DNA from: Candidatus Poribacteria bacterium
Lineage (GTDB): Bacteria > Poribacteria > WGA-4E > UBA9662
DNA: 64,000 nt
Reading direction: 5' to 3'
Assembly: GCA_002709695.1 (NCBI GenBank)
Contig: PAQF01000017.1
Location: forward strand, 3,051-67,050
Shown: positions 1-64,000 of the stretch, in pieces
How positions within the stretch are numbered: the stretch's first letter is position 1
Layout: every line of letters starts with the position of its first letter
Notes under the pieces: model-generated
Databases searched by the model: none
What the model saw: the letters and a program-made list of their open reading frames with translations, nothing else
What the model was told of the DNA's origin: nothing
Program-made: the position numbers and the translations under genes

Positions 1-341
1 GTAATTACAACAAAGATAGTATGAGCAGTATTACCACTCCAACTCCCATCACTGCGCTGTTTTTTGATCAGAAAATCCATACCACGATTAATAACTGTCC
101 ATCCAGACCCATGACCTTGCAATAACAATGCCTGCATAACCAAAGCTGTAACTTCAACATCACTATCTTCACCTGGAAGCAACGGCCAACCTCCATCTCG
201 ATTCTGATTGGATAACAGATAATTTTCCGCAAGTTCAATCGTTTCGCGCGTGGTCTTAGCAAAAATAAAACTTGCCGAGCATAAAAAAACCGTTACAACT
301 AACATCAACGAAATAAAAGGATAACATTTGGAAAATTTCAT
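1..341 (-). CDS. Partial CDS (N-terminal ~113 aa; gene continues beyond window start): secreted prenyltransferase/squalene-oxidase (PT/SQHop) repeat protein
   Basis: Manual minus-strand translation from ATG at 341 gives MKFSKCYPFISLMLVVTVFLCSASFIFAKTTRETIELAENYLLSNQNRDGGWPLLPGEDSDVEVTALVMQALLLQGHGSGWTVINRGMDFLIKKQRSDGSWSG... Contains a signal peptide followed by QxxDGGW / QxxDGSW repeats typical of terpene-cyclase/prenyltransferase alpha-alpha toroid repeats. Not in the ORF track because no stop falls in the window. Confidence 0.45.
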   Translation of the reverse strand, partial: MKFSKCYPFISLMLVVTVFLCSASFIFAKTTRETIELAENYLLSNQNRDGGWPLLPGEDSDVEVTALVMQALLLQGHGSGWTVINRGMDFLIKKQRSDGSWSGNTAHTIFVVI

Positions 342-365
342 TTATTCACCCGTTTACCATCAACC

Positions 366-1145
366 CTACCAAACATTTCTAACAGACATCTCTTCTTGCT
401 GAAGATAGGATTTAATACTACTAATTGAAAATTCACCATAATGGGTAATGGACGCAACTATCGCAGCGTCAGCACGGCTCTGAAGAAAAACGTCTCGAAG
501 ATGTTCTGGATTACCCGCACCACCAGAAGCAATCACTGGTACCGAAACCAATTCAGCTATTTTACCAGTCAGATCCAATTCGTACCCTGATTTTGTTCCG
601 TCTTGATCAATACTGTTTACTACAAGTTCCCCTGCTCCCAATTCAACCCCACGCTGACTCCACTCTAGCGCGTCAAACCCCATAGGTTGGCGTCCGCCAT
701 CAATATATATTTCATACCCGCTTGGCACTGAATCTCGCGGCTCAACATTTTTAACCTGCATACTCAAAACTACACACTGACTACCAAATGCCTCTGCCCC
801 TCTAGATATAAGACTAGGATCCCGAACCGCTCCTGAGTCAATAGAAACCTTTTCAGCACCTGCGAGCAAAACAGCACGCATATCCTCAAGAGTCCGTAAC
901 CCACCACCAACCGAAAACGGAATAAATATTTCACCAGCTACGGCAGATACAACTTCAATCATTATATTTCGCTTTTCATTACTAGCAGTAATATCATAAA
1001 ACACCAATTCATCTGCACCATTCTCATAATAGAATCTTGCCATCTCAACAGGATCACCAACATCAACGTTACCCTTGAACGCAACCCCCTTCGTCACTTT
1101 CCCATCCCGAACATCAAGACAGGGAATAATACGTTTGGTTACCAT
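366..1145 (-). CDS. hisF: Imidazole glycerol phosphate synthase cyclase subunit HisF
   Basis: 259 aa; [21 protein letters not shown]...[13 protein letters not shown]...[28 protein letters not shown]; canonical HisF (beta/alpha)8 barrel motifs along the full length. Confidence 0.9.
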
Positions 1146-1197
1146 AGAACTCCAATATCACATGATACAGATGTATTAATAACACAAGTATCCAAAC

Positions 1198-2289
1198 TCA
1201 TAAACGAGGCCTTAAATCATTAATATCTTTAATTACGTTTTCATGATTATCAATTACCGGTAACTGTCTATTTCCTTCAGAAGGTAATAGATCCTTCACA
1301 TCCTTATCCGTCTTGACAACAAATCCAGCATCTTCAATCATACGTATAACTCTCTCTCTATTACCACCTTTAGAATTCAAGTAACCATCAATAAAGAGTG
1401 AATTCGCGGGATAAAGTGCCATAACCTCCATACTACGAAGATGCAACTCCCGACCAGCAGCCACTCGAATATCAGCATCTGGGTTTACCAAACGATATAG
1501 AGCCAAAATACGCAAGCAATACTCTGGATTCAACTCCGGTGTTTGCGATAAAACATTACCTTCAAAAGGGATCAAGTAATTAATCGGTATTGAACTAACA
1601 CCTAATTCCCGAAATGTTTTAGCCAATTCGATGAGATCTTCTGTTTTTTCTCCCATCCCCACGATGATTCCAGAACAAAGCTCTATCCCAACCTGTTCGG
1701 CTGCCTGCAATGTATTGATTCGATCAGCATATGTATGAGTAGTGCAGATATTAGGATAATTTGTCTCTGAAGTATTGATGTTATGATTCAATCGATCTAA
1801 CCCAGCATGTTTAAGAACTTGAGCATCTTCTTTGTCCATAAGCCCCGCTGAAATACAAACCTGAATTGGAAACAGAGCTTTGATATGTCTAACCAACTGG
1901 GCCAAATGTTCCACACGCTTTTTTGATGGCCCTCGGCCAGCAAAGACCATACAGTAACGGAAAGCTCCAGATTCATAAGCCCGTTCTGCTTCATCAATAA
2001 TCTCTTTATCCGATTTCAGTGTATATTTTTCGATATCGGCATTTGATGAGTTCGCCTGACTACAATAATTGCAATCTTCAGGACAATACCCGTTTTGGGC
2101 ATTGTTGATCATGTGAAGCTGTACTTCATTACCGAAGTATTTTTTCCGTACCTGATAGGCAGCATCGAGTAACGGCAGCAATTCAGTTCCCGATGATGAG
2201 TTTAGTATTTGCATGCACAACTCATCGGATAAAAGTTTCCCTTGCATACTTTGCAATGTTAATTCACAATAAAATTCTTTTTCCATCAT
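1198..2289 (-). CDS. bioB: Biotin synthase (radical SAM)
   Basis: 363 aa; radical-SAM CxxxCxxC motif in the BioB context (GYCPEDCNYCSQ) plus additional Cys positions (RYCMVFAGRGP, CISAGL, CSGIIVGMGE) matching the BioB 2Fe-2S cluster ligands. Confidence 0.75.
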   Translation of the reverse strand: MMEKEFYCELTLQSMQGKLLSDELCMQILNSSSGTELLPLLDAAYQVRKKYFGNEVQLHMINNAQNGYCPEDCNYCSQANSSNADIEKYTLKSDKEIIDEAERAYESGAFRYCMVFAGRGPSKKRVEHLAQLVRHIKALFPIQVCISAGLMDKEDAQVLKHAGLDRLNHNINTSETNYPNICTTHTYADRINTLQAAEQVGIELCSGIIVGMGEKTEDLIELAKTFRELGVSSIPINYLIPFEGNVLSQTPELNPEYCLRILALYRLVNPDADIRVAAGRELHLRSMEVMALYPANSLFIDGYLNSKGGNRERVIRMIEDAGFVVKTDKDVKDLLPSEGNRQLPVIDNHENVIKDINDLRPRL

Positions 2290-2327
2290 TATTCTTCTTC
2301 CAGTTATTTACGACTTTCGGATACTAA

Positions 2328-5300
2328 CTAAAATCCTGGCAACCTATGAGAAACCTGACGTGTATTATATTCTAAACGATAACGAAGATAATCAGGGCCA
2401 TTGGGAAAATGCTCCCCATTTCCAGGGGGATAACTGGTCGCCCCATGAAACGGTAACGGCTCTACGCTTTGAGACGCCAGCGTATTAATATCACCATCTT
2501 TTACCCATCCATCGCTGAATAAAATAAACGATCTAATCCAACCATCTTTTAGAATTGGGAACTGATCAACATCAAACTCAACCGTTATTTCGTCACCAGC
2601 ATTCATAATAACAGACATACTCTCACTTTTTTGCAGTAATTCACCGACTTCACCATAACGAGTGTAGAAACCTCCTAAATCTCTCCATCGTCTTTTTTTA
2701 TCAATCTGAGAGTAATCATAAAGATGAGGTGCATGGGGTGTTGGCCGATACATCTTTGGAAAACCCAGATAGTGCAAATCCGCACGATTGGGATGCCGCC
2801 GCGTTATCTGCATCGAAACATCATGATCTCCTATAGTAAAGAAAGCACGATCCCAATAAACCTGCATATTAGTTACAATACGAAGACGCCGGTCGTCAGA
2901 TAAAAATTTATCGGTCAGATCGATAACCAGTGTTTTATTCTTCCCAGCAGGAATACCTATCAAATCAATAACAGTTTTCCATTCACCTCGATCAGTTTTT
3001 ACTTGAAGATATGGGAATCTCGGATTGATGGATGGATTTTGTGATATTGACACATTAATAGATGTATCAGTTGGAAAGACCCATCCCGTTAAAAATAAAA
3101 GGACTTGCTGGCGAACATCAATATCACCAAGATCAAGCTCGATAAAATGCTGGTCCACAACCCCCTGAAATTTTCCTGGCTTATGTTCCACAGCATATTG
3201 ATAATCAAACTCTCCAAGTGCTATTGACACATCGTGTCCATGATGATTAATAGCTGATTTAGGAAATCTCATTTCTCTAACAGCATGAATCTTAAACGCA
3301 GGAAACGGTAACGGCGTAAACCTTTCATCAATGAAAATTTGAGTATCAACAGGATGATCAACAGCAACCAACTGAACCTGATCAAAGTATGTTGTTTCCC
3401 ATAACTCTTCTGTAATCTGAATTGAATATGTCCCGTTTACCGGTTTCATTTTATGACCGATTAAAACATAATCTCTCGACGAATCAGAGGAAGCAACTGT
3501 CCCGATAGAAGTTACCATACCAAGTGCACTACGCCATAACAAATCGGTTTTAAACTGAAATTGTTCACCATCAAAAACATACAAAAATGGGCAAGACCCC
3601 TTCAAAACCTGTTTTTCTACAATCCGTTGATTCGTTTTAGGAGAAATGACGTTCTGTGGCACCCCGTTTGTCCAAACTATACGCAGAACATCTGCCTGCT
3701 CAAGAGATCCCAACCCAAAATGGATAAAACTATGTTTTCGAAACGCATTTTCTAAATCAGGATCGGCCTTAGAACTATGATCGGCAATGAGTTTTTCAAC
3801 GTATGTCATCTGGTATAGATCACCAGCTTTAATTTCAACTCTTGAACCTAACCCATAGGCATTATTCTTATTATTACCTTCAGAAACTGCTTCCAATTCA
3901 ATCTGCAACCAACCATTTTGGTTACCACCTTCATTCTGAATTAGAAACCTATGCTCCCAAGTCCCAACAAGAAGATCGAGATCTCCATCACTATCACAAT
4001 CTTCAACTAGACCGTCAACCCAATTCCGTTTTCTACTAACATCATCCTGCAAGGTGGTTTCCGGAGTTTTTTTTACAGGCAGATCAGATAGTTTGAAAGT
4101 GGGAATCAAATATGATACGTCAGAAAATTGTGTAATCCCATCGTTTCGGAACAGCGACATCCGTTGTTCATCAATCACCCACACATCAAGATATCCATCA
4201 TTATCATAATCCATGAAATGAACATCTACTCCACCAAAAGCCATCAACGTAATATCTTTGATAAATTCTCCATCACCCCGATTTAAATAAAGCTGTGTAT
4301 CTACCTTAGTAGTTACACAGATATCAAGAGCCCCATCATGATCATAGTCCGCACTATCAATAGCAAGAGCTGCCTCTAACCCGTTCAAAATATTGGTCAC
4401 GGCAAACTTGCCTTGTCTCAGATTATCTAGCAGTAAACACCCTCGGCTAAGACTTGCCACTATGATATCCAAGTCACCATCATTATCAAAATCACCAGAT
4501 GTAACAGATCGTCCTCCTGAATCCAGAGTAGGGTAAAACGTTCGATCTGAGACATCAAGAAAGCTATTATCACCATTATTTCGATGCATTTGAACTCGAT
4601 CAGGAAAAACTGTTAAATTGTCGAGATCACCATCGTGATCATAGTCAATCCGGAGACGAACCAAACCTGGGGTTCTAGAAATCACTGCATGATGTATCGG
4701 CTGAGAAAAATTGACCGTAACCGGCTTGGTTTTGGTTGCTACCAAACGAGACTTAAAGCGGTGATCGAATTCCTCAATCGGGTGCCCCAATATTGGAGTA
4801 ATCAATTCACCAATCCCCTGCTGATATCTCGGCGAATTTTTATTAATGTTTTCAAAAATACGAAAATTCCGGTTAGCTCCTTTCATATCGCCTACTTCAA
4901 CCTGCTTCATACCCTCATCAAGATATTTAAGCTTCTCCAAATCAATATCAGAAAGTAATACACGTAACTCTTTGCCAATCTGTTCAACCTGTTCAACATC
5001 ACCATTATTTAATAATAATGCTTGTGCTAGCTTAAGAAGCACTACGATATTTGTGGGCGTCAGCTTTCGCAAAAACCTGAGATCCATGATCGCCCTAGAG
5101 ATAGCCTTGGTATTTCGGCGGTCGCGCAAATTTTCACGGATTAGCAGATAGCGAACTTCCAAATCATCGGGCTTTAATCGCAACGCTTCTTTTAACTCAG
5201 TAACAGCTTGGTCTGACTTCCCTTGAAAATGATAAATCTCCGAATAAATAAAATGTAGCTGGCTATTTAATGGCACGGTAGCAATTCCACGTTGAATTGC

Positions 5301-5615
5301 CTCCTCAGCTGCATCAACTTGTCTAAGACGCAAATAAGCAACAGCAAGATTGGCATACCCAATAGCCTCATTAGGTAAAAGTTCAATCAGATTTTCAAAT
5401 TGCGTGACTGCTTTCAACGGTTGAGATTCTTCTAAATAAGCAAGTCCCATATTCTGGCATTGGATTGCAGACACAATAGTGGAGTCAACTTCACCGACTT
5501 CTGCTGATGTTGACGAAAACACGACAACGAAAAGACCAAACAAAAGTTGCATCCAGAACAACAAATTCCGATCAATAAAACACAAATTCGGTAAATTCAT
5601 ATCATTATGACTCAT
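2328..5615 (-). CDS. TPR-repeat / FG-GAP (VCBS) repeat / ASPIC-UnbV fusion protein (CRTAC1-like), 1095 aa, secreted
   Basis: N-terminal hydrophobic segment and TPR repeats; multiple DxDxDGxxD FG-GAP calcium-binding repeats (DHDGDLD, DNDGDLD, DHDGALD, DYDNDGYLD, DSDGDLD); ASPIC/UnbV-like region (NAYGLGSRVEIKAGD...VEKLI...ADVLRIVWTNG) followed by a long C-terminal extension. Confidence 0.7.
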   Translation of the reverse strand: MSHNDMNLPNLCFIDRNLLFWMQLLFGLFVVVFSSTSAEVGEVDSTIVSAIQCQNMGLAYLEESQPLKAVTQFENLIELLPNEAIGYANLAVAYLRLRQVDAAEEAIQRGIATVPLNSQLHFIYSEIYHFQGKSDQAVTELKEALRLKPDDLEVRYLLIRENLRDRRNTKAISRAIMDLRFLRKLTPTNIVVLLKLAQALLLNNGDVEQVEQIGKELRVLLSDIDLEKLKYLDEGMKQVEVGDMKGANRNFRIFENINKNSPRYQQGIGELITPILGHPIEEFDHRFKSRLVATKTKPVTVNFSQPIHHAVISRTPGLVRLRIDYDHDGDLDNLTVFPDRVQMHRNNGDNSFLDVSDRTFYPTLDSGGRSVTSGDFDNDGDLDIIVASLSRGCLLLDNLRQGKFAVTNILNGLEAALAIDSADYDHDGALDICVTTKVDTQLYLNRGDGEFIKDITLMAFGGVDVHFMDYDNDGYLDVWVIDEQRMSLFRNDGITQFSDVSYLIPTFKLSDLPVKKTPETTLQDDVSRKRNWVDGLVEDCDSDGDLDLLVGTWEHRFLIQNEGGNQNGWLQIELEAVSEGNNKNNAYGLGSRVEIKAGDLYQMTYVEKLIADHSSKADPDLENAFRKHSFIHFGLGSLEQADVLRIVWTNGVPQNVISPKTNQRIVEKQVLKGSCPFLYVFDGEQFQFKTDLLWRSALGMVTSIGTVASSDSSRDYVLIGHKMKPVNGTYSIQITEELWETTYFDQVQLVAVDHPVDTQIFIDERFTPLPFPAFKIHAVREMRFPKSAINHHGHDVSIALGEFDYQYAVEHKPGKFQGVVDQHFIELDLGDIDVRQQVLLFLTGWVFPTDTSINVSISQNPSINPRFPYLQVKTDRGEWKTVIDLIGIPAGKNKTLVIDLTDKFLSDDRRLRIVTNMQVYWDRAFFTIGDHDVSMQITRRHPNRADLHYLGFPKMYRPTPHAPHLYDYSQIDKKRRWRDLGGFYTRYGEVGELLQKSESMSVIMNAGDEITVEFDVDQFPILKDGWIRSFILFSDGWVKDGDINTLASQSVEPLPFHGATSYPPGNGEHFPNGPDYLRYRLEYNTRQVSHRLPGF

Positions 5616-5855
5616 TACCTAATATTCGACTAACCTTTCAACAGTTTCCTTAATATGAACCACACAAAACTTCAACAAAAGAACTTTGCCTCAATATTCT
5701 ATACATTTACAAACACCAACTTTGCCTAAAAAACCTAAATTGGTTTGATTTAAACACTATAAGAATTAAACAAACAAGCATACCTATCACACGTTTTTTT
5801 AAATCTCTCTAGCGACAACTGGAGGAAAAACGATAGGGTGCACCCAAATCCGAAT

Positions 5856-6059
5856 TCAAAAACTTAACAGAAAACCTATCAGCAGAAGTGTGAATCCAAG
5901 ACGAACCAAGCAATTTACAACAAGTTTTTTAAACTCACCACTGGTTACCAGAAAGAAAGGACTTTTGTTATCTTCATTGTAACTTTTCGGTATTGGATTT
6001 ACCACTAATTCTCCGAGTTCATCTCTGCGGGACAGATCAACATTCGCACTTAAATACAA
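5856..6059 (-). CDS. Hypothetical small protein with C-terminal hydrophobic helix
   Basis: 67-aa ORF in a 530-bp gap between two minus-strand genes; no recognisable motif; could be spurious. Confidence 0.15.
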   Translation of the reverse strand: MYLSANVDLSRRDELGELVVNPIPKSYNEDNKSPFFLVTSGEFKKLVVNCLVRLGFTLLLIGFLLSF

Positions 6060-6149
6060 CTATCCCATCTGTATAAGATTTAGATATGTATATTTGATCA
6101 TTACAACCCCCAATTGGCACGAAAAACCACCTTCAACTGGCAATCACCA

Positions 6150-8063
6150 CTATTCTTGCTTCTGTTTCTTAAGACTGAGAAGTAAGACTACTAAAGCAAT
6201 AATCACCAGTACCGGGCCCAGCGCCAATTTGAATTTGTTGTTCCTGATTCCTTTCACATAGCGCAGATTATTTTGAGCATCAATATAATCAGGATTAAGC
6301 AGGATCGCCTTCTCCAAGTACTTTATTGCTTGATCACGATTCCCAATCTTAAAGTAAATAATTCCCAAATTATTGTGAATAAAAGCGTTAGTCGGACTGA
6401 CCTTCAAAGCTTTTAGGTACGCAGAAATGGCACTGTCCAAGTCGTTCTGCAGACTCTGTTCCCATCCAGTTTCCGCAAGTGTTTTGGTAATTTTCTGTGT
6501 TACATAACGGAGATTGTTCTGAGCATCCACATAATCAGGATCAAGCAGGATCGCCTTCTCCAAATAACTAACTGCTTCTTCATAATTAAGACCATTAAAA
6601 TAAATCACTCCCAAATTACTATATAGCTCTGGATTTTCTGGATTGATTTCCAGCGCTCGCAGATATGTAGCAATTGCTTCATCAAGAGCCCCTTGAAGGT
6701 TCTGTTCCCATCCAATCCGTGTCAATGTTTCTGAAAGATTGTGACGCGCTTGCCAAGATTGTGGATCATATTTCAATGCATCTTGGTAAAATTCACGAGC
6801 AGTTGCCCATGCCTTTTGATGAGAAAACTGTGTCCCTATATTGTTAAGTGTCGTTGCGAGACCAACACGGGCAATGCTATCTCGCGGATATCGACTTAAG
6901 ATTTTCTCATAGATTTTCTGTGCAGAAGCATAATCTGCCAATAATTCATATGATACAGCCAAATCATATAACAGAATCTTCGATTGGTTAAAACGTTCCA
7001 AACCTTGCTGCAACCTGGTAATCGCTTGGGAATAATTTTGGTGATCAATCAGCTCCATACCCCATTGATGATAGGCTGCAAGTAGATTCTGATTCAACTT
7101 TGACGAATTTGGTTCGAGCCTTAAAGCTTGATGCAAATAATCAATAGATTGCTCGTACTTCTGCTGAAGCAAGTAGAGTGTTCCCAACACACCAAGAATT
7201 TCTGACGACCGAACCATACCAGCCAATCTGCTATATTGCGCAGCAGCATGGTCAAATTTTCCGATCTTATGGAAAATTTGTGCTAATTGCAATCTTGGAA
7301 TAGGAGATTGAGGATCAATAGCCAACGCCTTCTGAAAAGTTGTAATCGCATCTTCATCTCTACCTTGATCAGCATAAACACTGCCAAGCGACAGATAGTT
7401 TTCAGCAATTTCTGGGTTTTTATCAATATGTCGCTTCAATGCGACAATAGCCTGCTGGTGAAACGATTGATCAATGAGTTCAGTACGAACCTTCTTCCAT
7501 GTTGTAATATCCCTAGAAGAGGGCTTATCAACGGTTGGAATATCAAACATAACATCTTTGGAATTATTACTATGACCCCATAAACCTATTGCATGACCAA
7601 TTTCATGTAGGAGAATCGGTTTCAATTGCTCGGGCTTGACGATACTCAGCGTTTTCCGATCACGTAGCAGAACCTTGATTTCAACGTGAAATCCGGATTG
7701 GGTTCGCAAAAGGGTTGCTTCTCCTACATTTCTACTAAGGTTGTTGCTACGACGTTGATGCGTCCAATCAATTCGAATATCCGCAGATTGTCTATCAGGA
7801 ACAATATGAAACACAACCGAGTTGCGCGTTGCATCTCCCCACAACTTGAGGACTTCAACCAATAGTCGTTCATAAATCGGCACCACATGCGTTTCAAGTG
7901 GAATTGGTGCGGAAAAGACTGATACTCGATGGCGATCAAAATAAGTTATACGACCATTCGAAGAGTTCGTACACTCAGAAAAATAATCACTAGCACAAAC
8001 TGAATTCGATAACACACGACTACAAACAACGAATAAAACCAGTGATTTACAGTATTTCTCCAT
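6150..8063 (-). CDS. Secreted zinc metalloprotease (matrixin/metzincin-like HExxHxxGxxH) fused to TPR repeats, with C-terminal membrane anchor
   Basis: Start refined to MEKYCKSLVLFVVCSRVLSNSVCA (signal peptide). HEIGHAIGLWGHS zinc-binding motif; about 10 TPR-like repeats (AIxxYxKALxxxP pattern); the C-terminus LGPVLVIIALVVLLLSLKKQKQE is a TM helix plus basic tail. Confidence 0.65.
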   Translation of the reverse strand: MEKYCKSLVLFVVCSRVLSNSVCASDYFSECTNSSNGRITYFDRHRVSVFSAPIPLETHVVPIYERLLVEVLKLWGDATRNSVVFHIVPDRQSADIRIDWTHQRRSNNLSRNVGEATLLRTQSGFHVEIKVLLRDRKTLSIVKPEQLKPILLHEIGHAIGLWGHSNNSKDVMFDIPTVDKPSSRDITTWKKVRTELIDQSFHQQAIVALKRHIDKNPEIAENYLSLGSVYADQGRDEDAITTFQKALAIDPQSPIPRLQLAQIFHKIGKFDHAAAQYSRLAGMVRSSEILGVLGTLYLLQQKYEQSIDYLHQALRLEPNSSKLNQNLLAAYHQWGMELIDHQNYSQAITRLQQGLERFNQSKILLYDLAVSYELLADYASAQKIYEKILSRYPRDSIARVGLATTLNNIGTQFSHQKAWATAREFYQDALKYDPQSWQARHNLSETLTRIGWEQNLQGALDEAIATYLRALEINPENPELYSNLGVIYFNGLNYEEAVSYLEKAILLDPDYVDAQNNLRYVTQKITKTLAETGWEQSLQNDLDSAISAYLKALKVSPTNAFIHNNLGIIYFKIGNRDQAIKYLEKAILLNPDYIDAQNNLRYVKGIRNNKFKLALGPVLVIIALVVLLLSLKKQKQE

Positions 8064-8157
8064 AGATAATCCCTCATAGGAAACCCAATTATCGCAATAA
8101 TAACACTGGGTCATAACGTTGTCAATTTCTCAGAACCAATGACCATTTCCCATTTTT

Positions 8158-8172
8158 TGGCACATACCTTGC
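8158..8172 (+). promoter_or_regulatory. Sigma-54 (RpoN) -24/-12 promoter upstream of flgF
   Basis: TTGGCACatacCTTGCT matches the consensus TGGCAC-N5-TTGC exactly, about 50 nt upstream of the flgF ATG (8223); a GGAG ribosome-binding site sits at 8212-8215. Confidence 0.5.
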
Positions 8173-8222
8173 TTGTTCAGAAAAACAGATTCGCAAGCAA
8201 GAATCAAAAATGGAGAAATGGA

Positions 8223-9005
8223 ATGCAAGGAATCTATAAAGCTGCACAAGGTATGATTTATGAAACGATGCGTATTGATATCATCGCTAATAATCTGGCC
8301 AACGCAGATGCAAATGGATACAAAGGAAGTGCACTTCAAGTAACTTCAACATTTGATGCAGAGCTCACCCAAGTTCTTGAAGAGAAAATGAATGTTAAAC
8401 CACCCTCAAATATAAGTCAAAATTCTGAATTGTTGGTAGCTCGATACAATATTGATTTCCAACAAGGCCCATTAAAAGAAACCAATGAAATATATGATGT
8501 TGGTATTGCCGGTCGAGGTTTCTTCGGCATTCAAAATGTTGATGGCTCGACAGTTTTCACCCGAGACGGGAGTTTCACGACCAACGACCAAGGACAGCTT
8601 GTAAATGGCCAGGGATTATTTGTCCTAGATCAAAGTGGTCAACCAATTCGCATACCAAACGGTGTCAGTGAACTCACGATAGGTGCAGATGGACGCATGT
8701 TTGCCGATGATGTGGAGTTTTCACAATTAATGTTGATTGATTTTGAGCAAAATGATCCTTATCCTCTGGGAAAAGTCGGCGGAAATCTATTTGAAATAAA
8801 TGACCCCAACGCACAACCAATTCCACTGAAAGCAACCCGTGGTGTTTCAACAATCAAACAAGGTTTCCTAGAATCAGCAAATGTAAACGTTGTCCACGAA
8901 ATGGTAAATATGATCCAAACTTTACGTAACTTCCAAGGATATCAGAAAACGATCCAAGCCCTGGATGAAACCGTACAACTAATCAACGATACTGCCAAGC
9001 AATAA
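8223..9005 (+). CDS. flgF: Flagellar basal-body rod protein FlgF
   Basis: Start refined to MQGIYKAAQGMIYETMRIDIIANNLANADANGYKG (Flg_bb_rod N-terminal signature); the C-terminal rod-protein domain is present; lies upstream of flgG. Confidence 0.8.
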   Translation: MQGIYKAAQGMIYETMRIDIIANNLANADANGYKGSALQVTSTFDAELTQVLEEKMNVKPPSNISQNSELLVARYNIDFQQGPLKETNEIYDVGIAGRGFFGIQNVDGSTVFTRDGSFTTNDQGQLVNGQGLFVLDQSGQPIRIPNGVSELTIGADGRMFADDVEFSQLMLIDFEQNDPYPLGKVGGNLFEINDPNAQPIPLKATRGVSTIKQGFLESANVNVVHEMVNMIQTLRNFQGYQKTIQALDETVQLINDTAKQ

Positions 9006-9026
9006 CACTCAATTGGAGAAGAAATT

Positions 9027-9815
9027 ATGATGCGTGCAATGTGGTCGGCCGCTTCCGGGATGGTTGCCCAACAAAAAAATATTGACGTTATTTCAAACAA
9101 TATTTCGAATGTGAACACGGTTGGTTTTAAAGGAAGCCGTGCCGATTTCCAAGATCTTATCTACCAAATCGTTCGCCCAGCTGGCACACTCAACCAATTA
9201 GGCACCGAAATACCAACAGGAATCGAAATTGGTCACGGAACACAACTTGTCGCCACTCCAACCCGGTTTTCACAGGGAGATCTAAAGGACACCGAAGATT
9301 CCCTAGACTTAGCAATCCAAGGTCCAGGGTTCTTCAAAATTCAAATGCCCGATGGACAATTCGGCTATACTCGTGCAGGCGCTTTCACACTTGATAGTGC
9401 ACGCAGTTTAGTAACCGCCAGTGGTTATCCATTGGATCCAAATATCTCAGTACCATCAGAAGCCAGTGATATCCTCATTTCGGAAGATGGTACCGTCTCC
9501 ATTCGTTTACCAGGTCAAATCGAATCTAACCTAATCGGCAACATTCAGTTATCTACTTTCCCAAACCCACGCGGATTACAGCATGCCGGACGCGGTCTAT
9601 ATCTACCTACAGGCGCTGCTGGAGATGAAACTATGGGTACTCCAGGTAAAGATGGTATCGGCACTCTCAGGTCAGGAATGCTTGAAATGTCAAATGTCAA
9701 GATTGTTGATGAGATGGTTGGCATGATCGTTGCTCAAAGAGCTTATGAAGCTAATTCAAAATCGATCCAAACAGCTGATGAAATGCTAAACGCTGCAAAT
9801 ACACTCCGTAGATAA
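9027..9815 (+). CDS. flgG: Flagellar basal-body distal rod protein FlgG
   Basis: MMRAMWSAASGMVAQQKNIDVISNNISNVNTVGFKGSRADFQDL...; length 262 aa and the C-terminal NAANTLRR are typical of FlgG. Confidence 0.85.
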   Translation: MMRAMWSAASGMVAQQKNIDVISNNISNVNTVGFKGSRADFQDLIYQIVRPAGTLNQLGTEIPTGIEIGHGTQLVATPTRFSQGDLKDTEDSLDLAIQGPGFFKIQMPDGQFGYTRAGAFTLDSARSLVTASGYPLDPNISVPSEASDILISEDGTVSIRLPGQIESNLIGNIQLSTFPNPRGLQHAGRGLYLPTGAAGDETMGTPGKDGIGTLRSGMLEMSNVKIVDEMVGMIVAQRAYEANSKSIQTADEMLNAANTLRR

Positions 9816-9832
9816 AAAGGATAAATAGTTAG

Positions 9833-10798
9833 ATGTTTGACTTAAAGCTTAAAGGTTTGTTCTTAACCTTGGTCTTGGCTAATTCTTTACTCAGCTCAGC
9901 TCATTCAGACACAAAGATCAAACTTAGACCACAAGCTGAAGTTCAGAGTCAGGTCATTCGTCTCGGAGATATTGCAGAAATTGAAGCTTCAACTGAATTG
10001 AAGCAAAAACTGCAAGGGATCGAACTTGGCAGGACAAACAAAACTGGACGTGCAAGAACTATCACTATTCCGCACATAAAGGCCAGAATTCTTAAACATA
10101 ACCTAGATAACTCTCACTTGAGTTTTGAAGGAACAATTTCATCTGTTACAAAAAAAACGATGACTATATCAACGGAACATATTTACAGTCAGGCGGAAAA
10201 TTTTTTCCAACAACAACTCCTGTCAACAAAAAATGATTCCGCAAAGCTCGAGATTCAACCGCTACAGCAGATCGAACCCATAACAGTTGATGATATGAAT
10301 TCAAAATTGAAATTTACACCAATAGGCGATCTCAGCCGAGGTTGTTTAGAAGCACAAATAATATCTAATGGCATAATAAAGAAACGCGTTCCGCTAACTT
10401 TTGAGATTATGATCAACCAACCAGTGATTGTAGCCAAATGTAACATTCCAAAAGGTGTTGGAATTCGACCTGATTTCTTATCAATAGAACCGCGTAGAAT
10501 TAAAAACCCAGCCAATACCTTACTAACAAAAATTAATCAGGTACAAGGAAAGATAGCCAGTAGATTAATTGCAAAAGGCAAAATAATTTCCAGATCCGAT
10601 TTCAAACAAGACTTCATCGTCTCCAAAGGATCCGTAGTAGCACTTATAGCCCAAAAAGGGGGTCTTAAAATACAAACACATGGCAAGGCAATCGAAAACG
10701 GCACTTTGGGACAACTTATTCGAGTTATCAGTCTTAACTCGAATAAGGAACGTATCGGCGAAGTAACTGGCAGAAATCGAATCCGCATACATTTTTAG
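9833..10798 (+). CDS. flgA: Flagellar P-ring formation chaperone FlgA
   Basis: 321 aa with signal peptide; C-terminal SAF-like region (IAKGKIISRSDF...VISLNSNKERIGEVTGRNRI); position between flgG and flgH. Confidence 0.7.
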   Translation: MFDLKLKGLFLTLVLANSLLSSAHSDTKIKLRPQAEVQSQVIRLGDIAEIEASTELKQKLQGIELGRTNKTGRARTITIPHIKARILKHNLDNSHLSFEGTISSVTKKTMTISTEHIYSQAENFFQQQLLSTKNDSAKLEIQPLQQIEPITVDDMNSKLKFTPIGDLSRGCLEAQIISNGIIKKRVPLTFEIMINQPVIVAKCNIPKGVGIRPDFLSIEPRRIKNPANTLLTKINQVQGKIASRLIAKGKIISRSDFKQDFIVSKGSVVALIAQKGGLKIQTHGKAIENGTLGQLIRVISLNSNKERIGEVTGRNRIRIHF

Positions 10799-10813
10799 TG
10801 AGGATATACCCTA

Positions 10814-11425
10814 GTGACTAAAAACCTTATCTCATATACTTTCTTATCAATAGCGCTTCTTTCTTCGAACTTCATAATTATCAACCAAGTTGATGCAGCA
10901 AAGAAATTAACAGTGTACGATGTATCAATGATTGCTGATAAAAAAGCGCGACGGGTTGGTGATGTTTTAACTGTCCTGGTCCTTGAACGTGCCAGCGCAA
11001 CACGAGAAGCCAAGACCGAAACAAGTCGTACCTCTGACCACAAAGGTCGACTTGGAGGCTTTGTTGGAATCCCTACAAGAGGACTTGGGGATGGCATTAG
11101 CCTAGGATCAGGTAATTCATTTACTGGAACTGGTTCTACCAGTCGAAGTGAAACCTTCGATGCAACGGTACCTGTTGTTGTGATAGAAGTCATGAAAAAT
11201 GGCAATCTCATGGTTGAAGGACAACGTAACATTCAGGTTAACAATGAAAAACAAACCATTAATGTAAAAGGAATCGTCAGGCCAACTGACATCACTGCAC
11301 ATAACACTATTATTTCAACCAATCTTGCAGGTGCCGAAATCATATATAACGGTGAGGGTCAAGTCAGCCAACAACAAAAACCTGGTTTTCTGTCACGATT
11401 ATTAAATTGGGTTTGGATCTTTTAG
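10814..11425 (+). CDS. flgH: Flagellar L-ring lipoprotein FlgH
   Basis: 203 aa; DKKARRVGDVLTVLVLERASATREAKTETSRTSD is the conserved FlgH core; signal peptide present. Confidence 0.8.
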   Translation: MTKNLISYTFLSIALLSSNFIIINQVDAAKKLTVYDVSMIADKKARRVGDVLTVLVLERASATREAKTETSRTSDHKGRLGGFVGIPTRGLGDGISLGSGNSFTGTGSTSRSETFDATVPVVVIEVMKNGNLMVEGQRNIQVNNEKQTINVKGIVRPTDITAHNTIISTNLAGAEIIYNGEGQVSQQQKPGFLSRLLNWVWIF

Positions 11426-11438
11426 TAAGGATGGAAAA

Positions 11439-12599
11439 ATGAAAAAAACTATCTCTCTATTAATTTGCATTTCGATTTTGGCCATTAGCTCTCCACAAAA
11501 TGCAACGGGGCAAACAGAAAAGCTACAGGTACGAATAAAGGATATTGTCAGCCTTGATGGTATTTACGAAGCAAAGTTGTTGGGGATGGGCGTTGTAACG
11601 GGACTCAATAACACAGGTGACAAACAAAACAATGAAGTAACACAAAGATTTCTTGAAAACATTATGAGGGAAATGGGAATATCAATCGCGCTCAGCCGAT
11701 TTGAAGCAAAAAACATGGCTGTCGTTACAGTTACAGCCACGTTGCCTCCATTCGCCAAAGTAGGGTCACAAATTGATGTTCAAGTTGAGTCTTTTCAAAA
11801 TGCTACCAGTCTACAAGGAGGAACACTGTTACCCACTCCCCTACTACACCCCCTTGATCCTTCCAAAGAAATCTACTTGATGGCAAGCGGTGTTATTTCA
11901 ATCGGTGGCTATGGGGCAGGTGAAAGTGGGAATCAAGTTCAAAAGAACCATTTAACTGCCGGCAACATACCGAACGGCGGTGTTGTTCACAAAGCTATGA
12001 GTGTGGATGTCTTTCAAGGTGAACAAATAACACTCGTTCCCTACCATGCGGATTATACAACAGTCACTCAAATTGTAGATAGAATAAATGACAATGAAAC
12101 TGGAAATGAAAAAGTTGCAGCTGCAGTAGATAGCGGTTCAATTAGAGTAAGCATTCCAACCAGATATCAAGACGCCAATCAAGCTATATACACCAATAAT
12201 GTTGTTCGCTTCGTTGCAGAAATCGGCGCACTCACAGTTGAAGTAGATCGTCCTGCAACTGTTGTTGTCGATGAAAGAACAGGAACTGTTGTTATTGGAT
12301 CAAACGTTACGATCTCAAACACTGCTGTCACGCATGGGGGACTGACGGTTACCGTAGGTTCCGAAGAGGAAGTATCTCAACCTAGCCCAATGAGTCAAGG
12401 AGAGACATTTCTACTGGAAGACACTGAGGTAACAGTTGAAGAAAAAGGAGGCGTGCTCGTGCCACTTCCAGATAGTGTTACAATCGATGAAGTAGTTAAC
12501 GCTTTAAACGCACTAGGTGCCACACCAAGAGAACTGATATCGATACTTCAAAACATAGAACGTGTTGGCGCACTTCATGCTAAGCTCATTGTTAGATAA
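11439..12599 (+). CDS. flgI: Flagellar P-ring protein FlgI
   Basis: 386 aa with signal peptide; RIKDIVSLDGIYEAKLLGMGVVTGLNNTGD is the FlgI N-terminal signature. Confidence 0.85.
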   Translation: MKKTISLLICISILAISSPQNATGQTEKLQVRIKDIVSLDGIYEAKLLGMGVVTGLNNTGDKQNNEVTQRFLENIMREMGISIALSRFEAKNMAVVTVTATLPPFAKVGSQIDVQVESFQNATSLQGGTLLPTPLLHPLDPSKEIYLMASGVISIGGYGAGESGNQVQKNHLTAGNIPNGGVVHKAMSVDVFQGEQITLVPYHADYTTVTQIVDRINDNETGNEKVAAAVDSGSIRVSIPTRYQDANQAIYTNNVVRFVAEIGALTVEVDRPATVVVDERTGTVVIGSNVTISNTAVTHGGLTVTVGSEEEVSQPSPMSQGETFLLEDTEVTVEEKGGVLVPLPDSVTIDEVVNALNALGATPRELISILQNIERVGALHAKLIVR

Positions 12600-12629
12600 A
12601 AGAGTTAGATTTCACAGGGCGGATGGAAA

Positions 12630-12953
12630 ATGAACCTTGATACTGGTATTAGCAAGTTTAACATGTCAAAATTCAACCATCAGATAAAAAAAATTTCTGA
12701 TACAGGAAAAAATACGGAAAAATTTTCTGGGGTTGATAAGAATTTACGTGAAGCAACACACGAATTCGAATCGTTATTTATTCATAATTTGTTGAAAACA
12801 ATGCGAGCTGCAATACCAAAGAGCGAATTTTTTAATGGAGGCTCTGGTGAAGAAATTTTCACAGACCTGTTGGATCAGGAAATTTCGAAAGTTGTATCGA
12901 AAAGAGGTATTGGAATCGCTGATGTTCTGTATCAGCGACTTACAAAGTCCTGA
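12630..12953 (+). CDS. Rod-binding protein (FlgJ N-terminal domain only; no muramidase domain)
   Basis: 107 aa; EFESLFIHNLLKTMRAA...EEIFTDLLDQEISK matches the Rod_binding/FlgJ N-terminal domain; no glucosaminidase domain follows. Confidence 0.6.
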   Translation: MNLDTGISKFNMSKFNHQIKKISDTGKNTEKFSGVDKNLREATHEFESLFIHNLLKTMRAAIPKSEFFNGGSGEEIFTDLLDQEISKVVSKRGIGIADVLYQRLTKS

Positions 12954-13045
12954 TTAATAGTGTTACATTCAAGATAGGTCTGATATAATTCAGGTTGTGT
13001 TCAGTAACTCAAGTTAAATTAAAAAAGAAATATGATAAAAGTCTC

Positions 13046-13073
13046 TAAAGTTTTTTGCCAAATGTGCCGAAAA
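13046..13073 (+). promoter_or_regulatory. Sigma-28 (FliA)-type promoter upstream of flgM
   Basis: TAAAG-N15-GCCGAAAA (consensus TAAAG-N15-GCCGATAA) ending about 40 nt upstream of the flgM start. Confidence 0.45.
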
Positions 13074-13112
13074 CAAACTTGAACTTGGATTTGAAAAAGG
13101 GAGTCAGATAAC

Positions 13113-13439
13113 ATGGTACCCATCAATCAAAAGGGAAAACTTGGAAGTTTAAATCAAGTTCTGACAAAGAAACAAGCGGAGAAAGTCCAAACTAACAAGA
13201 CAAATCCTTACCTCAATACACAAGAAGGAAAAGAAATAAAGGCAGAAAAAGACGGTTTTGTACAATCTACCAAAAGCAGTGAAGTCAATAGAATTAAAGA
13301 AAAGGCTAATCAACTGCCAGACATAGATTTGGAAAAAGTTGAAAAACTACGTCAGATGATTAAAGATGGTTCTTATACAGTTGACAATCAGGAAATCGCA
13401 GAAAACCTATTAGCCGCAGGCGCTAAGCTGGAAGAATAA
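13113..13439 (+). CDS. flgM: Anti-sigma-28 factor FlgM
   Basis: 108 aa; C-terminal KVEKLRQMIKDGSYTVDNQEIAENLL is the conserved FlgM sigma-28 binding helix region. Confidence 0.7.
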   Translation: MVPINQKGKLGSLNQVLTKKQAEKVQTNKTNPYLNTQEGKEIKAEKDGFVQSTKSSEVNRIKEKANQLPDIDLEKVEKLRQMIKDGSYTVDNQEIAENLLAAGAKLEE

Positions 13440-13482
13440 TTTAAAACAATTCTTTCTTAAACACGACATAAGGATATTCATT

Positions 13483-13974
13483 ATGCAAGACTTGTTGGAG
13501 AGACTAGCTGAAATTTTATCACAGCAACTGGATTTATATAACAAACTCCTGCTGAACCTCTCAGATCAGCGTTGCACGCTACCAACAGGAAACACAGAAG
13601 GTATCCATGAAATTCTCACACAACAGGAAAACTTGACTCTTGAGTTAAAGGCGTTAGAAGAAGCCCGTCTGCCTCTCATGGAAAAGCTATCTCAACATTT
13701 GCATGAACCAACAGAACAGTTAACTCTGATGAAATTAGCAAAAATGGTGGAAGAACCTTTCAGCAGCAAATATAAAAAATTGAGCAAACAAGTAAAAAAC
13801 ATAACACAACAAATTGATGATCGGAATCAGGACAATAAGTACTTGACCGATAATTCACTTGATCTCGTTAATACATCACTACGACTGTTTGCTACCTGTA
13901 ACCCATTCGGTTATAACGATCAAGACCTCTTACATTTTAAAGGGAAGGCTAGTAAATTCCAGACAACTGCTTAA
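13483..13974 (+). CDS. flgN: Flagellar export chaperone FlgN-like protein
   Basis: 163 aa, helical; MQDLLERLAEILSQQLDLYNKLLLNL is a FlgN-like N-terminus; position between flgM and flgK. Confidence 0.5.
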   Translation: MQDLLERLAEILSQQLDLYNKLLLNLSDQRCTLPTGNTEGIHEILTQQENLTLELKALEEARLPLMEKLSQHLHEPTEQLTLMKLAKMVEEPFSSKYKKLSKQVKNITQQIDDRNQDNKYLTDNSLDLVNTSLRLFATCNPFGYNDQDLLHFKGKASKFQTTA

Positions 13975-14015
13975 GAAGCAGATAATTCTAAGACCACTTA
14001 AGAAACTATACCACT

Positions 14016-15821
14016 ATGAACAATCTTATCAGTAGCCTCCAAATTGCGAAAAGAGCACTAAGCACTCAACGCCTAGGCTTATCAATTGCAGGCCACAACA
14101 TTTCCAATGTCAACACACCGAATTATGCCAGACAGCAAGCACTAGTTGAACCTGGTGTTAGCGGGGCCGGCATGGCAGGTGTTGAAATTACATATATCCG
14201 CCGAATTCAAGATAGAGTCGTTGATGAGAGACTTCGCCTTAACACTCAAGAACTCGCCAAGTGGAAAACCTTATCCGATCGACTAAACCAGATAGAAACT
14301 TTCTTTAGTGACCTTTCGGGAACAGGATTGTCGGGAGCACTCTCCGATTTTTGGAACAGTTGGCAAGATCTAACTGTTTCACCTGAATCGGAATCATCCA
14401 GACTCGTTACCGTTCAACGGGGTGTTGTTCTAGCATCCCGCTTGCAGGATATGAATGCAGGAATCGAAGAATCACACGCGGATTTGGATGCGGAGATCAA
14501 CCGAAAAATCACCGAAATCAATGAAATTACAACTCGGGTTGGAAAATTAAATCAAGAGATTGTTTCAATCGAGCTCTCTGGTAGTCAAGCAAACGACCAA
14601 CGAACTCTACGTGACTATCAAATGGCTCAACTATCAGAACTAATTAATTTCCGAACAACCGAGCGCGTGGATGGTTCCGTTCAGGTTTTCGTTGACAGCC
14701 TGTCGTTAGTTGAAGGAAACCGAGTAACAGAATTGGTTGCCGAACTTACCCCTGATTCCGAAGGAGGATCGACCAGCACTGCCTCAACAAAAGTCCTTGC
14801 TAGCAATAACGAAGTCAACATTTCAGAAGGAGCTTTGGCTGGACTGATCGAAGCCCGAGATCAACATTTACCTACTATGTTAACTCGGATGAAGACACTA
14901 TCAGAAACTTTAATTACACAAGTCAACAAACTGCACAAAACAGGCTATGGACTTGACAATTCATCAAGTCTAGATTTTTTCTCAGGGGCAAGTATCGAGG
15001 ATATTACCGTCAATTCACAATTACTTACTGATCCCAAGAAATTGGGAGTATCAGGCGCTACGGGCACACCAGGTAATAACGCAAGAGCACTGGAAATCGC
15101 CCAGTTACGGACATCTCTCACTATAGGCGCTACTGTAATTCCCAATGACCGACAGACTCTGACTGTTGAGAGTACTGATGGATGGGCTAAAAATGACATA
15201 TTAGGAGTAGCAGGTTCATCCGATTTAACTGGAGCCAGCACATGGGCTCGAATTCTAAAGATTGACAGTGGAACTCAAGTTACAGTTGAATTGTTTCAAA
15301 ATCCTACAACAAAAACATTCGATAAGAAATTCGACTTTACACAAGAAGATGGCTCAACTACAGTTCTTACTAATAAAGTATACCGTGACGCAGCCGGTAA
15401 TTACCTAACTGTTGATCCTAATCCATCCGACGATAAAGATCTAGACCAGCTGGTGGCACTCTCCGAAGGCGAAGAAGGAAAGCTCGAGGAATTGTGGAGT
15501 GCAACGGGCAAAAGTTCCGTCATGACAGCAAACCCGCAAACATTTACGTCAAATGAAACATTCACTGAAGGAACACAAACTTTCAGTGATTACTTTGCCA
15601 GTATGTATAGTTTCATTGGAACACAAAGCCAACAAGCCCAAAGAAATTCTGACAATACTGAACTCCTTGTTCAGCAACTCACAGACTACCGTGAAAAAGT
15701 CTCAGGCGTCTCTCTGGACGAAGAAATGGCTAACCTGATACAATTTCAACGTGCGTTCGAAGCTTCAGCAAGATACATCAGAGTAGTTGATGAAATGCTA
15801 TCGACACTGATGAACATGTAG
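14016..15821 (+). CDS. flgK: Flagellar hook-associated protein 1 FlgK
   Basis: 601 aa; N-terminus MNNLISSLQIAKRALSTQRLGLSIAGHNISNVNTPNYARQ and C-terminus MANLIQFQRAFEASARYIRVVDEMLSTLMNM are FlgK hallmarks. Confidence 0.85.
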   Translation: MNNLISSLQIAKRALSTQRLGLSIAGHNISNVNTPNYARQQALVEPGVSGAGMAGVEITYIRRIQDRVVDERLRLNTQELAKWKTLSDRLNQIETFFSDLSGTGLSGALSDFWNSWQDLTVSPESESSRLVTVQRGVVLASRLQDMNAGIEESHADLDAEINRKITEINEITTRVGKLNQEIVSIELSGSQANDQRTLRDYQMAQLSELINFRTTERVDGSVQVFVDSLSLVEGNRVTELVAELTPDSEGGSTSTASTKVLASNNEVNISEGALAGLIEARDQHLPTMLTRMKTLSETLITQVNKLHKTGYGLDNSSSLDFFSGASIEDITVNSQLLTDPKKLGVSGATGTPGNNARALEIAQLRTSLTIGATVIPNDRQTLTVESTDGWAKNDILGVAGSSDLTGASTWARILKIDSGTQVTVELFQNPTTKTFDKKFDFTQEDGSTTVLTNKVYRDAAGNYLTVDPNPSDDKDLDQLVALSEGEEGKLEELWSATGKSSVMTANPQTFTSNETFTEGTQTFSDYFASMYSFIGTQSQQAQRNSDNTELLVQQLTDYREKVSGVSLDEEMANLIQFQRAFEASARYIRVVDEMLSTLMNM

Positions 15822-15841
15822 GACATAAAGGAACCAAAATT

Positions 15842-16759
15842 ATGCGAGTAACACACAAAAGTATTACCTATAAAGCCATCGTCAATATGCAAAGAAGCCT
15901 CCGGCAAGTTGAAGGGAAAACAGATGAAATTTCGACAGGCCGAAAAATCTCCTTACCATCGGACGATCCATCCCAAGCTACCCGTGCATTAGGATACCAA
16001 CAAAAGATCGCTCAAAGCCAACAATACTCACGTAATATGGATACCGTAGTTGACCGATTGAACCAAACAGAATCAGCTCTCGGAGAAATTAACGGATCTG
16101 TCGTGCAAATCAAAGAAATTGCTTTAACTTTAAAAGATCCATCTATTACAGCAGAAGAATTGAATAACGCATTTGAAAAACTCAGTCAACTCAAGGAACA
16201 ACTTGTAAAACTTGGAAATACAAAAGTGGGTGATCAGTACATTTTTGGCGGTAGTAATACAACTTCCAGATCTTTCGAACTCACAGATGATGGCCAAATC
16301 CTCTACCGCGGCAACACATCTGAAATCAACGTAGAAATGGGTGACAACATATCAATAACTACAAACATTCCAGGAACAACAATATTTAGCATGCAAGCTA
16401 CTACGGCAGGTATTATTACCGATAATGGTGTTTTTGGGTCCTTAGATACCCTAATGCAGGTAGCACAAGGAGGCGAACCACCAGCTGATTTTGATAATGT
16501 GTTAGACGAAATTGACGGACTAAATAATACAGTCATTAACGCACGAGCAATCAACTCAAACCGAGGGTTCCGTGCCGAGTCAGCACAAGAATCATTATCA
16601 GCAGAACAAACTAGTGTTGAAGGAGTTTTAGCCAGTATCATGGAAACCGATACAGCATTGGCTCTAACAGAACTCCTATCCTTACAGGAAGCTTATCAGT
16701 TGACTCTTAACGTAGTAAACAAATCTTTTCAACGTTCTCTAGTGGACGTCCTCGGTTAA
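15842..16759 (+). CDS. flgL: Flagellar hook-associated protein 3 FlgL
   Basis: 305 aa; flagellin-like N-terminus (ISTGRKISLPSDDPSQATRAL) and C-terminus (ALALTELLSLQEAYQLTLNVVNKSFQRSLVDVL). Confidence 0.8.
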   Translation: MRVTHKSITYKAIVNMQRSLRQVEGKTDEISTGRKISLPSDDPSQATRALGYQQKIAQSQQYSRNMDTVVDRLNQTESALGEINGSVVQIKEIALTLKDPSITAEELNNAFEKLSQLKEQLVKLGNTKVGDQYIFGGSNTTSRSFELTDDGQILYRGNTSEINVEMGDNISITTNIPGTTIFSMQATTAGIITDNGVFGSLDTLMQVAQGGEPPADFDNVLDEIDGLNNTVINARAINSNRGFRAESAQESLSAEQTSVEGVLASIMETDTALALTELLSLQEAYQLTLNVVNKSFQRSLVDVLG

Positions 16760-16912
16760 TCCCAACAAAGCACACCAAGTTTTAAAAACCATTCTCCATA
16801 TTACAGTAAGAAGCATAAGAAACGACGACAACAGTTGGTTTCTTATACTCCTTCTTTATTCACATTTTCATTAAGCATTCTGCTAACTAATATCCTGTTC
16901 ACTCAAAAAGCG

Positions 16913-18811
16913 TCACCAATCCTTAAACGGGAAAATGTTTGTATTGGCTAAGATACCATAGATACTCCATAGACTCCCCAATACGAATTCACCAAGTACC
17001 ATCCCTAAGAAAAAAGGGGAAAATCTTCGGTGCACTCCCAATCCACCATGTTTAAGAACTACCCATTTGACTAAAGTTGCAACCAAGAGGGACAGCCACA
17101 GCCAGTTCATACACCAATCATCTGCACCAGATACAGCATAACCAACAGCATGAAAAGGCCACCAGAAGAATTTCATTCGACAAAACATCAGGATAAATGT
17201 AAAAACCATTCCAACCCCAATAAACATAGCTTCCAAGAATCTAGGACCTGAAGGATGATTCATCTGCTGCTGTAATTTCCGGTAAGGTTCCCAGCCAAAC
17301 CCACCACCAGAACCAAAATGGTACGAATCATGTGCATATGCCCAAAACGAAGAAACAGATCCTACAATGATAGCCAAGATTATTGAGATTATGAGTGGGC
17401 TGGATCCAAAACCAGATCGATCAGCTAATTTAAACGCTTCGAGTTGGTGAGGCATTGCATGACTACGATGTGCTCGATTAAAGAAAAAGAAGAACGAGAG
17501 TACCGTCAAATTTTGCCCACCTAGAAATCGGGTGCCTAAGCATGTTGCCAATGTGTAATCAGCCCCCATAATATGCAGGTCATGAGCAGGAGCTCCCGAT
17601 TCAGCTCGCATTCTTGTAATCCCTATGGACAAAAAATAGTAAATCAAAAAAAAAGCAACAGCTATCCAAATGCTCAATCCCATCTTGTGAGAAAACCCAA
17701 CAAGGTACGCTAAACCAAGAACAATTCCGAGTACCGCATTCCGATACCTCATCGGCTCATTAGATTCATCTAGTCCAGAGTGACCCACTACTACATGTTT
17801 TAGAATTCGCGTTAAATATTTCCGGCTAGTCCACACAGCAAATATAGATAATCCCAAATAGGCACCAAGGGACTGTTGACGATCGTATGGAAACCCAGGT
17901 AACGATCTCATGCCGAGAATTGCCCCCAGCACATGCTGTAACTTACGGAATAGAAAAAAGAACCAACATGAAAATGACAGATCTATCGGCATGAAAAACC
18001 CAAGTCCAATAACAAATGGATAAATCGAAAAGCGTATTGTCCCAAGAGCATTCCAAGGTTTTTCAGTAAATAAATAGCCAATATTTCGAAACCGCACACC
18101 AATGACAGGAACACTTGGGATGAAATAACTCAACCCATTAACAACATTCAACATGGCAACTAAGATAAATGCGAACCAAAAGAGTCTATTACTGAAAAAT
18201 TGTGTCCCGCTGTTCTGCGTCATGGCAAAAGGAAGCTCAATAATCGGATAAGCCAGTTTTTCATTTTCCGTCCACTTTTTGCGCAAGATAACGTTTATAC
18301 ATACCATAACAAATAGAAGTGCAACGATAAAAGTCGTCCACCACAACATTGGTGGCACCCATGCTTTAAATTTCACGAGACTATAAAGCGTTGATTCCCC
18401 TTCGTAATACCCTTCCAGAACCAACTTGTCTTGAATGGTCAACCATTCTGGAATGTAGCGAAAAAAGAGATCTCTCCACTCATTTTCCGGCGTTTCAAAC
18501 CAATAAGCGTGACCAATCAAAGGAACAAGAATTTGCCCAAAATCGTGTGAAGCAACGACGCTCCCCATACACAACAAGATATAAATTGTGAGCAATTCGC
18601 TTTGTGTCAATGTCCAATCAGGCTGAATATTTTTTATCAACCAGTTTAGCAATATAATTACAAACAGACAAAAAATGACATTAAAAAAAAGCGACATTGT
18701 AGTTGGAAACAATCCCCACCAAACCATTTCTGTGTAGATAATCCAGTAGGAATTGAGAGGGATTAACAGAAGTGAAATCAAAACAGATCGGCGGGTTATA
18801 TTATGCGACAT
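16913..18811 (-). CDS. Polytopic membrane protein of unknown function (paralog of 46060..48012), 632 aa
   Basis: At least 12 predicted TM helices; shares a long collinear similarity with the 650-aa protein at 46060..48012 (for example PAHDLHIMGADY...RAHRSHAMPHQLEAFKLADRSG versus PAHDLYNAGPDL...SYRAHPMPHQLEALKLAHQTR; WPFHAVGYAVSG versus WPLHPVGYVVSS). No recognised catalytic motif. Confidence 0.6.
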   Translation of the reverse strand: MSHNITRRSVLISLLLIPLNSYWIIYTEMVWWGLFPTTMSLFFNVIFCLFVIILLNWLIKNIQPDWTLTQSELLTIYILLCMGSVVASHDFGQILVPLIGHAYWFETPENEWRDLFFRYIPEWLTIQDKLVLEGYYEGESTLYSLVKFKAWVPPMLWWTTFIVALLFVMVCINVILRKKWTENEKLAYPIIELPFAMTQNSGTQFFSNRLFWFAFILVAMLNVVNGLSYFIPSVPVIGVRFRNIGYLFTEKPWNALGTIRFSIYPFVIGLGFFMPIDLSFSCWFFFLFRKLQHVLGAILGMRSLPGFPYDRQQSLGAYLGLSIFAVWTSRKYLTRILKHVVVGHSGLDESNEPMRYRNAVLGIVLGLAYLVGFSHKMGLSIWIAVAFFLIYYFLSIGITRMRAESGAPAHDLHIMGADYTLATCLGTRFLGGQNLTVLSFFFFFNRAHRSHAMPHQLEAFKLADRSGFGSSPLIISIILAIIVGSVSSFWAYAHDSYHFGSGGGFGWEPYRKLQQQMNHPSGPRFLEAMFIGVGMVFTFILMFCRMKFFWWPFHAVGYAVSGADDWCMNWLWLSLLVATLVKWVVLKHGGLGVHRRFSPFFLGMVLGEFVLGSLWSIYGILANTNIFPFKDW

Positions 18812-18886
18812 GGTCAGCGAGAATTGGCAAGGCCCAATAGGAAGGAACTAGAGAGAAAAAAATCGAGTTTATTACATCAATAAAAT

Positions 18887-19693
18887 TTACTGCCAAGAAT
18901 TGTGCCAGACAAGAGGATTTTGTTCGTCATTTCCCAGTAAATCACCAATTTCCAGCGATTCAAACAAGTCTTGCGGTAATATATTTCGTTTACCATTAAA
19001 ACAACTACCATCCGGCATAAAAGCACACGTCATAGCACGGCGATATTTATTGGTCATGTTAGCACCAGCACCATGTGCACAAAGACCATTGTGCCACACA
19101 ATCGATCCCGCGGGGCACGGAACTGGTACAGGATCAATGTCTCTCCACTCTGGATAGAGATTAAAAAGTTCGCCAACATTATGTCCAATACCAACGCTAT
19201 TATCAAATCGAGCGGTTTTATGAGACCCTGGTATGTACCACATACAGCCATTTTCCAGTGTTGCATCATCAAGCGCCACCCAAAACGAAATCGCGTCGCG
19301 CGAATCAAACGACCAATACGGGACATCAAGATGCCAAGCTGTAGGATTTCCATGCGGAGGCTTAATAAGAGCTTGGTCGTGCCAAACACGAATGCCTTCT
19401 GCTCCAATCAAATCGCTTGTTAACTTCCCAAGTCGCGGATCATAGACCAATCCACGCACAGCATCATTTGTGTCAGCCAATCTAAGACATTGGGTAAAAA
19501 CACGAGCATAAAAAGCCTGTGGGTCCCCTTGATTGGTTAAATGCTCAACCGATCCTCCTAATCGATCGGCAACAGCAGCATCAACACATTGACGCCACAT
19601 CTCTAATTCAACGTCATCAAAAAAACCTTCAACTACCAAAAATCCATGTTCATGATACGACTCAATCTGAGTAGCCGTAAGTTCATTTATCAT
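18887..19693 (-). CDS. Phytanoyl-CoA dioxygenase (PhyH) family Fe(II)/2-oxoglutarate oxygenase
   Basis: 268 aa; WHLDVPYW...H...D and distal H (WHNGLCAHGAGAN) give a PhyH-type His-x-Asp...His facial triad. Confidence 0.65.
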   Translation of the reverse strand: MINELTATQIESYHEHGFLVVEGFFDDVELEMWRQCVDAAVADRLGGSVEHLTNQGDPQAFYARVFTQCLRLADTNDAVRGLVYDPRLGKLTSDLIGAEGIRVWHDQALIKPPHGNPTAWHLDVPYWSFDSRDAISFWVALDDATLENGCMWYIPGSHKTARFDNSVGIGHNVGELFNLYPEWRDIDPVPVPCPAGSIVWHNGLCAHGAGANMTNKYRRAMTCAFMPDGSCFNGKRNILPQDLFESLEIGDLLGNDEQNPLVWHNSWQ

Positions 19694-19767
19694 AGTATCT
19701 CCACTTTTCGAAAATCAACAGCCTGCCTAACTGAAATTGGACTAAAACTTAAATGGGAATCAACCTC

Positions 19768-20835
19768 TTACTGAATTTCAATTTCACTACCTACTTCTTG
19801 GCTCCGGTAAATACCATCCAGAATTTGCATTACCTGTAATGATTGCTCTGGAGGAACAGGTGAAGGTGCCCCATCGAGAATCGCTTGGGCAAATTCAATG
19901 CATTCTTGTGCATGTGCTTCTTCAAGATTTTCAGGAAAATCTGTCAGGGTTTTTTCCTTATATTCTTTTTCCTCCAAGTCCGACCATAAAAACTCACACT
20001 TGGGCCAATGACATCCAGCCTTTGTTCCATAAAGCCACATCTGCATATCTTCACCAGTAGTACGATGATGGAGAAGCCAACTGATTTCAATGACAAGCGT
20101 TGCTCCATTTTCAAACCTAATAAATGCAGAAGCAAAATCTTCAACATCATACTCTGAGGGAATTTCACTCTTTCCTCCTCCGGTAAAGGCTCCTTCTTGA
20201 TGTGCTATTTCCGCCCTAGAGACACCACTCACGGCTACAGGTTTGGGATTTCCCATCAGCCACAGTGTGAGATCTAAAATATGGACTCCGATATCAATAC
20301 AAGGTCCTCCTCCACTATTCTTTTTCAGAATAAAGCCAGGACCAGTCGGTGCTCCCCAACGACGAAGCATCCAACTCCTAGCATGATAAATATCACCTAG
20401 AATCCCTGTATCAATCTCAGCTTTCATAGCCTTAGAATTCGCTTGAAAACGAAAATGCTGCGCTGTCATCAGTAACTTACCAGATCGATCGCGAGCTGCA
20501 ATCATGTTTTTAACATCCTCAGGCGTCGGTGCCAACGGTTTTTCGCATATCACATGCTTCCCTCCTTCAAGGCCACCAATAGAAAGAGGTGCATGGTACA
20601 TATTTGGCGTGCAAACATCAATAATATCAATATCCGGATCAGAGAAAAGCTCTGAAGGGTCAGTAGTCAGCTTAGTCACCTTATGTTCTTTACCCCAGTT
20701 CTGCAGAACATCCTCTCGAATATCACAACCAGCAACAATTTCCGCATTTTCAGAAGCATTCCAACCAGGAATATGAGTATTTGAGATACCACCAACACCA
20801 ATGATTGCAACCTTTAAGATCTTAGACACTACCAA
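19768..20835 (-). CDS. Gfo/Idh/MocA family NAD(P)-dependent oxidoreductase
   Basis: 355 aa; N-terminal Rossmann motif VAIIGVGGISNTHIPGW plus Gfo/Idh/MocA C-terminal alpha/beta domain. Confidence 0.8.
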   Translation of the reverse strand: MVVSKILKVAIIGVGGISNTHIPGWNASENAEIVAGCDIREDVLQNWGKEHKVTKLTTDPSELFSDPDIDIIDVCTPNMYHAPLSIGGLEGGKHVICEKPLAPTPEDVKNMIAARDRSGKLLMTAQHFRFQANSKAMKAEIDTGILGDIYHARSWMLRRWGAPTGPGFILKKNSGGGPCIDIGVHILDLTLWLMGNPKPVAVSGVSRAEIAHQEGAFTGGGKSEIPSEYDVEDFASAFIRFENGATLVIEISWLLHHRTTGEDMQMWLYGTKAGCHWPKCEFLWSDLEEKEYKEKTLTDFPENLEEAHAQECIEFAQAILDGAPSPVPPEQSLQVMQILDGIYRSQEVGSEIEIQ

Positions 20836-20923
20836 TCTCCTATAAACTATTTATAATTCGGGAAAACACGGAATAATACTATCTCAGGTTCCAGTTACTT
20901 GTCAATACTCTGAATGACGATAT

Positions 20924-21739
20924 TCATAGGACTTCCTTGGTAAAAGTGTAAACCGGTCTAAGCCAAGAGGCAAAAAACACACCATTAGCATACAGAAAAT
21001 AGAGTATCTTTAATATTACAATCGCTGCCAAAAGAATAAATTGAATCAGGATAAAAGCCAAATCAACCCTACCAAAACTCTGGCCTCGTAATGTCGCCTG
21101 CCTATTAGTCCCATCAACGGAAAAACCACGACATTCAATCACCTGACTCAAATTAGTGGCTCTTCGAATACTATTAGTTAAAATTGGGCGTATCGCATTC
21201 AAAAAACCCGCAAACGTACGAAGTACATTGAAGCGAAAATAGCGAAATCCACGTAACCTTTGAGACTGAATAACAATTTTTGCATCAGAAACAACAAACG
21301 GTACATATTGAATTGCAACAGTTGTCATAAAGGCAAGGCCATAAGGCACCCGTAGTTTAATTAATCCTACCAACAAATCTCTTACCTTAGTGGTCGAAAT
21401 AACGTAATAACCAACACTAATCGAAGTACTAAACCGTAGTGATTGGATCATACCATGTACTAAACCTTCGCGATAAAAATGGACATTGTCAACTAAGGTA
21501 AAAAGTATTGTCCGCGGAAATCGATCATAAAATATCGCTTGGCTATAAATCGTGCCCCAGGTTCCAATCACCAAAACTCCTGTGAATATACCAATTTTTT
21601 TCCAAGATCGAATTGCAGTTACCGCTAGCCCAAACACAGAGAAAAAGCAAAACGAAAGCATAATTGGGCTATCAAGAAGCACCATCAAAACACCAATAGT
21701 AGCAAGTAAAATAATTTTTGTTCGGGGATCAAACGCCAT
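20924..21739 (-). CDS. Energy-coupling-factor transporter transmembrane (T) component, EcfT/CbiQ-like
   Basis: 271 aa with 5-6 TM helices; LIKLRVPYGLAFMTTVAIQYVPFVVSDAKIVIQSQRLRGF...IECRGFSVDG resembles the EcfT coupling-helix/ARG region. No adjacent EcfA ATPase in the window. Confidence 0.5.
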   Translation of the reverse strand: MAFDPRTKIILLATIGVLMVLLDSPIMLSFCFFSVFGLAVTAIRSWKKIGIFTGVLVIGTWGTIYSQAIFYDRFPRTILFTLVDNVHFYREGLVHGMIQSLRFSTSISVGYYVISTTKVRDLLVGLIKLRVPYGLAFMTTVAIQYVPFVVSDAKIVIQSQRLRGFRYFRFNVLRTFAGFLNAIRPILTNSIRRATNLSQVIECRGFSVDGTNRQATLRGQSFGRVDLAFILIQFILLAAIVILKILYFLYANGVFFASWLRPVYTFTKEVL

Positions 21740-21843
21740 GTTCTATAACTCTAACAACAGAAACATTATTAACTCGTAACTTTTCATGATAATTAATACG
21801 TTTAAAGCTTTAGAGATCCTAAAAAATTCCAATTAAGGTAATT

Positions 21844-22404
21844 TTGATTATACTTTCGACTTTAATTATTAGTACAGTAGTATGCTCGGGAATTTCAATC
21901 GTTTTTTACTCGCTCTATAATGGTATTTCACCAATGCCAACCTCGTCAAAAGTCAAACACCAAGTATTAGACGTGCTTAGTGAAAATGAAACGCAAGGAA
22001 CAATTTATGAGCTAGGATCAGGTTGGGGAACACTAGCATTTGCTATCGCAAAAAGATTTCCGAAATGCCAAGTTATCGCTTACGAAAATTCATTGGTTCC
22101 ATATATATACACGCAAATATACAAATTCTTCATCAGAACAAACAACCTAAATATCAAACGAGAAAATTTCTTCAATGCCCTCCTGAGCCAAGCAAATACA
22201 ATCGTTTGTTACCTATCCACTGATATCATGGTGCGCTTACAACCTAAACTTGCATCAGAACTACAAAAAGAAACTTTGGTGGTTACCAATACATTCGCTT
22301 TACCAAGTTGGACACCACAACAAACTATTGAAACGGAAGATCTGTACAGAACCAAGATCCACATTTACGTAAATCAAAATAAAGCGAAAAAAAACAGGAG
22401 ATAG
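21844..22404 (+). CDS. Class I SAM-dependent methyltransferase with N-terminal TM helix
   Basis: 186 aa; YELGSGWGTLAFAIAKRFPKCQVIAYENS carries the GxGxG SAM-binding motif. Confidence 0.55.
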   Translation: MIILSTLIISTVVCSGISIVFYSLYNGISPMPTSSKVKHQVLDVLSENETQGTIYELGSGWGTLAFAIAKRFPKCQVIAYENSLVPYIYTQIYKFFIRTNNLNIKRENFFNALLSQANTIVCYLSTDIMVRLQPKLASELQKETLVVTNTFALPSWTPQQTIETEDLYRTKIHIYVNQNKAKKNRR

Positions 22405-22407
22405 AAT

Positions 22408-22974
22408 ATGGCTTGGATCAAAACTATACCATGGTCTGCGGCAAACAAACAGTTGCGTGATGCCATTAAAAAACAAAAAAAACTATACCCTACTGAATAT
22501 GGCATACCAGATCACGCTTTAGATCAAATAAACGAAAGTATTGTTAATTCCCACAGCCTAATTCCAGATGCTTTATACCATGCATTTGCGAATTTCGGTG
22601 TACTAATGTCACCCAAATTACCCTTAACCCGAAAACAACATGAAATGATTTCTACTGTCGTATCTGCTACTAACCAGTGTAAATACTGAACTAACTCTCA
22701 CGCAGAGTTTCTGCGTCAAGTAACGTTGGATGATAACCTAGTAGCATCCCTGATTAATGATTATACAACAGCACCTGTAAATCGAAGTGATGCTGTTATG
22801 CTGAATTATGCTGTAAAGTTAACAAAAGACTCTACCTCAATTACTTCCGCTGATCACAAGGAATTACGAACTGTCGGTTTCAACGATCAAGCCATTTTAC
22901 AGATTACGCTGATAGCAGCTTGGTTTAACTATATTAATCGGGTTGCCGACGCCCTTGGAATTGGGAAAGATTAA
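22408..22974 (+). CDS. AhpD-like / carboxymuconolactone decarboxylase (CMD) family protein; candidate selenoprotein with in-frame UGA (Sec) at 22687..22689
   Basis: ORFs 22408..22689 and 22726..22974 are in the same frame, separated only by TGA. Read-through gives ...SATNQ-C-K-Y-[TGA][10 protein letters not shown]..., reproducing the AhpD C-x-x-C-x3-H active-site spacing with TGA at the second Cys. Protein-like sequence continues for 95 more codons to TAA. A stable hairpin lies 10 nt downstream of the TGA. Confidence 0.6.
22700..22716 (+). promoter_or_regulatory. Candidate bacterial SECIS-like hairpin downstream of in-frame UGA
   Basis: ACGCAG-aguuu-CUGCGU: a perfect 6-bp stem with a U-rich/GU-containing 5-nt loop, starting 11 nt after the UGA codon. 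Confidence 0.4.
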
Positions 22975-22993
22975 AATAAATTACAAAAAAAAT

Positions 22994-25105
22994 ATGTTGT
23001 TGATCATTAGCCTAGTTTGTATCCCCGTGTGCCTTTTGATTGGTTCCAGTCTCTATTCGGAGCGTGCTAAACAAAAGAACTTATCAGAAAGCTTACAAGG
23101 TATGCCCCAATATCAAGTGGAAATTATGAGGGACACATGGGGGGTTCCTCACATTTTTGGGAAAACCGACGCAGATACCGCTCACGGGTTAGCTTACGCA
23201 CATGCAGAAGATGATTTTGAAACTATCCAAGAACTCTTGCTTACAATTAAAGGCAAACTGGCTTCGGTAAGGGGTAAAGACCTGGCTCCTTACGACTATT
23301 ATGTACAACTATTTCGAATATGGGATGATGTCAATGAAAAATACGATGCTCTTTCTGAGGACATTCGATCTGTGTGTGAGGCTTATGCCGACGGACTAAA
23401 TCTCTATGCATCTCAACATCCACAATTATTAGAACGAAACGTTTGGCCAGTAAAAGGTAAAGATATCGTCGCAGGTTTTGTTCATAAACTCCCTCTTTTT
23501 TTTGGAGTTGATAATGTACTGAAGCAAATTTATCAAGCCAAGGAAAACCCCAAAGTCAGCCAGGCTGGCTTAGGTTTACAACAAGGCATAGGCTCGAATT
23601 TTCTAGCTGTTGGCCCAAACCGCTCAGCAGATGGCGCCACCCGAGTTGCAATTAACACACACCAACCATGGGAAGGACCCGTGGCTTGGTATGAAGCTCA
23701 TGTTGTTAGCGAAGAAGGCCTAAACCTCTATGGAGGACTGTTCCCAGGTTCCCCCATCGTGTTACTAGGACACAATCAAAACTTAGCTTGGGGACATACC
23801 GTCAATTACCCTGACCTGATTGATGTGTACAAACTGGAAATCAATCCCAAAAATCCCAACGAATACCGGTTTGATGGCCAATGGAAATCATTGAAAATTC
23901 GAAAAGTGCCTATTGAAATCCAAATCTGGCGCAATTTACGATGGACTTTTCACCGAGAAACACTCTGGTCGGAACATGGCCCAGCGTTGCGAAATGCCAA
24001 CGGTGTTTATGCTATTCGTTATGCTGGCATAGGAGAAATCGGGCAAGTTGAGCAATGGTATCGTATGGGAAAAGCCAAAAACTTGGAGGAATTTAAAGTG
24101 GCTATGCGATTGCATACAATTCCGATGTTCAATACCGGATATGCTGACCGAAAAGGTAACCTCTATTATGTTTATAACGCCTTACTTCCCTTGAGAAATG
24201 AACAATATAATTGGGCAGGCTACGTTCCAGGAAATAGCTCCAGTACTTTATGGACGAGCTATCTTCCTTACGACCAACTGCCACAGGTTGAGAATCCACC
24301 TTCCGCATTTCTACAAAGTTGCAATAACAATCCATTTCAAACGACAACAGGTATCGGCAATCCAAATCCATTGAAATACTCACCAAACTTTGGAATCGAA
24401 GATATAATGACTAACCGTGCCCTACGAGCTAGAGAGCTTTTTGGAAACAACCCATCTGTAACTCGAAAAGAGTTTTTTCAGTATAAATTCGATAAATATT
24501 ATTCAGCAGATTCTGTCTTAGCCGAAAGTATCAACCGTTTTTTGGAAGAAGCAAAAACCGAAGACTTAGAACTGACCAAAGCAATCGATCTTATTCGATC
24601 TTGGGATCTCCAAACTAACATCGATAATCGGGCAGCAGCGCTAGCAATTCTAACTTTCCGGCCTAAGGATAGACCTGCTGATTTCCAATATGACTATTTT
24701 CTGTTTTTAAAAAGATTAAAGGAAAATGTTGATCTTTTTAAAAAAAACTTTGGTCGAATTGATGTACCGTGGGGGAAAGTCAGCCGCATAATCCGCGGGG
24801 ACATCGATCTCCCTATTGCTGGTGGCCCTGATATTTTACGTGCAATCTATAGTCAAGTTATCAATGACGGCCGCTTAAAAGGTGTGGCTGGCGATTGCTT
24901 CTTTCAAATTGTGGAATGGGACAAACAAGGAAACTTGCAAAGCTGGGTGATCAATCAATACGGAAGTCATTCTTGGAAGAAAACTTCGCCTCACTATAAC
25001 GACCAATCGCCACTATTCGCCCAAGAGAAAATGAGACCAAGCTGGTTTAACAAAGAGGACATTCTAAAAAACCTCGAACGCAGATATTCACCAAGGCAAA
25101 ATTAA
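22994..25105 (+). CDS. Penicillin amidase (S45) family Ntn-hydrolase (acylase), secreted
   Basis: Start refined to MLLIISLVCIPVCLL (signal/TM). GIGSNFLAVGPNRSADGATRVAINTHQPWEGPVAWYEAH matches the penicillin/AHL acylase beta-subunit N-terminus with nucleophilic Ser; about 700 aa is the typical family length. Confidence 0.65.
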   Translation: MLLIISLVCIPVCLLIGSSLYSERAKQKNLSESLQGMPQYQVEIMRDTWGVPHIFGKTDADTAHGLAYAHAEDDFETIQELLLTIKGKLASVRGKDLAPYDYYVQLFRIWDDVNEKYDALSEDIRSVCEAYADGLNLYASQHPQLLERNVWPVKGKDIVAGFVHKLPLFFGVDNVLKQIYQAKENPKVSQAGLGLQQGIGSNFLAVGPNRSADGATRVAINTHQPWEGPVAWYEAHVVSEEGLNLYGGLFPGSPIVLLGHNQNLAWGHTVNYPDLIDVYKLEINPKNPNEYRFDGQWKSLKIRKVPIEIQIWRNLRWTFHRETLWSEHGPALRNANGVYAIRYAGIGEIGQVEQWYRMGKAKNLEEFKVAMRLHTIPMFNTGYADRKGNLYYVYNALLPLRNEQYNWAGYVPGNSSSTLWTSYLPYDQLPQVENPPSAFLQSCNNNPFQTTTGIGNPNPLKYSPNFGIEDIMTNRALRARELFGNNPSVTRKEFFQYKFDKYYSADSVLAESINRFLEEAKTEDLELTKAIDLIRSWDLQTNIDNRAAALAILTFRPKDRPADFQYDYFLFLKRLKENVDLFKKNFGRIDVPWGKVSRIIRGDIDLPIAGGPDILRAIYSQVINDGRLKGVAGDCFFQIVEWDKQGNLQSWVINQYGSHSWKKTSPHYNDQSPLFAQEKMRPSWFNKEDILKNLERRYSPRQN

Positions 25106-25221
25106 ACTATTTACTATCTTCAAGAAACCCCGAGTCAACCTCCCATAATTGAATCAACTCAAAACCATGTCTCTCCTAATCAATATTGCACACATACTAA
25201 TTAAAAAATGGTACAAACAAA

Positions 25222-25785
25222 ATGACAACTCAATCGATAAAAGTTATTAGCCTATTGCTTGCCTTTAGTCTCATAATTCTTGGATGTGAAACCCAAGAAC
25301 AAAGAGATAGAAAAAGAGAAGAAAAAAGGACACAAAAATTCATCTCACAATTAAATAACAGAAATCAGAATATCAAGACTCGGGTGAACGCAGCAAGAGC
25401 CTTAGGTCGGATAAATACTCCTGAAGCACAAAGAGCATTAGCTGGAGCTATTCCCACACTGATTGAAGCCCTAAATAATGCTGATACCAGTACACGAGCT
25501 TTTGCCGCCAGTGCCTTGGGTAACATAGGTGAATCAGCAAAAAAAGCAATACCAAATCTGGCAAACAACTTAAGAAACGACAGAAATGACTTGGTTCGGG
25601 GATCTGCTGCGTACGCTTTAGGGCAAATGAAAGGATCAGCCCAAGGTGCAATACCTGACCTAATAAAAGCATTGAATGATGAAAATGAGTTAGTACGTCA
25701 AAGTGCAGCTAAGGCCTTAGGTCAGATTAACTCACCTCAAGCAACTGAAGCCTTAAAACGCTATAAAACAAACACAAAAAACTAA
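25222..25785 (+). CDS. HEAT-repeat (PBS-lyase-like) lipoprotein
   Basis: 187 aa; lipobox LIILGC; repeated ...ARALGRIN...A...AL..AL.D.....VR..AA.ALG units typical of HEAT_2/PBS-lyase repeats. Confidence 0.6.
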   Translation: MTTQSIKVISLLLAFSLIILGCETQEQRDRKREEKRTQKFISQLNNRNQNIKTRVNAARALGRINTPEAQRALAGAIPTLIEALNNADTSTRAFAASALGNIGESAKKAIPNLANNLRNDRNDLVRGSAAYALGQMKGSAQGAIPDLIKALNDENELVRQSAAKALGQINSPQATEALKRYKTNTKN

Positions 25786-25996
25786 ACTTATCCAGTAAGA
25801 ATCAAGCTTAACACACTATTACAGTAGCTAGAAACTCTCACTGTAGTCCCATCACTTTTTGGTCTGTGAAAACAGCGGCCATGCTCCTTATCACTTAAAA
25901 ACAACAAGAACCTTGTTGATCTAAATGAGGGTTCAGATTACTAAATTCGCTCTTTAATCAACTCAGACGAAACTGTTAGCAAATAGAAACCTCACT

Positions 25997-27502
25997 TTAT
26001 AACTGGTGATGAATGCTTTGGATTGCACCATAGATTTGGGAATAAACTTGCATCCTTTCCTCATATTTCTTCTGAACTTCTTCTCGTGGATAGTAAACCT
26101 CCTTGGTTTGAACCAGTTGGTCAACTGCGGACCGAATTGAAGGATACTTTCCAATAGCCGTTCCTGCTAATATAGCAGTTCCCAAACACACACCTTCCGA
26201 AACATCAAGAGCAATTACCTTTTTACCAAATATATCTGCTTTAAGTTGAAGCCACTGCTTTGATTTTGCCCCGCCACCAATCGCCCGAATCTCGTTGATC
26301 GCAACCCCTGCAGAATCTAAAAGGTTCAGGTTATGTTTAATTTCAAAGCTAATACCTTCCAAAATTGCTTTGACCACATCTAATTTGCTTGTACCAAGTG
26401 TTAATCCAAGTATGGCCCCTTTGGATTCAAGATCCATTTTGGGAGTCCCCGAACCATTAAAATGAGGTAGAAGCATAACTGGTGAAGGCTCCTCTGACAT
26501 TGATTCGACCAAAAGATCATAAACATCTTGACCAGATGATTTTGCCTGTTCAACTTCGTACTGCGCGAAATTGTCACGGAACCACCGCAGAATAACCCCT
26601 CCACTCGACACAAAACCAAGAGTAACATACATACCATCAACTACATGCGGAGAACATGAGAAATTCCCATCAATCATTTGTTGATTCAACACCGGTGTAG
26701 TAAATGCGGGTACAATACACTCAACAGTACCAGTAGCATCCATAACATCTCCTTGATCAATAATCCCCGCCCCAAGGGCACCACATGGTTGATCATGTCC
26801 TCCAGTAACACCAACAACGTCCTGAGGCAACCCCAAATCTTTAGCGATACCAGAACCAATTTTGCCAATTACTGTACCTGAAGCAGCAGTACTAGAAAAC
26901 AGTGACGAATTCACATTTATCATGTTTAGCATTCGCTCAGACCAATCTTTTTGAATAACATCAAAGAGCATCGTACGAGCCGCAAGAGAATAATCAATTA
27001 CAGGTGGCATTCCGAGCTTATAAAACACAAAATCCTCATACCCTAAGAACTTCCACGTTTGCTCAAAAACGTCGGGTTGATGCTGTTGAATCCAAGTTAT
27101 TTTTGCAAGCGTTGTAATATCGCTCAATGGAATACCGGTGATCTTCATAAGATCAAGTTTACTTGCCTCTTGCCCAATTTCACTTGAGATACCAGTTGTG
27201 CGAGAATCAAAACTAGTGATGGTATTTGCCAAAATTTCACCCGATTTCGAGATTGGGGTGACGGCTTCTCCTTGAGAAGCAACACTAATAGCTTCAATGG
27301 GATCACTTTTTGTGTGTTGAGCAACCGACTGAATACAACCAGAAATTTTCTCCCAAACAACATAACTATCCAATTCAGACCAACCAGGCTGCGGATGTAA
27401 AAGCGGGTACTCATCATAAGCCTGAGCCAAAATCTGACCTTCAACACTAAACGCAATTACCTTGCATCCTGTCGTACCAACATCGATTCCTAAAAGACTC
27501 AT
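25997..27502 (-). CDS. FGGY-family carbohydrate kinase (xylulokinase/glycerol kinase-like)
   Basis: 501 aa; N-terminal MSLLGIDVGTTGCKVIAF is the FGGY phosphate-1 motif, with C-terminal FGGY_C (GGGAKSKQWLQLKADIFGKKV). Confidence 0.75.
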   Translation of the reverse strand: MSLLGIDVGTTGCKVIAFSVEGQILAQAYDEYPLLHPQPGWSELDSYVVWEKISGCIQSVAQHTKSDPIEAISVASQGEAVTPISKSGEILANTITSFDSRTTGISSEIGQEASKLDLMKITGIPLSDITTLAKITWIQQHQPDVFEQTWKFLGYEDFVFYKLGMPPVIDYSLAARTMLFDVIQKDWSERMLNMINVNSSLFSSTAASGTVIGKIGSGIAKDLGLPQDVVGVTGGHDQPCGALGAGIIDQGDVMDATGTVECIVPAFTTPVLNQQMIDGNFSCSPHVVDGMYVTLGFVSSGGVILRWFRDNFAQYEVEQAKSSGQDVYDLLVESMSEEPSPVMLLPHFNGSGTPKMDLESKGAILGLTLGTSKLDVVKAILEGISFEIKHNLNLLDSAGVAINEIRAIGGGAKSKQWLQLKADIFGKKVIALDVSEGVCLGTAILAGTAIGKYPSIRSAVDQLVQTKEVYYPREEVQKKYEERMQVYSQIYGAIQSIHHQL

Positions 27503-28087
27503 TCATTCCTCCTTATACAAACTCAGTTTGTCTCTTGCATTCAATCATCCATATACACACTCTCAAAATATCAGCTGAGGCCACCTCTAAATTTCGTTAT
27601 GTCTCAACCCGAGATCGAGTTTTTACTACCTGCTTTCTTCATTTTACTCAGTGCCTAAGAAAAAGCTATCAACAGATTATTTCATAAATCCTCATCATTT
27701 TCAGCAGATTTTGGGACAAAAAACTGACATAACTAAGGAAAACGTAATTTGTAAAGATTAGATGAATCATTTCGTGATCAACTTTCTTCAACACTCAACA
27801 CAGATTTTGTCAATGCAATTAGAACGAACTAAAAAACTGTGTATATATGCTCACTACCCTGGGTAAAAAAAATGGAGAGAACCAACCATCTGACCCAACA
27901 CACCACTTAGTAAGATCAGTTAAGAAAGCAAAGTATGGTTTCTATAGCTTGTCCACAGAGTTACCATTTGGGTTAGACGACACTATCTCCATGCAGATCG
28001 AAATCACCAAAGTCAAACACATCTAAATTTATGTTCAGGTTAAAACGCAACTCACTTTGATCGAACACAAAACCTTACGACCCTTTC

Positions 28088-29170
28088 TTAGACGCTGAAC
28101 CTAGGTTGACGTGGAGCACTGTCTCGTTTCAAACGTAATTCCGAACCAACTAATGGCAAATTAATCCTTTTACCACTTTGTAAATGTGATTCTATAAAAG
28201 CAAAGATTAACTCCATACTAGCGTAGGCTACTCTAATCCCACCTCGTGTCACGGTGTCGGCATCCAAAGCTTGCACAAGATCTTTAATAAGATTTTGTGT
28301 AGAACTAGAACTCTCAAATTCCGGAAAAGTACCTGGCACGAGACATCTTCGCCAACCCGGCACATCCGCTTGGCGGCGGAGTTGCCACTGCCAACCATTG
28401 TTCCAACAAGTTAAGCTTCCTCTTTCACAAATAGCTTCCCATTCGCTAGTACGTGGGGACAACATCACATATACAGTTACGTCATTTTCAAATTGGATGA
28501 TGCCATGGCCAGCAGGATCTTCGCTAACAATCTGATCCTTAACAACACTATCTCCATTAGGCAAATGAGCAGACACCCATGTTGCAGGAACATCACCATT
28601 CAAGCGAAAAACAAGATCGAAATGATGACTGGCAGAATTAAATAAAGTCCCGTTTGAATAAATAATTAGAGTTTTCAATTTACCAAGGTCACCACTATCA
28701 ATGATTGATTTCATGCTATCAAATCCTGGGTGCCAACGACGATTCGTTCCCAAGTTAAAAAATACACCGTTCTCTTCCACCGCATCTACCATAGCTCGAG
28801 CCTCTTCCATTGATGCAGCCATAGCTTTTTCAGCATAGACAGCTTTGACACCATGCTTGGCTAAATCAATAACTACCTCGGCTCGGTGTTCAGGCTGAGT
28901 CGCAACACTAACGATCTGTGGTTGCTCCTTTTCTAGCATCTCTCGATAATCAGTGTATTGGTGTTCTTTTGCAACTCCATAGAGCTCACCAAATTCCTCC
29001 ATAACATCCAACCGCAGATCAGAGCAGGCAACCAAATCAGTCCTCTCCTCAACTTGGAATCCCGCTGCATGTGAATATGGAAGTACGATGGCTTTGTAAT
29101 CAGTAACTTCATGATCAATGAAGGCCCCCATACGACTACAACCGATAACAGCAGCTCGATAAATTTTCAT
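28088..29170 (-). CDS. Gfo/Idh/MocA family oxidoreductase
   Basis: Start refined to MKIYRAAVIGCSRMGAF (Rossmann GxGxxG); family C-terminal domain present. Confidence 0.75.
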   Translation of the reverse strand: MKIYRAAVIGCSRMGAFIDHEVTDYKAIVLPYSHAAGFQVEERTDLVACSDLRLDVMEEFGELYGVAKEHQYTDYREMLEKEQPQIVSVATQPEHRAEVVIDLAKHGVKAVYAEKAMAASMEEARAMVDAVEENGVFFNLGTNRRWHPGFDSMKSIIDSGDLGKLKTLIIYSNGTLFNSASHHFDLVFRLNGDVPATWVSAHLPNGDSVVKDQIVSEDPAGHGIIQFENDVTVYVMLSPRTSEWEAICERGSLTCWNNGWQWQLRRQADVPGWRRCLVPGTFPEFESSSSTQNLIKDLVQALDADTVTRGGIRVAYASMELIFAFIESHLQSGKRINLPLVGSELRLKRDSAPRQPRFSV

Positions 29171-29322
29171 GTTCCATTTTCTCCAAATTGATGTTAACCT
29201 GATCACATGCGAAGGATAATAACATGGAGACACTTTATCCTCAAATGGAATCCTCATACCTCGAAAGGAAAAACCTTTCTTGATCCGGTGTACTTAGATC
29301 AAGGATAAAGAATGTTTTTGTC

Positions 29323-30771
29323 ATGCCTCCCCAGAACCTCATTTTCATTTTATCGGACCAACACAATCGTAATATCACCGGTGTTTATGGAGATCCTATC
29401 ATACAGACACCGAACCTCGATCGACTTGCCGAACGTGGAACAACGTTTAGCAACGCTTACACCAACTGCCCTATTTGTGTCCCAGCTCGAGCATCTCTAG
29501 CAACTGGCCGCTACGTACACCAAATTCGGTATTGGGATAACGCGTTTCCATATGACGGCCGCATCGAAAGTTGGGGACACCGTTTAAAACAACAGAATTA
29601 TCAAGTTGACTCCATAGGCAAACTACATTTTCGTGGATCCCATGATGACAATGGTTTCTGCCAAGAAATAGATCCATTATATGTGGTAGATGGACGAGGT
29701 GATGTATTAAGCTGTATCCGTAACAATCCTCCTACCCGTGACTTCCGACAAGGAATCAATAATGCGGGAGCTGGAAATTCAACTTATTTGCAGTATGATG
29801 CCAACAATGCAGACCAAGCATGCCAATGGTTAACTCAGCACAAAAATGACCAGCATCCTTGGGTACTATTTTTGTCTTTTGTCTGCCCTCACCCACCATA
29901 TATTTCTCCGCCAGAATTTTATCAACTCTATCCGAAAGATCAAATCCCACTTCCTGCTCAGTGGCACACAGATGAATGGCCGAATCATCCTGCCATCGAA
30001 CGATTCCGAGACTTTTTCGCTTATTCAGGGATTTGTGATGAGGAAAAACTAAGAAATTTCCTCGCAGCTTATTACGGTTTATGCACCTATCTAGATCAGC
30101 AAATCGGGCGAGTTCTGCAAACCATGGAAGAACATGACCTCCTCAATAATAGCCGGATCATTTATACTTCCGACCATGGTGAATCGCTCGGCACACGCGG
30201 TTTGTTTGGCAAATTTACTATGTATGAGGAATCAGCTGCAGTTCCCTTCATAATAGCCGGTGCCGATGTCCCTAAAAACAAAGTGGTTGAAACTCCTATT
30301 TCTTTGATAGATTGCTTTCCGTCCATTATAGAAGCCGTTGGTGGACGCCTAATTGAAGAAGACGAGAATCTACCAGGGAAATCCATTTGGGAAACCGCCC
30401 AGACATCTAACCAAAACGGATTAGCTTTTAGCGAATATCATGCTGTTGGCTCAAAGAATGCTATCTACATGCTTAGAAACAGACAACACAAATATATTTA
30501 CTACGTTGATGAGCCAGTACAACTCTTTGATTTACAAACTGATCCTGAAGAAACCCAAGATCTATCAAAGCTGCCTGAATATCAGGAAACACTCCAAACT
30601 TTCGAGAAAGAACTGAAGAAGATTGTTGACCCTAAAGGGATCGATACAATAGCTAAAGCAGATCAAAAATCAAAAATCCGCGAAAACGGGGGAGAGACGG
30701 CAATTCGTCAAAGAGGCGCATTTGATAATTCTCCCGTCCCAGGAGAGAATCCAATTTTTCGTCAACATTAA
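29323..30771 (+). CDS. Sulfatase (arylsulfatase family); no obvious signal peptide
   Basis: 482 aa; N-terminal NLIFILSDQHN and sulfatase signature C-V-P-A-R-ASLATGRY (CxPxR formylglycine target motif); C-terminal sulfatase fold. Confidence 0.8.
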   Translation: MPPQNLIFILSDQHNRNITGVYGDPIIQTPNLDRLAERGTTFSNAYTNCPICVPARASLATGRYVHQIRYWDNAFPYDGRIESWGHRLKQQNYQVDSIGKLHFRGSHDDNGFCQEIDPLYVVDGRGDVLSCIRNNPPTRDFRQGINNAGAGNSTYLQYDANNADQACQWLTQHKNDQHPWVLFLSFVCPHPPYISPPEFYQLYPKDQIPLPAQWHTDEWPNHPAIERFRDFFAYSGICDEEKLRNFLAAYYGLCTYLDQQIGRVLQTMEEHDLLNNSRIIYTSDHGESLGTRGLFGKFTMYEESAAVPFIIAGADVPKNKVVETPISLIDCFPSIIEAVGGRLIEEDENLPGKSIWETAQTSNQNGLAFSEYHAVGSKNAIYMLRNRQHKYIYYVDEPVQLFDLQTDPEETQDLSKLPEYQETLQTFEKELKKIVDPKGIDTIAKADQKSKIRENGGETAIRQRGAFDNSPVPGENPIFRQH

Positions 30772-30856
30772 ACACAAAAAGCTACTGAAGCCAAATTACT
30801 AAAACCACAACCATTAATATTTTTGCGGATCATAATTTAGTATAAACTGCAAATTA

Positions 30857-32512
30857 ATGAAACTTGCTGCTTATTTTCTTCTGATTATATTCCTAATTGT
30901 AAATAGCAAATTAAATTACGGCGACGCCCAAAAACGCCCAATGCTGTTTACTGACGTAACAAAAGAATCAGGAATTGACTTTCTGCATTATGATGGGCGA
31001 AATGAACAACATTACTTTGTCGAAACAATAGGATCTGGATGTGCATTCATTGATTTTGACAATGATGGTTATCTGGATATTTATCTTGTCAATGCAACTG
31101 ATTTACCAGGATCTCACGCCCAAATCTCACCAAGGAATACACTCTATCAAAACGACAGAAATGGAGGCTTTATTGATGTCACAAACCAAGCTGGGGTTGG
31201 TGATTTGGGCTATGGTACAGGAATAACATCAGCTGATTACAATAACGATGGCTTTGGAGACATTTACATTACTAATTTTGGAACAAATGTACTTTACAAA
31301 AACAATAAAGATGGGACTTTTACTGATGTTACCAAATTCGCTAAAGTAGAAAGCCCCACATGGAGTGCAGGAGCATCTTTCGGGGATTATAATGGCGATG
31401 GCTTCGTCGACCTTTATGTAACAAGTTATTGTGACTTCAAACTAACAGATCACAAAAACTGCCAAGAGCAGGGTATTGTAGTGTATTGTGGCCCCGAGGA
31501 GTTCAACGGTATACCTGATACTTTATATCAAAATAATGGGGATGGAACCTTTACCGATGTAACAAAAAGTGCAGGCGTATTCAATCCAGAAGGAAAAGGT
31601 ATGATGGCTGTATGGTCAGATTACGATGATGATGGAAGCCTTGATTTGTTCGTTGCTAATGACGGAACTGAAAATTTTTTATATCGGAATAACGGTGACG
31701 GAACTTTCACTGATATTGCTTGGATTGCAGGCGTTGAAAACGATGATCAAGGTAATCCACAAGGAAGCATGGGAATTGACTTTGCTGATTACAACAACGA
31801 CGGGATGTTTGATTTAATTATCACTAATTTTCAGCGCCAGCTAAACATGCTGTATAGAAATGATGGAGATGGGCTCTTTAGCGACACGACCTTTACCGCA
31901 GGACTTGGTTATACGTTACCATATGTCAGCTGGGGTATTGGTTTCTTCGATTTCGATAATGATTCGTTTCGGGATCTCTTCATTGCTAACGGACACATTC
32001 AAGACCATATCGAACTCTACGATTCAAGCACAACCTATCTCCAACCCAACCATTTGCTGATTAATAACAAAGGTAGAAGTTTCATGAATGTGTCAGACCA
32101 ACTCCATCTAGGAGGGCTGAAAGCAAGTCGTGGCGTTGCTTTTGGCGATTTCGACAACGATGGAGATATCGATATTTTAATCAACAATGCTCACGATCGA
32201 CCGAATCTTCTGCGGAACGATCTTAGTCCTGGTTATCATTGGATATCTATCAAAACAATCGGAACAAAAAGTAACAGAGATGGAATTGGGTGCCGAATTA
32301 AGGTGTTCGGTGAAAAATTCTTTTCAACTGCGGACGTACGGTCCGGAGCGAGTTACATGTCTCAAAACGATTTTCGTGCACACTTTGGTCTTGGACAAGT
32401 AGAGAAGATTAATCAAATCGAAGTCCATTGGCCTAGTGGCATAGTTGATTTGATAGAAGATGTTACCGTCAACCAAATTCTTACAATTGTAGAGGGGTCC
32501 TCTCAACTGTGA
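30857..32512 (+). CDS. CRTAC1-family protein (FG-GAP/VCBS repeats + ASPIC/UnbV domain), secreted
   Basis: 551 aa with signal peptide; seven DxDxDGxxD-type repeats (FDNDGYLDIYLVN, DYNNDGFGDIYITNFG, DYNGDGFVDLYVTSY, DYDDDGSLDLFVANDG, DYNNDGMFDLIITNFQ, DFDNDGDIDILINN); C-terminal ASPIC/UnbV (DGIGCRIKVFGEKFFSTADVRSGASYMSQND). Confidence 0.75.
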   Translation: MKLAAYFLLIIFLIVNSKLNYGDAQKRPMLFTDVTKESGIDFLHYDGRNEQHYFVETIGSGCAFIDFDNDGYLDIYLVNATDLPGSHAQISPRNTLYQNDRNGGFIDVTNQAGVGDLGYGTGITSADYNNDGFGDIYITNFGTNVLYKNNKDGTFTDVTKFAKVESPTWSAGASFGDYNGDGFVDLYVTSYCDFKLTDHKNCQEQGIVVYCGPEEFNGIPDTLYQNNGDGTFTDVTKSAGVFNPEGKGMMAVWSDYDDDGSLDLFVANDGTENFLYRNNGDGTFTDIAWIAGVENDDQGNPQGSMGIDFADYNNDGMFDLIITNFQRQLNMLYRNDGDGLFSDTTFTAGLGYTLPYVSWGIGFFDFDNDSFRDLFIANGHIQDHIELYDSSTTYLQPNHLLINNKGRSFMNVSDQLHLGGLKASRGVAFGDFDNDGDIDILINNAHDRPNLLRNDLSPGYHWISIKTIGTKSNRDGIGCRIKVFGEKFFSTADVRSGASYMSQNDFRAHFGLGQVEKINQIEVHWPSGIVDLIEDVTVNQILTIVEGSSQL

Positions 32513-33918
32513 ACAAATTTTCTTTTCTCACATTTATTTCGATACTGATGTTTCCTTTTAGTGCTTTTTCCGGCTCCTTTGAAGATGCTGAAAAATTGAT
32601 CGTTGAGGGTAAACTTGATAACGCGTTAAAAGTCTACCAATCCATCCTTGATAGAGATCCAACATCTGCCAGAGCATACCGAGGAATTGGCCTTGCCTTA
32701 TGGACAGGAGGCAGATCTGACCAAGCAATTAGATTTTATGACAGAGCGCTGGAAATCGAACCTCAATTGGTTCAGGCTCATACGGATTTAAGCATCATAT
32801 ACTCAGCCTTGTATCAACATAAACTTGCAATCCAATACGCAGAACAAGCCTTGAAAATTAGCGTTGATATAACAAATCAATTAAACTACGCAAATGTTTT
32901 GTGGCGCGCCGAGCGATACGAAGATGCAACTCAGCAATACCAGAAAGTAATATCATATAACGATCAAAATATAGATGCCTACATAGGACTCGGAAGTACA
33001 TATCTCGCCTTAGCAAAGCTAAATGATGCACTCGATGTTTTGAATTTGGCCATCAAGGTCGATCCAGACAACGTAGACGCACTTTTCAATCGCGGTGTTG
33101 CTCAATCAAAACAAGGAAACTATAACCACGCAATTTCTGACTTCCAAAAAGTATTAGAGCTTCAACCAAACTATCCAGAAGTGTATTTTCAGATTGGTTA
33201 TGCCTACCAACTACTAAAAAGATACAAGCTAGCTATCAATACCTACCAAAAATCACTAAAAATCGATTCTTACAATGCTGTTGTCTATTATCACTTGGCT
33301 CGATGCCATGCACTTGATGGTGATATTGATATAGCAAAAAAGTTACGCCAAAAAGCAAAAAAGTTCCAAGAATATAACGATCATATCGAGGAAGCCAGAG
33401 CTTATATCAACAAATATCCAGATAAACCTGAAGGATATATGCGTTTAGCAAACCTGCATACTCAAAGGAAGAAATGGCAGGAAGCAATTTGGAATTATCA
33501 ATTTGCGATTTCAGTTGACTCGAGATTCTTAGCAGCTTACCAAGAACTTGCGGATCTATATATTGGACTGCACGATCTAGACAATGCTAGTAAAGTGTAT
33601 CAAAAATCTATTCATCAATTTCCACAAGACATTCAACTTCGTGTAATGCTAGCATTACTCTATAAAGAACAATCTCGGCTAGACCTAGCAATTGAACACT
33701 TAAACATTGCAGAAAAGATAGTCAAGAATCTAGTGAAAAAAAATCCAGTCCCAAAAAATCTTGAGCAACTTTCCTTTGTATATTACGCCAAGGGTTTATA
33801 TAACCAATCAGAAGAATTATTATCAGAATTAATGAAGCAAGATCCCAACAACTTGGACTATATTCGGCAACTTAAGGTGGTTCAATCTGCTCGAGCCCAA
33901 CGGGATTGGAAAAAATGA
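32509..33918 (+). CDS. TPR-repeat protein (partner of the upstream CRTAC1-family gene; GTGA start/stop overlap)
   Basis: 469 aa with signal peptide; more than 10 TPR units (A..Y..AL...P....A...LG / AI..Y.KAL). Confidence 0.7.
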   Translation: MNKFSFLTFISILMFPFSAFSGSFEDAEKLIVEGKLDNALKVYQSILDRDPTSARAYRGIGLALWTGGRSDQAIRFYDRALEIEPQLVQAHTDLSIIYSALYQHKLAIQYAEQALKISVDITNQLNYANVLWRAERYEDATQQYQKVISYNDQNIDAYIGLGSTYLALAKLNDALDVLNLAIKVDPDNVDALFNRGVAQSKQGNYNHAISDFQKVLELQPNYPEVYFQIGYAYQLLKRYKLAINTYQKSLKIDSYNAVVYYHLARCHALDGDIDIAKKLRQKAKKFQEYNDHIEEARAYINKYPDKPEGYMRLANLHTQRKKWQEAIWNYQFAISVDSRFLAAYQELADLYIGLHDLDNASKVYQKSIHQFPQDIQLRVMLALLYKEQSRLDLAIEHLNIAEKIVKNLVKKNPVPKNLEQLSFVYYAKGLYNQSEELLSELMKQDPNNLDYIRQLKVVQSARAQRDWKK

Positions 33919-34038
33919 CCACTAGAGGCAATTGGAATAGCAAACTTCGTTTTTGATGTGTTTTTAAAAATAGCATGTAAATTTAATCTCTGCTACAATA
34001 AAGTCGCGTATTATATCTATAACATTAAGGAAATTGTC

Positions 34039-34674
34039 ATGATGAAATACCGTTTATGTTTTCTATCAAGCTCTATGTTTTTGCTCATGTTGTTGAGTTG
34101 CATCGCATTTTCTAGTGACGTCGTTACCATATTAGATGAGAATGTCGACGATGTTATTAAATACCTCACCAATGGTCAGGGTAAACCAGCTAAATCAACG
34201 AACGACAAGTTCAAAGGTAACGAAGCATTAAAAATTGGTGTAGAGGGCGGTGATTCTCAGAACTTCAACCCAAATGTTCCTGACTGGAAATTTGAGATTG
34301 TAGAGAAACCATCAACTTCGAACGAGTTCCGATACGTCACGTTTGCTTGGCGTAAAGATGGTGGGGAAGGTATCCAACTCCAATTGCATGGCAACCCTGA
34401 TACTTGGGGACATCGCTATCATGGAGGTGCTAATGTCAGGAACTGGAACCCGTCAATCCAAGTTTCCAAAAAAATCCCAGCCAAATGGGAAGTACATACA
34501 CGTGACCTCTTTAAAGATTGGAAAAAATTTCAGCTAACAGGTATTGCTTTTTCTGCATCGGATGGTAAAGCCGGTTATTGGGATCATGTCTACCTACATC
34601 AGGGCGAATCTCTTGTTTCAGTTGACTCCAAAGGCAAAATCACTGCAATTTGGGCTGATCTGAAGAGACACTAA
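34039..34674 (+). CDS. Secreted protein of unknown function (tandem paralog 1)
   Basis: Start refined to MMKYRLCFLSSSMFLLMLLSCIAFS (signal peptide; AAGGA RBS upstream). Shares a conserved core with the next gene: NFNPNVPDWKFEIVEKP...NEFRYVTFAWRKDGGEGIQLQLH...WGHRYHGGANVRNWNPSIQ...TGIAFSA...GYWDHVYLHQ. Confidence 0.5.
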   Translation: MMKYRLCFLSSSMFLLMLLSCIAFSSDVVTILDENVDDVIKYLTNGQGKPAKSTNDKFKGNEALKIGVEGGDSQNFNPNVPDWKFEIVEKPSTSNEFRYVTFAWRKDGGEGIQLQLHGNPDTWGHRYHGGANVRNWNPSIQVSKKIPAKWEVHTRDLFKDWKKFQLTGIAFSASDGKAGYWDHVYLHQGESLVSVDSKGKITAIWADLKRH

Positions 34675-34732
34675 ATATATTCAAACATCTTGGCGAGGGA
34701 ACTCTATGATTAGAGAAAGAGGAGATCTTAGG

Positions 34733-35455
34733 ATGAAATTCTATAAGTTGATAGTATTGATGCTGATGAGTGTCATAGTTTATAACTACTCAGTTTGGTC
34801 CAAAGAAAACAGAGCATTTGTCATCATTGATGATAAGAAAAGTGTAAAGGACATTCTTCCTAAACTAATTAACGGAGCAGGAGAAGCTGAACTTGAAGAA
34901 AATGATGTATATGAAGAAGATAATGATGGAAAAGCTGCTCTATTGGTTGTAGGATCAGGAGGGGACGGTCAAAGATTCAATCCTAATATGCCAGACTGGG
35001 AAATAGATATCGTCAAAAACCCAAAGGGAAAAAACGAATTTCGGTATATCACTTTCGCTTGGAAAAAGAAAGGCGGTACAGGAATCCAACTTCAACTGCA
35101 CTGGACAACAAATTCGTGGGGACACCGTTACCATTCAGGTGTAAACGAAAAAAATTGGAATCCATCTATCCAGCTTGATGAAAAACTACCTAAGGATTGG
35201 AAAGTATATACACGCGATTTAGTTGAAGATTGGGAAGTTGAAGATTTAGATGGGAAGAAAGGAGTGATGACAGGAATTGCTTTTTCCGCTTGGAGCCTTG
35301 AACATGGTATCTGGGACCACGTGGTGCTTCACCAACAAGAAGAGGATCCCCTAGCACCTCAAGCTGTTCAGCCAACAGAGAAACTACCACTAACATGGGG
35401 AAGATTAAAAAAGCCTGATCCACGCTATTGGTTATTGAATAGAGAACGAAACTAA
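34733..35455 (+). CDS. Secreted protein of unknown function (tandem paralog 2)
   Basis: Start refined to MKFYKLIVLMLMSVIVYNYSVWS (AGGAG RBS 7 nt upstream). Core RFNPNMPDWEIDIVKNP...NEFRYITFAWKKKGGTGIQLQLH...WGHRYHSGVNEKNWNPSIQ...TGIAFSA...GIWDHVVLHQ is collinear with paralog 1. Confidence 0.5.
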   Translation: MKFYKLIVLMLMSVIVYNYSVWSKENRAFVIIDDKKSVKDILPKLINGAGEAELEENDVYEEDNDGKAALLVVGSGGDGQRFNPNMPDWEIDIVKNPKGKNEFRYITFAWKKKGGTGIQLQLHWTTNSWGHRYHSGVNEKNWNPSIQLDEKLPKDWKVYTRDLVEDWEVEDLDGKKGVMTGIAFSAWSLEHGIWDHVVLHQQEEDPLAPQAVQPTEKLPLTWGRLKKPDPRYWLLNRERN

Positions 35456-35948
35456 AGAATTTGTACCAGCTTCTCGGATTTCCAACTTTCAATGATGTTC
35501 CAGAAAGGCCTGACATGCTAACATCACGTAGTAAGCTAACAATAAAATGGGCCAAGCTTAAAAGCTATTAAGAATCTCTGTGAAATTCCACACACATTGA
35601 AGTGAAAACCTGCTCAGGACCATTGTCCGTCAATCAACAAATGATTGGCCTAGCGATCAACGATATGCTCATTGGATTTCAAGCGATATCCTGTAAAAAA
35701 ATAACAATTTACAGAGATGAGAATCCAAATGAGCATTCTTATTTGCAGCATTGGAGTTAAAAAAGCCACCTACCATTTTTCCTATAGTTTTTATCGGTTG
35801 AAAGGATCTACTATACAATAGCGACCGAAACCCTGATAGTCCGTTTGTAAAAATTTCGCAAACAACTGGGACCGAAGTTTGAGATCAACTAAGATAAAAC
35901 TTACCATTAAAGCCCAATAAAATTCTGCACGATGATACCTATACTAAC

Positions 35949-36233
35949 ATGGTGAATATCATGACCAATCAGGATTATAAAAGACCATGGTGCCATCAAT
36001 GCCAGGCACATAACTGCCCACGAGAGAAGTGGTTCTCTTTTACCTGCAGAAAATGTGGGACAAAAATGACTCGAGGCACAGTCATGTGGGCATTTTACAT
36101 TGGTATCCTGGTTTGGATCGGGTTGCCAATACTAACAGAAAACGTACGCCAATCAGAATACTTTTTTCCGTGGTTGCTCATACCAGTATATATGCTAATT
36201 CGAATATGGATAACATCTAAAGGAAAATCCTGA
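35949..36233 (+). CDS. Small zinc-ribbon (CxxC...CxxC) membrane protein
   Basis: 94 aa; CHQCQAHNCP...CRKCGTKM followed by two hydrophobic helices. Confidence 0.3.
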   Translation: MVNIMTNQDYKRPWCHQCQAHNCPREKWFSFTCRKCGTKMTRGTVMWAFYIGILVWIGLPILTENVRQSEYFFPWLLIPVYMLIRIWITSKGKS

Positions 36234-36364
36234 CCTGTTTTACACTTAACAACAAACAATTACAAAAACGAGGTCCTTTCCTAAGTGTACAATCAATTTG
36301 CTCTCAACTATGTGTGCAATGAACAGGTGCTCAGAAACTACTCCAATCTGGAAAATATTGACCG

Positions 36365-37297
36365 ATGTCTAACTACCAATTCAAACTTGGAATGGACCTT
36401 CAAATGACAGGCTTGCCTCTCCAAAAAGCGCTGGCTTTGGCAGAAGAACTCGGTGCCAAATATGGCTGGTTTGGAGATTTACACTGGGCTGTCAATGAAG
36501 TCACTAACGCTACAATTGATGGGATAGGTGAACTGGCTTCTCGACATGGAGTTAAACTGTTCCTAATTGGTGCAGGAGGCGCCTTCAGCAAAATCCACTT
36601 GACTGACCTAGAAATAGAAAAAATAACAGAGCAACCAATATTTCAACAGGATTTTAACCGTCTTATTCAGACCATGCAAGCGGCTAAACGACTTGGAGTA
36701 GATTCGGTTTTGGTCTACTCATTCGCTTGGCCCGGCGAATACTCAGCAGGCAAGCCTACTTGGCCGATGCGTTGGCTAACCCGTGGCGGAGTCATTGCCA
36801 ATATCGACATGGACAAATTACTTAAAGTCTTCTCGCTTGTCATAGAGGAAGCTGAGAAATACGATATCAACATAGTTCTGGGGAATTTGCCTTGGCATTA
36901 CACAAACACAACCACCCATTGCCGACAATTGATTGAAAACCTAAACTCAAAAAGAATCAGAGTTATGTGGCACCCTTCCGACAACCTTACTTCTGGAGAG
37001 TTGGACTCGGCAACAGCAGGATTTATGAACATCCGTCCATTTCTTCATTCGCTTCACGCCAAGGACTTGCGTGTTATTGATGGCCTAAATCTCAATTTTG
37101 AGTACTGTCCTATTGGTGAAGGGGACGTCGACTACATAACTGTGCTACGTAACCTTCGTGAGCATCGAATCGACGCAGTTTTTGCAGTCGCAACTCATTT
37201 CACTCTACCTAATTCAGACGGAGCTGACACGATGCGAATCAACTTTGAGAACATCAAACCCCTCATGAAAAGAGTAGAAACTAACAGTGACACATAA
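36365..37297 (+). CDS. Sugar phosphate isomerase/epimerase (xylose-isomerase-like TIM barrel) family protein
   Basis: 310 aa; alternating beta/alpha pattern and conserved acidic/His positions (VLVYSFAWPGE, VLGNLPWHYT, WHPSDN, HAKD) consistent with the AP_endonuc_2 fold. Family-level call only. Confidence 0.45.
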   Translation: MSNYQFKLGMDLQMTGLPLQKALALAEELGAKYGWFGDLHWAVNEVTNATIDGIGELASRHGVKLFLIGAGGAFSKIHLTDLEIEKITEQPIFQQDFNRLIQTMQAAKRLGVDSVLVYSFAWPGEYSAGKPTWPMRWLTRGGVIANIDMDKLLKVFSLVIEEAEKYDINIVLGNLPWHYTNTTTHCRQLIENLNSKRIRVMWHPSDNLTSGELDSATAGFMNIRPFLHSLHAKDLRVIDGLNLNFEYCPIGEGDVDYITVLRNLREHRIDAVFAVATHFTLPNSDGADTMRINFENIKPLMKRVETNSDT

Positions 37298-37428
37298 TCT
37301 GCCAAAAAAACACGAGAAACGTATTAAGAACCATCCGTCTTAGTATGTCCAATTCAACACATACGACCATCATATAAGAAACCTAGCTAAAATAATCCGT
37401 TTCCAAATTTAACGCACATACAAAACAA

Positions 37429-38454
37429 CTAATCAAGGCCTGCCGCCATTACCCAAAACGGTTTCTGACCAACTTCATAGTCTTGCAATGCACTTAATTT
37501 ACCTGTTGTCGCATTAATACCGTAGGAAGTCATCATATCGGCTCCTTCCCCAGCACAATACAAATATTTTCCTGTAGGGTCAATATTGAACGATCGAGGA
37601 CTTGCTGGAACTGGAACATGACCAAATGGACTCAGTTCCCCAACAGGATCAATATTAAACCCTACAATACTGTCATGACCACGGTTAGTAGCATAAATCC
37701 ACTTTCCATTCGGATGCACTTCCACATGAGCGGTGGCCCCACCTCCAGTATAATCTGAAGGTAAAGTCGAAATATTCTGAAAAATCTCAAGAGTACCACT
37801 GCTCGCCTCGTAATGATGGGCAGTTACCGTATTCCCCTGTTCATTGACAATATAGGCAACATCTCCCTGAGGACGAAAACAAATGTGGCGAGGTCCAGTT
37901 TCATCATCAGGAGGTTCAAGTTCAGCAGGATCATTAGGCGAAAGCAGGCCAGACTCACTATCGAAACGGAATTGACAAGTCTTATTAGTGGGACAAACAT
38001 GTGGGACAAAGACGAAGCGATCCTCCTCTACAGCATGGATAGCATGAGCCTTTTCGCCAGTATCAATATACTGTATCAGTTCCTGAATCGTACCATCATC
38101 ACCTAACTGATGTACAGTAACCCCACCATCACCATAATAAGCAGTAAGAAGGAAACGACCCGTTTGGTCTGTAATCAAATGAGCTGGAATGCCAATACCA
38201 GTATCCACTTGACTGATTAATGTCAACTGCCCCGTGTTTACATTGAGACTAAAACTAGCCAACGTTGTAGACTCAACATGAGCAGCTAGTATAACCTTTC
38301 TAGACGGATGTAGATAAAGCGCACCCGACGGCCCATGGGCATCACTAGTTGCTTGTAACTCCAGTGCTCCCGAGTTGAGATCCAAGTCGTAACATTTGAT
38401 TTGCTGGTCTCCAGTTAAAGACACAAAGACAACATAACGACTATGATTTTTCAT
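37429..38454 (-). CDS. Lactonase, 7-bladed beta-propeller (6-phosphogluconolactonase/3-carboxymuconate cyclase-like)
   Basis: 341 aa; YVVFVSLTGDQQIKCYDLDLNSGALELQATSDAHGPSGALYLHPSRKVILAAH is the characteristic N-terminus of this family; repeated blade pattern throughout. Confidence 0.65.
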   Translation of the reverse strand: MKNHSRYVVFVSLTGDQQIKCYDLDLNSGALELQATSDAHGPSGALYLHPSRKVILAAHVESTTLASFSLNVNTGQLTLISQVDTGIGIPAHLITDQTGRFLLTAYYGDGGVTVHQLGDDGTIQELIQYIDTGEKAHAIHAVEEDRFVFVPHVCPTNKTCQFRFDSESGLLSPNDPAELEPPDDETGPRHICFRPQGDVAYIVNEQGNTVTAHHYEASSGTLEIFQNISTLPSDYTGGGATAHVEVHPNGKWIYATNRGHDSIVGFNIDPVGELSPFGHVPVPASPRSFNIDPTGKYLYCAGEGADMMTSYGINATTGKLSALQDYEVGQKPFWVMAAGLD

Positions 38455-38489
38455 AATATTCCTATACTCCTCATTATTAGAATTTACTA

Positions 38490-39455
38490 TTATTCAGATG
38501 TTGCACTCAGGATCCGTCGCTTACCATCTTGATCTTCTGCCTCATAATACATTCGACAATGACCATCATCGAGGTTAATAACACAAGGTTCTGAAACCAT
38601 CCGACAATCGAGAAACCGATCAAGTTCTAAAATCGGCCTGCCATCTTTAATAAAGTTCAACCCATCTAGTGAGGAAGCGCTAAAAATACCACCACGAATC
38701 TCGTCGCTCCAACCCGAATAATACATACGATAGCTACCATCTGCCAAGCGGATTATCTCTGGAGCGTAAACTGCGTACGACTCACGCTCCTCACTCTCCT
38801 GTGCAATACGAATCCCCGGTTCCACCTCAAAATGCAACCCATCACTAGAAATAGCACTAATTATATGATTACGGGCAGTAAGACCTGTCCGCATCGGATA
38901 AGAGTAATGATGAAAGTACAATCTATACTCCAACTCCTCCGGTTTTTCAGACGATCCTACATAGATACACCTCGGTGAGCCAAACGACCATCCAAAATTG
39001 GCTACCCGAACCCCTTCTTCTGGTTCCCATTGTAATCCATCCATCGAAACAGCGCTAAGAATCACTGTCGGCTTATTACCCGATCTTGCCTGAAAATACA
39101 TTCGCCAGCGTCCATCAGGTAATGGTATTACATCAGGACAAAGTACTTGATGCGTAGCGTGCGGTTCATGAACATCAATCCTGACACCAGGCTCTTTCGA
39201 CCAATTTATCCCATCGTTCGAAATGGCACTGAGAATATAGCCAGATGATACACTTATTGGACGATCGGGACCAAGTCCCGTGTAGTACATGCGAAAGCCA
39301 TCTGCCGGTAACCGCACAACATTAGGTGTTAGAATGCTCATCGAGTCGAGCGTTGTATCCGGACCGATGGAAACTTCGGGATCTTTTACCCATGCTAATC
39401 CTGGATCAGACTCAATGTAATGAACAGATCTGATCCCCATAAAATCAACGTCCAT
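38490..39455 (-). CDS. BNR/Asp-box repeat beta-propeller protein (predicted glycoside hydrolase-like)
   Basis: 321 aa; four S-x-D-G-(I/L)-x-(W/F) Asp-box-like repeats (SNDGINW, SMDGLQW, SSDGLHF, SLDGLNF), each followed by EPG/EVEPG..R, and recurring R(M/L)YY/RMYF motifs. Sialidase/GH-like propeller; exact family not assignable by eye. Confidence 0.4.
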   Translation of the reverse strand: MDVDFMGIRSVHYIESDPGLAWVKDPEVSIGPDTTLDSMSILTPNVVRLPADGFRMYYTGLGPDRPISVSSGYILSAISNDGINWSKEPGVRIDVHEPHATHQVLCPDVIPLPDGRWRMYFQARSGNKPTVILSAVSMDGLQWEPEEGVRVANFGWSFGSPRCIYVGSSEKPEELEYRLYFHHYSYPMRTGLTARNHIISAISSDGLHFEVEPGIRIAQESEERESYAVYAPEIIRLADGSYRMYYSGWSDEIRGGIFSASSLDGLNFIKDGRPILELDRFLDCRMVSEPCVINLDDGHCRMYYEAEDQDGKRRILSATSE

Positions 39456-40019
39456 GATCAGTCACCCTACACTAAGCTTTGAATCGCGTTCATTTATATA
39501 CCCATCCTCAATTACCAAAACAAGATCACTGTAAATCAAAAAAAGTCCGCGAGGTTCGGATTCTGTAGCCTTCAAGCTAATCAGATCAACATTCTAAGGA
39601 GGCTATCCATAAAATCCTGACCAAACTTACTTTATATCCTCGCAACCTCATCTAAATTAAGAAAAGTAATATCAGGTTATTCAACAATTATATGGACAGA
39701 CCAAAAAGCCTGCAAGGGTAAATTTCTCTAACAACACCTGCATGTCTAAAAAGACATCCAATCTATCTCCACGGGGAAAAAACTAACTGACATTTTTTTA
39801 ATTCTCCACATAAAGTCAAAATATTGATCAACTAATATCAGACTCCCTAAACCTACCAGCTACTTTGCCCAATACAAGGAAACCCAGCGAGGGATTTTCC
39901 AATTGAATTGACAAATATAAGAGGATATACTAGGATCGAGTTAGTGTTAAACGAACAACAAATTAAGATAAAATCAACCCTTTTGCTATCAGATCATAGC
40001 TAACATCAAAAAGAAAGCC

Positions 40020-40901
40020 ATGAAAGAAAACACAATTCCCAGGATTTCCCCTGACGAAATTATCGACTTTATGAACATAGACCCAACAGACTTTGAATCA
40101 TTCACCCTAGCGCAGCGAATTCGTCATTTCGAAGTAGAAGGCTATGTGATGCTACCCAATGTGCTAAACCCTAAGCACATCACAGAATTAAAGCAGGAAC
40201 TTACCAACACCTGTATGTCTCCAAAACCATACAGTGAATACCAAACAACTTCTGACGAACAGCCCCAATGGATCAGCAATGCTGTTGCTGAGCTGATTGG
40301 ACATCCTCCAGTAACCGATTTTCTGGCGGAACTTATGGGGCCAGACATTGTATTTACCCGAGGTTTTTTCCAAAGAACCCATCCCGGTTCACCTGGAATA
40401 TCAATGCACACTGATGGCCAACCTCATGGTTCATCGATCTTCGACTATGAAGGTAGTTCTCCACGACTATTACGCGTGCTCTATTATCTAGACGATCTCA
40501 CCCCAGAACGGGCACCGCTCAGACTGATTCCACGAAGTCACATCTCCTTCCACGCTCATGCTAGTCCATATGTACGCTACAAGTCCCACCCACAAGAAAT
40601 CACTCTATGTGCCAAAGCAGGTTCAGCAATTATTATCCCTAGTACGTTGTTTCACGCCACACACCCAAATACCGATAGTTCTCCCAGAGAACTCATTCAG
40701 TTTGGTTATCGTCCCGCTTGGGCAGGTCCAATTAAACCTATGGAGGAATGGGACCCGAAATTAATTGCTAATGCACCTGAACAAGCCAAACCATTTTTGC
40801 AAAGCCTTAATACAACCGGTGGGGTTTGGGGACTAGAACATAAACCGAAAGGTATGAAGACCGAAGCGACAGGCATCGACCCAAGTCGATGGAACAATTA
40901 A
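40020..40901 (+). CDS. Phytanoyl-CoA dioxygenase (PhyH) family oxygenase
   Basis: 293 aa; HTDGQPHGS (H-x-D) and distal HATHPN; PhyH-like double-stranded beta-helix. Confidence 0.6.
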   Translation: MKENTIPRISPDEIIDFMNIDPTDFESFTLAQRIRHFEVEGYVMLPNVLNPKHITELKQELTNTCMSPKPYSEYQTTSDEQPQWISNAVAELIGHPPVTDFLAELMGPDIVFTRGFFQRTHPGSPGISMHTDGQPHGSSIFDYEGSSPRLLRVLYYLDDLTPERAPLRLIPRSHISFHAHASPYVRYKSHPQEITLCAKAGSAIIIPSTLFHATHPNTDSSPRELIQFGYRPAWAGPIKPMEEWDPKLIANAPEQAKPFLQSLNTTGGVWGLEHKPKGMKTEATGIDPSRWNN

Positions 40902-41299
40902 ACTAGATATCTAGCGCTCTATTTCAGAGCCCACCTCCAATTTGATCAAAAAGTCAAACTAAGACCATATCCTCTATCGTTTTCTAGACCATAGAAAGAA
41001 CAGAGAATATCAAGAGACCAAAACTAAAAAAATACGTATAGTCACCCCAAAAAAAGATAGATAACAATTTTCCAAACTGGCTTTAATGAACAACTCTTCA
41101 AAGCAAAAGAATCTCAAATACCAGAAAGAAGTTTGAAGAATTATCCGAAAAGGGAAAAATTATTCTCGACAAAATAACATCGCTTTTGGCAGAATAAAAT
41201 CAACTTAGAACCAAACTCAGATTCATTTAAAATAAAATCATCAACCACCCCAATGATATGCTTCAATTAAAGTTAACCATTTAAAAAGGGAAAAGCAGA

Positions 41300-42310
41300 T
41301 TGAAAGTAGGCGTTATTGGTTGCGGTTTTTTCGCTCAAAATCACCTTGCTGCATGGCAAGCTATCGAAGAAATCAACTTGGTAGCTGTTTGCGATCAGCA
41401 GAAAAAACTAGCAGAAGCAGCAAAGACTCAATTCAAAGCCCAACAGGCTTATGATAAAGCAGAAGAAATGTTGGCAAACGAAGATCTCGACTTCGTCGAC
41501 ATTGTAACAACACCTGCTTCACACCGATGCCTAGTGGAATTGGCGGCTCGATATAAGAAACATGTCATTTGCCAGAAACCACTTGCGCCGACAATAGAAG
41601 ACGCGAAAGCGATGGTTAATACCTGCCAACTAGCTGAGGTCAACCTGATGGTTCACGAAAACTTCCGTTGGCAAGGTATCATTCAAAAAGCCAAGCAAAT
41701 TATTAATTCAGGCACGATTGGAGATCCATTCCTAGCACAAATCTCTTTCCGTACAGGATACAATGTTTACCCCAACCAGCCATACCTTGCCGGAGAGGAA
41801 CGCCTAGTGCTTTACGACATGGGAACTCATATCTTTGACTTAGTTCGGTTTTACATGGGTGAAGTTTCAAGCTTATATGCTCAAACTCACCAAGTCAACC
41901 CCAACATTCAAGGCGAAGATGCTGCGACAGTATTACTTCACCACCCAAAAGGAACAAGTGTCGCGGCTATGAACTATGTATCAGAGGTAGAGCACGACGA
42001 ATTCATACAAATACCCATACGAATTGAAGGAAGCCATGGTTCACTGGAAATCCGTAGAGATTATCAACTTAATGTTGTATCAAACAAAAAATTGTCATCT
42101 CACTACGTCCCTCCAACAAACTATTCATGGGGGAGTTCACTTGGAGGAGCAATCATGGAAAGCGTAGTAAACATACAAAGACACTGGGTTGAATGCCTGA
42201 ATACTAACTCTGAACCTCATACGTCAGGCGCAGACAACCTAAAGACACTCGCACTGGTATTTGGAAGCTATGAGTCAGCCGAAAAGAATATAGTTTATCA
42301 TATCCAATAA
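41300..42310 (+). CDS. Gfo/Idh/MocA family oxidoreductase (TTG start)
   Basis: 336 aa; KVGVIGCGFFAQNHLAAW Rossmann motif; EKPLAPT motif (HVICQKPLAPT) typical of the family. Confidence 0.8.
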   Translation: MKVGVIGCGFFAQNHLAAWQAIEEINLVAVCDQQKKLAEAAKTQFKAQQAYDKAEEMLANEDLDFVDIVTTPASHRCLVELAARYKKHVICQKPLAPTIEDAKAMVNTCQLAEVNLMVHENFRWQGIIQKAKQIINSGTIGDPFLAQISFRTGYNVYPNQPYLAGEERLVLYDMGTHIFDLVRFYMGEVSSLYAQTHQVNPNIQGEDAATVLLHHPKGTSVAAMNYVSEVEHDEFIQIPIRIEGSHGSLEIRRDYQLNVVSNKKLSSHYVPPTNYSWGSSLGGAIMESVVNIQRHWVECLNTNSEPHTSGADNLKTLALVFGSYESAEKNIVYHIQ

Positions 42311-42592
42311 AGTTTCTTTGAGGTATGAATGCTTATCCAGAACAACTTAATGACATCTGATTCGACACGAAACTGGAGAAAATCCAGCTTATATCTAATC
42401 ACCTGCGCCAGAAAACCCTACGAATAAAGCCAAAAAGCTGGCGAATCCAGACTGTCAAATACCCTAATTAAAGAACAATAGCCCTAAATGTCGTTCTCCA
42501 CCTAGCCATCGAATAAACTTGTGAAAACCAGCTATATCCACGAGAAATTGTGAGACAAAAACATACCAATTGCAAATTCACATGGCGTATGA

Positions 42593-43501
42593 TCACACAT
42601 TTGAAGCCCTCAAAATGACATTCTCTGCTTCGAATTCCCAGACCTCATTGAAAACCAAAGGCTTTGGACGAGAAGGTGGATATTTAGGCGGAGGATTCTT
42701 AGGGTCATGTAGTTCGTACCGATCACGACCACGTACCGCATCTAACCAAATGCGTTCGTGAGCAGCAGCTTCCACTTCACGCCGAAGTATGAATTCTGTC
42801 CAGTCGAGACTTGAAATTGCAGCATCAGCAACAAAACCTTGTCCAAGTTGCTTACCATCCCAAGTCCGCAAATCAGGAAGGAAGATGGGCCCAGTACAAG
42901 TCTGGAATTCACTATCCTTTTGATTCAAATTTATAACACATACTGGGTACTCAATAGTAACCTCTAGATTATCTTTCTTATCCTTATATTTAGTGCAAAC
43001 GTTAAGAAAGTCACCAGCCAATGTACTCTCGATAATTGAAGCAACATTCACCATTTCTATGGCACCAGTAAACTCTCTAATATCAACTCTGTATTCTAAC
43101 TGGAGTTCCTTCAAGGGAGTAGCTTTTCCAGTAGGAACTTCAACACTGGGACGATTCGAAATATGTATTTGATGTTCGTGGCTAAAAGCCATTCGCCATT
43201 CCGAACTAGGGATCTGGAACAAATTTCTATCAGCTATAGTATATTCCGACCGACAAGGTGCACCTAAAAAGATTTCTAAACAATCACCTGATACGAGATT
43301 TTCAATCATACACCTTGATTCAAGACTAAACCGTACATAATAGACCTGATTAGGACTGCCAACGAAGCCTCCCACATACTTGTACTGTGGATGCTCTTTC
43401 CAAGGGTAGCTCTTCCAAGTAAATGTTGATGCGGAAAAATTAATCATCCGATTGTACCTTTCTACTGAGAATATCGACAAAATTTTCAACTTTCGTCTCA
43501 A
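42593..43501 (-). CDS. Hypothetical cytoplasmic protein, no recognisable domain
   Basis: 302-aa ORF with balanced composition; no motif recognised. Confidence 0.35.
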   Translation of the reverse strand: MRRKLKILSIFSVERYNRMINFSASTFTWKSYPWKEHPQYKYVGGFVGSPNQVYYVRFSLESRCMIENLVSGDCLEIFLGAPCRSEYTIADRNLFQIPSSEWRMAFSHEHQIHISNRPSVEVPTGKATPLKELQLEYRVDIREFTGAIEMVNVASIIESTLAGDFLNVCTKYKDKKDNLEVTIEYPVCVINLNQKDSEFQTCTGPIFLPDLRTWDGKQLGQGFVADAAISSLDWTEFILRREVEAAAHERIWLDAVRGRDRYELHDPKNPPPKYPPSRPKPLVFNEVWEFEAENVILRASNV

Positions 43502-43727
43502 AACACATAAACATTAAATTCACTATTTGTCCACAATGCTATAATTAGCTTTAAGGAACAACATATTTTCAGAAGAATCAATTTTTTTCTGTTTCACCCA
43601 TTATTATGCTCACAAAAGTCACTCTAAATACAGACAAATCAACCCTAAAAGCAGGAGAAATAAGCCTAATCAGCTCATAACAAGAGATTTTAGAAAACTA
43701 ATTCGGCAAAATCGAAGAAAGCATAGT

Positions 43728-44303
43728 ATGAACATGTTACTTAGTAAAATGAAAGTATTCGCTTTCCAGATATTTCCTATATTCATCCTATCAACCCTTA
43801 TCCTACTTTTTGGCTGTCAAGCACTCCAAAAAGCCCAAATGACAAGACAGGAGAAAATAAAAAAACAAATAACACAAAAAATCAACAAACCAAACAATAT
43901 AATTCCAAATTACTTATGGGCAGAGGAAGAAACACACAAACTGGTCAACCAATATAGAGTGTCGCTGGGTTTAGCCCCATTAATTCTCAAAACGACAATA
44001 TCAGAAGTTGCAAGAAAACACAGTGGAGATATGGCAACCGGAATTGTGCCAATTGGACATAAAAAATTCGAGGAGCGCATTCAGCAGATTCGAGCTACTT
44101 TTAGTGTAATAGCTTCAGCAGAAAACGTAGCCTGGAACTTTAGCGCTAGAGAACCTTGCTATACGGCACTTAGAGGTTGGATTAATAGTCCTGGGCACCA
44201 AAAGAACATGGTGGGTAACTTTAACTTCACCGGAATAGGAGTGGAATTGGCAAATAACGGCAGTTATTATTTCACCCAGATTTTTATCCAAATCCCGCAA
44301 TAA
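43728..44303 (+). CDS. CAP-domain (SCP/PR-1-like) secreted protein
   Basis: 191 aa with signal/TM; VNQYRVSLGLAPL...HS.DMA...HQKNM(V)...GIGV carries CAP1/CAP2-type motifs (GHYTQ-like region YFTQIF). Confidence 0.65.
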   Translation: MNMLLSKMKVFAFQIFPIFILSTLILLFGCQALQKAQMTRQEKIKKQITQKINKPNNIIPNYLWAEEETHKLVNQYRVSLGLAPLILKTTISEVARKHSGDMATGIVPIGHKKFEERIQQIRATFSVIASAENVAWNFSAREPCYTALRGWINSPGHQKNMVGNFNFTGIGVELANNGSYYFTQIFIQIPQ

Positions 44304-45111
44304 ACGGCTCGACTTAGTAAGTACAATGTACATCTATGTAGCTTAAAATTCTCTCACTTGATGAAGTAACCCCGAATCGATAGTCCCATGGACGCACCAA
44401 CCTTCAGATTTCAAAGGAATAACAGTATCAGCCAACACGACCCTCAAATTTCGTTATCTGGCGAAAATTTTGTATAGGCAGACTAAAAACCGAACTTATG
44501 ATCACCTTTTTAGCACAAATTCACTTTAGCATAAAGGAAGACAAAGACTCAATCAATCTGTAGGTGATTGACAAATGCTTCTTCATGATTCGACTCAATA
44601 CTCAATTGAGGAAACGTAATAAGCGAAATATCAATAGTTTCATCAATCCATTCCTGAAACCAACGATCGAATTGATGTTCAGATTCTACCAGTTTCCGAT
44701 AAGTGCTTCAGCACCAGGATTGGGGCAAGCCATGAGGCACGACGAATGATATCATACCGCTGTTAAAATCAACAATTTCTTCTGTTCGTCTAGACGATTC
44801 GATTCCCCACTGCTTATAAACATCTAACTTTCCTTCTTTATATCAGGAAGAAAAAAGTACAACTCCCATGTGTGCCTCCTTATATATATGCGACCTAAAT
44901 ACCAGAACAATCTTGATCAATTTTTACCAACTACATACGAACGACACCTACGAAACAAAAACGCTATAGTACGAACCAAGACGGTTTCCATACTCACCAT
45001 AAAGCTTAATTAAAGTATCCCTCTGGCACCAAGTGTTTTTCGAACAAACTCCATGTATACTTTACCCTTTCAATCCGACGACAAAGCCTCTACACTCCCC
45101 CCCTAAAAATA

Positions 45112-45795
45112 CTAGGAAACCATAGATTTTGACATCCAAGGACCAGTTATAGCCAGAGTTAAACCTGGTGATTGAATATTAACAAAAAGTATTGTCCCAT
45201 CTGGTGAAAAAGTAGCGCCTGCCAATTCAGATTTCTGTGGCATAGCGTTTTTTGCAAACTGATACAATTCTCTATTCGAGGTAATCCCAATCAAATTCTG
45301 GTCTTCAGATCCATCCTCACAAACAACCCAATCTCCCCATGGAGACATGGTAATGTTATCCCCCATATCAAGAATTCGGCTTTGGTTCAGTTCGACAAAA
45401 AGTTCCAATTTGGCGGGATTCTTTTCCTCACCAGTAGTCCCTTCATACCTACTTGGAATATAACGCCAAACTTGCCCTTTCCGGTTTGGTCCACCAGCAG
45501 TACAAACAAAAAATATTGTTTGGCCATCAAAAAACACCCCTTCTCCTCTAGCAAAAACAGCGGCACCTTTATACAAACCCTGTTTTCTCAAATCGTCTTT
45601 TGGAGATTCGACTTCCTCGACATCAATCCAGCGTATATCGAACAACACCCCCAACACTATTCCTTCCAATCGAAATTTGAAAATACGATTATACCAAGAC
45701 AATGTTTCAGCTTTAAACACGTTAAGGTCAAGTAACCGCCAATTGCAAGTGTTAGCACTCGGCATATCTCGAATTGCCAGAGCCTCAAGTCCCAC
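45112..45795 (-). CDS. PhoX/DUF839-family beta-propeller protein, C-terminal portion only (likely truncated or decaying)
   Basis: 227 aa; NQSRILDMGDNITMSPWGDWVVCEDGSEDQNLIGITSNRELYQFAKNAMPQKSELAGATFSPDGTILFVNIQSPGLTLAITGPW matches, from memory, the conserved C-terminus of PhoX-like/DUF839 proteins, which are normally about 450-700 aa with a Tat signal. No N-terminal half is found upstream. Confidence 0.4.
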   Translation of the reverse strand: MGLEALAIRDMPSANTCNWRLLDLNVFKAETLSWYNRIFKFRLEGIVLGVLFDIRWIDVEEVESPKDDLRKQGLYKGAAVFARGEGVFFDGQTIFFVCTAGGPNRKGQVWRYIPSRYEGTTGEEKNPAKLELFVELNQSRILDMGDNITMSPWGDWVVCEDGSEDQNLIGITSNRELYQFAKNAMPQKSELAGATFSPDGTILFVNIQSPGLTLAITGPWMSKSMVS

Positions 45796-46059
45796 CCTTG
45801 TAATTTACTCAGCTGATCGGGAATAATCCCAACGTGGACTTAATCTAGCCACAAGATAATACATTTATATCAAGAAATTCTTACTTATTTATAAACATGC
45901 GGATTAGAGCAGCAAATCACATTTCAGCAGCTGATAAGCTATAATTCGGCTTAGATATAACGATAAAACACAACACTTTGCGTTAAGACTTTAAGTTATC
46001 AACATAACTTTTAAAAAAACAGCATTATAGATATCGACACTGAACAAGCATAACCACAG

Positions 46060-48012
46060 ATGAAGAAAAAAACGCAAATCCCCACAAAAAAAAATAAAAT
46101 CTCAATAACCCTCAGGTCGGTTATTATTGGCTTGGTCTTAATTCCACTTAATAACTATTGGGTTCTGAATCTCAGTTACGTTTGGGATTCCAACCGTCCA
46201 ACGAGTCTTGCACTTCTTTTCAATGTTATATTCAGCTTAATCATTCTCATTGCTGTTAACGAATTCTTATACCGATTTAGTCCTAAGTTAGTTTTTAGCC
46301 AGACAGAACTGATTACCATCTACATCATGCTTTGTCAAGCATCTGTGTTTGCTGGACGTGACATGATTCAAGTCCTAATTCCACTAATGAGCAACGGTTT
46401 TTGGTATGCTACCAGCGAGAACGAATGGAATCAGCTTTTCCACCATCATCTACCTCCTTGGTTAGTGGTAGAAGACAAGGAACTTTTACACGGATTTTAT
46501 CAAGGACAATCAACCCTGTACTCGATTGCACATATATCCGCTTGGATCAAGCCAGGACTTATATGGCTAGGCTTCTGCTTGGTTCTAGGTATTACCATGC
46601 TCTGTCTAAATGTATTATTACGAAAACAATGGCAGGAACATGAAAAACTGACATACCCTATCGTCCAACTTCCTTATGAAATGACACAATCACGCGAAAC
46701 AAATACCCAACACATTAATGCAAACCAGCGTTTCTTTTCTAGTCAACTTGTCTGGTTCGGAGCAGCGACAGCCGGAATTTTAAATCTCCTTTACAGTTTA
46801 CACCAAATCGATCCATCTTTCCCCAATATACCACTGTATAAATCATTCCACCTACTTGAAAAACCTTGGAGTGCAATGAATAACCCTGGACTGAGGATCA
46901 GCTTTTTTCCGTTCGCAATTGGGGTTGGATTTCTGATCCCTCTTGATCTTGGTTTCTCCTGTTGGTTTTTTCACTTGTTCTGGCATTTCGAGAGAGTCAT
47001 AGGTGATGTATTCGGTTGGCGTAGCGCAATCGGTTTTCCAAGAGAGATGGCACAAATCCGTGGTGCATGGATTGGGATCTTTGTCTTCACTATCTGGATG
47101 GGACGCGATCATTTTAAAACTTTACTCTCCAGAACACAAACAGACCTAAAAATAACAACACATGAAGCGTTAAGATACAGAACAGCAATCATAGGAACAA
47201 CTGTGGGATTATCTCTAATAACACTATTTTGTTACCACGCAGGAATGTTAGCTTGGATTGCTTTGCTATTCTTTACTATTTACTTTGCCATGTCTATTAC
47301 TATCACACGAATACGTGCCGAACTTGGACCACCAGCACATGATCTCTACAATGCAGGACCGGATTTACTTTTAATCGAGACTTTTGGAACCCATCGAATT
47401 AATGCTCGAAACCTGTCTATACTTTCCTTATTTTTCTGGCTTAACCACCTATCATATCGAGCCCATCCCATGCCACACCAACTGGAGGCCCTCAAACTTG
47501 CGCATCAAACTCGAATTAACCAGTCGCACATTTTTCTAATCATAATCCTAGCTATTATGATAGGTGCTTTTTCAGCCATGTGGGGGCACTTGCACATTTC
47601 CTACAAAATCGGTTTAGAACAGGCGCGATCATGGTATGCCAGAGCGGCCTTCACAAGATTAGCAGGATGGATTAATAATCCCAACAGTACACAAGCAAGT
47701 GGCTTGTTATTTACCACAGGTGGGTTTGTTTTCTCAATTGCACTATTGGTCTTACGCCTCAGGTTTGTCCAATGGCCATTACATCCCGTTGGATATGTAG
47801 TATCCAGCTGGTGGACATTCACAGGTCTTTGGTTTCCGATCCTGATAAGTTGGATTATCAAACACGTCCTCCTATCCTATGGAGGAGTTCGGAATTATCG
47901 ACGTGCAACACCGTTTTTTTTGGGATTAATCGTCGGCGACGTTGTCGTAGCTTCAACCATAAGCATTTTAGGACTTTTATTCAATTTTAGTGTACGTTAC
48001 TTGAGTTGGTAA
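46060..48012 (+). CDS. Polytopic membrane protein of unknown function (paralog of 16913..18811), 650 aa
   Basis: Collinear similarity with the 632-aa protein on the minus strand (see that entry); N-terminal basic tail followed by at least 12 TM helices. Confidence 0.6.
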   Translation: MKKKTQIPTKKNKISITLRSVIIGLVLIPLNNYWVLNLSYVWDSNRPTSLALLFNVIFSLIILIAVNEFLYRFSPKLVFSQTELITIYIMLCQASVFAGRDMIQVLIPLMSNGFWYATSENEWNQLFHHHLPPWLVVEDKELLHGFYQGQSTLYSIAHISAWIKPGLIWLGFCLVLGITMLCLNVLLRKQWQEHEKLTYPIVQLPYEMTQSRETNTQHINANQRFFSSQLVWFGAATAGILNLLYSLHQIDPSFPNIPLYKSFHLLEKPWSAMNNPGLRISFFPFAIGVGFLIPLDLGFSCWFFHLFWHFERVIGDVFGWRSAIGFPREMAQIRGAWIGIFVFTIWMGRDHFKTLLSRTQTDLKITTHEALRYRTAIIGTTVGLSLITLFCYHAGMLAWIALLFFTIYFAMSITITRIRAELGPPAHDLYNAGPDLLLIETFGTHRINARNLSILSLFFWLNHLSYRAHPMPHQLEALKLAHQTRINQSHIFLIIILAIMIGAFSAMWGHLHISYKIGLEQARSWYARAAFTRLAGWINNPNSTQASGLLFTTGGFVFSIALLVLRLRFVQWPLHPVGYVVSSWWTFTGLWFPILISWIIKHVLLSYGGVRNYRRATPFFLGLIVGDVVVASTISILGLLFNFSVRYLSW

Positions 48013-48112
48013 AATTCTAACCTATCAACAAGTATAAAATTTGTCTCATCTGAATTATGGAAGGTACTAAATATCAAATTAAACATCCATCCTGCCAACG
48101 CAACTTACCCCT

Positions 48113-48697
48113 TTATAGTAGAAAAATAAGCGGTTCGGCTGAAATATCAAGAACATCAGATATTGTAACATTGTCTTCATGCGGAAGGCTAAAAAATGAG
48201 TCTAGCCTTTTCGTGAATTGGCTTATATCTATCCCCATAAAACTTTCACTTTCAATAGACACTTTTTGCAACTTCTCTCTCCCCGAAGTTGAAAGACTCC
48301 GCATCCCTCTAAATTGTTTAACATTCCATTTGATTAATGACGCTGATATTTGAATCATCCCCTGTAGAAACAATTTTTGAGTGCCAGTTGCACTCGCCCA
48401 ATCCCCTTCCCAAGCTTCGTGAGCTTCCCACCAGTAGGCAAAATTAAATAGATCTACCCCATAAAGATAATCAGCGTTTTCAGACCAATCTGAAGCATTA
48501 TAAACAGAACTCACGATATCTTCAGAAGTCGTTCGATAACTATGTCCATCTGGATCCTTTACTGGATGTGGGGTCAACCTCGGTACGTACCGGTAAGACG
48601 GAAAATCTCTATTTGGAAAGTAACGTCTAATCTCCGGATCGAAAGGGACTGGTTGTGTTATAGCACCATTTTTATTATCTACTCCAGACACAACCAT
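48113..48697 (-). CDS. DUF309-like protein (conserved YWWEAHEAWE motif)
   Basis: 194 aa; LFNFAYWWEAHEAWEGDW resembles, from memory, the DUF309 signature (F..G.YWE.HE.LE..W). Confidence 0.35.
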   Translation of the reverse strand: MVVSGVDNKNGAITQPVPFDPEIRRYFPNRDFPSYRYVPRLTPHPVKDPDGHSYRTTSEDIVSSVYNASDWSENADYLYGVDLFNFAYWWEAHEAWEGDWASATGTQKLFLQGMIQISASLIKWNVKQFRGMRSLSTSGREKLQKVSIESESFMGIDISQFTKRLDSFFSLPHEDNVTISDVLDISAEPLIFLL

Positions 48698-49008
48698 CTC
48701 CTAGACTAATATATCTCATTCTTATCAAGAACCTTGGATAGAAACCTTCTCCTGAAACCACTAATAACTGCGGTCAAATCCATTTTCTTTTATCAGTTAA
48801 ACCAAGCAAAACAGATTACACTAACACGACTTCGCCACCAATACAAATACCAATCTCATACTATCTTCTACACAAAGAAAGACTAAACACAACATTATCT
48901 ATTGCACAAAGAAGAAATCAGCGGCGAATAATGATCCCCCTCAGATTTATACATCTACATTTACACTAAGAAACTCTAATTTACAACACCAAAATCACCT
49001 TATATTTT

Positions 49009-51828
49009 CTACCTCAAAATGACCATTTTCTTTACGGCATCGTAATCTAAAGTGGTTAATCGGTAAAAGTACACACCACTTGATACCGATTCGCCCAATT
49101 GATTTTTGCCATCCCAGTAAATCGCCCGGTTAGTATCAGTATAAAAGCCGATCTTTTTGTACCCTAGATCAATAGTCCGAATAACCTTACCTTCAAAATC
49201 GTACAGTCTCAACGTCACCGAAGTTGGCTCCGCCAGTTGAAACGGGATCCACGTCTCAGGATTAAATGGGTTCGGATAATTCGAAAGCAATTGCGTTTGG
49301 CGTGGTAATTCACCAAATCCATCCGTTTTAACCTTAACATGGGATGATATCTTCAAACCTGAATCAGGTTGAACAGAAAAAGGTTCCGGCTCGACTTCTA
49401 AACCAAAATCGACATAATCAAAAATGAATACAGCACCTGCATCTTTTCCCGCACTATCGTCCCCATGAATTCCAACAATAATCACCTCATCACTCATCCC
49501 TAACGTACCACCAAAACGATCGTACGGAGCCGACCCTTCCGAGATTTTGGCCGAGATGACCGGCGACCAAAACTCTCCTATACGAGTAAAGGAATAAACT
49601 GACCCAGTACTTGGTATGGGAGGCTCATCCTCATCCTCTACCGTATTATGATCGGGTGCACCAACGACAACTGCCAAATCATTTAAAGCAACAGCAAGGC
49701 CGAAATGGGATCCCACACCAGGTTCATCAGCAATAAACTTGGTTTGTTGCGACCAATTCCCTCTCTGATAGATAAAGGCGTAAGCTGAACCCGCATCTGG
49801 TGCAGAGCCGATCTCAGCTACAGTCACATCGTCTAACCAAGCACCAATAATAACAGTATCTTTATCAATAGCCACAGCAATACCAAATTGATCTCCCATG
49901 GCCGCATCAGCTGCAATTAATTTAGTCTGCTGTCCCCATTTGTCTCCTTGTTTAACAAAAACATAAGCAGCTCCAGCATCAATACCAGCAACACCATTCT
50001 TCGGTGCCCCAACAATAACAGTCTGCTGATATACAGCAACTGAATAACCAAACGTATCTCCCGGTGTTGAATCGTTAGCCTCCAATTTGGCTTGCTGACG
50101 CCAAGTTGCGTTGTCACGCACAAAAACAAAAGCTGAACCAGCTTTCTGGTTGGTTCCATGTGCACCAACAACGACTATATCTTCATCAATAGCCACAGAA
50201 TAGCCAAACAAATCTCCTGTGCCTTGTCCACTAATCTTAGCTTGCTGCTTCCAAACACCCGATGTTCTGGCAAAAAGATACACTGCACCAGAATCAATTC
50301 CAGTATCATCCATACCATAAGCCCCAACGAGAATGGTGTCTTTATCAACTGCAACAGCATGCCCAAACTGTGCTCCCATAGCTGCGTCATCAGCCGTCAA
50401 AACTGATTGCTTATCCCATCGGATTTTCCCTTTATCATCAGTTAAACTAGCATATACATATACTGATCCGGTGTTGATCCCACGTCTATCATCCTGCCTA
50501 GAGCCCACAACTACAGTGTTTTCGGTGATTGCCACTGAATAACCAAATTCGTTCTCTGAAGAACTGACAGGATCGATCAATTTGGCCAATTTGAGCCATT
50601 TACCGCCCTGTTTGATATAAATGTAAGCAGCTCCTGAAAGCGCCCCACCCGCACTATGAGAAATTGAACCAACAACTACTGTATTATCATTAACGGCAAC
50701 AGCGTAGCCAAAACTATCACCTTCCATCGCATCATTAGGCAATAATCTCGCATTCCGTATCCACTGTCCGTTACGTTCCCTAAAAATGTAAACAGCCCCT
50801 GTCCCTCCACGTTTAGTCTGTTTTTCCCATTCGTCATTATCATCCCGAGGTGATCCGACAATTATCATCTGATTCCCTAACGAAATAGACTGGCCAAAAC
50901 TGGAGCCGGACTGGGCAATTAATGCAGCACCATGCTGTCGCCAAACACCATCTTGGAGACGAAATATATACACCGCACCATTTCCCGTGGATCCACCTTT
51001 TGGAACTCCTACGGCGAATATCTCTCCATTCGTTTTCACTGTATGACCAAAATTGTGCTTTTCACGTGTATCTCGGCCAATAACTTTAGCTTCCTGCACC
51101 CATGATTCGCCAATTTTCCGAAATACATATACAGCACCAGAATCGCTATTAATCCCCTTACCATCTTCTCTGATAGCACCCACAACAGCGACATCCCCAC
51201 TAATCGCAACCGAAGCTCCAAACCAATCGAAAGAGTCGCCGTCATTTGCTATCAATTTGGCTTGTTGTATCCATGAATTCCCCTGTCGAGCAAATATGTA
51301 GGCAGCACCCGAGTCTCCCTGTGGTGCATTGGCAGAATAGGCACCAACAATCAGGTGTTTACCATCGAAATCTACCGCATTGCCAAAACGATCACTTTCC
51401 TCTGTATCATTTGCATTCACATTTGACTGACGAACCCATCGATCACCAATTCGCGTATAAACAAACACAGCACCATAATTCTTGCCAACCTCGCTGTACC
51501 TTGGCATACCTACAACCAAAGTATCACCTTTAAGTGCAATTACGTTTCCAAATTCATCATTTGGCTTGAGATCTTTCGGAGCAAGCCTAGCCTGCTCCAT
51601 CCACCCAATTTCATCACGAACGAAAACAAAAATCGCACCCGTGTTTTTGCCAGTCCCTGGCACCCCAACCATTGCAACCCTACCATCTACAACCACACTC
51701 TTCCCCATATGATCATCAAGGACTGATTCAACCAAAATTTTTGTTGAATCAGCATAAACCCAATTAACAAGCGTAATAGCAATAAAAGTAAGGGCAACTT
51801 GTAACCGAAATCCCACTCGCGTTAACAC
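49009..51828 (-). CDS. FG-GAP/integrin-alpha-like repeat protein (939 aa) with type IX secretion system C-terminal sorting domain
   Basis: Signal peptide; about 14 tandem ~55-aa units of the form ...D.FG.SVAI..D..VVGAP......G.AYVF......W.Q.AKL.A.D; C-terminus LLSNYPNPFNPETWIPFQL...VTLRLYDFEGKVIRTIDLGYKKIGFY...GESVSSGVYFYRL is a textbook T9SS CTD (type A Por sorting domain). Confidence 0.7.
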   Translation of the reverse strand: MLTRVGFRLQVALTFIAITLVNWVYADSTKILVESVLDDHMGKSVVVDGRVAMVGVPGTGKNTGAIFVFVRDEIGWMEQARLAPKDLKPNDEFGNVIALKGDTLVVGMPRYSEVGKNYGAVFVYTRIGDRWVRQSNVNANDTEESDRFGNAVDFDGKHLIVGAYSANAPQGDSGAAYIFARQGNSWIQQAKLIANDGDSFDWFGASVAISGDVAVVGAIREDGKGINSDSGAVYVFRKIGESWVQEAKVIGRDTREKHNFGHTVKTNGEIFAVGVPKGGSTGNGAVYIFRLQDGVWRQHGAALIAQSGSSFGQSISLGNQMIIVGSPRDDNDEWEKQTKRGGTGAVYIFRERNGQWIRNARLLPNDAMEGDSFGYAVAVNDNTVVVGSISHSAGGALSGAAYIYIKQGGKWLKLAKLIDPVSSSENEFGYSVAITENTVVVGSRQDDRRGINTGSVYVYASLTDDKGKIRWDKQSVLTADDAAMGAQFGHAVAVDKDTILVGAYGMDDTGIDSGAVYLFARTSGVWKQQAKISGQGTGDLFGYSVAIDEDIVVVGAHGTNQKAGSAFVFVRDNATWRQQAKLEANDSTPGDTFGYSVAVYQQTVIVGAPKNGVAGIDAGAAYVFVKQGDKWGQQTKLIAADAAMGDQFGIAVAIDKDTVIIGAWLDDVTVAEIGSAPDAGSAYAFIYQRGNWSQQTKFIADEPGVGSHFGLAVALNDLAVVVGAPDHNTVEDEDEPPIPSTGSVYSFTRIGEFWSPVISAKISEGSAPYDRFGGTLGMSDEVIIVGIHGDDSAGKDAGAVFIFDYVDFGLEVEPEPFSVQPDSGLKISSHVKVKTDGFGELPRQTQLLSNYPNPFNPETWIPFQLAEPTSVTLRLYDFEGKVIRTIDLGYKKIGFYTDTNRAIYWDGKNQLGESVSSGVYFYRLTTLDYDAVKKMVILR

Positions 51829-52461
51829 CTATTTCACCTCAAAAATCCTTCACAAATTCATAATCTTAACTAAACACATAGCTTTACTTAGCTAACTGCC
51901 AATAGGAGCCTACATGACCATATTTGGGTGATAATCTCCAACTAAATCACCATTCATAATCATCTCTTAACTAAAAGGCTCCTTTCCAAAAAACAATCAT
52001 ACATCACCAGAACTAAGGCAACCAATAAAGAGGAAAGTCTAACATCCAGCACTACAATTCTCCAGTCATCTTTTCCTAAGCAGACCTCTCAATTTCTGGA
52101 AAAATGACGGAAAAACATAAAACGCAATTATAGTCATACTGGACAAACACCAAATCGAGACAATAACAACTAGAACCAAAAACTTAATCTCATCTAAAAT
52201 CTGACGTCTCAGTTTCCAAACTTACACACAATGCACAAAAATATGCACTAATGCTAATATCAAACCACAGAAAACTATTTTTCCAACCTAACAAGATAAC
52301 ACAACCACACATAAAACAAACATATCAATAAATGCAAAAGAGCATCTACAAAAATCGAGGAGCCTTTACTTGTGAGTTACAATTACTTAGAATATAAATA
52401 CTAAATTACATTATGCAAATAGCATCCCAAAACTTGGCAATTATAAAAAAAGGTAAATACT

Positions 52462-53292
52462 ATGATCAAGAAATTCGTCATCGTCCCAACGGCGCTAATA
52501 ATTTTCTCGGCAAGTATGGTGCTCTCTGAAGGAGCCAAATGGATTTCAGTTAAAAACGCCAAAAAGTTGAAAAGTATAAAGGCTAAAAATATTACCTGGA
52601 AAAAAGATAACGCCAAGATGGTTCGAATTTCTGAAGAACTCAATCAAAAAATTAAGGAGGCAACTCATAACCAACCAGACAACCCAGTCTCTCCCAAAAA
52701 GGAAACCCGGATTAAAGTGTCTGAACCTTTCTACATGGATGCTTATGAAACAACAATCGGACAGTTCAGGAAGTTTCTTCAATCTTCGAACTACAAGCCC
52801 ATGAAGCCTATCAAGTGGGATGAGGTCTATATGTACTCACCGACAGACAAGCATCCGATGATCTACGTCAGTTGGCATGATGCGAGCGCATATGCTAAGT
52901 GGGCTGGCAAAAGATTACCTACAAATAAAGAATGGGAATTCGCAACTAGAGGTGGATTGATTGATAAAGAATTTCCTTGGGGCAATAACAAAAATCTAGC
53001 ACGGGAGTATGCAAACTATGAAGGAACAGGTGGCAAAGACAATTGGGATAATTCGACCGCACCTGTGGGTAGCTTGAAACCAAACAACTATGGTTTGTTT
53101 GATATGTCAGGCAATGTTTCAGAGTGGTGTCACAACCAATCGAACAAAAACCATTCCACGTATGTACTACGCGGTGGATCATGGTGCAACTTTACGGACC
53201 CTCTACGTGTGGCATACCAACTATATCCTGACCCACACCATAGGTCATACATCGTTGGATTTCGCTGTGTGATAAGACTAGAATCTCCTTGA
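52462..53292 (+). CDS. Formylglycine-generating enzyme (FGE-sulfatase/SUMF1) family protein
   Basis: 276 aa with signal peptide; VSWHDASAYAKWAGKRLPTNKEWEFATRGG...GLFDMSGNVSEWCHN...YVLRGGSW is the FGE-sulfatase domain signature. Confidence 0.75.
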   Translation: MIKKFVIVPTALIIFSASMVLSEGAKWISVKNAKKLKSIKAKNITWKKDNAKMVRISEELNQKIKEATHNQPDNPVSPKKETRIKVSEPFYMDAYETTIGQFRKFLQSSNYKPMKPIKWDEVYMYSPTDKHPMIYVSWHDASAYAKWAGKRLPTNKEWEFATRGGLIDKEFPWGNNKNLAREYANYEGTGGKDNWDNSTAPVGSLKPNNYGLFDMSGNVSEWCHNQSNKNHSTYVLRGGSWCNFTDPLRVAYQLYPDPHHRSYIVGFRCVIRLESP

Positions 53293-53760
53293 GCCATACA
53301 AAAGTCAGCAAATTACATGTAAGAAGCATATCCTGCCACTTCTTCCACCACTTCATTCCAAATAGGAAAAAACTAGCACTTCTGTTTATACGAATCATCA
53401 TACAAAACAATTATGATTAGAAAAAGCTCTTAAGCACGAGCGACTACTGACACACTACTTCTCCATAAGCATTTAAAATATACATGGTATTCGGAGTCCG
53501 ACGAACAACAGATCCTAGCAAAAACCTAAAGTCCATGTTAGAATGGAAGCGTATGGTTTAGATGATATTCGATAAAAAATACCGATTTCTCACGCGAGAG
53601 CCGTCTAAAGTTGTTAGTGTTCTAGATAACCTCCCGAAACGTTCTGAGGCATAATCCAAATCTTAGTTAAAACAAGAAAAACCAAATTTCAATAAGATAG
53701 CAATAATAAAATCCGTAACACCAAACAGGTCAAATCAAGATCATAGAATAGCACTGAACC

Positions 53761-55032
53761 TTGACTAACTATATTATGGGAAACACAATTGTTGCAGTTC
53801 TTCTTGATTGTGGAGACACACTTGTAGATGAGGGAACAGAGAAAAAAGATGCTACCGGAGCGACTTTAGAAGCAGATCTAATTCCTGGTGCAGCAGAAAT
53901 GGTCCACAAAATTAAACGCCTTGGATACCATGTTGCTCTAGTAGCAGATGGCCCAGCAGCAACCTTCAAAAATGTTCTCACACAACACAACCTGCACCAT
54001 TTATTTGACGCTTTTTCCATATCTGGCGAAGTTGGGGTAGACAAACCCAATCAGCGAATGTTCGTTGATGCCATGAACCAACTCGGCATTAACCGTACCA
54101 ATTACAACCGCACATTAATGGTTGGTAATAACCTAGAACGTGACATTAGAGGTGCAAACGCTCTAGGAATTATCTCTGTCTGGCTCAATTGGTCACCCCG
54201 TCGATCCAAAATCCCAGCTGACAATTTGGAGATACCACAACACACAATTCAGTCCCCCCTAGCCTTAATCCCTCTTATTGAGTCCCTAGAAAGCCAACTT
54301 CAAACACAAGAACAAATTGAAATCGTCTGCCATCGTGGCGCAAATGAATATGCTCCAGAGAACACCTTTGCAGCAGCAGAAATTTGTGTTGGATGGGGTG
54401 TAGACTACCTTGAAGTTGATGTCAATACCAGCAAAGATGGGATATTATATAATTTCCATGGACCAGAACTTGCGTCAACCACAAATGGCAAAGGTAATAT
54501 TCATCATCTATTATCCGAGGAAATTGACCAATTAGATGCCGGAAGTTGGTTCGATCCAAAATTCTCAAACCAGAAAATCCCACGACTCGAAACACTACTA
54601 AAATGGATAAAGGGAAAAGCAAAAGTCTTCTTCGATGTAAAAGTTGCTGAGCCAAAAAAACTAATTGACCTCGTTTATGATGTTGGACTTGAAAATGAAT
54701 GTTTTTTCTGGTCGGCCAATGACCAATGGTTGAGGACAATACACCAACTTGACCCAAGCCTGCCAATAAAAATTAATGTCAAAACTGTCGACGAAGCGAT
54801 CAATGCACACAAAATCTATGGTGCCAGCATTATTGAGGTCTCGCTCAACAATATGACCCAAGATTTAATTAAAACTTGTCAAGACAATAACATGAGAATC
54901 ATGATCTACCACCAACAAAAGGACAAAAAGGCATTCCATGACATTCTGGAATGGGGTGTCGAGATGGTTAACCTCAATCACGCTGACACCTTCAAAAAAA
55001 CTGCTGAGAGTTTTTACAGTGAAAGATATTAA
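53761..55032 (+). CDS. HAD-superfamily hydrolase fused to glycerophosphodiester phosphodiesterase (GDPD) domain
   Basis: N-terminal half: HAD motif I VLLDCGDTLVDE and later HAD motifs (VALVADG, MVGNNLERDIRGANALG). C-terminal half: GDPD signature IEIVCHRGANEYAPENT, E..VD, and the FW/FF pattern of the GDPD TIM barrel. Confidence 0.6.
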   Translation: MTNYIMGNTIVAVLLDCGDTLVDEGTEKKDATGATLEADLIPGAAEMVHKIKRLGYHVALVADGPAATFKNVLTQHNLHHLFDAFSISGEVGVDKPNQRMFVDAMNQLGINRTNYNRTLMVGNNLERDIRGANALGIISVWLNWSPRRSKIPADNLEIPQHTIQSPLALIPLIESLESQLQTQEQIEIVCHRGANEYAPENTFAAAEICVGWGVDYLEVDVNTSKDGILYNFHGPELASTTNGKGNIHHLLSEEIDQLDAGSWFDPKFSNQKIPRLETLLKWIKGKAKVFFDVKVAEPKKLIDLVYDVGLENECFFWSANDQWLRTIHQLDPSLPIKINVKTVDEAINAHKIYGASIIEVSLNNMTQDLIKTCQDNNMRIMIYHQQKDKKAFHDILEWGVEMVNLNHADTFKKTAESFYSERY

Positions 55033-56032
55033 AATTGGTTTAATCGGTGCGGGACGTATTGGTAAACTTCATGCTGAAAATCTAGCCAGCCAGATTCCAA
55101 ACGCCAAACTAGTTGCGCTGGCTGATCCTGAACTCAAATTAGCAAAGACAGTGGCTGATAATTTCAATATCCCCTATCATTTTGATGACTATCACCACAT
55201 TATTGATCATCCAGAGATAGATGCTGTCATCATTTGCTCACCAACAAACACACATACACAAATCATCCAAGAAGCAGCCAATGCGGGAAAACATATCTTC
55301 TGTGAAAAACCGATCGATTTCGACTTAGACCGAACGCTTAAATCCCTGGAAATCATCAAAAAAAATGGAATAAAATTTCAAGTTGGATTCAATAGACGCT
55401 TTGACCCCAACTTCCAATCCGTAGAAAACAAGATTTTACAAGGAGATATTGGTGATCTGCATATTTTGAGAATCACCAGTCGAGACCCAGCTCCGCCTCC
55501 AATATCGTATATCGAAGTCTCAGGAGGTATCTTTCTCGATATGATGATTCATGATTTTGATATGGCACGATATCTTGTCAAAAGTGAAGTGGTTGAGGTA
55601 TATGCAGCTGGTGGAGTTATGGTCGACAACGCGATTGGGGAAGCTGGAGATATTGATACTGCGACCGTTACCCTAAAATTTGCTAATGGAGCACTTGGTA
55701 CTATCGACAACAGCCGTCAAGCAGTCTATGGTTACGATCAACGCATCGAGGCCTTTGGGTCTAAGGGTATGATCCGGGCAGAAAACGTTGCAACTGACAC
55801 CTGTATTGTAAGTAATGACAAAGGATCTCACCAACCACCACTACCACATTTTTTCCTAGATCGTTACAAATCATCATATCTCACAGAAATGATCAAGTTT
55901 TTACTCTGTATCGAAAATGACAGCATGCCGGAAGTAATCGGCAACGACGGACTAAAGGCAATGGAAATTGCATTAGCAGCAAAGGAATCCTATTTAATGA
56001 ATAGGCCGATAAAAATCAAAAATACCACGTAA
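55017..56032 (+). CDS. Gfo/Idh/MocA oxidoreductase, myo-inositol 2-dehydrogenase-like (GTG start overlapping upstream stop)
   Basis: Start refined to VKDIKIGLIGAGRIGKLHAEN (Rossmann); CEKPI motif (HIFCEKPIDFD) and C-terminal domain match IolG-like dehydrogenases. Confidence 0.7.
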
Positions 56033-56052
56033 AAAAACAAAAAGGAAGTATT

Positions 56053-57213
56053 ATGGATAATAATTTACAAATCCCCCAACGCATACTGATGGGCCCCGGT
56101 CCAAGTAATGTTCATCCACGAGTTCTTGAAGCAATGAGTCGTCCTATGATTGGACATTTAGACCCTGTATTCCTTGAAATCATGGATGAAAACATGAAAT
56201 TGCTACGTCACATTTTCGGAACAAAAAACAGATTAACACTGCCGATTTCCGCAACTGGAAGTGCGGGCATGGAAGCAACCTTATGTAACCTTATTGAACC
56301 AGACGACGACATTCTTATTTGTGTCAATGGTGTTTTTGGAATGAGAATGTCCGATATTGTTGACAGATGCGGAGGTAAACTACACACTGTCGAAGCCCCT
56401 TGGGGACGAATCATTGACCCCCAAAGCGTAGCTGATAAGCTCAAGGATGTAAAACCCAAACTAATTGCCATCGTCCACGCGGAGACATCAACCGGCATAT
56501 TGCAACCGCTTACAGAAATCGCAGAATTGGCAAAAGCACACGATACTTTGTTAGTCGTTGATTGTGTCACGTCCCTCTGTGGCACAGCAGTCAATCTTGA
56601 CGAACTAGGTATTGATGCTGCTTATAGTGGGACACAAAAATGTATGAGTTGTCCACCCGGACTCTCACCAGTAAGTTTCAGTGATCGAGCTATCAACACA
56701 ATTCATAATCGTAGAACGAAAGTTCCAAGCTGGTATCTAGATATGGGAATGATTTCCCAGTATTGGGGGGATGATCGAGCTTACCATCATACAGCACCTA
56801 TTTCAATGAACTATGCGCTTAATGAATCCCTAAAAATAGTTTGCGAAGAGGGACTTGAAGCACGATACAACAGACATAGCCTTCACTCCCAAGCTTTGGC
56901 TGAAGGACTCAGCACACTCGGCATTGAACGGATCGCCCAAGAAGGTTTTCGCACACCCATGTTAACCTCTGTATCAGTTCCCAACGATGTTGATGAAGCA
57001 ACAGTACGAAGCCAATTACTTCACAATTACAACATCGAAATTGGTGGAGGACTCGGCGCATTCAAGGGAAAAGCATGGCGTATCGGTTTGATGGGAGAAA
57101 CTTGTCGGAAGGAAAATGTCATCAGTCTACTCACTGCACTGGGCGAAATCCTACCCAAAAAATCAACTAACGAAGCCATACAAACTGCTGAAAGTGTTTA
57201 CAACACAAATTAA
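56053..57213 (+). CDS. Class V pyridoxal-phosphate aminotransferase (serine-pyruvate / alanine-glyoxylate aminotransferase family)
   Basis: 386 aa; ILMGPGPSNVHPRVLEAMSRPMIGHLDPVFLEIMDE closely parallels the AGXT N-terminus; PLP-lysine context SGTQKCMSCPPGLSPVSFS. Confidence 0.8.
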   Translation: MDNNLQIPQRILMGPGPSNVHPRVLEAMSRPMIGHLDPVFLEIMDENMKLLRHIFGTKNRLTLPISATGSAGMEATLCNLIEPDDDILICVNGVFGMRMSDIVDRCGGKLHTVEAPWGRIIDPQSVADKLKDVKPKLIAIVHAETSTGILQPLTEIAELAKAHDTLLVVDCVTSLCGTAVNLDELGIDAAYSGTQKCMSCPPGLSPVSFSDRAINTIHNRRTKVPSWYLDMGMISQYWGDDRAYHHTAPISMNYALNESLKIVCEEGLEARYNRHSLHSQALAEGLSTLGIERIAQEGFRTPMLTSVSVPNDVDEATVRSQLLHNYNIEIGGGLGAFKGKAWRIGLMGETCRKENVISLLTALGEILPKKSTNEAIQTAESVYNTN

Positions 57214-57242
57214 GTAACACACTCAATGGCGAATCTCCGGAT

Positions 57243-57977
57243 TCACCGTTTTATCATTTCGCTCCAAATTTTCACGAAATGCTTTTTTATCGTTTGACTC
57301 GGAATCTTTGGACGAAACATGTCCACTGTCCTTCTCGGGGGCTCGAGCAAAACAATATCAGCACCTAAATCTTTTAAACGCTGGATAGCCAAACGGCCAG
57401 AATAAGAATCTGGAGCTATTTTCACGGCTTGTTGGTAATCTTCAATAGCATTTTCATTTCGGTCAACGGAATGATAACAATTTCCACGAAAATAATAGGC
57501 ATTAGCATAATTAGGATTAATCCGAACGGCCTTTGAATAATCTTCAATAGCATAATCATAATTGCCAAGGTCTTGTTGGCATTTCCCACGTAATACATAG
57601 GCTTGCACGTCATCTGGCGCATAACTAATGGCAGAACTAGCATCAGCTATCGCCAACGGTAACTCGCTAATCTTTCGGTGGATGTTTCCACGAAGAATAT
57701 ATGCATCTGCATAATCCGTCTTAATTCGTATTGCAGCAGAAAAATCACGGCTTGCTTGAGGGTAATTTTTGAGATTACGGTACAGAGTACCCCGCAACAG
57801 ATAAGCTTGAGGACTATTAGGTGACATTTGGATTACTCTTGTCAAATCGACAATGGCCGCGTTATAATCACCAACCTCTTTATATGCCTGAGCCCGGTTA
57901 AAATAATGATTCGGATTCTTCGGTTTAGCCTCGATTTGCTCAGTACACTCTTTGATAATTTGGTGCTGGTATAACAT
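57243..57977 (-). CDS. TPR-repeat protein
   Basis: 244 aa; six consecutive 34-aa units with the A..Y..RG......Y..A..D...A pattern. Confidence 0.6.
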   Translation of the reverse strand: MLYQHQIIKECTEQIEAKPKNPNHYFNRAQAYKEVGDYNAAIVDLTRVIQMSPNSPQAYLLRGTLYRNLKNYPQASRDFSAAIRIKTDYADAYILRGNIHRKISELPLAIADASSAISYAPDDVQAYVLRGKCQQDLGNYDYAIEDYSKAVRINPNYANAYYFRGNCYHSVDRNENAIEDYQQAVKIAPDSYSGRLAIQRLKDLGADIVLLEPPRRTVDMFRPKIPSQTIKKHFVKIWSEMIKR

Positions 57978-58153
57978 CCTTATCGCATTGTTTAGAACAA
58001 AATTATTACACTTTGTAGTAGAAAAAAAATCCGCTTAAGGGTAGCAGATTCGTTCCAAAAAGTCAATAATTTTCATACATTGTTTATGTTATCACATCTC
58101 CTACAGATAACAATTCTTGTCAACCCATCATTGCAACATCCAGAAGACTACTC

Positions 58154-59128
58154 TTGATCTATAAAATGCTGTTCCTAACTATAATCCATCTTTGGTCAAT
58201 CCCTTCTGCTGAAATCAAACACAAGAAAGACAATTCTCTGATGGTGCTTGTGCCTAAAGGTGAATTCATGATGGGGTCAACAAAAAACACAGCTGAGCCC
58301 GATGAAACACCAGCTCACATTACGAAACTTGATGCATTCTATCTTGATAAATTTGAAGTAACCAACGCACAATATGACCTTTTTCTATCAGAGACAGGAC
58401 ATTCCAGACCTCGTTTCTGGAATGATCCTCATCTAAACCAACCCAATCACCCTGTTGTTGGAGTAAGTTTTGAAGACGCATCTCGGTATGCAAATTGGGC
58501 AGGTAAACGGCTACCAACCGAAGCAGAATGGGAATTTTCTGCTCGCGGAACCAACGAGAATGAATATCCATGGGGGGATGAATTCGAAGCTAAAATCAGT
58601 GGAGAGATTAACCACGCAAATGTTGCTGGTAACACTGACGGATTCGATAAAACCGCCCCTGTGGGTAGTTTTCCAACAGGCATAAGTCAATTTGGAATAC
58701 ATGACCTTGCTGGTAACGCCCTAGAATGGGTCTCCGATTGGTACGATGAGAACTACTATGCAAATAGTCCAATTAAAAACCCAGAAAATAAAAATCCCAG
58801 TAACTTCCTCGGACGGGTCTTGCGCGGAGGATCATGGAAGAAACCCCCATTGAAAGTTAGAAACACAATGAGGTACACTTTGCTCCCAAGTCTTAGTGAT
58901 AACACCATAGGATTCCGTTGCGCAATGACGGTAGGCCAGAAAATGTCACATAATAATCTACCATGGGATCTAAATAAAGACGGTGTCGTTGATATCCTCG
59001 ATTTGGTAATTGTCTCGAAGCACTTTGAAATGATTAATGCACCGAACGGTGATGTAAACAAAGATGGGATTGTCGATATTCTCGACCTAGTGGATGTTGC
59101 TAACCATTTTGGCGATCAAATCAATTAA
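58154..59128 (+). CDS. FGE-sulfatase (SUMF1) family protein with C-terminal dockerin repeats
   Basis: 324 aa with signal peptide; VGVSFEDASRYANWAGKRLPTEAEWEFSARG...GIHDLAGNALEWVSD...RVLRGGSW (FGE domain); C-terminus DLNKDGVVDILDLVIVSKHF...GDVNKDGIVDILDLVDVANHF is two dockerin type-I Ca-binding repeats (DxNxDGxVDxxD). Confidence 0.7.
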   Translation: MIYKMLFLTIIHLWSIPSAEIKHKKDNSLMVLVPKGEFMMGSTKNTAEPDETPAHITKLDAFYLDKFEVTNAQYDLFLSETGHSRPRFWNDPHLNQPNHPVVGVSFEDASRYANWAGKRLPTEAEWEFSARGTNENEYPWGDEFEAKISGEINHANVAGNTDGFDKTAPVGSFPTGISQFGIHDLAGNALEWVSDWYDENYYANSPIKNPENKNPSNFLGRVLRGGSWKKPPLKVRNTMRYTLLPSLSDNTIGFRCAMTVGQKMSHNNLPWDLNKDGVVDILDLVIVSKHFEMINAPNGDVNKDGIVDILDLVDVANHFGDQIN

Positions 59129-59332
59129 CTTACTGGTATTATGTAAACTGACTTCACGCTTAAAATTTGTTTTTTTCAATTTCATAATCAACATACTACA
59201 GAACACATCTCAGATAATTTATCTGCCCCATCTAATGTATAATAAAAATGTACATTCAACTCATATTTACACAGGTTTTAATATTTAAAACAGTAACTTT
59301 TTTTATTGTCCACCTCCCACCAAAATAGTATA

Positions 59333-60175
59333 ATGGAAATAGTCATGGAATCTGCTCAAACTCCTATTTCAACTGACCAATCACTACGCAACCGCATGCG
59401 TAAATTCTATGAGACCTCCGAAGCATACAAGAACCTACTAAACCAACATAATCACGTTTATCTGAAATCTTATGTTGATCTCGTCGATTGGTACACACCA
59501 TCGGACGAATATACGCTTGACCTAGGTTGTGGAAACGGAATTTCGTCCAAAATGCTACATGACCGAGGTAGAAACGTTGTTGGCGTAGATATTTCACCAC
59601 TCTTTCTCGCAGAAACAAAAAAATGGGAGAACGACACTCTAAAGTATTTTGTAGGCGACGCCTTAAGCCTTGATTTTGAATCGGAGCAATTTGGTGTTGT
59701 ATGCTCAAACGAGTTAATTGAACACACTCCTGATGTAGAAGCAACTCTTCTGGAAATGATCCGTGTTACCCGAAAAGGTGGTCGAATTGTCGTTGCTGGC
59801 CCCAACTTGTGTTCACCAATAATGCCACTTCTTGATTTTACACAGATGACTTTCGGAAGAGACGGCAGACCAATTTGGGCCGAGACAAAACAACAAGCTT
59901 TTAAAAACTTATTGAAAAACACAAAACTCTATTTCAAAAAGCGTTTTGGACAACAACCAAACTTTCTATATCGTGAGCCAGATCTTGAAAACCAAATTAT
60001 CGGAGGAGATGCAGATAGTACATACATCGCTAGTCCCATTGATCTAGAGAAATTTTTTCGGCAACAAGGACTACGTATCAAAAAACTCTGTGTCGGTTTC
60101 GGATTCAAAGGAAAAATAATGGCGACCTTTTTTCCAAGAACCAGCTTGTATATCAGTATGGTCATTGAAAAATGA
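59333..60175 (+). CDS. Class I SAM-dependent methyltransferase (Methyltransf_11-like)
   Basis: TLDLGCGNGISSKML (motif I), VGVDISP (motif II), VVCSNELIEHTPD (motif III). The ATG at 59333 is preferred over the TTG listed in the ORF track. Confidence 0.6.
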   Translation: MEIVMESAQTPISTDQSLRNRMRKFYETSEAYKNLLNQHNHVYLKSYVDLVDWYTPSDEYTLDLGCGNGISSKMLHDRGRNVVGVDISPLFLAETKKWENDTLKYFVGDALSLDFESEQFGVVCSNELIEHTPDVEATLLEMIRVTRKGGRIVVAGPNLCSPIMPLLDFTQMTFGRDGRPIWAETKQQAFKNLLKNTKLYFKKRFGQQPNFLYREPDLENQIIGGDADSTYIASPIDLEKFFRQQGLRIKKLCVGFGFKGKIMATFFPRTSLYISMVIEK

Positions 60176-60996
60176 ATATTCAACCTGCCGATTTTGTGTT
60201 GGAAATCGGTAGTGGACACAATCCAAAAGCAAGATCAGACGTTCTATGTGATAAGTTCATTGATGACGATCACCAACGCGGTGGAGGGATCGTCACAGAC
60301 CGAAGTATGATTGAAGCCGATGGACAACATCTGCCTTTTGCCGACAATTCATTTGACTATGTAATCTGTTCACATGTACTTGAACACGTAGAAGACCCTA
60401 AATTAATGATTTCCGAACTAGAGCGTGTTGCCTCGCGCGGCTATATAGAAGTACCATCAGAAATCTCAGAGCGCCTTTACGGATGGCCCTACCATCTATG
60501 GATTTTTAACCTTATCGATGGTAAACTGTTAATTCAACAGAAAGTTGATCCAGATCAATTTGGCCAACTATTCCATACACTGGTAGCCAAAGATAAAGGT
60601 TTTTTACGTTTCCATAAGAAATATCACCCAATATTTTTAGTACATTATGAATGGGAAAAAAACATTGATTATGAATTTCGTGAATCAAACACACCAACAT
60701 TGGACTTCAACTCGGCCGAAATTATTAACAACATATTAAAAGAGATCGAGGCCATGCCATGGCTAAAGAAATGGCAGCCCTTCATCAAGGACCTTATTCC
60801 GAAAACCGCAGTTTCCAATTTTAAAAAAATGATATCAAAACAGCGACATAAACCAACTAAGACGCTACGTGATATCATAGTTTGTCCGAGTTGCAAAGAA
60901 AAAGTTAAATGGGAAGATAAACTTATCCACTGCAATCATTGCGATGCTGATTATCCCATTCTTGGTGGTATCCCCAGATTAACTCCAAAAACTTAA
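60172..60996 (+). CDS. SAM-dependent methyltransferase with C-terminal zinc-ribbon (Trm112-like) tail; ATGA overlap with upstream gene
   Basis: FVLEIGSGHNPKA...DNSFDYVICSHVLEHVEDP (MTase motifs); C-terminal CPSCKEKVKWEDKLIHCNHCDADYPILGGIPRL zinc ribbon. Confidence 0.55.
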   Translation: MNIQPADFVLEIGSGHNPKARSDVLCDKFIDDDHQRGGGIVTDRSMIEADGQHLPFADNSFDYVICSHVLEHVEDPKLMISELERVASRGYIEVPSEISERLYGWPYHLWIFNLIDGKLLIQQKVDPDQFGQLFHTLVAKDKGFLRFHKKYHPIFLVHYEWEKNIDYEFRESNTPTLDFNSAEIINNILKEIEAMPWLKKWQPFIKDLIPKTAVSNFKKMISKQRHKPTKTLRDIIVCPSCKEKVKWEDKLIHCNHCDADYPILGGIPRLTPKT

Positions 60997-61191
60997 GATG
61001 GAATTAGACCAATGTCTAGCGAGGAAAAAGCCAGAAAAATCGACACAACTACAAAACCATTTAGAGACGAACTACACCAAGAAATGATCTCGAGCCAAAG
61101 TAGCGTGGAGGCACATCAATACATAGTTGGGAAGATGCTGTACACCAAGCACTTATGACAACCACACAACACTTCCCCTCAATCAACAAAA

Positions 61192-61428
61192 TTGAAATCG
61201 TTCGTCAAACAGCCAAAGTCGAAAACGGCGCAATCTAAAGAATACAAATCTATTGTTCAATTACATTATCAAATTAGACATGATCTGGCTTCACAAGCTA
61301 CAACAGAACAACCATCAACAACAAATGCTGACGAACTCTCTAACCACCATGACACGACAGAAACACATATACAGCAAGATATCGCTAAACATTATCACGA
61401 TGTTCAAAAACTTGACAGAAAAAGATAA
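61192..61428 (+). CDS. Hypothetical small hydrophilic protein
   Basis: 78-aa ORF, low complexity (Q/T/H rich); no support beyond being an open frame in an otherwise empty 490-bp gap. Confidence 0.15.
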   Translation: MKSFVKQPKSKTAQSKEYKSIVQLHYQIRHDLASQATTEQPSTTNADELSNHHDTTETHIQQDIAKHYHDVQKLDRKR

Positions 61429-61493
61429 ATTCTTTAAAACACACCAGATCGAATCAAAAAGATACACACTAAAAAAACTGAAGGGAAGGAATA

Positions 61494-62720
61494 ATGCCTC
61501 AGATCAAAGTTTATACAACTGACTTCTGTCCATATTGTGATGTTGCAAAACGGATTCTAGAAAATAAGGAAATTGAGTACGAAGAAATAAATATCCATGG
61601 CAATCCCGAGATGCGCGACCATATCGAGGAACTCACAGGAAGACGTGACGTGCCACAAATTTTCATCGATGATCAACATATAGGTGATGATGACAATTTG
61701 GCTGAATTAGCTAGATCAGGAGAGTTAGACAAATTGCTAGAAAAAGAGGAAGGTAACACATTAGGACATAATAACAACACAATCGAAGAACGGAACGTAA
61801 TCATAATAGGTGGAGGCACAGCTGGATACGCCGCAGGGGTTTACACTTCTCGAGCCATGTTAGAACCGCTTCTGTTAGTAGGTGACACACTTGGTGGCCA
61901 ACTTTCACTTACGCTTGATCTCGAAAACTACCCAGGATATTTTGGTGATCAAGCAGGTGAATTCGTAAATGGACTTAAGGAACAAGCAGAAAATTTTGGC
62001 ACGGAAACTCGATTTGAATACGTTACGGAAGTCGACTTTAACAACCATCCATTTTCTGTTAAGACCTATGACAACCAATATGTAGCAAAATCCATCGTGA
62101 TATGCACTGGAGCTTCACCACGTACTCTTGATATTCCTGGAGAGAAAGAATATGGTGGACGAGGTGTTTCTTATTGTGCTACTTGTGACGGTTTTTTCTT
62201 TCAGGACCAAAGATTGATAGTTGTTGGTGGTGGTGACGCTGCACTAGAAGAGGGGATTTTCCTAACCAAATATGCCTCGGAAGTTATCATCGTCCATCGT
62301 CGCGATCAGCTTCGAGCCAGCCAAATCATGCAAGAACGAGCTTTTAAAAATGATAAAATTAAATTCATCTGGGATACCGTTGTTGACGAAATCCAAGGTG
62401 AAGAACAAAAAGTAACTGCAGCACTATTAAGAAATATCAAGACCAATGACACAGAAATATTTCCAATTGATGGAGTATTCATTTTCGTCGGTCATATACC
62501 AAATACTGAATTATTCAAAGGAGTTATTAACCTAAACGACCAAGGATACATTATTGTTGATGAAAAGCAACAAACAAGCATTGAAGGAATCTTCGCCGCT
62601 GGCGATGTGCATGACCACGTATTTCGGCAAGCGATCACAGCAGCCGGCACAGGCGCAGCTGCAGGCATCATGGCAGAAAAATTCGTTGCTGAACTTGAAA
62701 ACAGAGCCTACCCAGGGTAG
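61494..62720 (+). CDS. trxB: Glutaredoxin-like domain fused to thioredoxin-disulfide reductase (TrxB)
   Basis: N-terminal 80 aa: IKVYTTDFCPYCDVAKRIL...VPQIFIDDQHIGDDDNLAEL (Grx/NrdH fold, CPYC active site). Remainder: VIIIGGGTAGYAAGVY (FAD), CATCDGFFF (redox-active CxxC), VVGGGDAALEEG (NADPH) - low-molecular-weight TrxB. Confidence 0.8.
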   Translation: MPQIKVYTTDFCPYCDVAKRILENKEIEYEEINIHGNPEMRDHIEELTGRRDVPQIFIDDQHIGDDDNLAELARSGELDKLLEKEEGNTLGHNNNTIEERNVIIIGGGTAGYAAGVYTSRAMLEPLLLVGDTLGGQLSLTLDLENYPGYFGDQAGEFVNGLKEQAENFGTETRFEYVTEVDFNNHPFSVKTYDNQYVAKSIVICTGASPRTLDIPGEKEYGGRGVSYCATCDGFFFQDQRLIVVGGGDAALEEGIFLTKYASEVIIVHRRDQLRASQIMQERAFKNDKIKFIWDTVVDEIQGEEQKVTAALLRNIKTNDTEIFPIDGVFIFVGHIPNTELFKGVINLNDQGYIIVDEKQQTSIEGIFAAGDVHDHVFRQAITAAGTGAAAGIMAEKFVAELENRAYPG

Positions 62721-62745
62721 GTATAAAACAATAGCGAGGTAAAAT

Positions 62746-62991
62746 ATGGGACTTGATTGGAAACCACGTCATCGTGATATCGTAATAGGTAATATTCCAT
62801 GGTTGGCACGCATCACTGATAAAGCGCGTGCAAAAATCGAAGGTACACTTGGAGACTATGTCTACCCCTGACCAGCTGATCAAAAGTTCCTGGAGGAACT
62901 TAAGGTAAAGGCTGGGCAATTTACTGAAATTGTACAAGAAAATCCATCAGACGAGGACATGATCGCAGCAATTAGATCCCTCAGGGATTAA
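62746..62991 (+). CDS. Small (81-aa) conserved-looking protein with in-frame UGA; candidate selenoprotein immediately downstream of Grx-TrxB
   Basis: GAGG RBS 6 nt before ATG 62746. Frame reads MGLDWKPRHRDIVIGNIPWLARITDKARAKIEGTLGDYVYP-[TGA 62869..62871]-PADQKFLEELKVKAGQFTEIVQENPSDEDMIAAIRSLRD-TAA. The nested hairpin begins in the first nucleotide after the TGA. The motif GDYVYP-U-PADQ resembles, from memory, the G-E-Y-x-Y-P-C-P-x-D motif of small DUF5069-type proteins. Not in the ORF track because of the internal TGA. Confidence 0.5.
62872..62915 (+). promoter_or_regulatory. Candidate SECIS-like nested hairpin immediately 3' of the in-frame UGA
   Basis: Outer stem CCAGC(62872-62876)/GCUGG(62911-62915); inner stem GUUCC(62886-62890)/GGAAC(62895-62899) with apical loop UGGA at +20..+23 relative to the UGA. 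Confidence 0.4.
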
Positions 62992-63035
62992 AAGACAGAA
63001 TTTTCCCTCTATACATAATCCGGAGATAAAAGGTA

Positions 63036-64000
63036 TTGGATTTAACAGATTGGCGGACCGAAATTGATGAGATCGATGAGCAAATACTGTCATTACTGTA
63101 CAAACGTTCAAAATTAGCAATCAAAGTGGGAAAATTAAAGGAGGAAACTGGAAAAACCAGTATTTATGCACCACATCGTGAAAAACAAATTATAGATCGA
63201 CTGAAATCGGTCAACGGCAACCAGTTTCCAGAAAAGCAACTGGAAAAGATCTTCACCGAGATTATATCCGCTTGCAGATCGCTGGAAAAAAGAATACAAG
63301 TTGCCTATCTTGGCCCCCTTGGTAGTCACGGGCACACAGTAAGTCTCGAACATTTTGGATCAGCAGTTGAATTCATTCCGATCGTGCCGCAAACGGATAT
63401 TTTCGCCGAGGTAGAATCGAACCGGGCGGACTATGGCATTGTAGCCATCGAAAATTCCACCTATGGCACTGTTCGAGATGTCCTAGAAATGTTTTTGCAT
63501 TCTCCACTCCAGATCTGCTCAGAAAGACTACTTCCAATCAGACACCATCTACTTGCATTATCAACCCCAAAAGATATTTCGAGGATCTACTCACACCCCC
63601 AATGTTTTGCACAGTGCAGGCGATGGTTACATCAGAACTTACCTAACATCGAACAAATCGAAGTAGCAAGCACATCCGTTGCCGCTGAGATTGCCAGCAA
63701 AGAACACACATCTGCTGCAATTGCCAGTAGCCTAGCTAGTGAAATTTATCAGGTTCCTATTGCCGCCGATTCTATAATGGACAACCCAAACAACATGACA
63801 AGATTCTTGGTTATTGGAAACCACTCTGCGCAAAAGTCTGGGAACGATCGCACATCGATTCTTTTCGGCATAAATGATGAGGTAGGCGCATTATGCCAAA
63901 TCCTAAGTATTTTGGAATCGAACCAAATCAATATGAGTAAAATAGATTCATTTCCATCACAAAATAAACCGTGGGAATATGTTTTTTTTGCTGACCTTGA
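63036..64000 (+). CDS. pheA: Bifunctional chorismate mutase / prephenate dehydratase (P-protein), partial: 3' end beyond window
   Basis: Manual translation from TTG 63036 (preceded by in-frame TAA and GGAG) gives LDLTDWRTEIDEIDEQILSLLYKRSKLAIKVGKLKEE... (CM_2 domain), ...RIQVAYLGPLGSHGHTV... (PDT domain), ...SILFGINDEVGALCQILSIL...MSKIDSFPSQNKPWEYVFFADL (ACT domain with ESRP-like motif). Absent from the ORF track because no stop falls in the window. Confidence 0.75.
   Translation, partial: MDLTDWRTEIDEIDEQILSLLYKRSKLAIKVGKLKEETGKTSIYAPHREKQIIDRLKSVNGNQFPEKQLEKIFTEIISACRSLEKRIQVAYLGPLGSHGHTVSLEHFGSAVEFIPIVPQTDIFAEVESNRADYGIVAIENSTYGTVRDVLEMFLHSPLQICSERLLPIRHHLLALSTPKDISRIYSHPQCFAQCRRWLHQNLPNIEQIEVASTSVAAEIASKEHTSAAIASSLASEIYQVPIAADSIMDNPNNMTRFLVIGNHSAQKSGNDRTSILFGINDEVGALCQILSILESNQINMSKIDSFPSQNKPWEYVFFADL

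Follow-up and report, generated by a model that had tools for sequence, protein, structure and literature searches.

Within the 64,000-nucleotide stretch of DNA analysed here (referred to below as the window), a reading frame opens at ATG 22408 and runs for 93 codons to a TGA at 22687-22689, after which the same frame continues for 94 sense codons until it closes at TAA 22972-22974. The ORF listing presents this region as two entries, 22408..22689 and 22726..22974. The initial annotation had placed both in one frame with the TGA as their sole separator, and direct reading agrees with this; the residues leading into the stop on read-through are S-A-T-N-Q-C-K-Y, followed by the UGA. Together, the two ORFs form a single gene that codes for an AhpD-like, thiol peroxidase-related enzyme: its homologues are unsplit genes of 188 amino acids, and their C-terminal half never occurs separately. 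The features of the gene are collected in Table 1.

Table 1. Features of the AhpD-like gene, with positions numbered from the first nucleotide of the window.
Feature	Position	Strand	Remarks
Predicted AhpD-like (TIGR01926) selenoprotein gene, 188 residues	22408..22974	+	ATG 22408, in-frame UGA at codon 94, TAA 22972-22974; from translation, HMM, homologues and dN/dS
Shine-Dalgarno-like AGGAG	22396..22400	+	7 nt 5' of the ATG; read from the sequence, putative function
Glu79 codon	22642..22644	+	Equivalent to M. tuberculosis AhpD Glu118, proton relay; by spacing and TIGR00777 register
Cys91 codon	22678..22680	+	First Cys of CxxU; equivalent to AhpD Cys130
UGA codon 94, very probably read as selenocysteine	22687..22689	+	Equivalent to AhpD Cys133; TGA in orthologues, TGC in Cys forms
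His98 codon	22699..22701	+	Equivalent to AhpD His137; CAC in 76/76 Sec forms
Putative bacterial SECIS-type hairpin, codons 98-103 (HAEFLR)	22700..22716	+	7-bp stem, GUU loop; 6 inner pairs invariant across the family

The Shine-Dalgarno-like sequence overlaps the end of an upstream ORF (21844-22404, plus strand; TAG 22402-22404) that codes for 186 amino acids without assigned function and gave no Pfam match. Because its TAG lies 3 nt ahead of the ATG, this ORF is probably co-transcribed with the AhpD-like gene. By eye, it contains a GxGxG motif (YELGSGWGTLA) reminiscent of SAM-dependent methyltransferases. Its C-terminus is also found 5' of the orthologue in a close relative (locus L088, described below); synteny with distant orthologues is absent, and the upstream ORF is common to this close relative only. 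On the other side, a penicillin amidase gene follows 20 nt downstream. These immediate neighbours give no functional hint.

Tara Oceans assemblies and those of other marine metagenomes contain genes identical to those of the window, pointing to a marine organism; the contigs concerned include ENA ERZ28654517 TARA_SAMEA2622846_METAG-scaffold_51 (146,855 bp) and ERZ17173241 NODE_651110 (138,966 bp). A flagellar basal-body and hook-associated cluster occupies 8139-16759 (plus strand) and includes FlgF/G-like, FlgA, FlgH (L-ring), FlgI (P-ring), FlgN, FlgK and FlgL-like genes, which makes the organism a motile diderm. In the remainder of the window, genes for sulfatase/FGE-sulfatase, GFO/IDH/MocA, PhyH, FG-GAP/ASPIC and TPR proteins are abundant. 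A guess based on gene content alone would be a pelagic Poribacteria-like organism. Three DUF6785/DUF6784 paralogues of approximately 630-650 amino acids lie within about 50 kb, at 16913-18811 (minus strand), at 46060-48012 (plus strand) and at 11810-13723 of contig L174. The 227-aa ORF at 45112-45795 (minus strand) matches the C-terminal part only of PhoX alkaline phosphatase (profile positions 304-515 of 515); it represents a truncated gene or else a domain that stands on its own. About 3-4 kb past the right end of the window, a GH172-family gene is found in pieces of 137 and 189 amino acids on contigs L171 and L173 (14857-15926), and the gene at the same site on L172 (14857-15930) is a single one of 357 amino acids; the split may be a strain-level frameshift or stop.

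The initial annotation had assigned the gene to the AhpD/CMD family, and profile searches bear this out. With Cys substituted at the UGA, the read-through product scored 112.8 bits against TIGR01926 ("peroxidase-related enzyme", curated cutoff 81.8) in a single match that covers residues 50-185 and crosses the UGA, and it scored 35.1 against Pfam CMD (PF02627, cutoff 23). Canonical AhpD of the M. tuberculosis type is ruled out, given a score against TIGR00777 of 25.8 bits, far under the cutoff of 191.95, in a partial match (residues 75-112 on profile positions 114-151) that involves the active-site helix pair alone. Membership in NF041238 (AhpD_rel_CFYUT) is likewise ruled out (74.4 against a cutoff of 175), as is membership in the YciW-related branch NF053654 (34.1 against 310); the gene has the superfamily and the CxxU logic in common with these two but sits in neither branch. 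Five solved structures (2pfx, 3c1l, 2oyo, 6k40 and 2prr) were matched at E values of 1e-16 to 1e-22; the match to chain 2pfx_A (E 1.8e-22) covers residues 56-183. Based on sequence similarity to these five chains, the protein very likely adopts the all-helical AhpD fold.

In the alignments with 2pfx and 3c1l, it is the second Cys of CxxC that falls on the UGA. The proton relay of M. tuberculosis AhpD is formed by Glu118, Cys130, His132, Cys133 and His137, and that of Pseudomonas aeruginosa PA0269 by Glu36, Cys48, Tyr50, Cys51 and His55 (PMC3141380). Here the relay reads Glu79, Cys91, Tyr93, UGA94 and His98. All three proteins belong to the CMD/AhpD superfamily and have the same Glu-x11-Cys-x-x-Cys-x3-His spacing; the E-C-U-H intervals of 12/3/4 are identical to those in M. 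tuberculosis AhpD, and the UGA occupies the second Cys of the signature. Because the relay spacing and the TIGR00777 register agree, the UGA can be placed at the position equivalent to Cys133. The view that it stands at the catalytic Cys of C-x-x-C-x-x-x-H was therefore correct, the aligned residue being Cys in homologues and in solved structures. Tyr93 is like Tyr50 of PA0269 (PMC3141380), whereas M. tuberculosis AhpD has His132. Two further differences from the M. tuberculosis enzyme are that a predicted Sec replaces the Cys133 equivalent and that there is no adjacent ahpC. No peroxiredoxin or AhpC-TSA domain was detected among the scanned long ORFs of the window, and none adjoins the gene. 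At 61494-62720 (plus strand), the window also encodes a 408-aa fusion of an N-terminal glutaredoxin with Pyr_redox_2 (pyridine-nucleotide-disulfide oxidoreductase). An identical copy of this fusion is found on at least 23 public marine contigs, and the enzyme could act as a thiol-redox partner.

Hundreds of full-length homologues, approximately 188 amino acids long, were found in a protein search. Among the best 120, residue 94 is Cys in roughly half, so that Cys orthologues at the UGA, which the initial annotation had suggested looking for, do exist; in about half (approximately 65) the residue is given as W. P0001 (98% identical) and P0002 (82% identical), which are the closest relatives, are deposited with W, and their DNA has TGA at this codon. 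Translation of their loci (L081 and L088, respectively) under table 11 did not yield the deposited W protein. As judged from the DNA of these two entries, the W at position 94 appears to be an artefact of gene callers that translated TGA as Trp. The two loci come from assemblies independent of the one analysed here. L081 differs from the window by 9 nt and keeps the TGA, and L088, the product of which has 82% protein identity to that of the window, keeps it as well. Since L081 is independent and retains the TGA, a sequencing error, which had been raised as a possible objection, is excluded.

Codon 94 was then read from DNA in two sets of orthologues. One set comprised 80 loci on one-genome-per-species contigs, and the motif could be located in 76 genes; the codon is TGA in 75 of them and TGC in the remaining one. 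The genomes are MAGs of Acidobacteriota, Gemmatimonadota, Planctomycetota, Ca. Poribacteria and Ca. Zixiibacteriota, and the best match in this set is 68% identical. The other set consisted of 78 genes from metagenome contigs found with a Cys-form query and from individually fetched loci, and here TGA was read in 69 and TGC in nine. In all, 145 orthologous genes from at least five phyla have TGA at the homologous codon (we refer to these as Sec forms). Among the closest relatives, TGA forms outnumber Cys forms, which is a mildly new point. Two contigs deserve separate mention. A soil metagenome contig (L097) carries tandem paralogues, a Sec form at about 1001-1558 (TGA 1280) and a Cys form at about 1590-2150 (TGC 1867), and the full hairpin described below is present in the Sec copy only. 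On L089, a Cys-form AhpD-like gene is followed, after approximately 1 kb, by a T4_deiodinase-family gene (4490-4801); the T4_deiodinase family also includes selenoproteins.

Coding-like sequence had been reported to continue beyond the UGA, and the 94 sense codons up to the TAA show the corresponding selection. Comparison of the window with L088 by the Nei-Gojobori method, split at the UGA, gave dN/dS values of 0.21 upstream and 0.11 downstream (dS 0.66), and comparison with L081 gave 0.10 downstream. Between the UGA and the putative second start, Ser97, Val105 and Thr106 are conserved at the protein level across 76 Sec-form genes, with third positions that vary freely (1.6-1.7 bits). The downstream dN/dS of 0.11, together with the synonymous variation at these three residues, demonstrates that translation continues through the UGA. 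The putative second start, TTG 22726 (codon 107), is CTG, CTC, CTT or CTA in 45 of 76 orthologues, and the start of the second ORF is a product of the ORF listing.

Just past the UGA, the mRNA can form a hairpin in which ACGCAGA (22700-22706) pairs with UCUGCGU (22710-22716) around a GUU loop (22707-22709). The last two bases of the His98 codon are the first two bases of its 5' arm. The initial annotation had described a 6-bp hairpin 11 nt after the UGA. Its presence is upheld and its length is not, as the stem has 7 bp; the 11-nt distance holds for the 6-bp core that is conserved in the family, and for the full stem the spacer is 10 nt. A fold of the 60 nt after the UGA (centroid) recovered the hairpin, with a z of 0.06 against dinucleotide shuffles, which is not unusual. 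The significance of the hairpin thus comes from the comparison of orthologues and not from the stability of the single sequence. In 76 Sec forms, the third positions of codons 98-103 (CAC GCA GAG TTT CTG CGT) have entropies of 0, 0.18, 0, 0.10, 0 and 0.35 bits, compared with about 1.3 bits as a rule where the amino acid is invariant elsewhere in the gene, and the low-entropy codons 98-103 coincide exactly with the hairpin. All seven pairs are kept in 70 of 75 Sec forms; the outermost pair alone is lost in four and the loop-closing pair alone in one. In the Cys forms (n = 9), the same third positions have 0.5-1.0 bits, residue 99 changes from Ala to Val or Leu, and the 7-bp stem is found in none. 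The synonymous choice made for HAEFLR has a probability of approximately 5e-4 under the codon usage of the window itself (40% GC).

RNAalifold predicted a consensus 6-bp stem with a GUU loop, and neither this program nor pair counting found any compensatory changes in the stem, which is invariant. Because the stem never varies there is no covariation, and the support for it therefore derives from constraint at synonymous sites and not from compensatory change. We also built a covariance model (R1) from 30 distant orthologues, with the window and its close relatives left out. In the 64-kb window it matched a sole site, 22687-22734, at 59.6 bits (E approximately 3.5e-11; next best 13 bits), a score that is not purely structural because R1 also captures coding conservation. 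Rfam, searched at the gathering threshold over the whole window and permissively over 22600-22800, returned noise only and had no applicable bacterial SECIS family. The covariance-model check proposed earlier for this region thus gave a match at the UGA alone in the window, and the proposal of a SECIS element after the UGA is supported by this match, by a conserved hairpin at the expected distance and by synonymous constraint in the TGA forms. The near-invariance of this 17-nt SECIS over at least five phyla is quantified here and is mildly new.

The minimal SECIS of E. coli fdhF is an upper stem-loop about 11 nt past the UGA, with a G/U in the apical loop that is bound by SelB. The hairpin described here is similar in that it lies within coding sequence just past the UGA, at 11 nt to the conserved 6-bp stem, and in that it has GU in the loop and a similar stem core (GCAG...CUGC). 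It is different in having a GUU triloop, or a pentaloop if the closing A-U pair opens, and in having no bulged U.

Elsewhere in the window, TGA acts as a normal stop codon. It ends 9 of the 46 long ORFs, and the three genes cited for this purpose in the initial annotation (30857..32512, 35949..36233 and 12630..12953) do end in TGA and have no internal stop. When the window was scanned, no in-frame TGA other than TGA 22687 had substantial real coding sequence both before and after it, and no further plausible candidates for selenoproteins with an in-frame TGA emerged. The TGA at 22687 is therefore a case of site-specific recoding and not a reassigned codon, in agreement with the earlier proposal. 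ARAGORN found no tRNA genes in the window, tRNA-Sec included. A motif search of the window for the P-loop of a SelB-type GTPase and for the SelD N-terminus gave no match, and SelA, SelB and SelD domains were absent from the Pfam results for 40 long window ORFs and from precomputed Pfam results for five more. Nor was Sec machinery found in approximately 10 kb of flank on each side, as represented by public contigs with identical window genes. With none in the window or in these flanks, selA, selB, selC and selD are presumed to be present in the genome on the strength of the selection evidence.

Could the TGA simply be a nonsense mutation, the lesion of a pseudogene, or an error of sequencing or assembly, with a 93-residue N-terminal fragment or nothing at all being made? 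Only one base change separates TGC or TGT from TGA, homologues of the Cys form exist, and the gene is listed as two ORFs, all of which would fit such a lesion. However, the TGA is shared by the independent assemblies of the two close relatives and by 143 more distant orthologues, the half of the gene downstream of it evolves at a dN/dS of 0.11, and the hairpin is conserved in TGA forms only. These observations effectively refute a lesion or an error, to which we would assign an extremely low probability. The listing of a TTG-initiated downstream ORF of 82 amino acids (from 22726) might also suggest a split gene, in which polypeptides of 93 and 82 amino acids are translated separately and assemble into one enzyme. 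Against this, the TTG, a Leu codon, is so often replaced by CTN codons in the orthologues, as described above, and no Shine-Dalgarno sequence is visible 5' of 22726. Codons 95-106, which include the catalytic His98, are conserved at the protein level with synonymous variation, and a split would lose the second redox residue and part His98 from both fragments. This arrangement is next to impossible in our estimation. Purifying selection downstream, the conserved residues 97, 105 and 106 and the variable codon 107 together leave room for neither a pseudogene nor a split gene.

That so many homologues (approximately 65 of the best 120) are deposited with W might be taken to mean that a variant code or a suppressor tRNA makes the UGA a codon for Trp, or else for Gly or Cys. 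Yet both W entries that were checked have TGA in their DNA and give no W under table 11, and the homologues with a sense codon at this position always have the catalytic Cys there, never Trp or Gly. The host phyla use the standard code, and the use of TGA as a stop in the window, with a single exception flanked by real coding sequence, is that of a standard code as well. In addition, the conserved downstream hairpin is required for the insertion of Sec and not for the reassignment of a codon. We regard decoding as another amino acid as very improbable.

Having weighed these alternatives, we conclude that the UGA at codon 94 very probably encodes selenocysteine in an AhpD-like, TIGR01926-type peroxidase-related thiol oxidoreductase, an assignment that rests on comparative sequence evidence. 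In the mechanism that we propose for selenocysteine insertion, Sec-tRNA(Sec) would be brought by a SelB-type elongation factor, which would dock on the mRNA hairpin 10-11 nt past the UGA and supply the ribosome with Sec, so that termination would not occur at this codon. The product would have the active site E79...C91-K-Y-U94-T-N-S-H98, with Sec in place of the second active-site Cys. Most likely, the enzyme would cycle between the selenol/thiol form and an intramolecular selenenylsulfide, reducing a peroxiredoxin partner or a hydroperoxide. The actual insertion of selenium and the physiological substrate are both points that we infer.

The gene is a member of an already known selenoprotein family, the AhpD-like family (COG2128/TIGR01926, CxxU). 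This family was first reported from the Sargasso Sea, with 27 sequences assigned to COG2128, a CXXU motif and a predicted SECIS (Zhang, Fomenko & Gladyshev 2005, PMC1088965). In the GOS survey of 2008 it appears as "AhpD-like 1" (COG2128, CxxU) with 299 Sec and 902 Cys sequences, making it the fourth most abundant prokaryotic selenoprotein family (PMC2398784). AhpD-like selenoproteins are also found in sequenced bacterial genomes (PMC1794560); a 2026 review has the AhpD-like selenoprotein under TIGR01926 with CxxU (PMC13188914), and it is catalogued in BSepDB (PMC13326102). The gene described here agrees with the family in scoring above the TIGR01926 cutoff, in having the predicted Sec at the second Cys, in its marine metagenome habitat, in a SECIS with an apical-loop G past the UGA and in the abundance of Cys homologues. 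We see no substantive difference; it is an additional and probably unannotated member, from a marine bacterium of 40% GC. The finding opens no new question, since the Sargasso Sea and GOS surveys already counted the AhpD-like CxxU proteins among their most abundant selenoprotein families.

There are nevertheless practical consequences for annotation. With standard gene calling, this gene ends up split, truncated or, as in about half of the closest entries, with Trp at the UGA, and neither the redox enzyme nor the dependence on selenium is then recognised. The wide mis-translation of this UGA codon as Trp in public databases appears to be a mildly new practical point. When the gene is called correctly, the organism becomes a probable selenium user and gains one Sec-dependent antioxidant or thiol-redox enzyme. 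A further suggestion, which we offer as speculative and rather doubtful, is that this marine, flagellated, sulfatase-rich lineage of 40% GC may be a Sec user that has not yet been recognised, and that the minimal SECIS of the Sec clade of TIGR01926 may be specific to this family and unusually rigid. If the latter were true, an identical 17-nt hairpin would have been kept in at least five phyla, although synonymous divergence in the rest of the gene is saturated. Such a joint constraint on protein and RNA, acting on HAEFLR, could help to define the rules of SelB recognition outside the Proteobacteria.

Follow-up and report, generated by a model that had tools for sequence, protein, structure and literature searches.

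The 64,000-nucleotide stretch of Candidatus Poribacteria DNA analyzed here (the window) very probably harbors, as judged by comparison with related sequences, a genuine selenocysteine (Sec)-encoding gene of the DUF5069 family together with its SECIS. The gene, a short-form DUF5069 selenoprotein coding sequence of 81 residues defined by translation, Pfam matching, and homologues, spans positions 62746 to 62991 of the plus strand. Direct reading of the sequence places a Shine-Dalgarno-like GAGG at positions 62736 to 62739 (+), 6 nt 5′ of the ATG at 62746, from which 41 sense codons (the ATG included) lead to an in-frame UGA at codon 42 (positions 62869 to 62871, +; motif Y-V-Y-P-U-P-A-D), its reading as Sec being based on a census of homologue codons, while a further 39 in-frame codons lead to a TAA that ends at position 62991. 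The product reads MGLDWKPRHRDIVIGNIPWLARITDKARAKIEGTLGDYVYP-U-PADQKFLEELKVKAGQFTEIVQENPSDEDMIAAIRSLRD, where PADQKFLEELKVKAGQFTEIVQENPSDEDMIAAIRSLRD is specified by the 39 codons 3′ of the UGA. The ribosome binding site, start codon, TGA, and extended frame described in the initial annotation are thus all present in the sequence, and in the family alignment both sides of the UGA display conserved residues with synonymous variation.

The U-to-C version of the protein matched the Pfam family DUF5069 (PF16798) with 56 bits and an E value of 6e-15, against a gathering threshold of 27 bits, residues 7 to 77 aligning with model positions 4 to 74 of 133 and the match crossing the UGA position without a break. 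The initially suggested resemblance to a DUF5069-like family was thereby substantiated. The full-length PF16798 domain (about 133 positions) was not found in the protein, which covers the N-terminal half of the model alone, and the window protein and its relatives of 81 to 91 amino acids are, on the basis of these alignments, taken to constitute a short-form subfamily of DUF5069. An NCBIfam scan of the window protein returned no model at an E value of 1 or below, which was taken as evidence that it lies outside every modelled selenoprotein family. A homologue search of 5.8 billion proteins recovered 38 full-length homologues, most of which comprise 81 to 91 residues, and among 1.84 billion representatives a profile search, for which a Cys-only alignment served as the query, recovered 696 family members and no more. 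Domain fusions within the family are mixed, encompassing cupin, methyltransferase, AI-2E transporter, DLH, and DUF2249 partners as well as tandem repeats. Tandem DUF5069 arrays of two to eight domains were observed in P0040, P0046, P0048, P0049 (about 430 amino acids), and P0144 (1158 amino acids, with eight matched stretches); such arrays mostly carry Ser, Ala, or another residue in place of the Cys, and they probably represent a divergent, non-catalytic branch, as judged from these substitutions.

Position 42 of the 38 homologues is occupied by Cys in 24 and by “W” in 11, all of the latter originating from short ENA contigs, while two end exactly at the ...YP preceding it. Cys is therefore found exactly where the initial annotation had predicted it. 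The “W” at this position corresponds to TGA in the DNA (as examined for P0001), and the DNA of the YP-truncated proteins runs on in frame after the TGA, into conserved sequence. At the nucleotide level, the codon in the UGA column was TGA in 120, TGC in 32, and TGT in 7 of 159 usable related loci, a recurrence of TGA in one frame and column that greatly exceeds chance. At every locus, 39 to 50 in-frame codons after the UGA are conserved, and since the invariant residues 3′ of the UGA each employ two to five synonymous codons, the downstream half of the gene is under protein-level purifying selection. The 39 downstream codons consequently behave as real coding sequence, as had been proposed.

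These data bear directly on the reading in which the UGA is a true stop, yielding a 41-residue peptide (perhaps accompanied by a separate downstream peptide) or reflecting a pseudogene of a Cys-form DUF5069 protein. Gene callers do report ORFs of 46 and 40 amino acids in two related loci (L002 and L003), and truncated entries are common in protein databases. However, the TGA is retained in frame at 120 loci in at least two deep clades without frameshifts and with purifying selection downstream, the Pfam domain and the fold of the solved family member 3OMD are continuous across the site, and a covarying hairpin specific to Sec forms lies at the canonical distance (see below). Furthermore, fixation in 79 of 80 Poribacteria genomes (the best 80 of 188) would not be expected of a pseudogene. 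Termination at codon 42 is, on this evidence, extremely improbable: homologues neither all end at the site nor lack conserved sequence beyond it, and the search for further Sec-containing members that had been advised returned many homologues with TGA in the same column.

The distribution of the Sec form was assessed by a genome scan with one genome per species, which returned 188 relatives; the best 80 of these belong almost without exception to Candidatus Poribacteria, apart from a few labelled simply “uncultured bacterium,” and carry TGA at codon 42 in 79 cases and TGC in one (KatS3mg115). The closest genomes among the matches listed are the pelagic Poribacteria metagenome-assembled genomes NP41 and OC6_3000m_MAG_233, whose DUF5069 proteins share 96% and 93% identity, respectively, with that of the window. 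A metagenome scan revealed a second marine Sec clade with the motif LDFKPRARG...[YF]P-U-[GAPR]AD..FLEE, the named Cys relatives of which belong to the Latescibacteria and Gemmatimonadota, and also further Cys clades. Across 170 single-domain representatives of the family, the aligned column holds Cys in 131, a Sec-like state (W or truncation) in 25, and Ser in 12. The Ser forms fall mostly in divergent subfamilies with a different local motif, some being tandem-repeat proteins; the occurrence of Ser at the aligned site in some divergent members was counted against the Sec/redox explanation.

One Cys form, P0006 (TGT; L166, positions 582 to 827), retains the exact SECIS core GTTCCTGGAGGAAC, and its close relatives L084 and L085 carry TGA. 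Because this core still matches the Sec sequence, the comparison suggests a recent switch from Sec to Cys (or from Cys to Sec).

Public databases represent the Sec forms poorly. Across the two protein searches, the NCBI-sourced matches were all Cys forms, and the only traces of Sec forms were fragments and proteins mistranslated with “W.” The Sec-specifying TGA is called Trp in P0001, P0002, P0005, P0007 to P0009, P0011, P0013, P0016, P0018, P0020, and P0218 (all from ENA contigs) and also in L001, these miscalls occurring on short low-GC contigs and apparently arising from a code-4 model; other public DUF5069 gene calls stop at YP. Because the TGA is either called Trp or taken as a stop after YP, DUF5069 database entries are systematically wrong at the key residue.

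The ENA calls are in line with the reading in which the UGA specifies a standard amino acid, whether by reassignment to Trp or Gly (genetic codes 4 and 25) or by near-cognate read-through. This possibility is regarded as highly unlikely. The W calls derive from short contigs translated under code 4, in which the DNA reads TGA; the homologue column holds Cys and never TGG-encoded Trp or Gly; and the SECIS-type hairpin is conserved in TGA forms only. Within the window itself, TGA closes 9 of 46 long ORFs, including those with ATGA and GTGA stop/start overlaps, and thus serves as a normal stop codon outside this gene. The window also contains a gene of a known CxxU selenoprotein family, as detailed below.

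This second UGA-containing gene, located at positions 22408 to 22974 (+), was found by a read-through scan of the window and encodes an AhpD-like peroxidase-related selenoprotein with its TGA at positions 22687 to 22689 in a C-K-Y-U (CxxU) motif. Its product matched NCBIfam model TIGR01926 with 113 bits (cut-off, 82), and the AhpD-like TIGR01926 CxxU proteins are a listed selenoprotein family (PMC13188914). The claim that the window holds a second UGA-recoding gene was accordingly upheld, the gene proving to be a member of a known family, and its presence supports, at the level of sequence, Sec decoding in the source genome. The region downstream of its TGA contains a 7-bp hairpin (ACGCAGA-GUU-UCUGCGU), the fold of which is no more stable than that of shuffled sequences (z = 0.06), and the 3′ end of the gene overlaps the next long ORF (positions 22943 to 25105) by 32 nt. 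ARAGORN detected no tRNA in the 64-kb window; related loci totalling 1.04 Mb yielded no tRNA-Sec either, an absence expected by chance for these loci, and none of selA, selB, selC, or selD lies within the 64-kb window. Sec-containing group 4 hydrogenases have been reported in Poribacteria (PMC13582414), and SelA/SelB have been reported in most sponge-symbiont bins (PMC5649159).

A conserved 7-bp SECIS core was located at positions 62884 to 62901 (+) on the basis of folding and covariation, its 5′ arm AAGUUCC (62884 to 62890) and 3′ arm GGAACUU (62895 to 62901) enclosing a UGGA loop (62891 to 62894) which begins 19 nt after the UGA; the core as a whole overlaps the codons for K47-F-L-E-E-L52. 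In the minimum free energy (MFE) structure this core is nested within an outer stem, CCAGC(U)/(G)GCUGG, with AUC...GGU lower helices (positions 62872 to 62915, +). The 62-nt region folds with -19.3 kcal/mol (z = -2.8), a value equalled by 1 of 200 dinucleotide shuffles. The bSECIS model of Zhang and Gladyshev, as quoted in PMC13188914 and applied here directly to sequences, specifies a 3- to 9-nt apical loop on a 4- to 16-bp stem, a G among the first two nucleotides of the loop, a UGA-to-loop distance of 16 to 37 nt, and an MFE of -7.5 kcal/mol or below. The window sequence agrees with this model in all four respects when the region MFE of -19.3 kcal/mol is used, the hairpin alone reaching about -6.7 kcal/mol, so that the energy limit is attained solely with the surrounding region.

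A qualifying bSECIS hairpin was present in all 107 distinct Sec-form sequences, each with a region MFE of -7.5 kcal/mol or below; the loop is UGGA in 104 of these, and it lies 19 nt from the UGA in 101 and 22 nt in five (four of them one-codon insertion variants). Among 29 Cys forms, 15 contained any qualifying hairpin, at scattered positions and with unrelated loops. The upper helix is paired in 90.9% of the cells of the 107-sequence Sec-form alignment, with 85 double-change cells and a covariation score of 0.296, compared to 0.09 for shuffles and at most 0.13 for slid controls; the same hairpin columns in Cys forms are 62% paired. The fifth stem pair (21-34) is GC in 73, CG in 28, and AU in 3 sequences, the Poribacteria having G-C and the second clade C-G, and the two outer stem pairs also switch type between the clades. 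The lower helices of the window fold are paired in 54 to 58% of the cells of the family alignment and, because they are unconserved, the full nested structure was rejected as the functional element, the outer helix being confined to the window and the sequences most closely related to it. Thus, of the nested hairpin originally described after the TGA, both parts exist in the sequence, but conservation extends to the inner hairpin alone, the outer CCAGC/GCUGG helix being 54% paired.

Codon usage points in the same direction. In 77 distinct Poribacterial Sec genes, F48 is encoded by TTC in 100%, L49 by CTG in 99% (out of six possible codons), E50 by GAG in 100%, and E51 by GAA in 99%; synonymous entropy at codons 48 to 51 is consequently close to zero, compared to mostly 0.7 to 2.2 bits at other invariant residues and about 0.3 at D4 and K6. 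Three Cys forms possess the FLEE peptide: one is encoded by TTT-CTT-GAA-GAA, by which the hairpin is lost, one by TTC-CTT-GAG-GAA, by which the loop G is lost, and one retains the Sec sequence. Such FLEE Cys forms (L161 and L164) have already drifted from the SECIS core. The view that the inner hairpin behaves as a bacterial SECIS specific to Sec forms is supported by its covariation and by the lack of the element in Cys forms, in agreement with the original description of the hairpin as SECIS-like. An Rfam scan of the window at gathering thresholds returned nothing, Rfam being without a model for generic intragenic bSECIS elements.

The comparative evidence indicates that the UGA at codon 42 is very probably translated as selenocysteine through the usual bacterial pathway, in which SelB, together with Sec-tRNA(Sec), binds the intragenic SECIS, a 5- to 7-bp stem with a UGGA loop positioned 19 nt past the UGA, the hairpin overlapping the K-F-L-E-E-L codons. 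The resulting Sec42 is predicted to act as a catalytic or redox-active nucleophile devoid of a resolving Cys, which may cycle via a selenenic acid or a mixed selenenyl-sulfide to be reduced by an external thiol system. In the clade of the window, the co-oriented glutaredoxin-thioredoxin reductase (Grx-TrxB) fusion would be a candidate for this reducing system.

The AlphaFold2 (AF2) prediction for a Cys form with 73% identity is confident (pLDDT 88) and comprises four helices, residue 42 lying directly before helix 43-51. The fold is all-helical, its sole PDB match is 3OMD, and it is the same fold as that of this solved DUF5069 member. As the window protein contains no Cys, Sec42 is its only Cys-type residue and would constitute the lone nucleophile. 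Its motif, Y-x-Y-P-U-P-x-D, is invariant, as are residues R8, R10, R22, D25, and K26. The protein exhibits neither a thioredoxin-like fold nor a motif of the CxxC, UxxC, or CxxU type, and it therefore does not belong among the thioredoxin-fold oxidoreductases, which combine such a fold with a second Cys two residues from the Sec. The odds that Sec42 plays a redox role are put at about even, and a mechanism based on one selenol, redox or nucleophilic, with recycling by an external thiol system, is inferred.

The main functional rival accepts Sec insertion and holds that Sec42 binds or carries a metal (Cu, Hg, Fe-S, or similar), a persulfide or perselenide, or a small ligand instead of serving as a redox catalyst, by analogy with TusA- or rhodanese-type carriers or metallochaperones. 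A single chalcogen residue without a resolving Cys would suit such a role, the invariant charged residues R8, R10, R22, D25, and K26 may form a putative ligand site, the fusion partners (cupin, methyltransferase, AI-2E transporter, and DUF2249) are not classic redox domains, and several known selenoprotein families are metal binding or involved in sulfur transfer (PMC13188914, Table 1). Nevertheless, the protein has no metal-binding motif (CxxC, HxxC, or similar) and provides one candidate ligand atom per chain, and neighbors of redox type recur, each of three clades having its own (the Grx-TrxB fusion, an FNR-like reductase, or a thioredoxin-like/NHL protein); a carrier function is considered possible but the less probable of the two roles.

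The genomic neighborhood of the DUF5069 gene was compared across relatives, taking about 4 kb on each side of the gene and combining ORF clustering with Pfam. In the window, the gene is preceded by the Grx-TrxB fusion of 408 residues (positions 61494 to 62720, +; Pfam Glutaredoxin and Pyr_redox_2), which contains CPYC and CATC motifs and ends in TAG, and is followed by pheA (chorismate mutase/prephenate dehydratase/ACT; Pfam CM_2, PDT, and ACT), which extends from position 63036 (+) to 64000 and runs past the window end. The 25-nt distance from the fusion gene's TAG to the DUF5069 ATG, as initially given, is correct, and Pfam verified the domains of the fusion. No promoter-like or terminator-like site was found on the plus strand of the 25-nt gap, and the two genes are probably cotranscribed.

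Grx-TrxB adjacency was, however, encountered in seven places only, namely the window and L001, L004, L005, L024, L028, and L045, which together represent the sub-clade of the window. TrxB was accordingly rejected as a conserved partner of the DUF5069 Sec form in general, and because the adjacency is unconserved, its role as reductant constitutes a weak, clade-specific hint; the initial proposal that linkage marks Grx-TrxB as the natural reductant did not hold beyond this sub-clade, UPF0182 being upstream in most Poribacteria. The comparison of neighborhoods, by which co-occurrence with trxB was checked, instead identified pheA (cluster c0) as the conserved neighbor, situated directly downstream in nearly all Poribacterial loci with a downstream flank and second downstream in three. 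The usual Poribacterial order is an unannotated ORF (cluster c2; an Omp85-containing gene in L002), UPF0182, DUF5069(Sec), pheA, and queG or an Rce1-like gene. From UPF0182 onward, this order is strongly conserved in L002 and L006 to L083, UPF0182 being a membrane protein of about 1060 amino acids, queG encoding epoxyqueuosine reductase, and the Rce1-like gene a protease. The second Sec clade carries an unannotated 350-residue protein upstream and an FNR-like reductase, a GT2 glycosyltransferase, or an ArgC-like dehydrogenase downstream, and one Cys clade adjoins a thioredoxin-like/NHL protein. Among neighbors and fusion partners, redox partners recur, and no single pathway or functional theme is apparent.

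Upstream of the trxB region, two ORFs (positions 59306 to 60175 and 60172 to 60996, +) joined by an ATGA overlap are syntenic in the closest Poribacteria (loci L004, L005, L024, L028, and L045). A further frame at positions 61012 to 61428 (+), composed of 48 amino acids, a TGA, and then 89 amino acids, was evaluated as a potential third UGA gene but discarded, being a disrupted copy of a neighboring ORF. Its counterpart in L004 and L005 is an unbroken ORF of 162 to 163 amino acids (motif SPHSWEDA...IKEYR) just 5′ of trxB, relative to which about 25 central residues are missing and the alignment near the TGA is poor. By this comparison, gene disruption or a difference in assembly appears more likely here than a Sec site.

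Systems of this kind are well established, and further selenoprotein families are being discovered on a regular basis. Like known genes with an intragenic SECIS, the window gene combines an in-frame UGA, a hairpin directly 3′ of it within the coding sequence, and Cys homologues, and it shares with them a 4-nt loop with G at position 2 and then G, an upper stem of 5 to 7 bp, and a 19-nt spacing. It differs in that the apical UUCC-UGGA-GGAA is unusually invariant across two deep clades, and since this apical hairpin is encoded by the conserved F-L-E-E peptide, protein and RNA constraints are superimposed. Known single-Sec families without a partner Cys include AhpD-like CxxU, GOS_B, GOS_C, DG, DF, DUF523, DUF1858, and DUF3179, which, similarly to DUF5069, are small, unassigned in function, recognized through a Sec/Cys pair plus SECIS, and largely derived from marine or symbiont metagenomes. 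There is no sequence relationship between these families, for which NF/TIGR models exist, and DUF5069, which is without a CxxU/UxxC motif or thioredoxin-like fold. Relative to the solved DUF5069 structure, PDB 3OMD from Leptospirillum rubarum (deposited as an “uncharacterized protein”), the window protein is shorter, covering positions 4 to 74 of the 133-position Pfam model, and contains Sec instead of Cys.

An inventory of May 2026 lists 119 prokaryotic selenoprotein families and subfamilies (PMC13188914); DUF5069/PF16798 is absent from its Table 1, and the “hypothetical” families in that table all have NF models, none of which the window protein matches. No paper naming DUF5069 or PF16798 was found in the searchable literature, and a search on 3OMD returned papers on 3-O-methyldopa only and none on the structure. 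The “hypothetical protein GOS_A” proved unrelated in sequence, and the DUF5069 motifs do not occur in the text-form GOS supplementary files. Within the searchable literature, DUF5069 thus represents an undescribed selenoprotein family with a standard decoding mechanism.

The finding adds a family missed by current inventories, NCBIfam models, and annotation pipelines, one whose public entries are 41- to 46-residue fragments or mistranslated “W” proteins, and the invariant UGGA hairpin offers a clean marker for finding and annotating these genes. A crystal structure of the domain (3OMD) dates from 2010, and the searchable literature proposes no function for it; the Sec/Cys pair marks a probable active-site residue and, because such a pair is among the few signals of a catalytic or redox residue to be had from sequence alone, furnishes a testable active-site hypothesis for DUF5069. 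It is conceivable, if rather unlikely, that the short form is the founder of a new selenoenzyme class. Such a class would be all-helical and not thioredoxin-like, with a single selenol at a helix N terminus and no resolving Cys, and would perform new chemistry, whether redox or group transfer, with recycling by Grx/Trx-type reductases; its Sec form would be nearly fixed in Poribacteria and would have independently arisen, or been retained, in a second marine lineage. For the Poribacteria, a major uncultivated phylum of sponge symbionts and pelagic bacteria, the near-universal Sec form of DUF5069 suggests a selenium requirement in the lineage.
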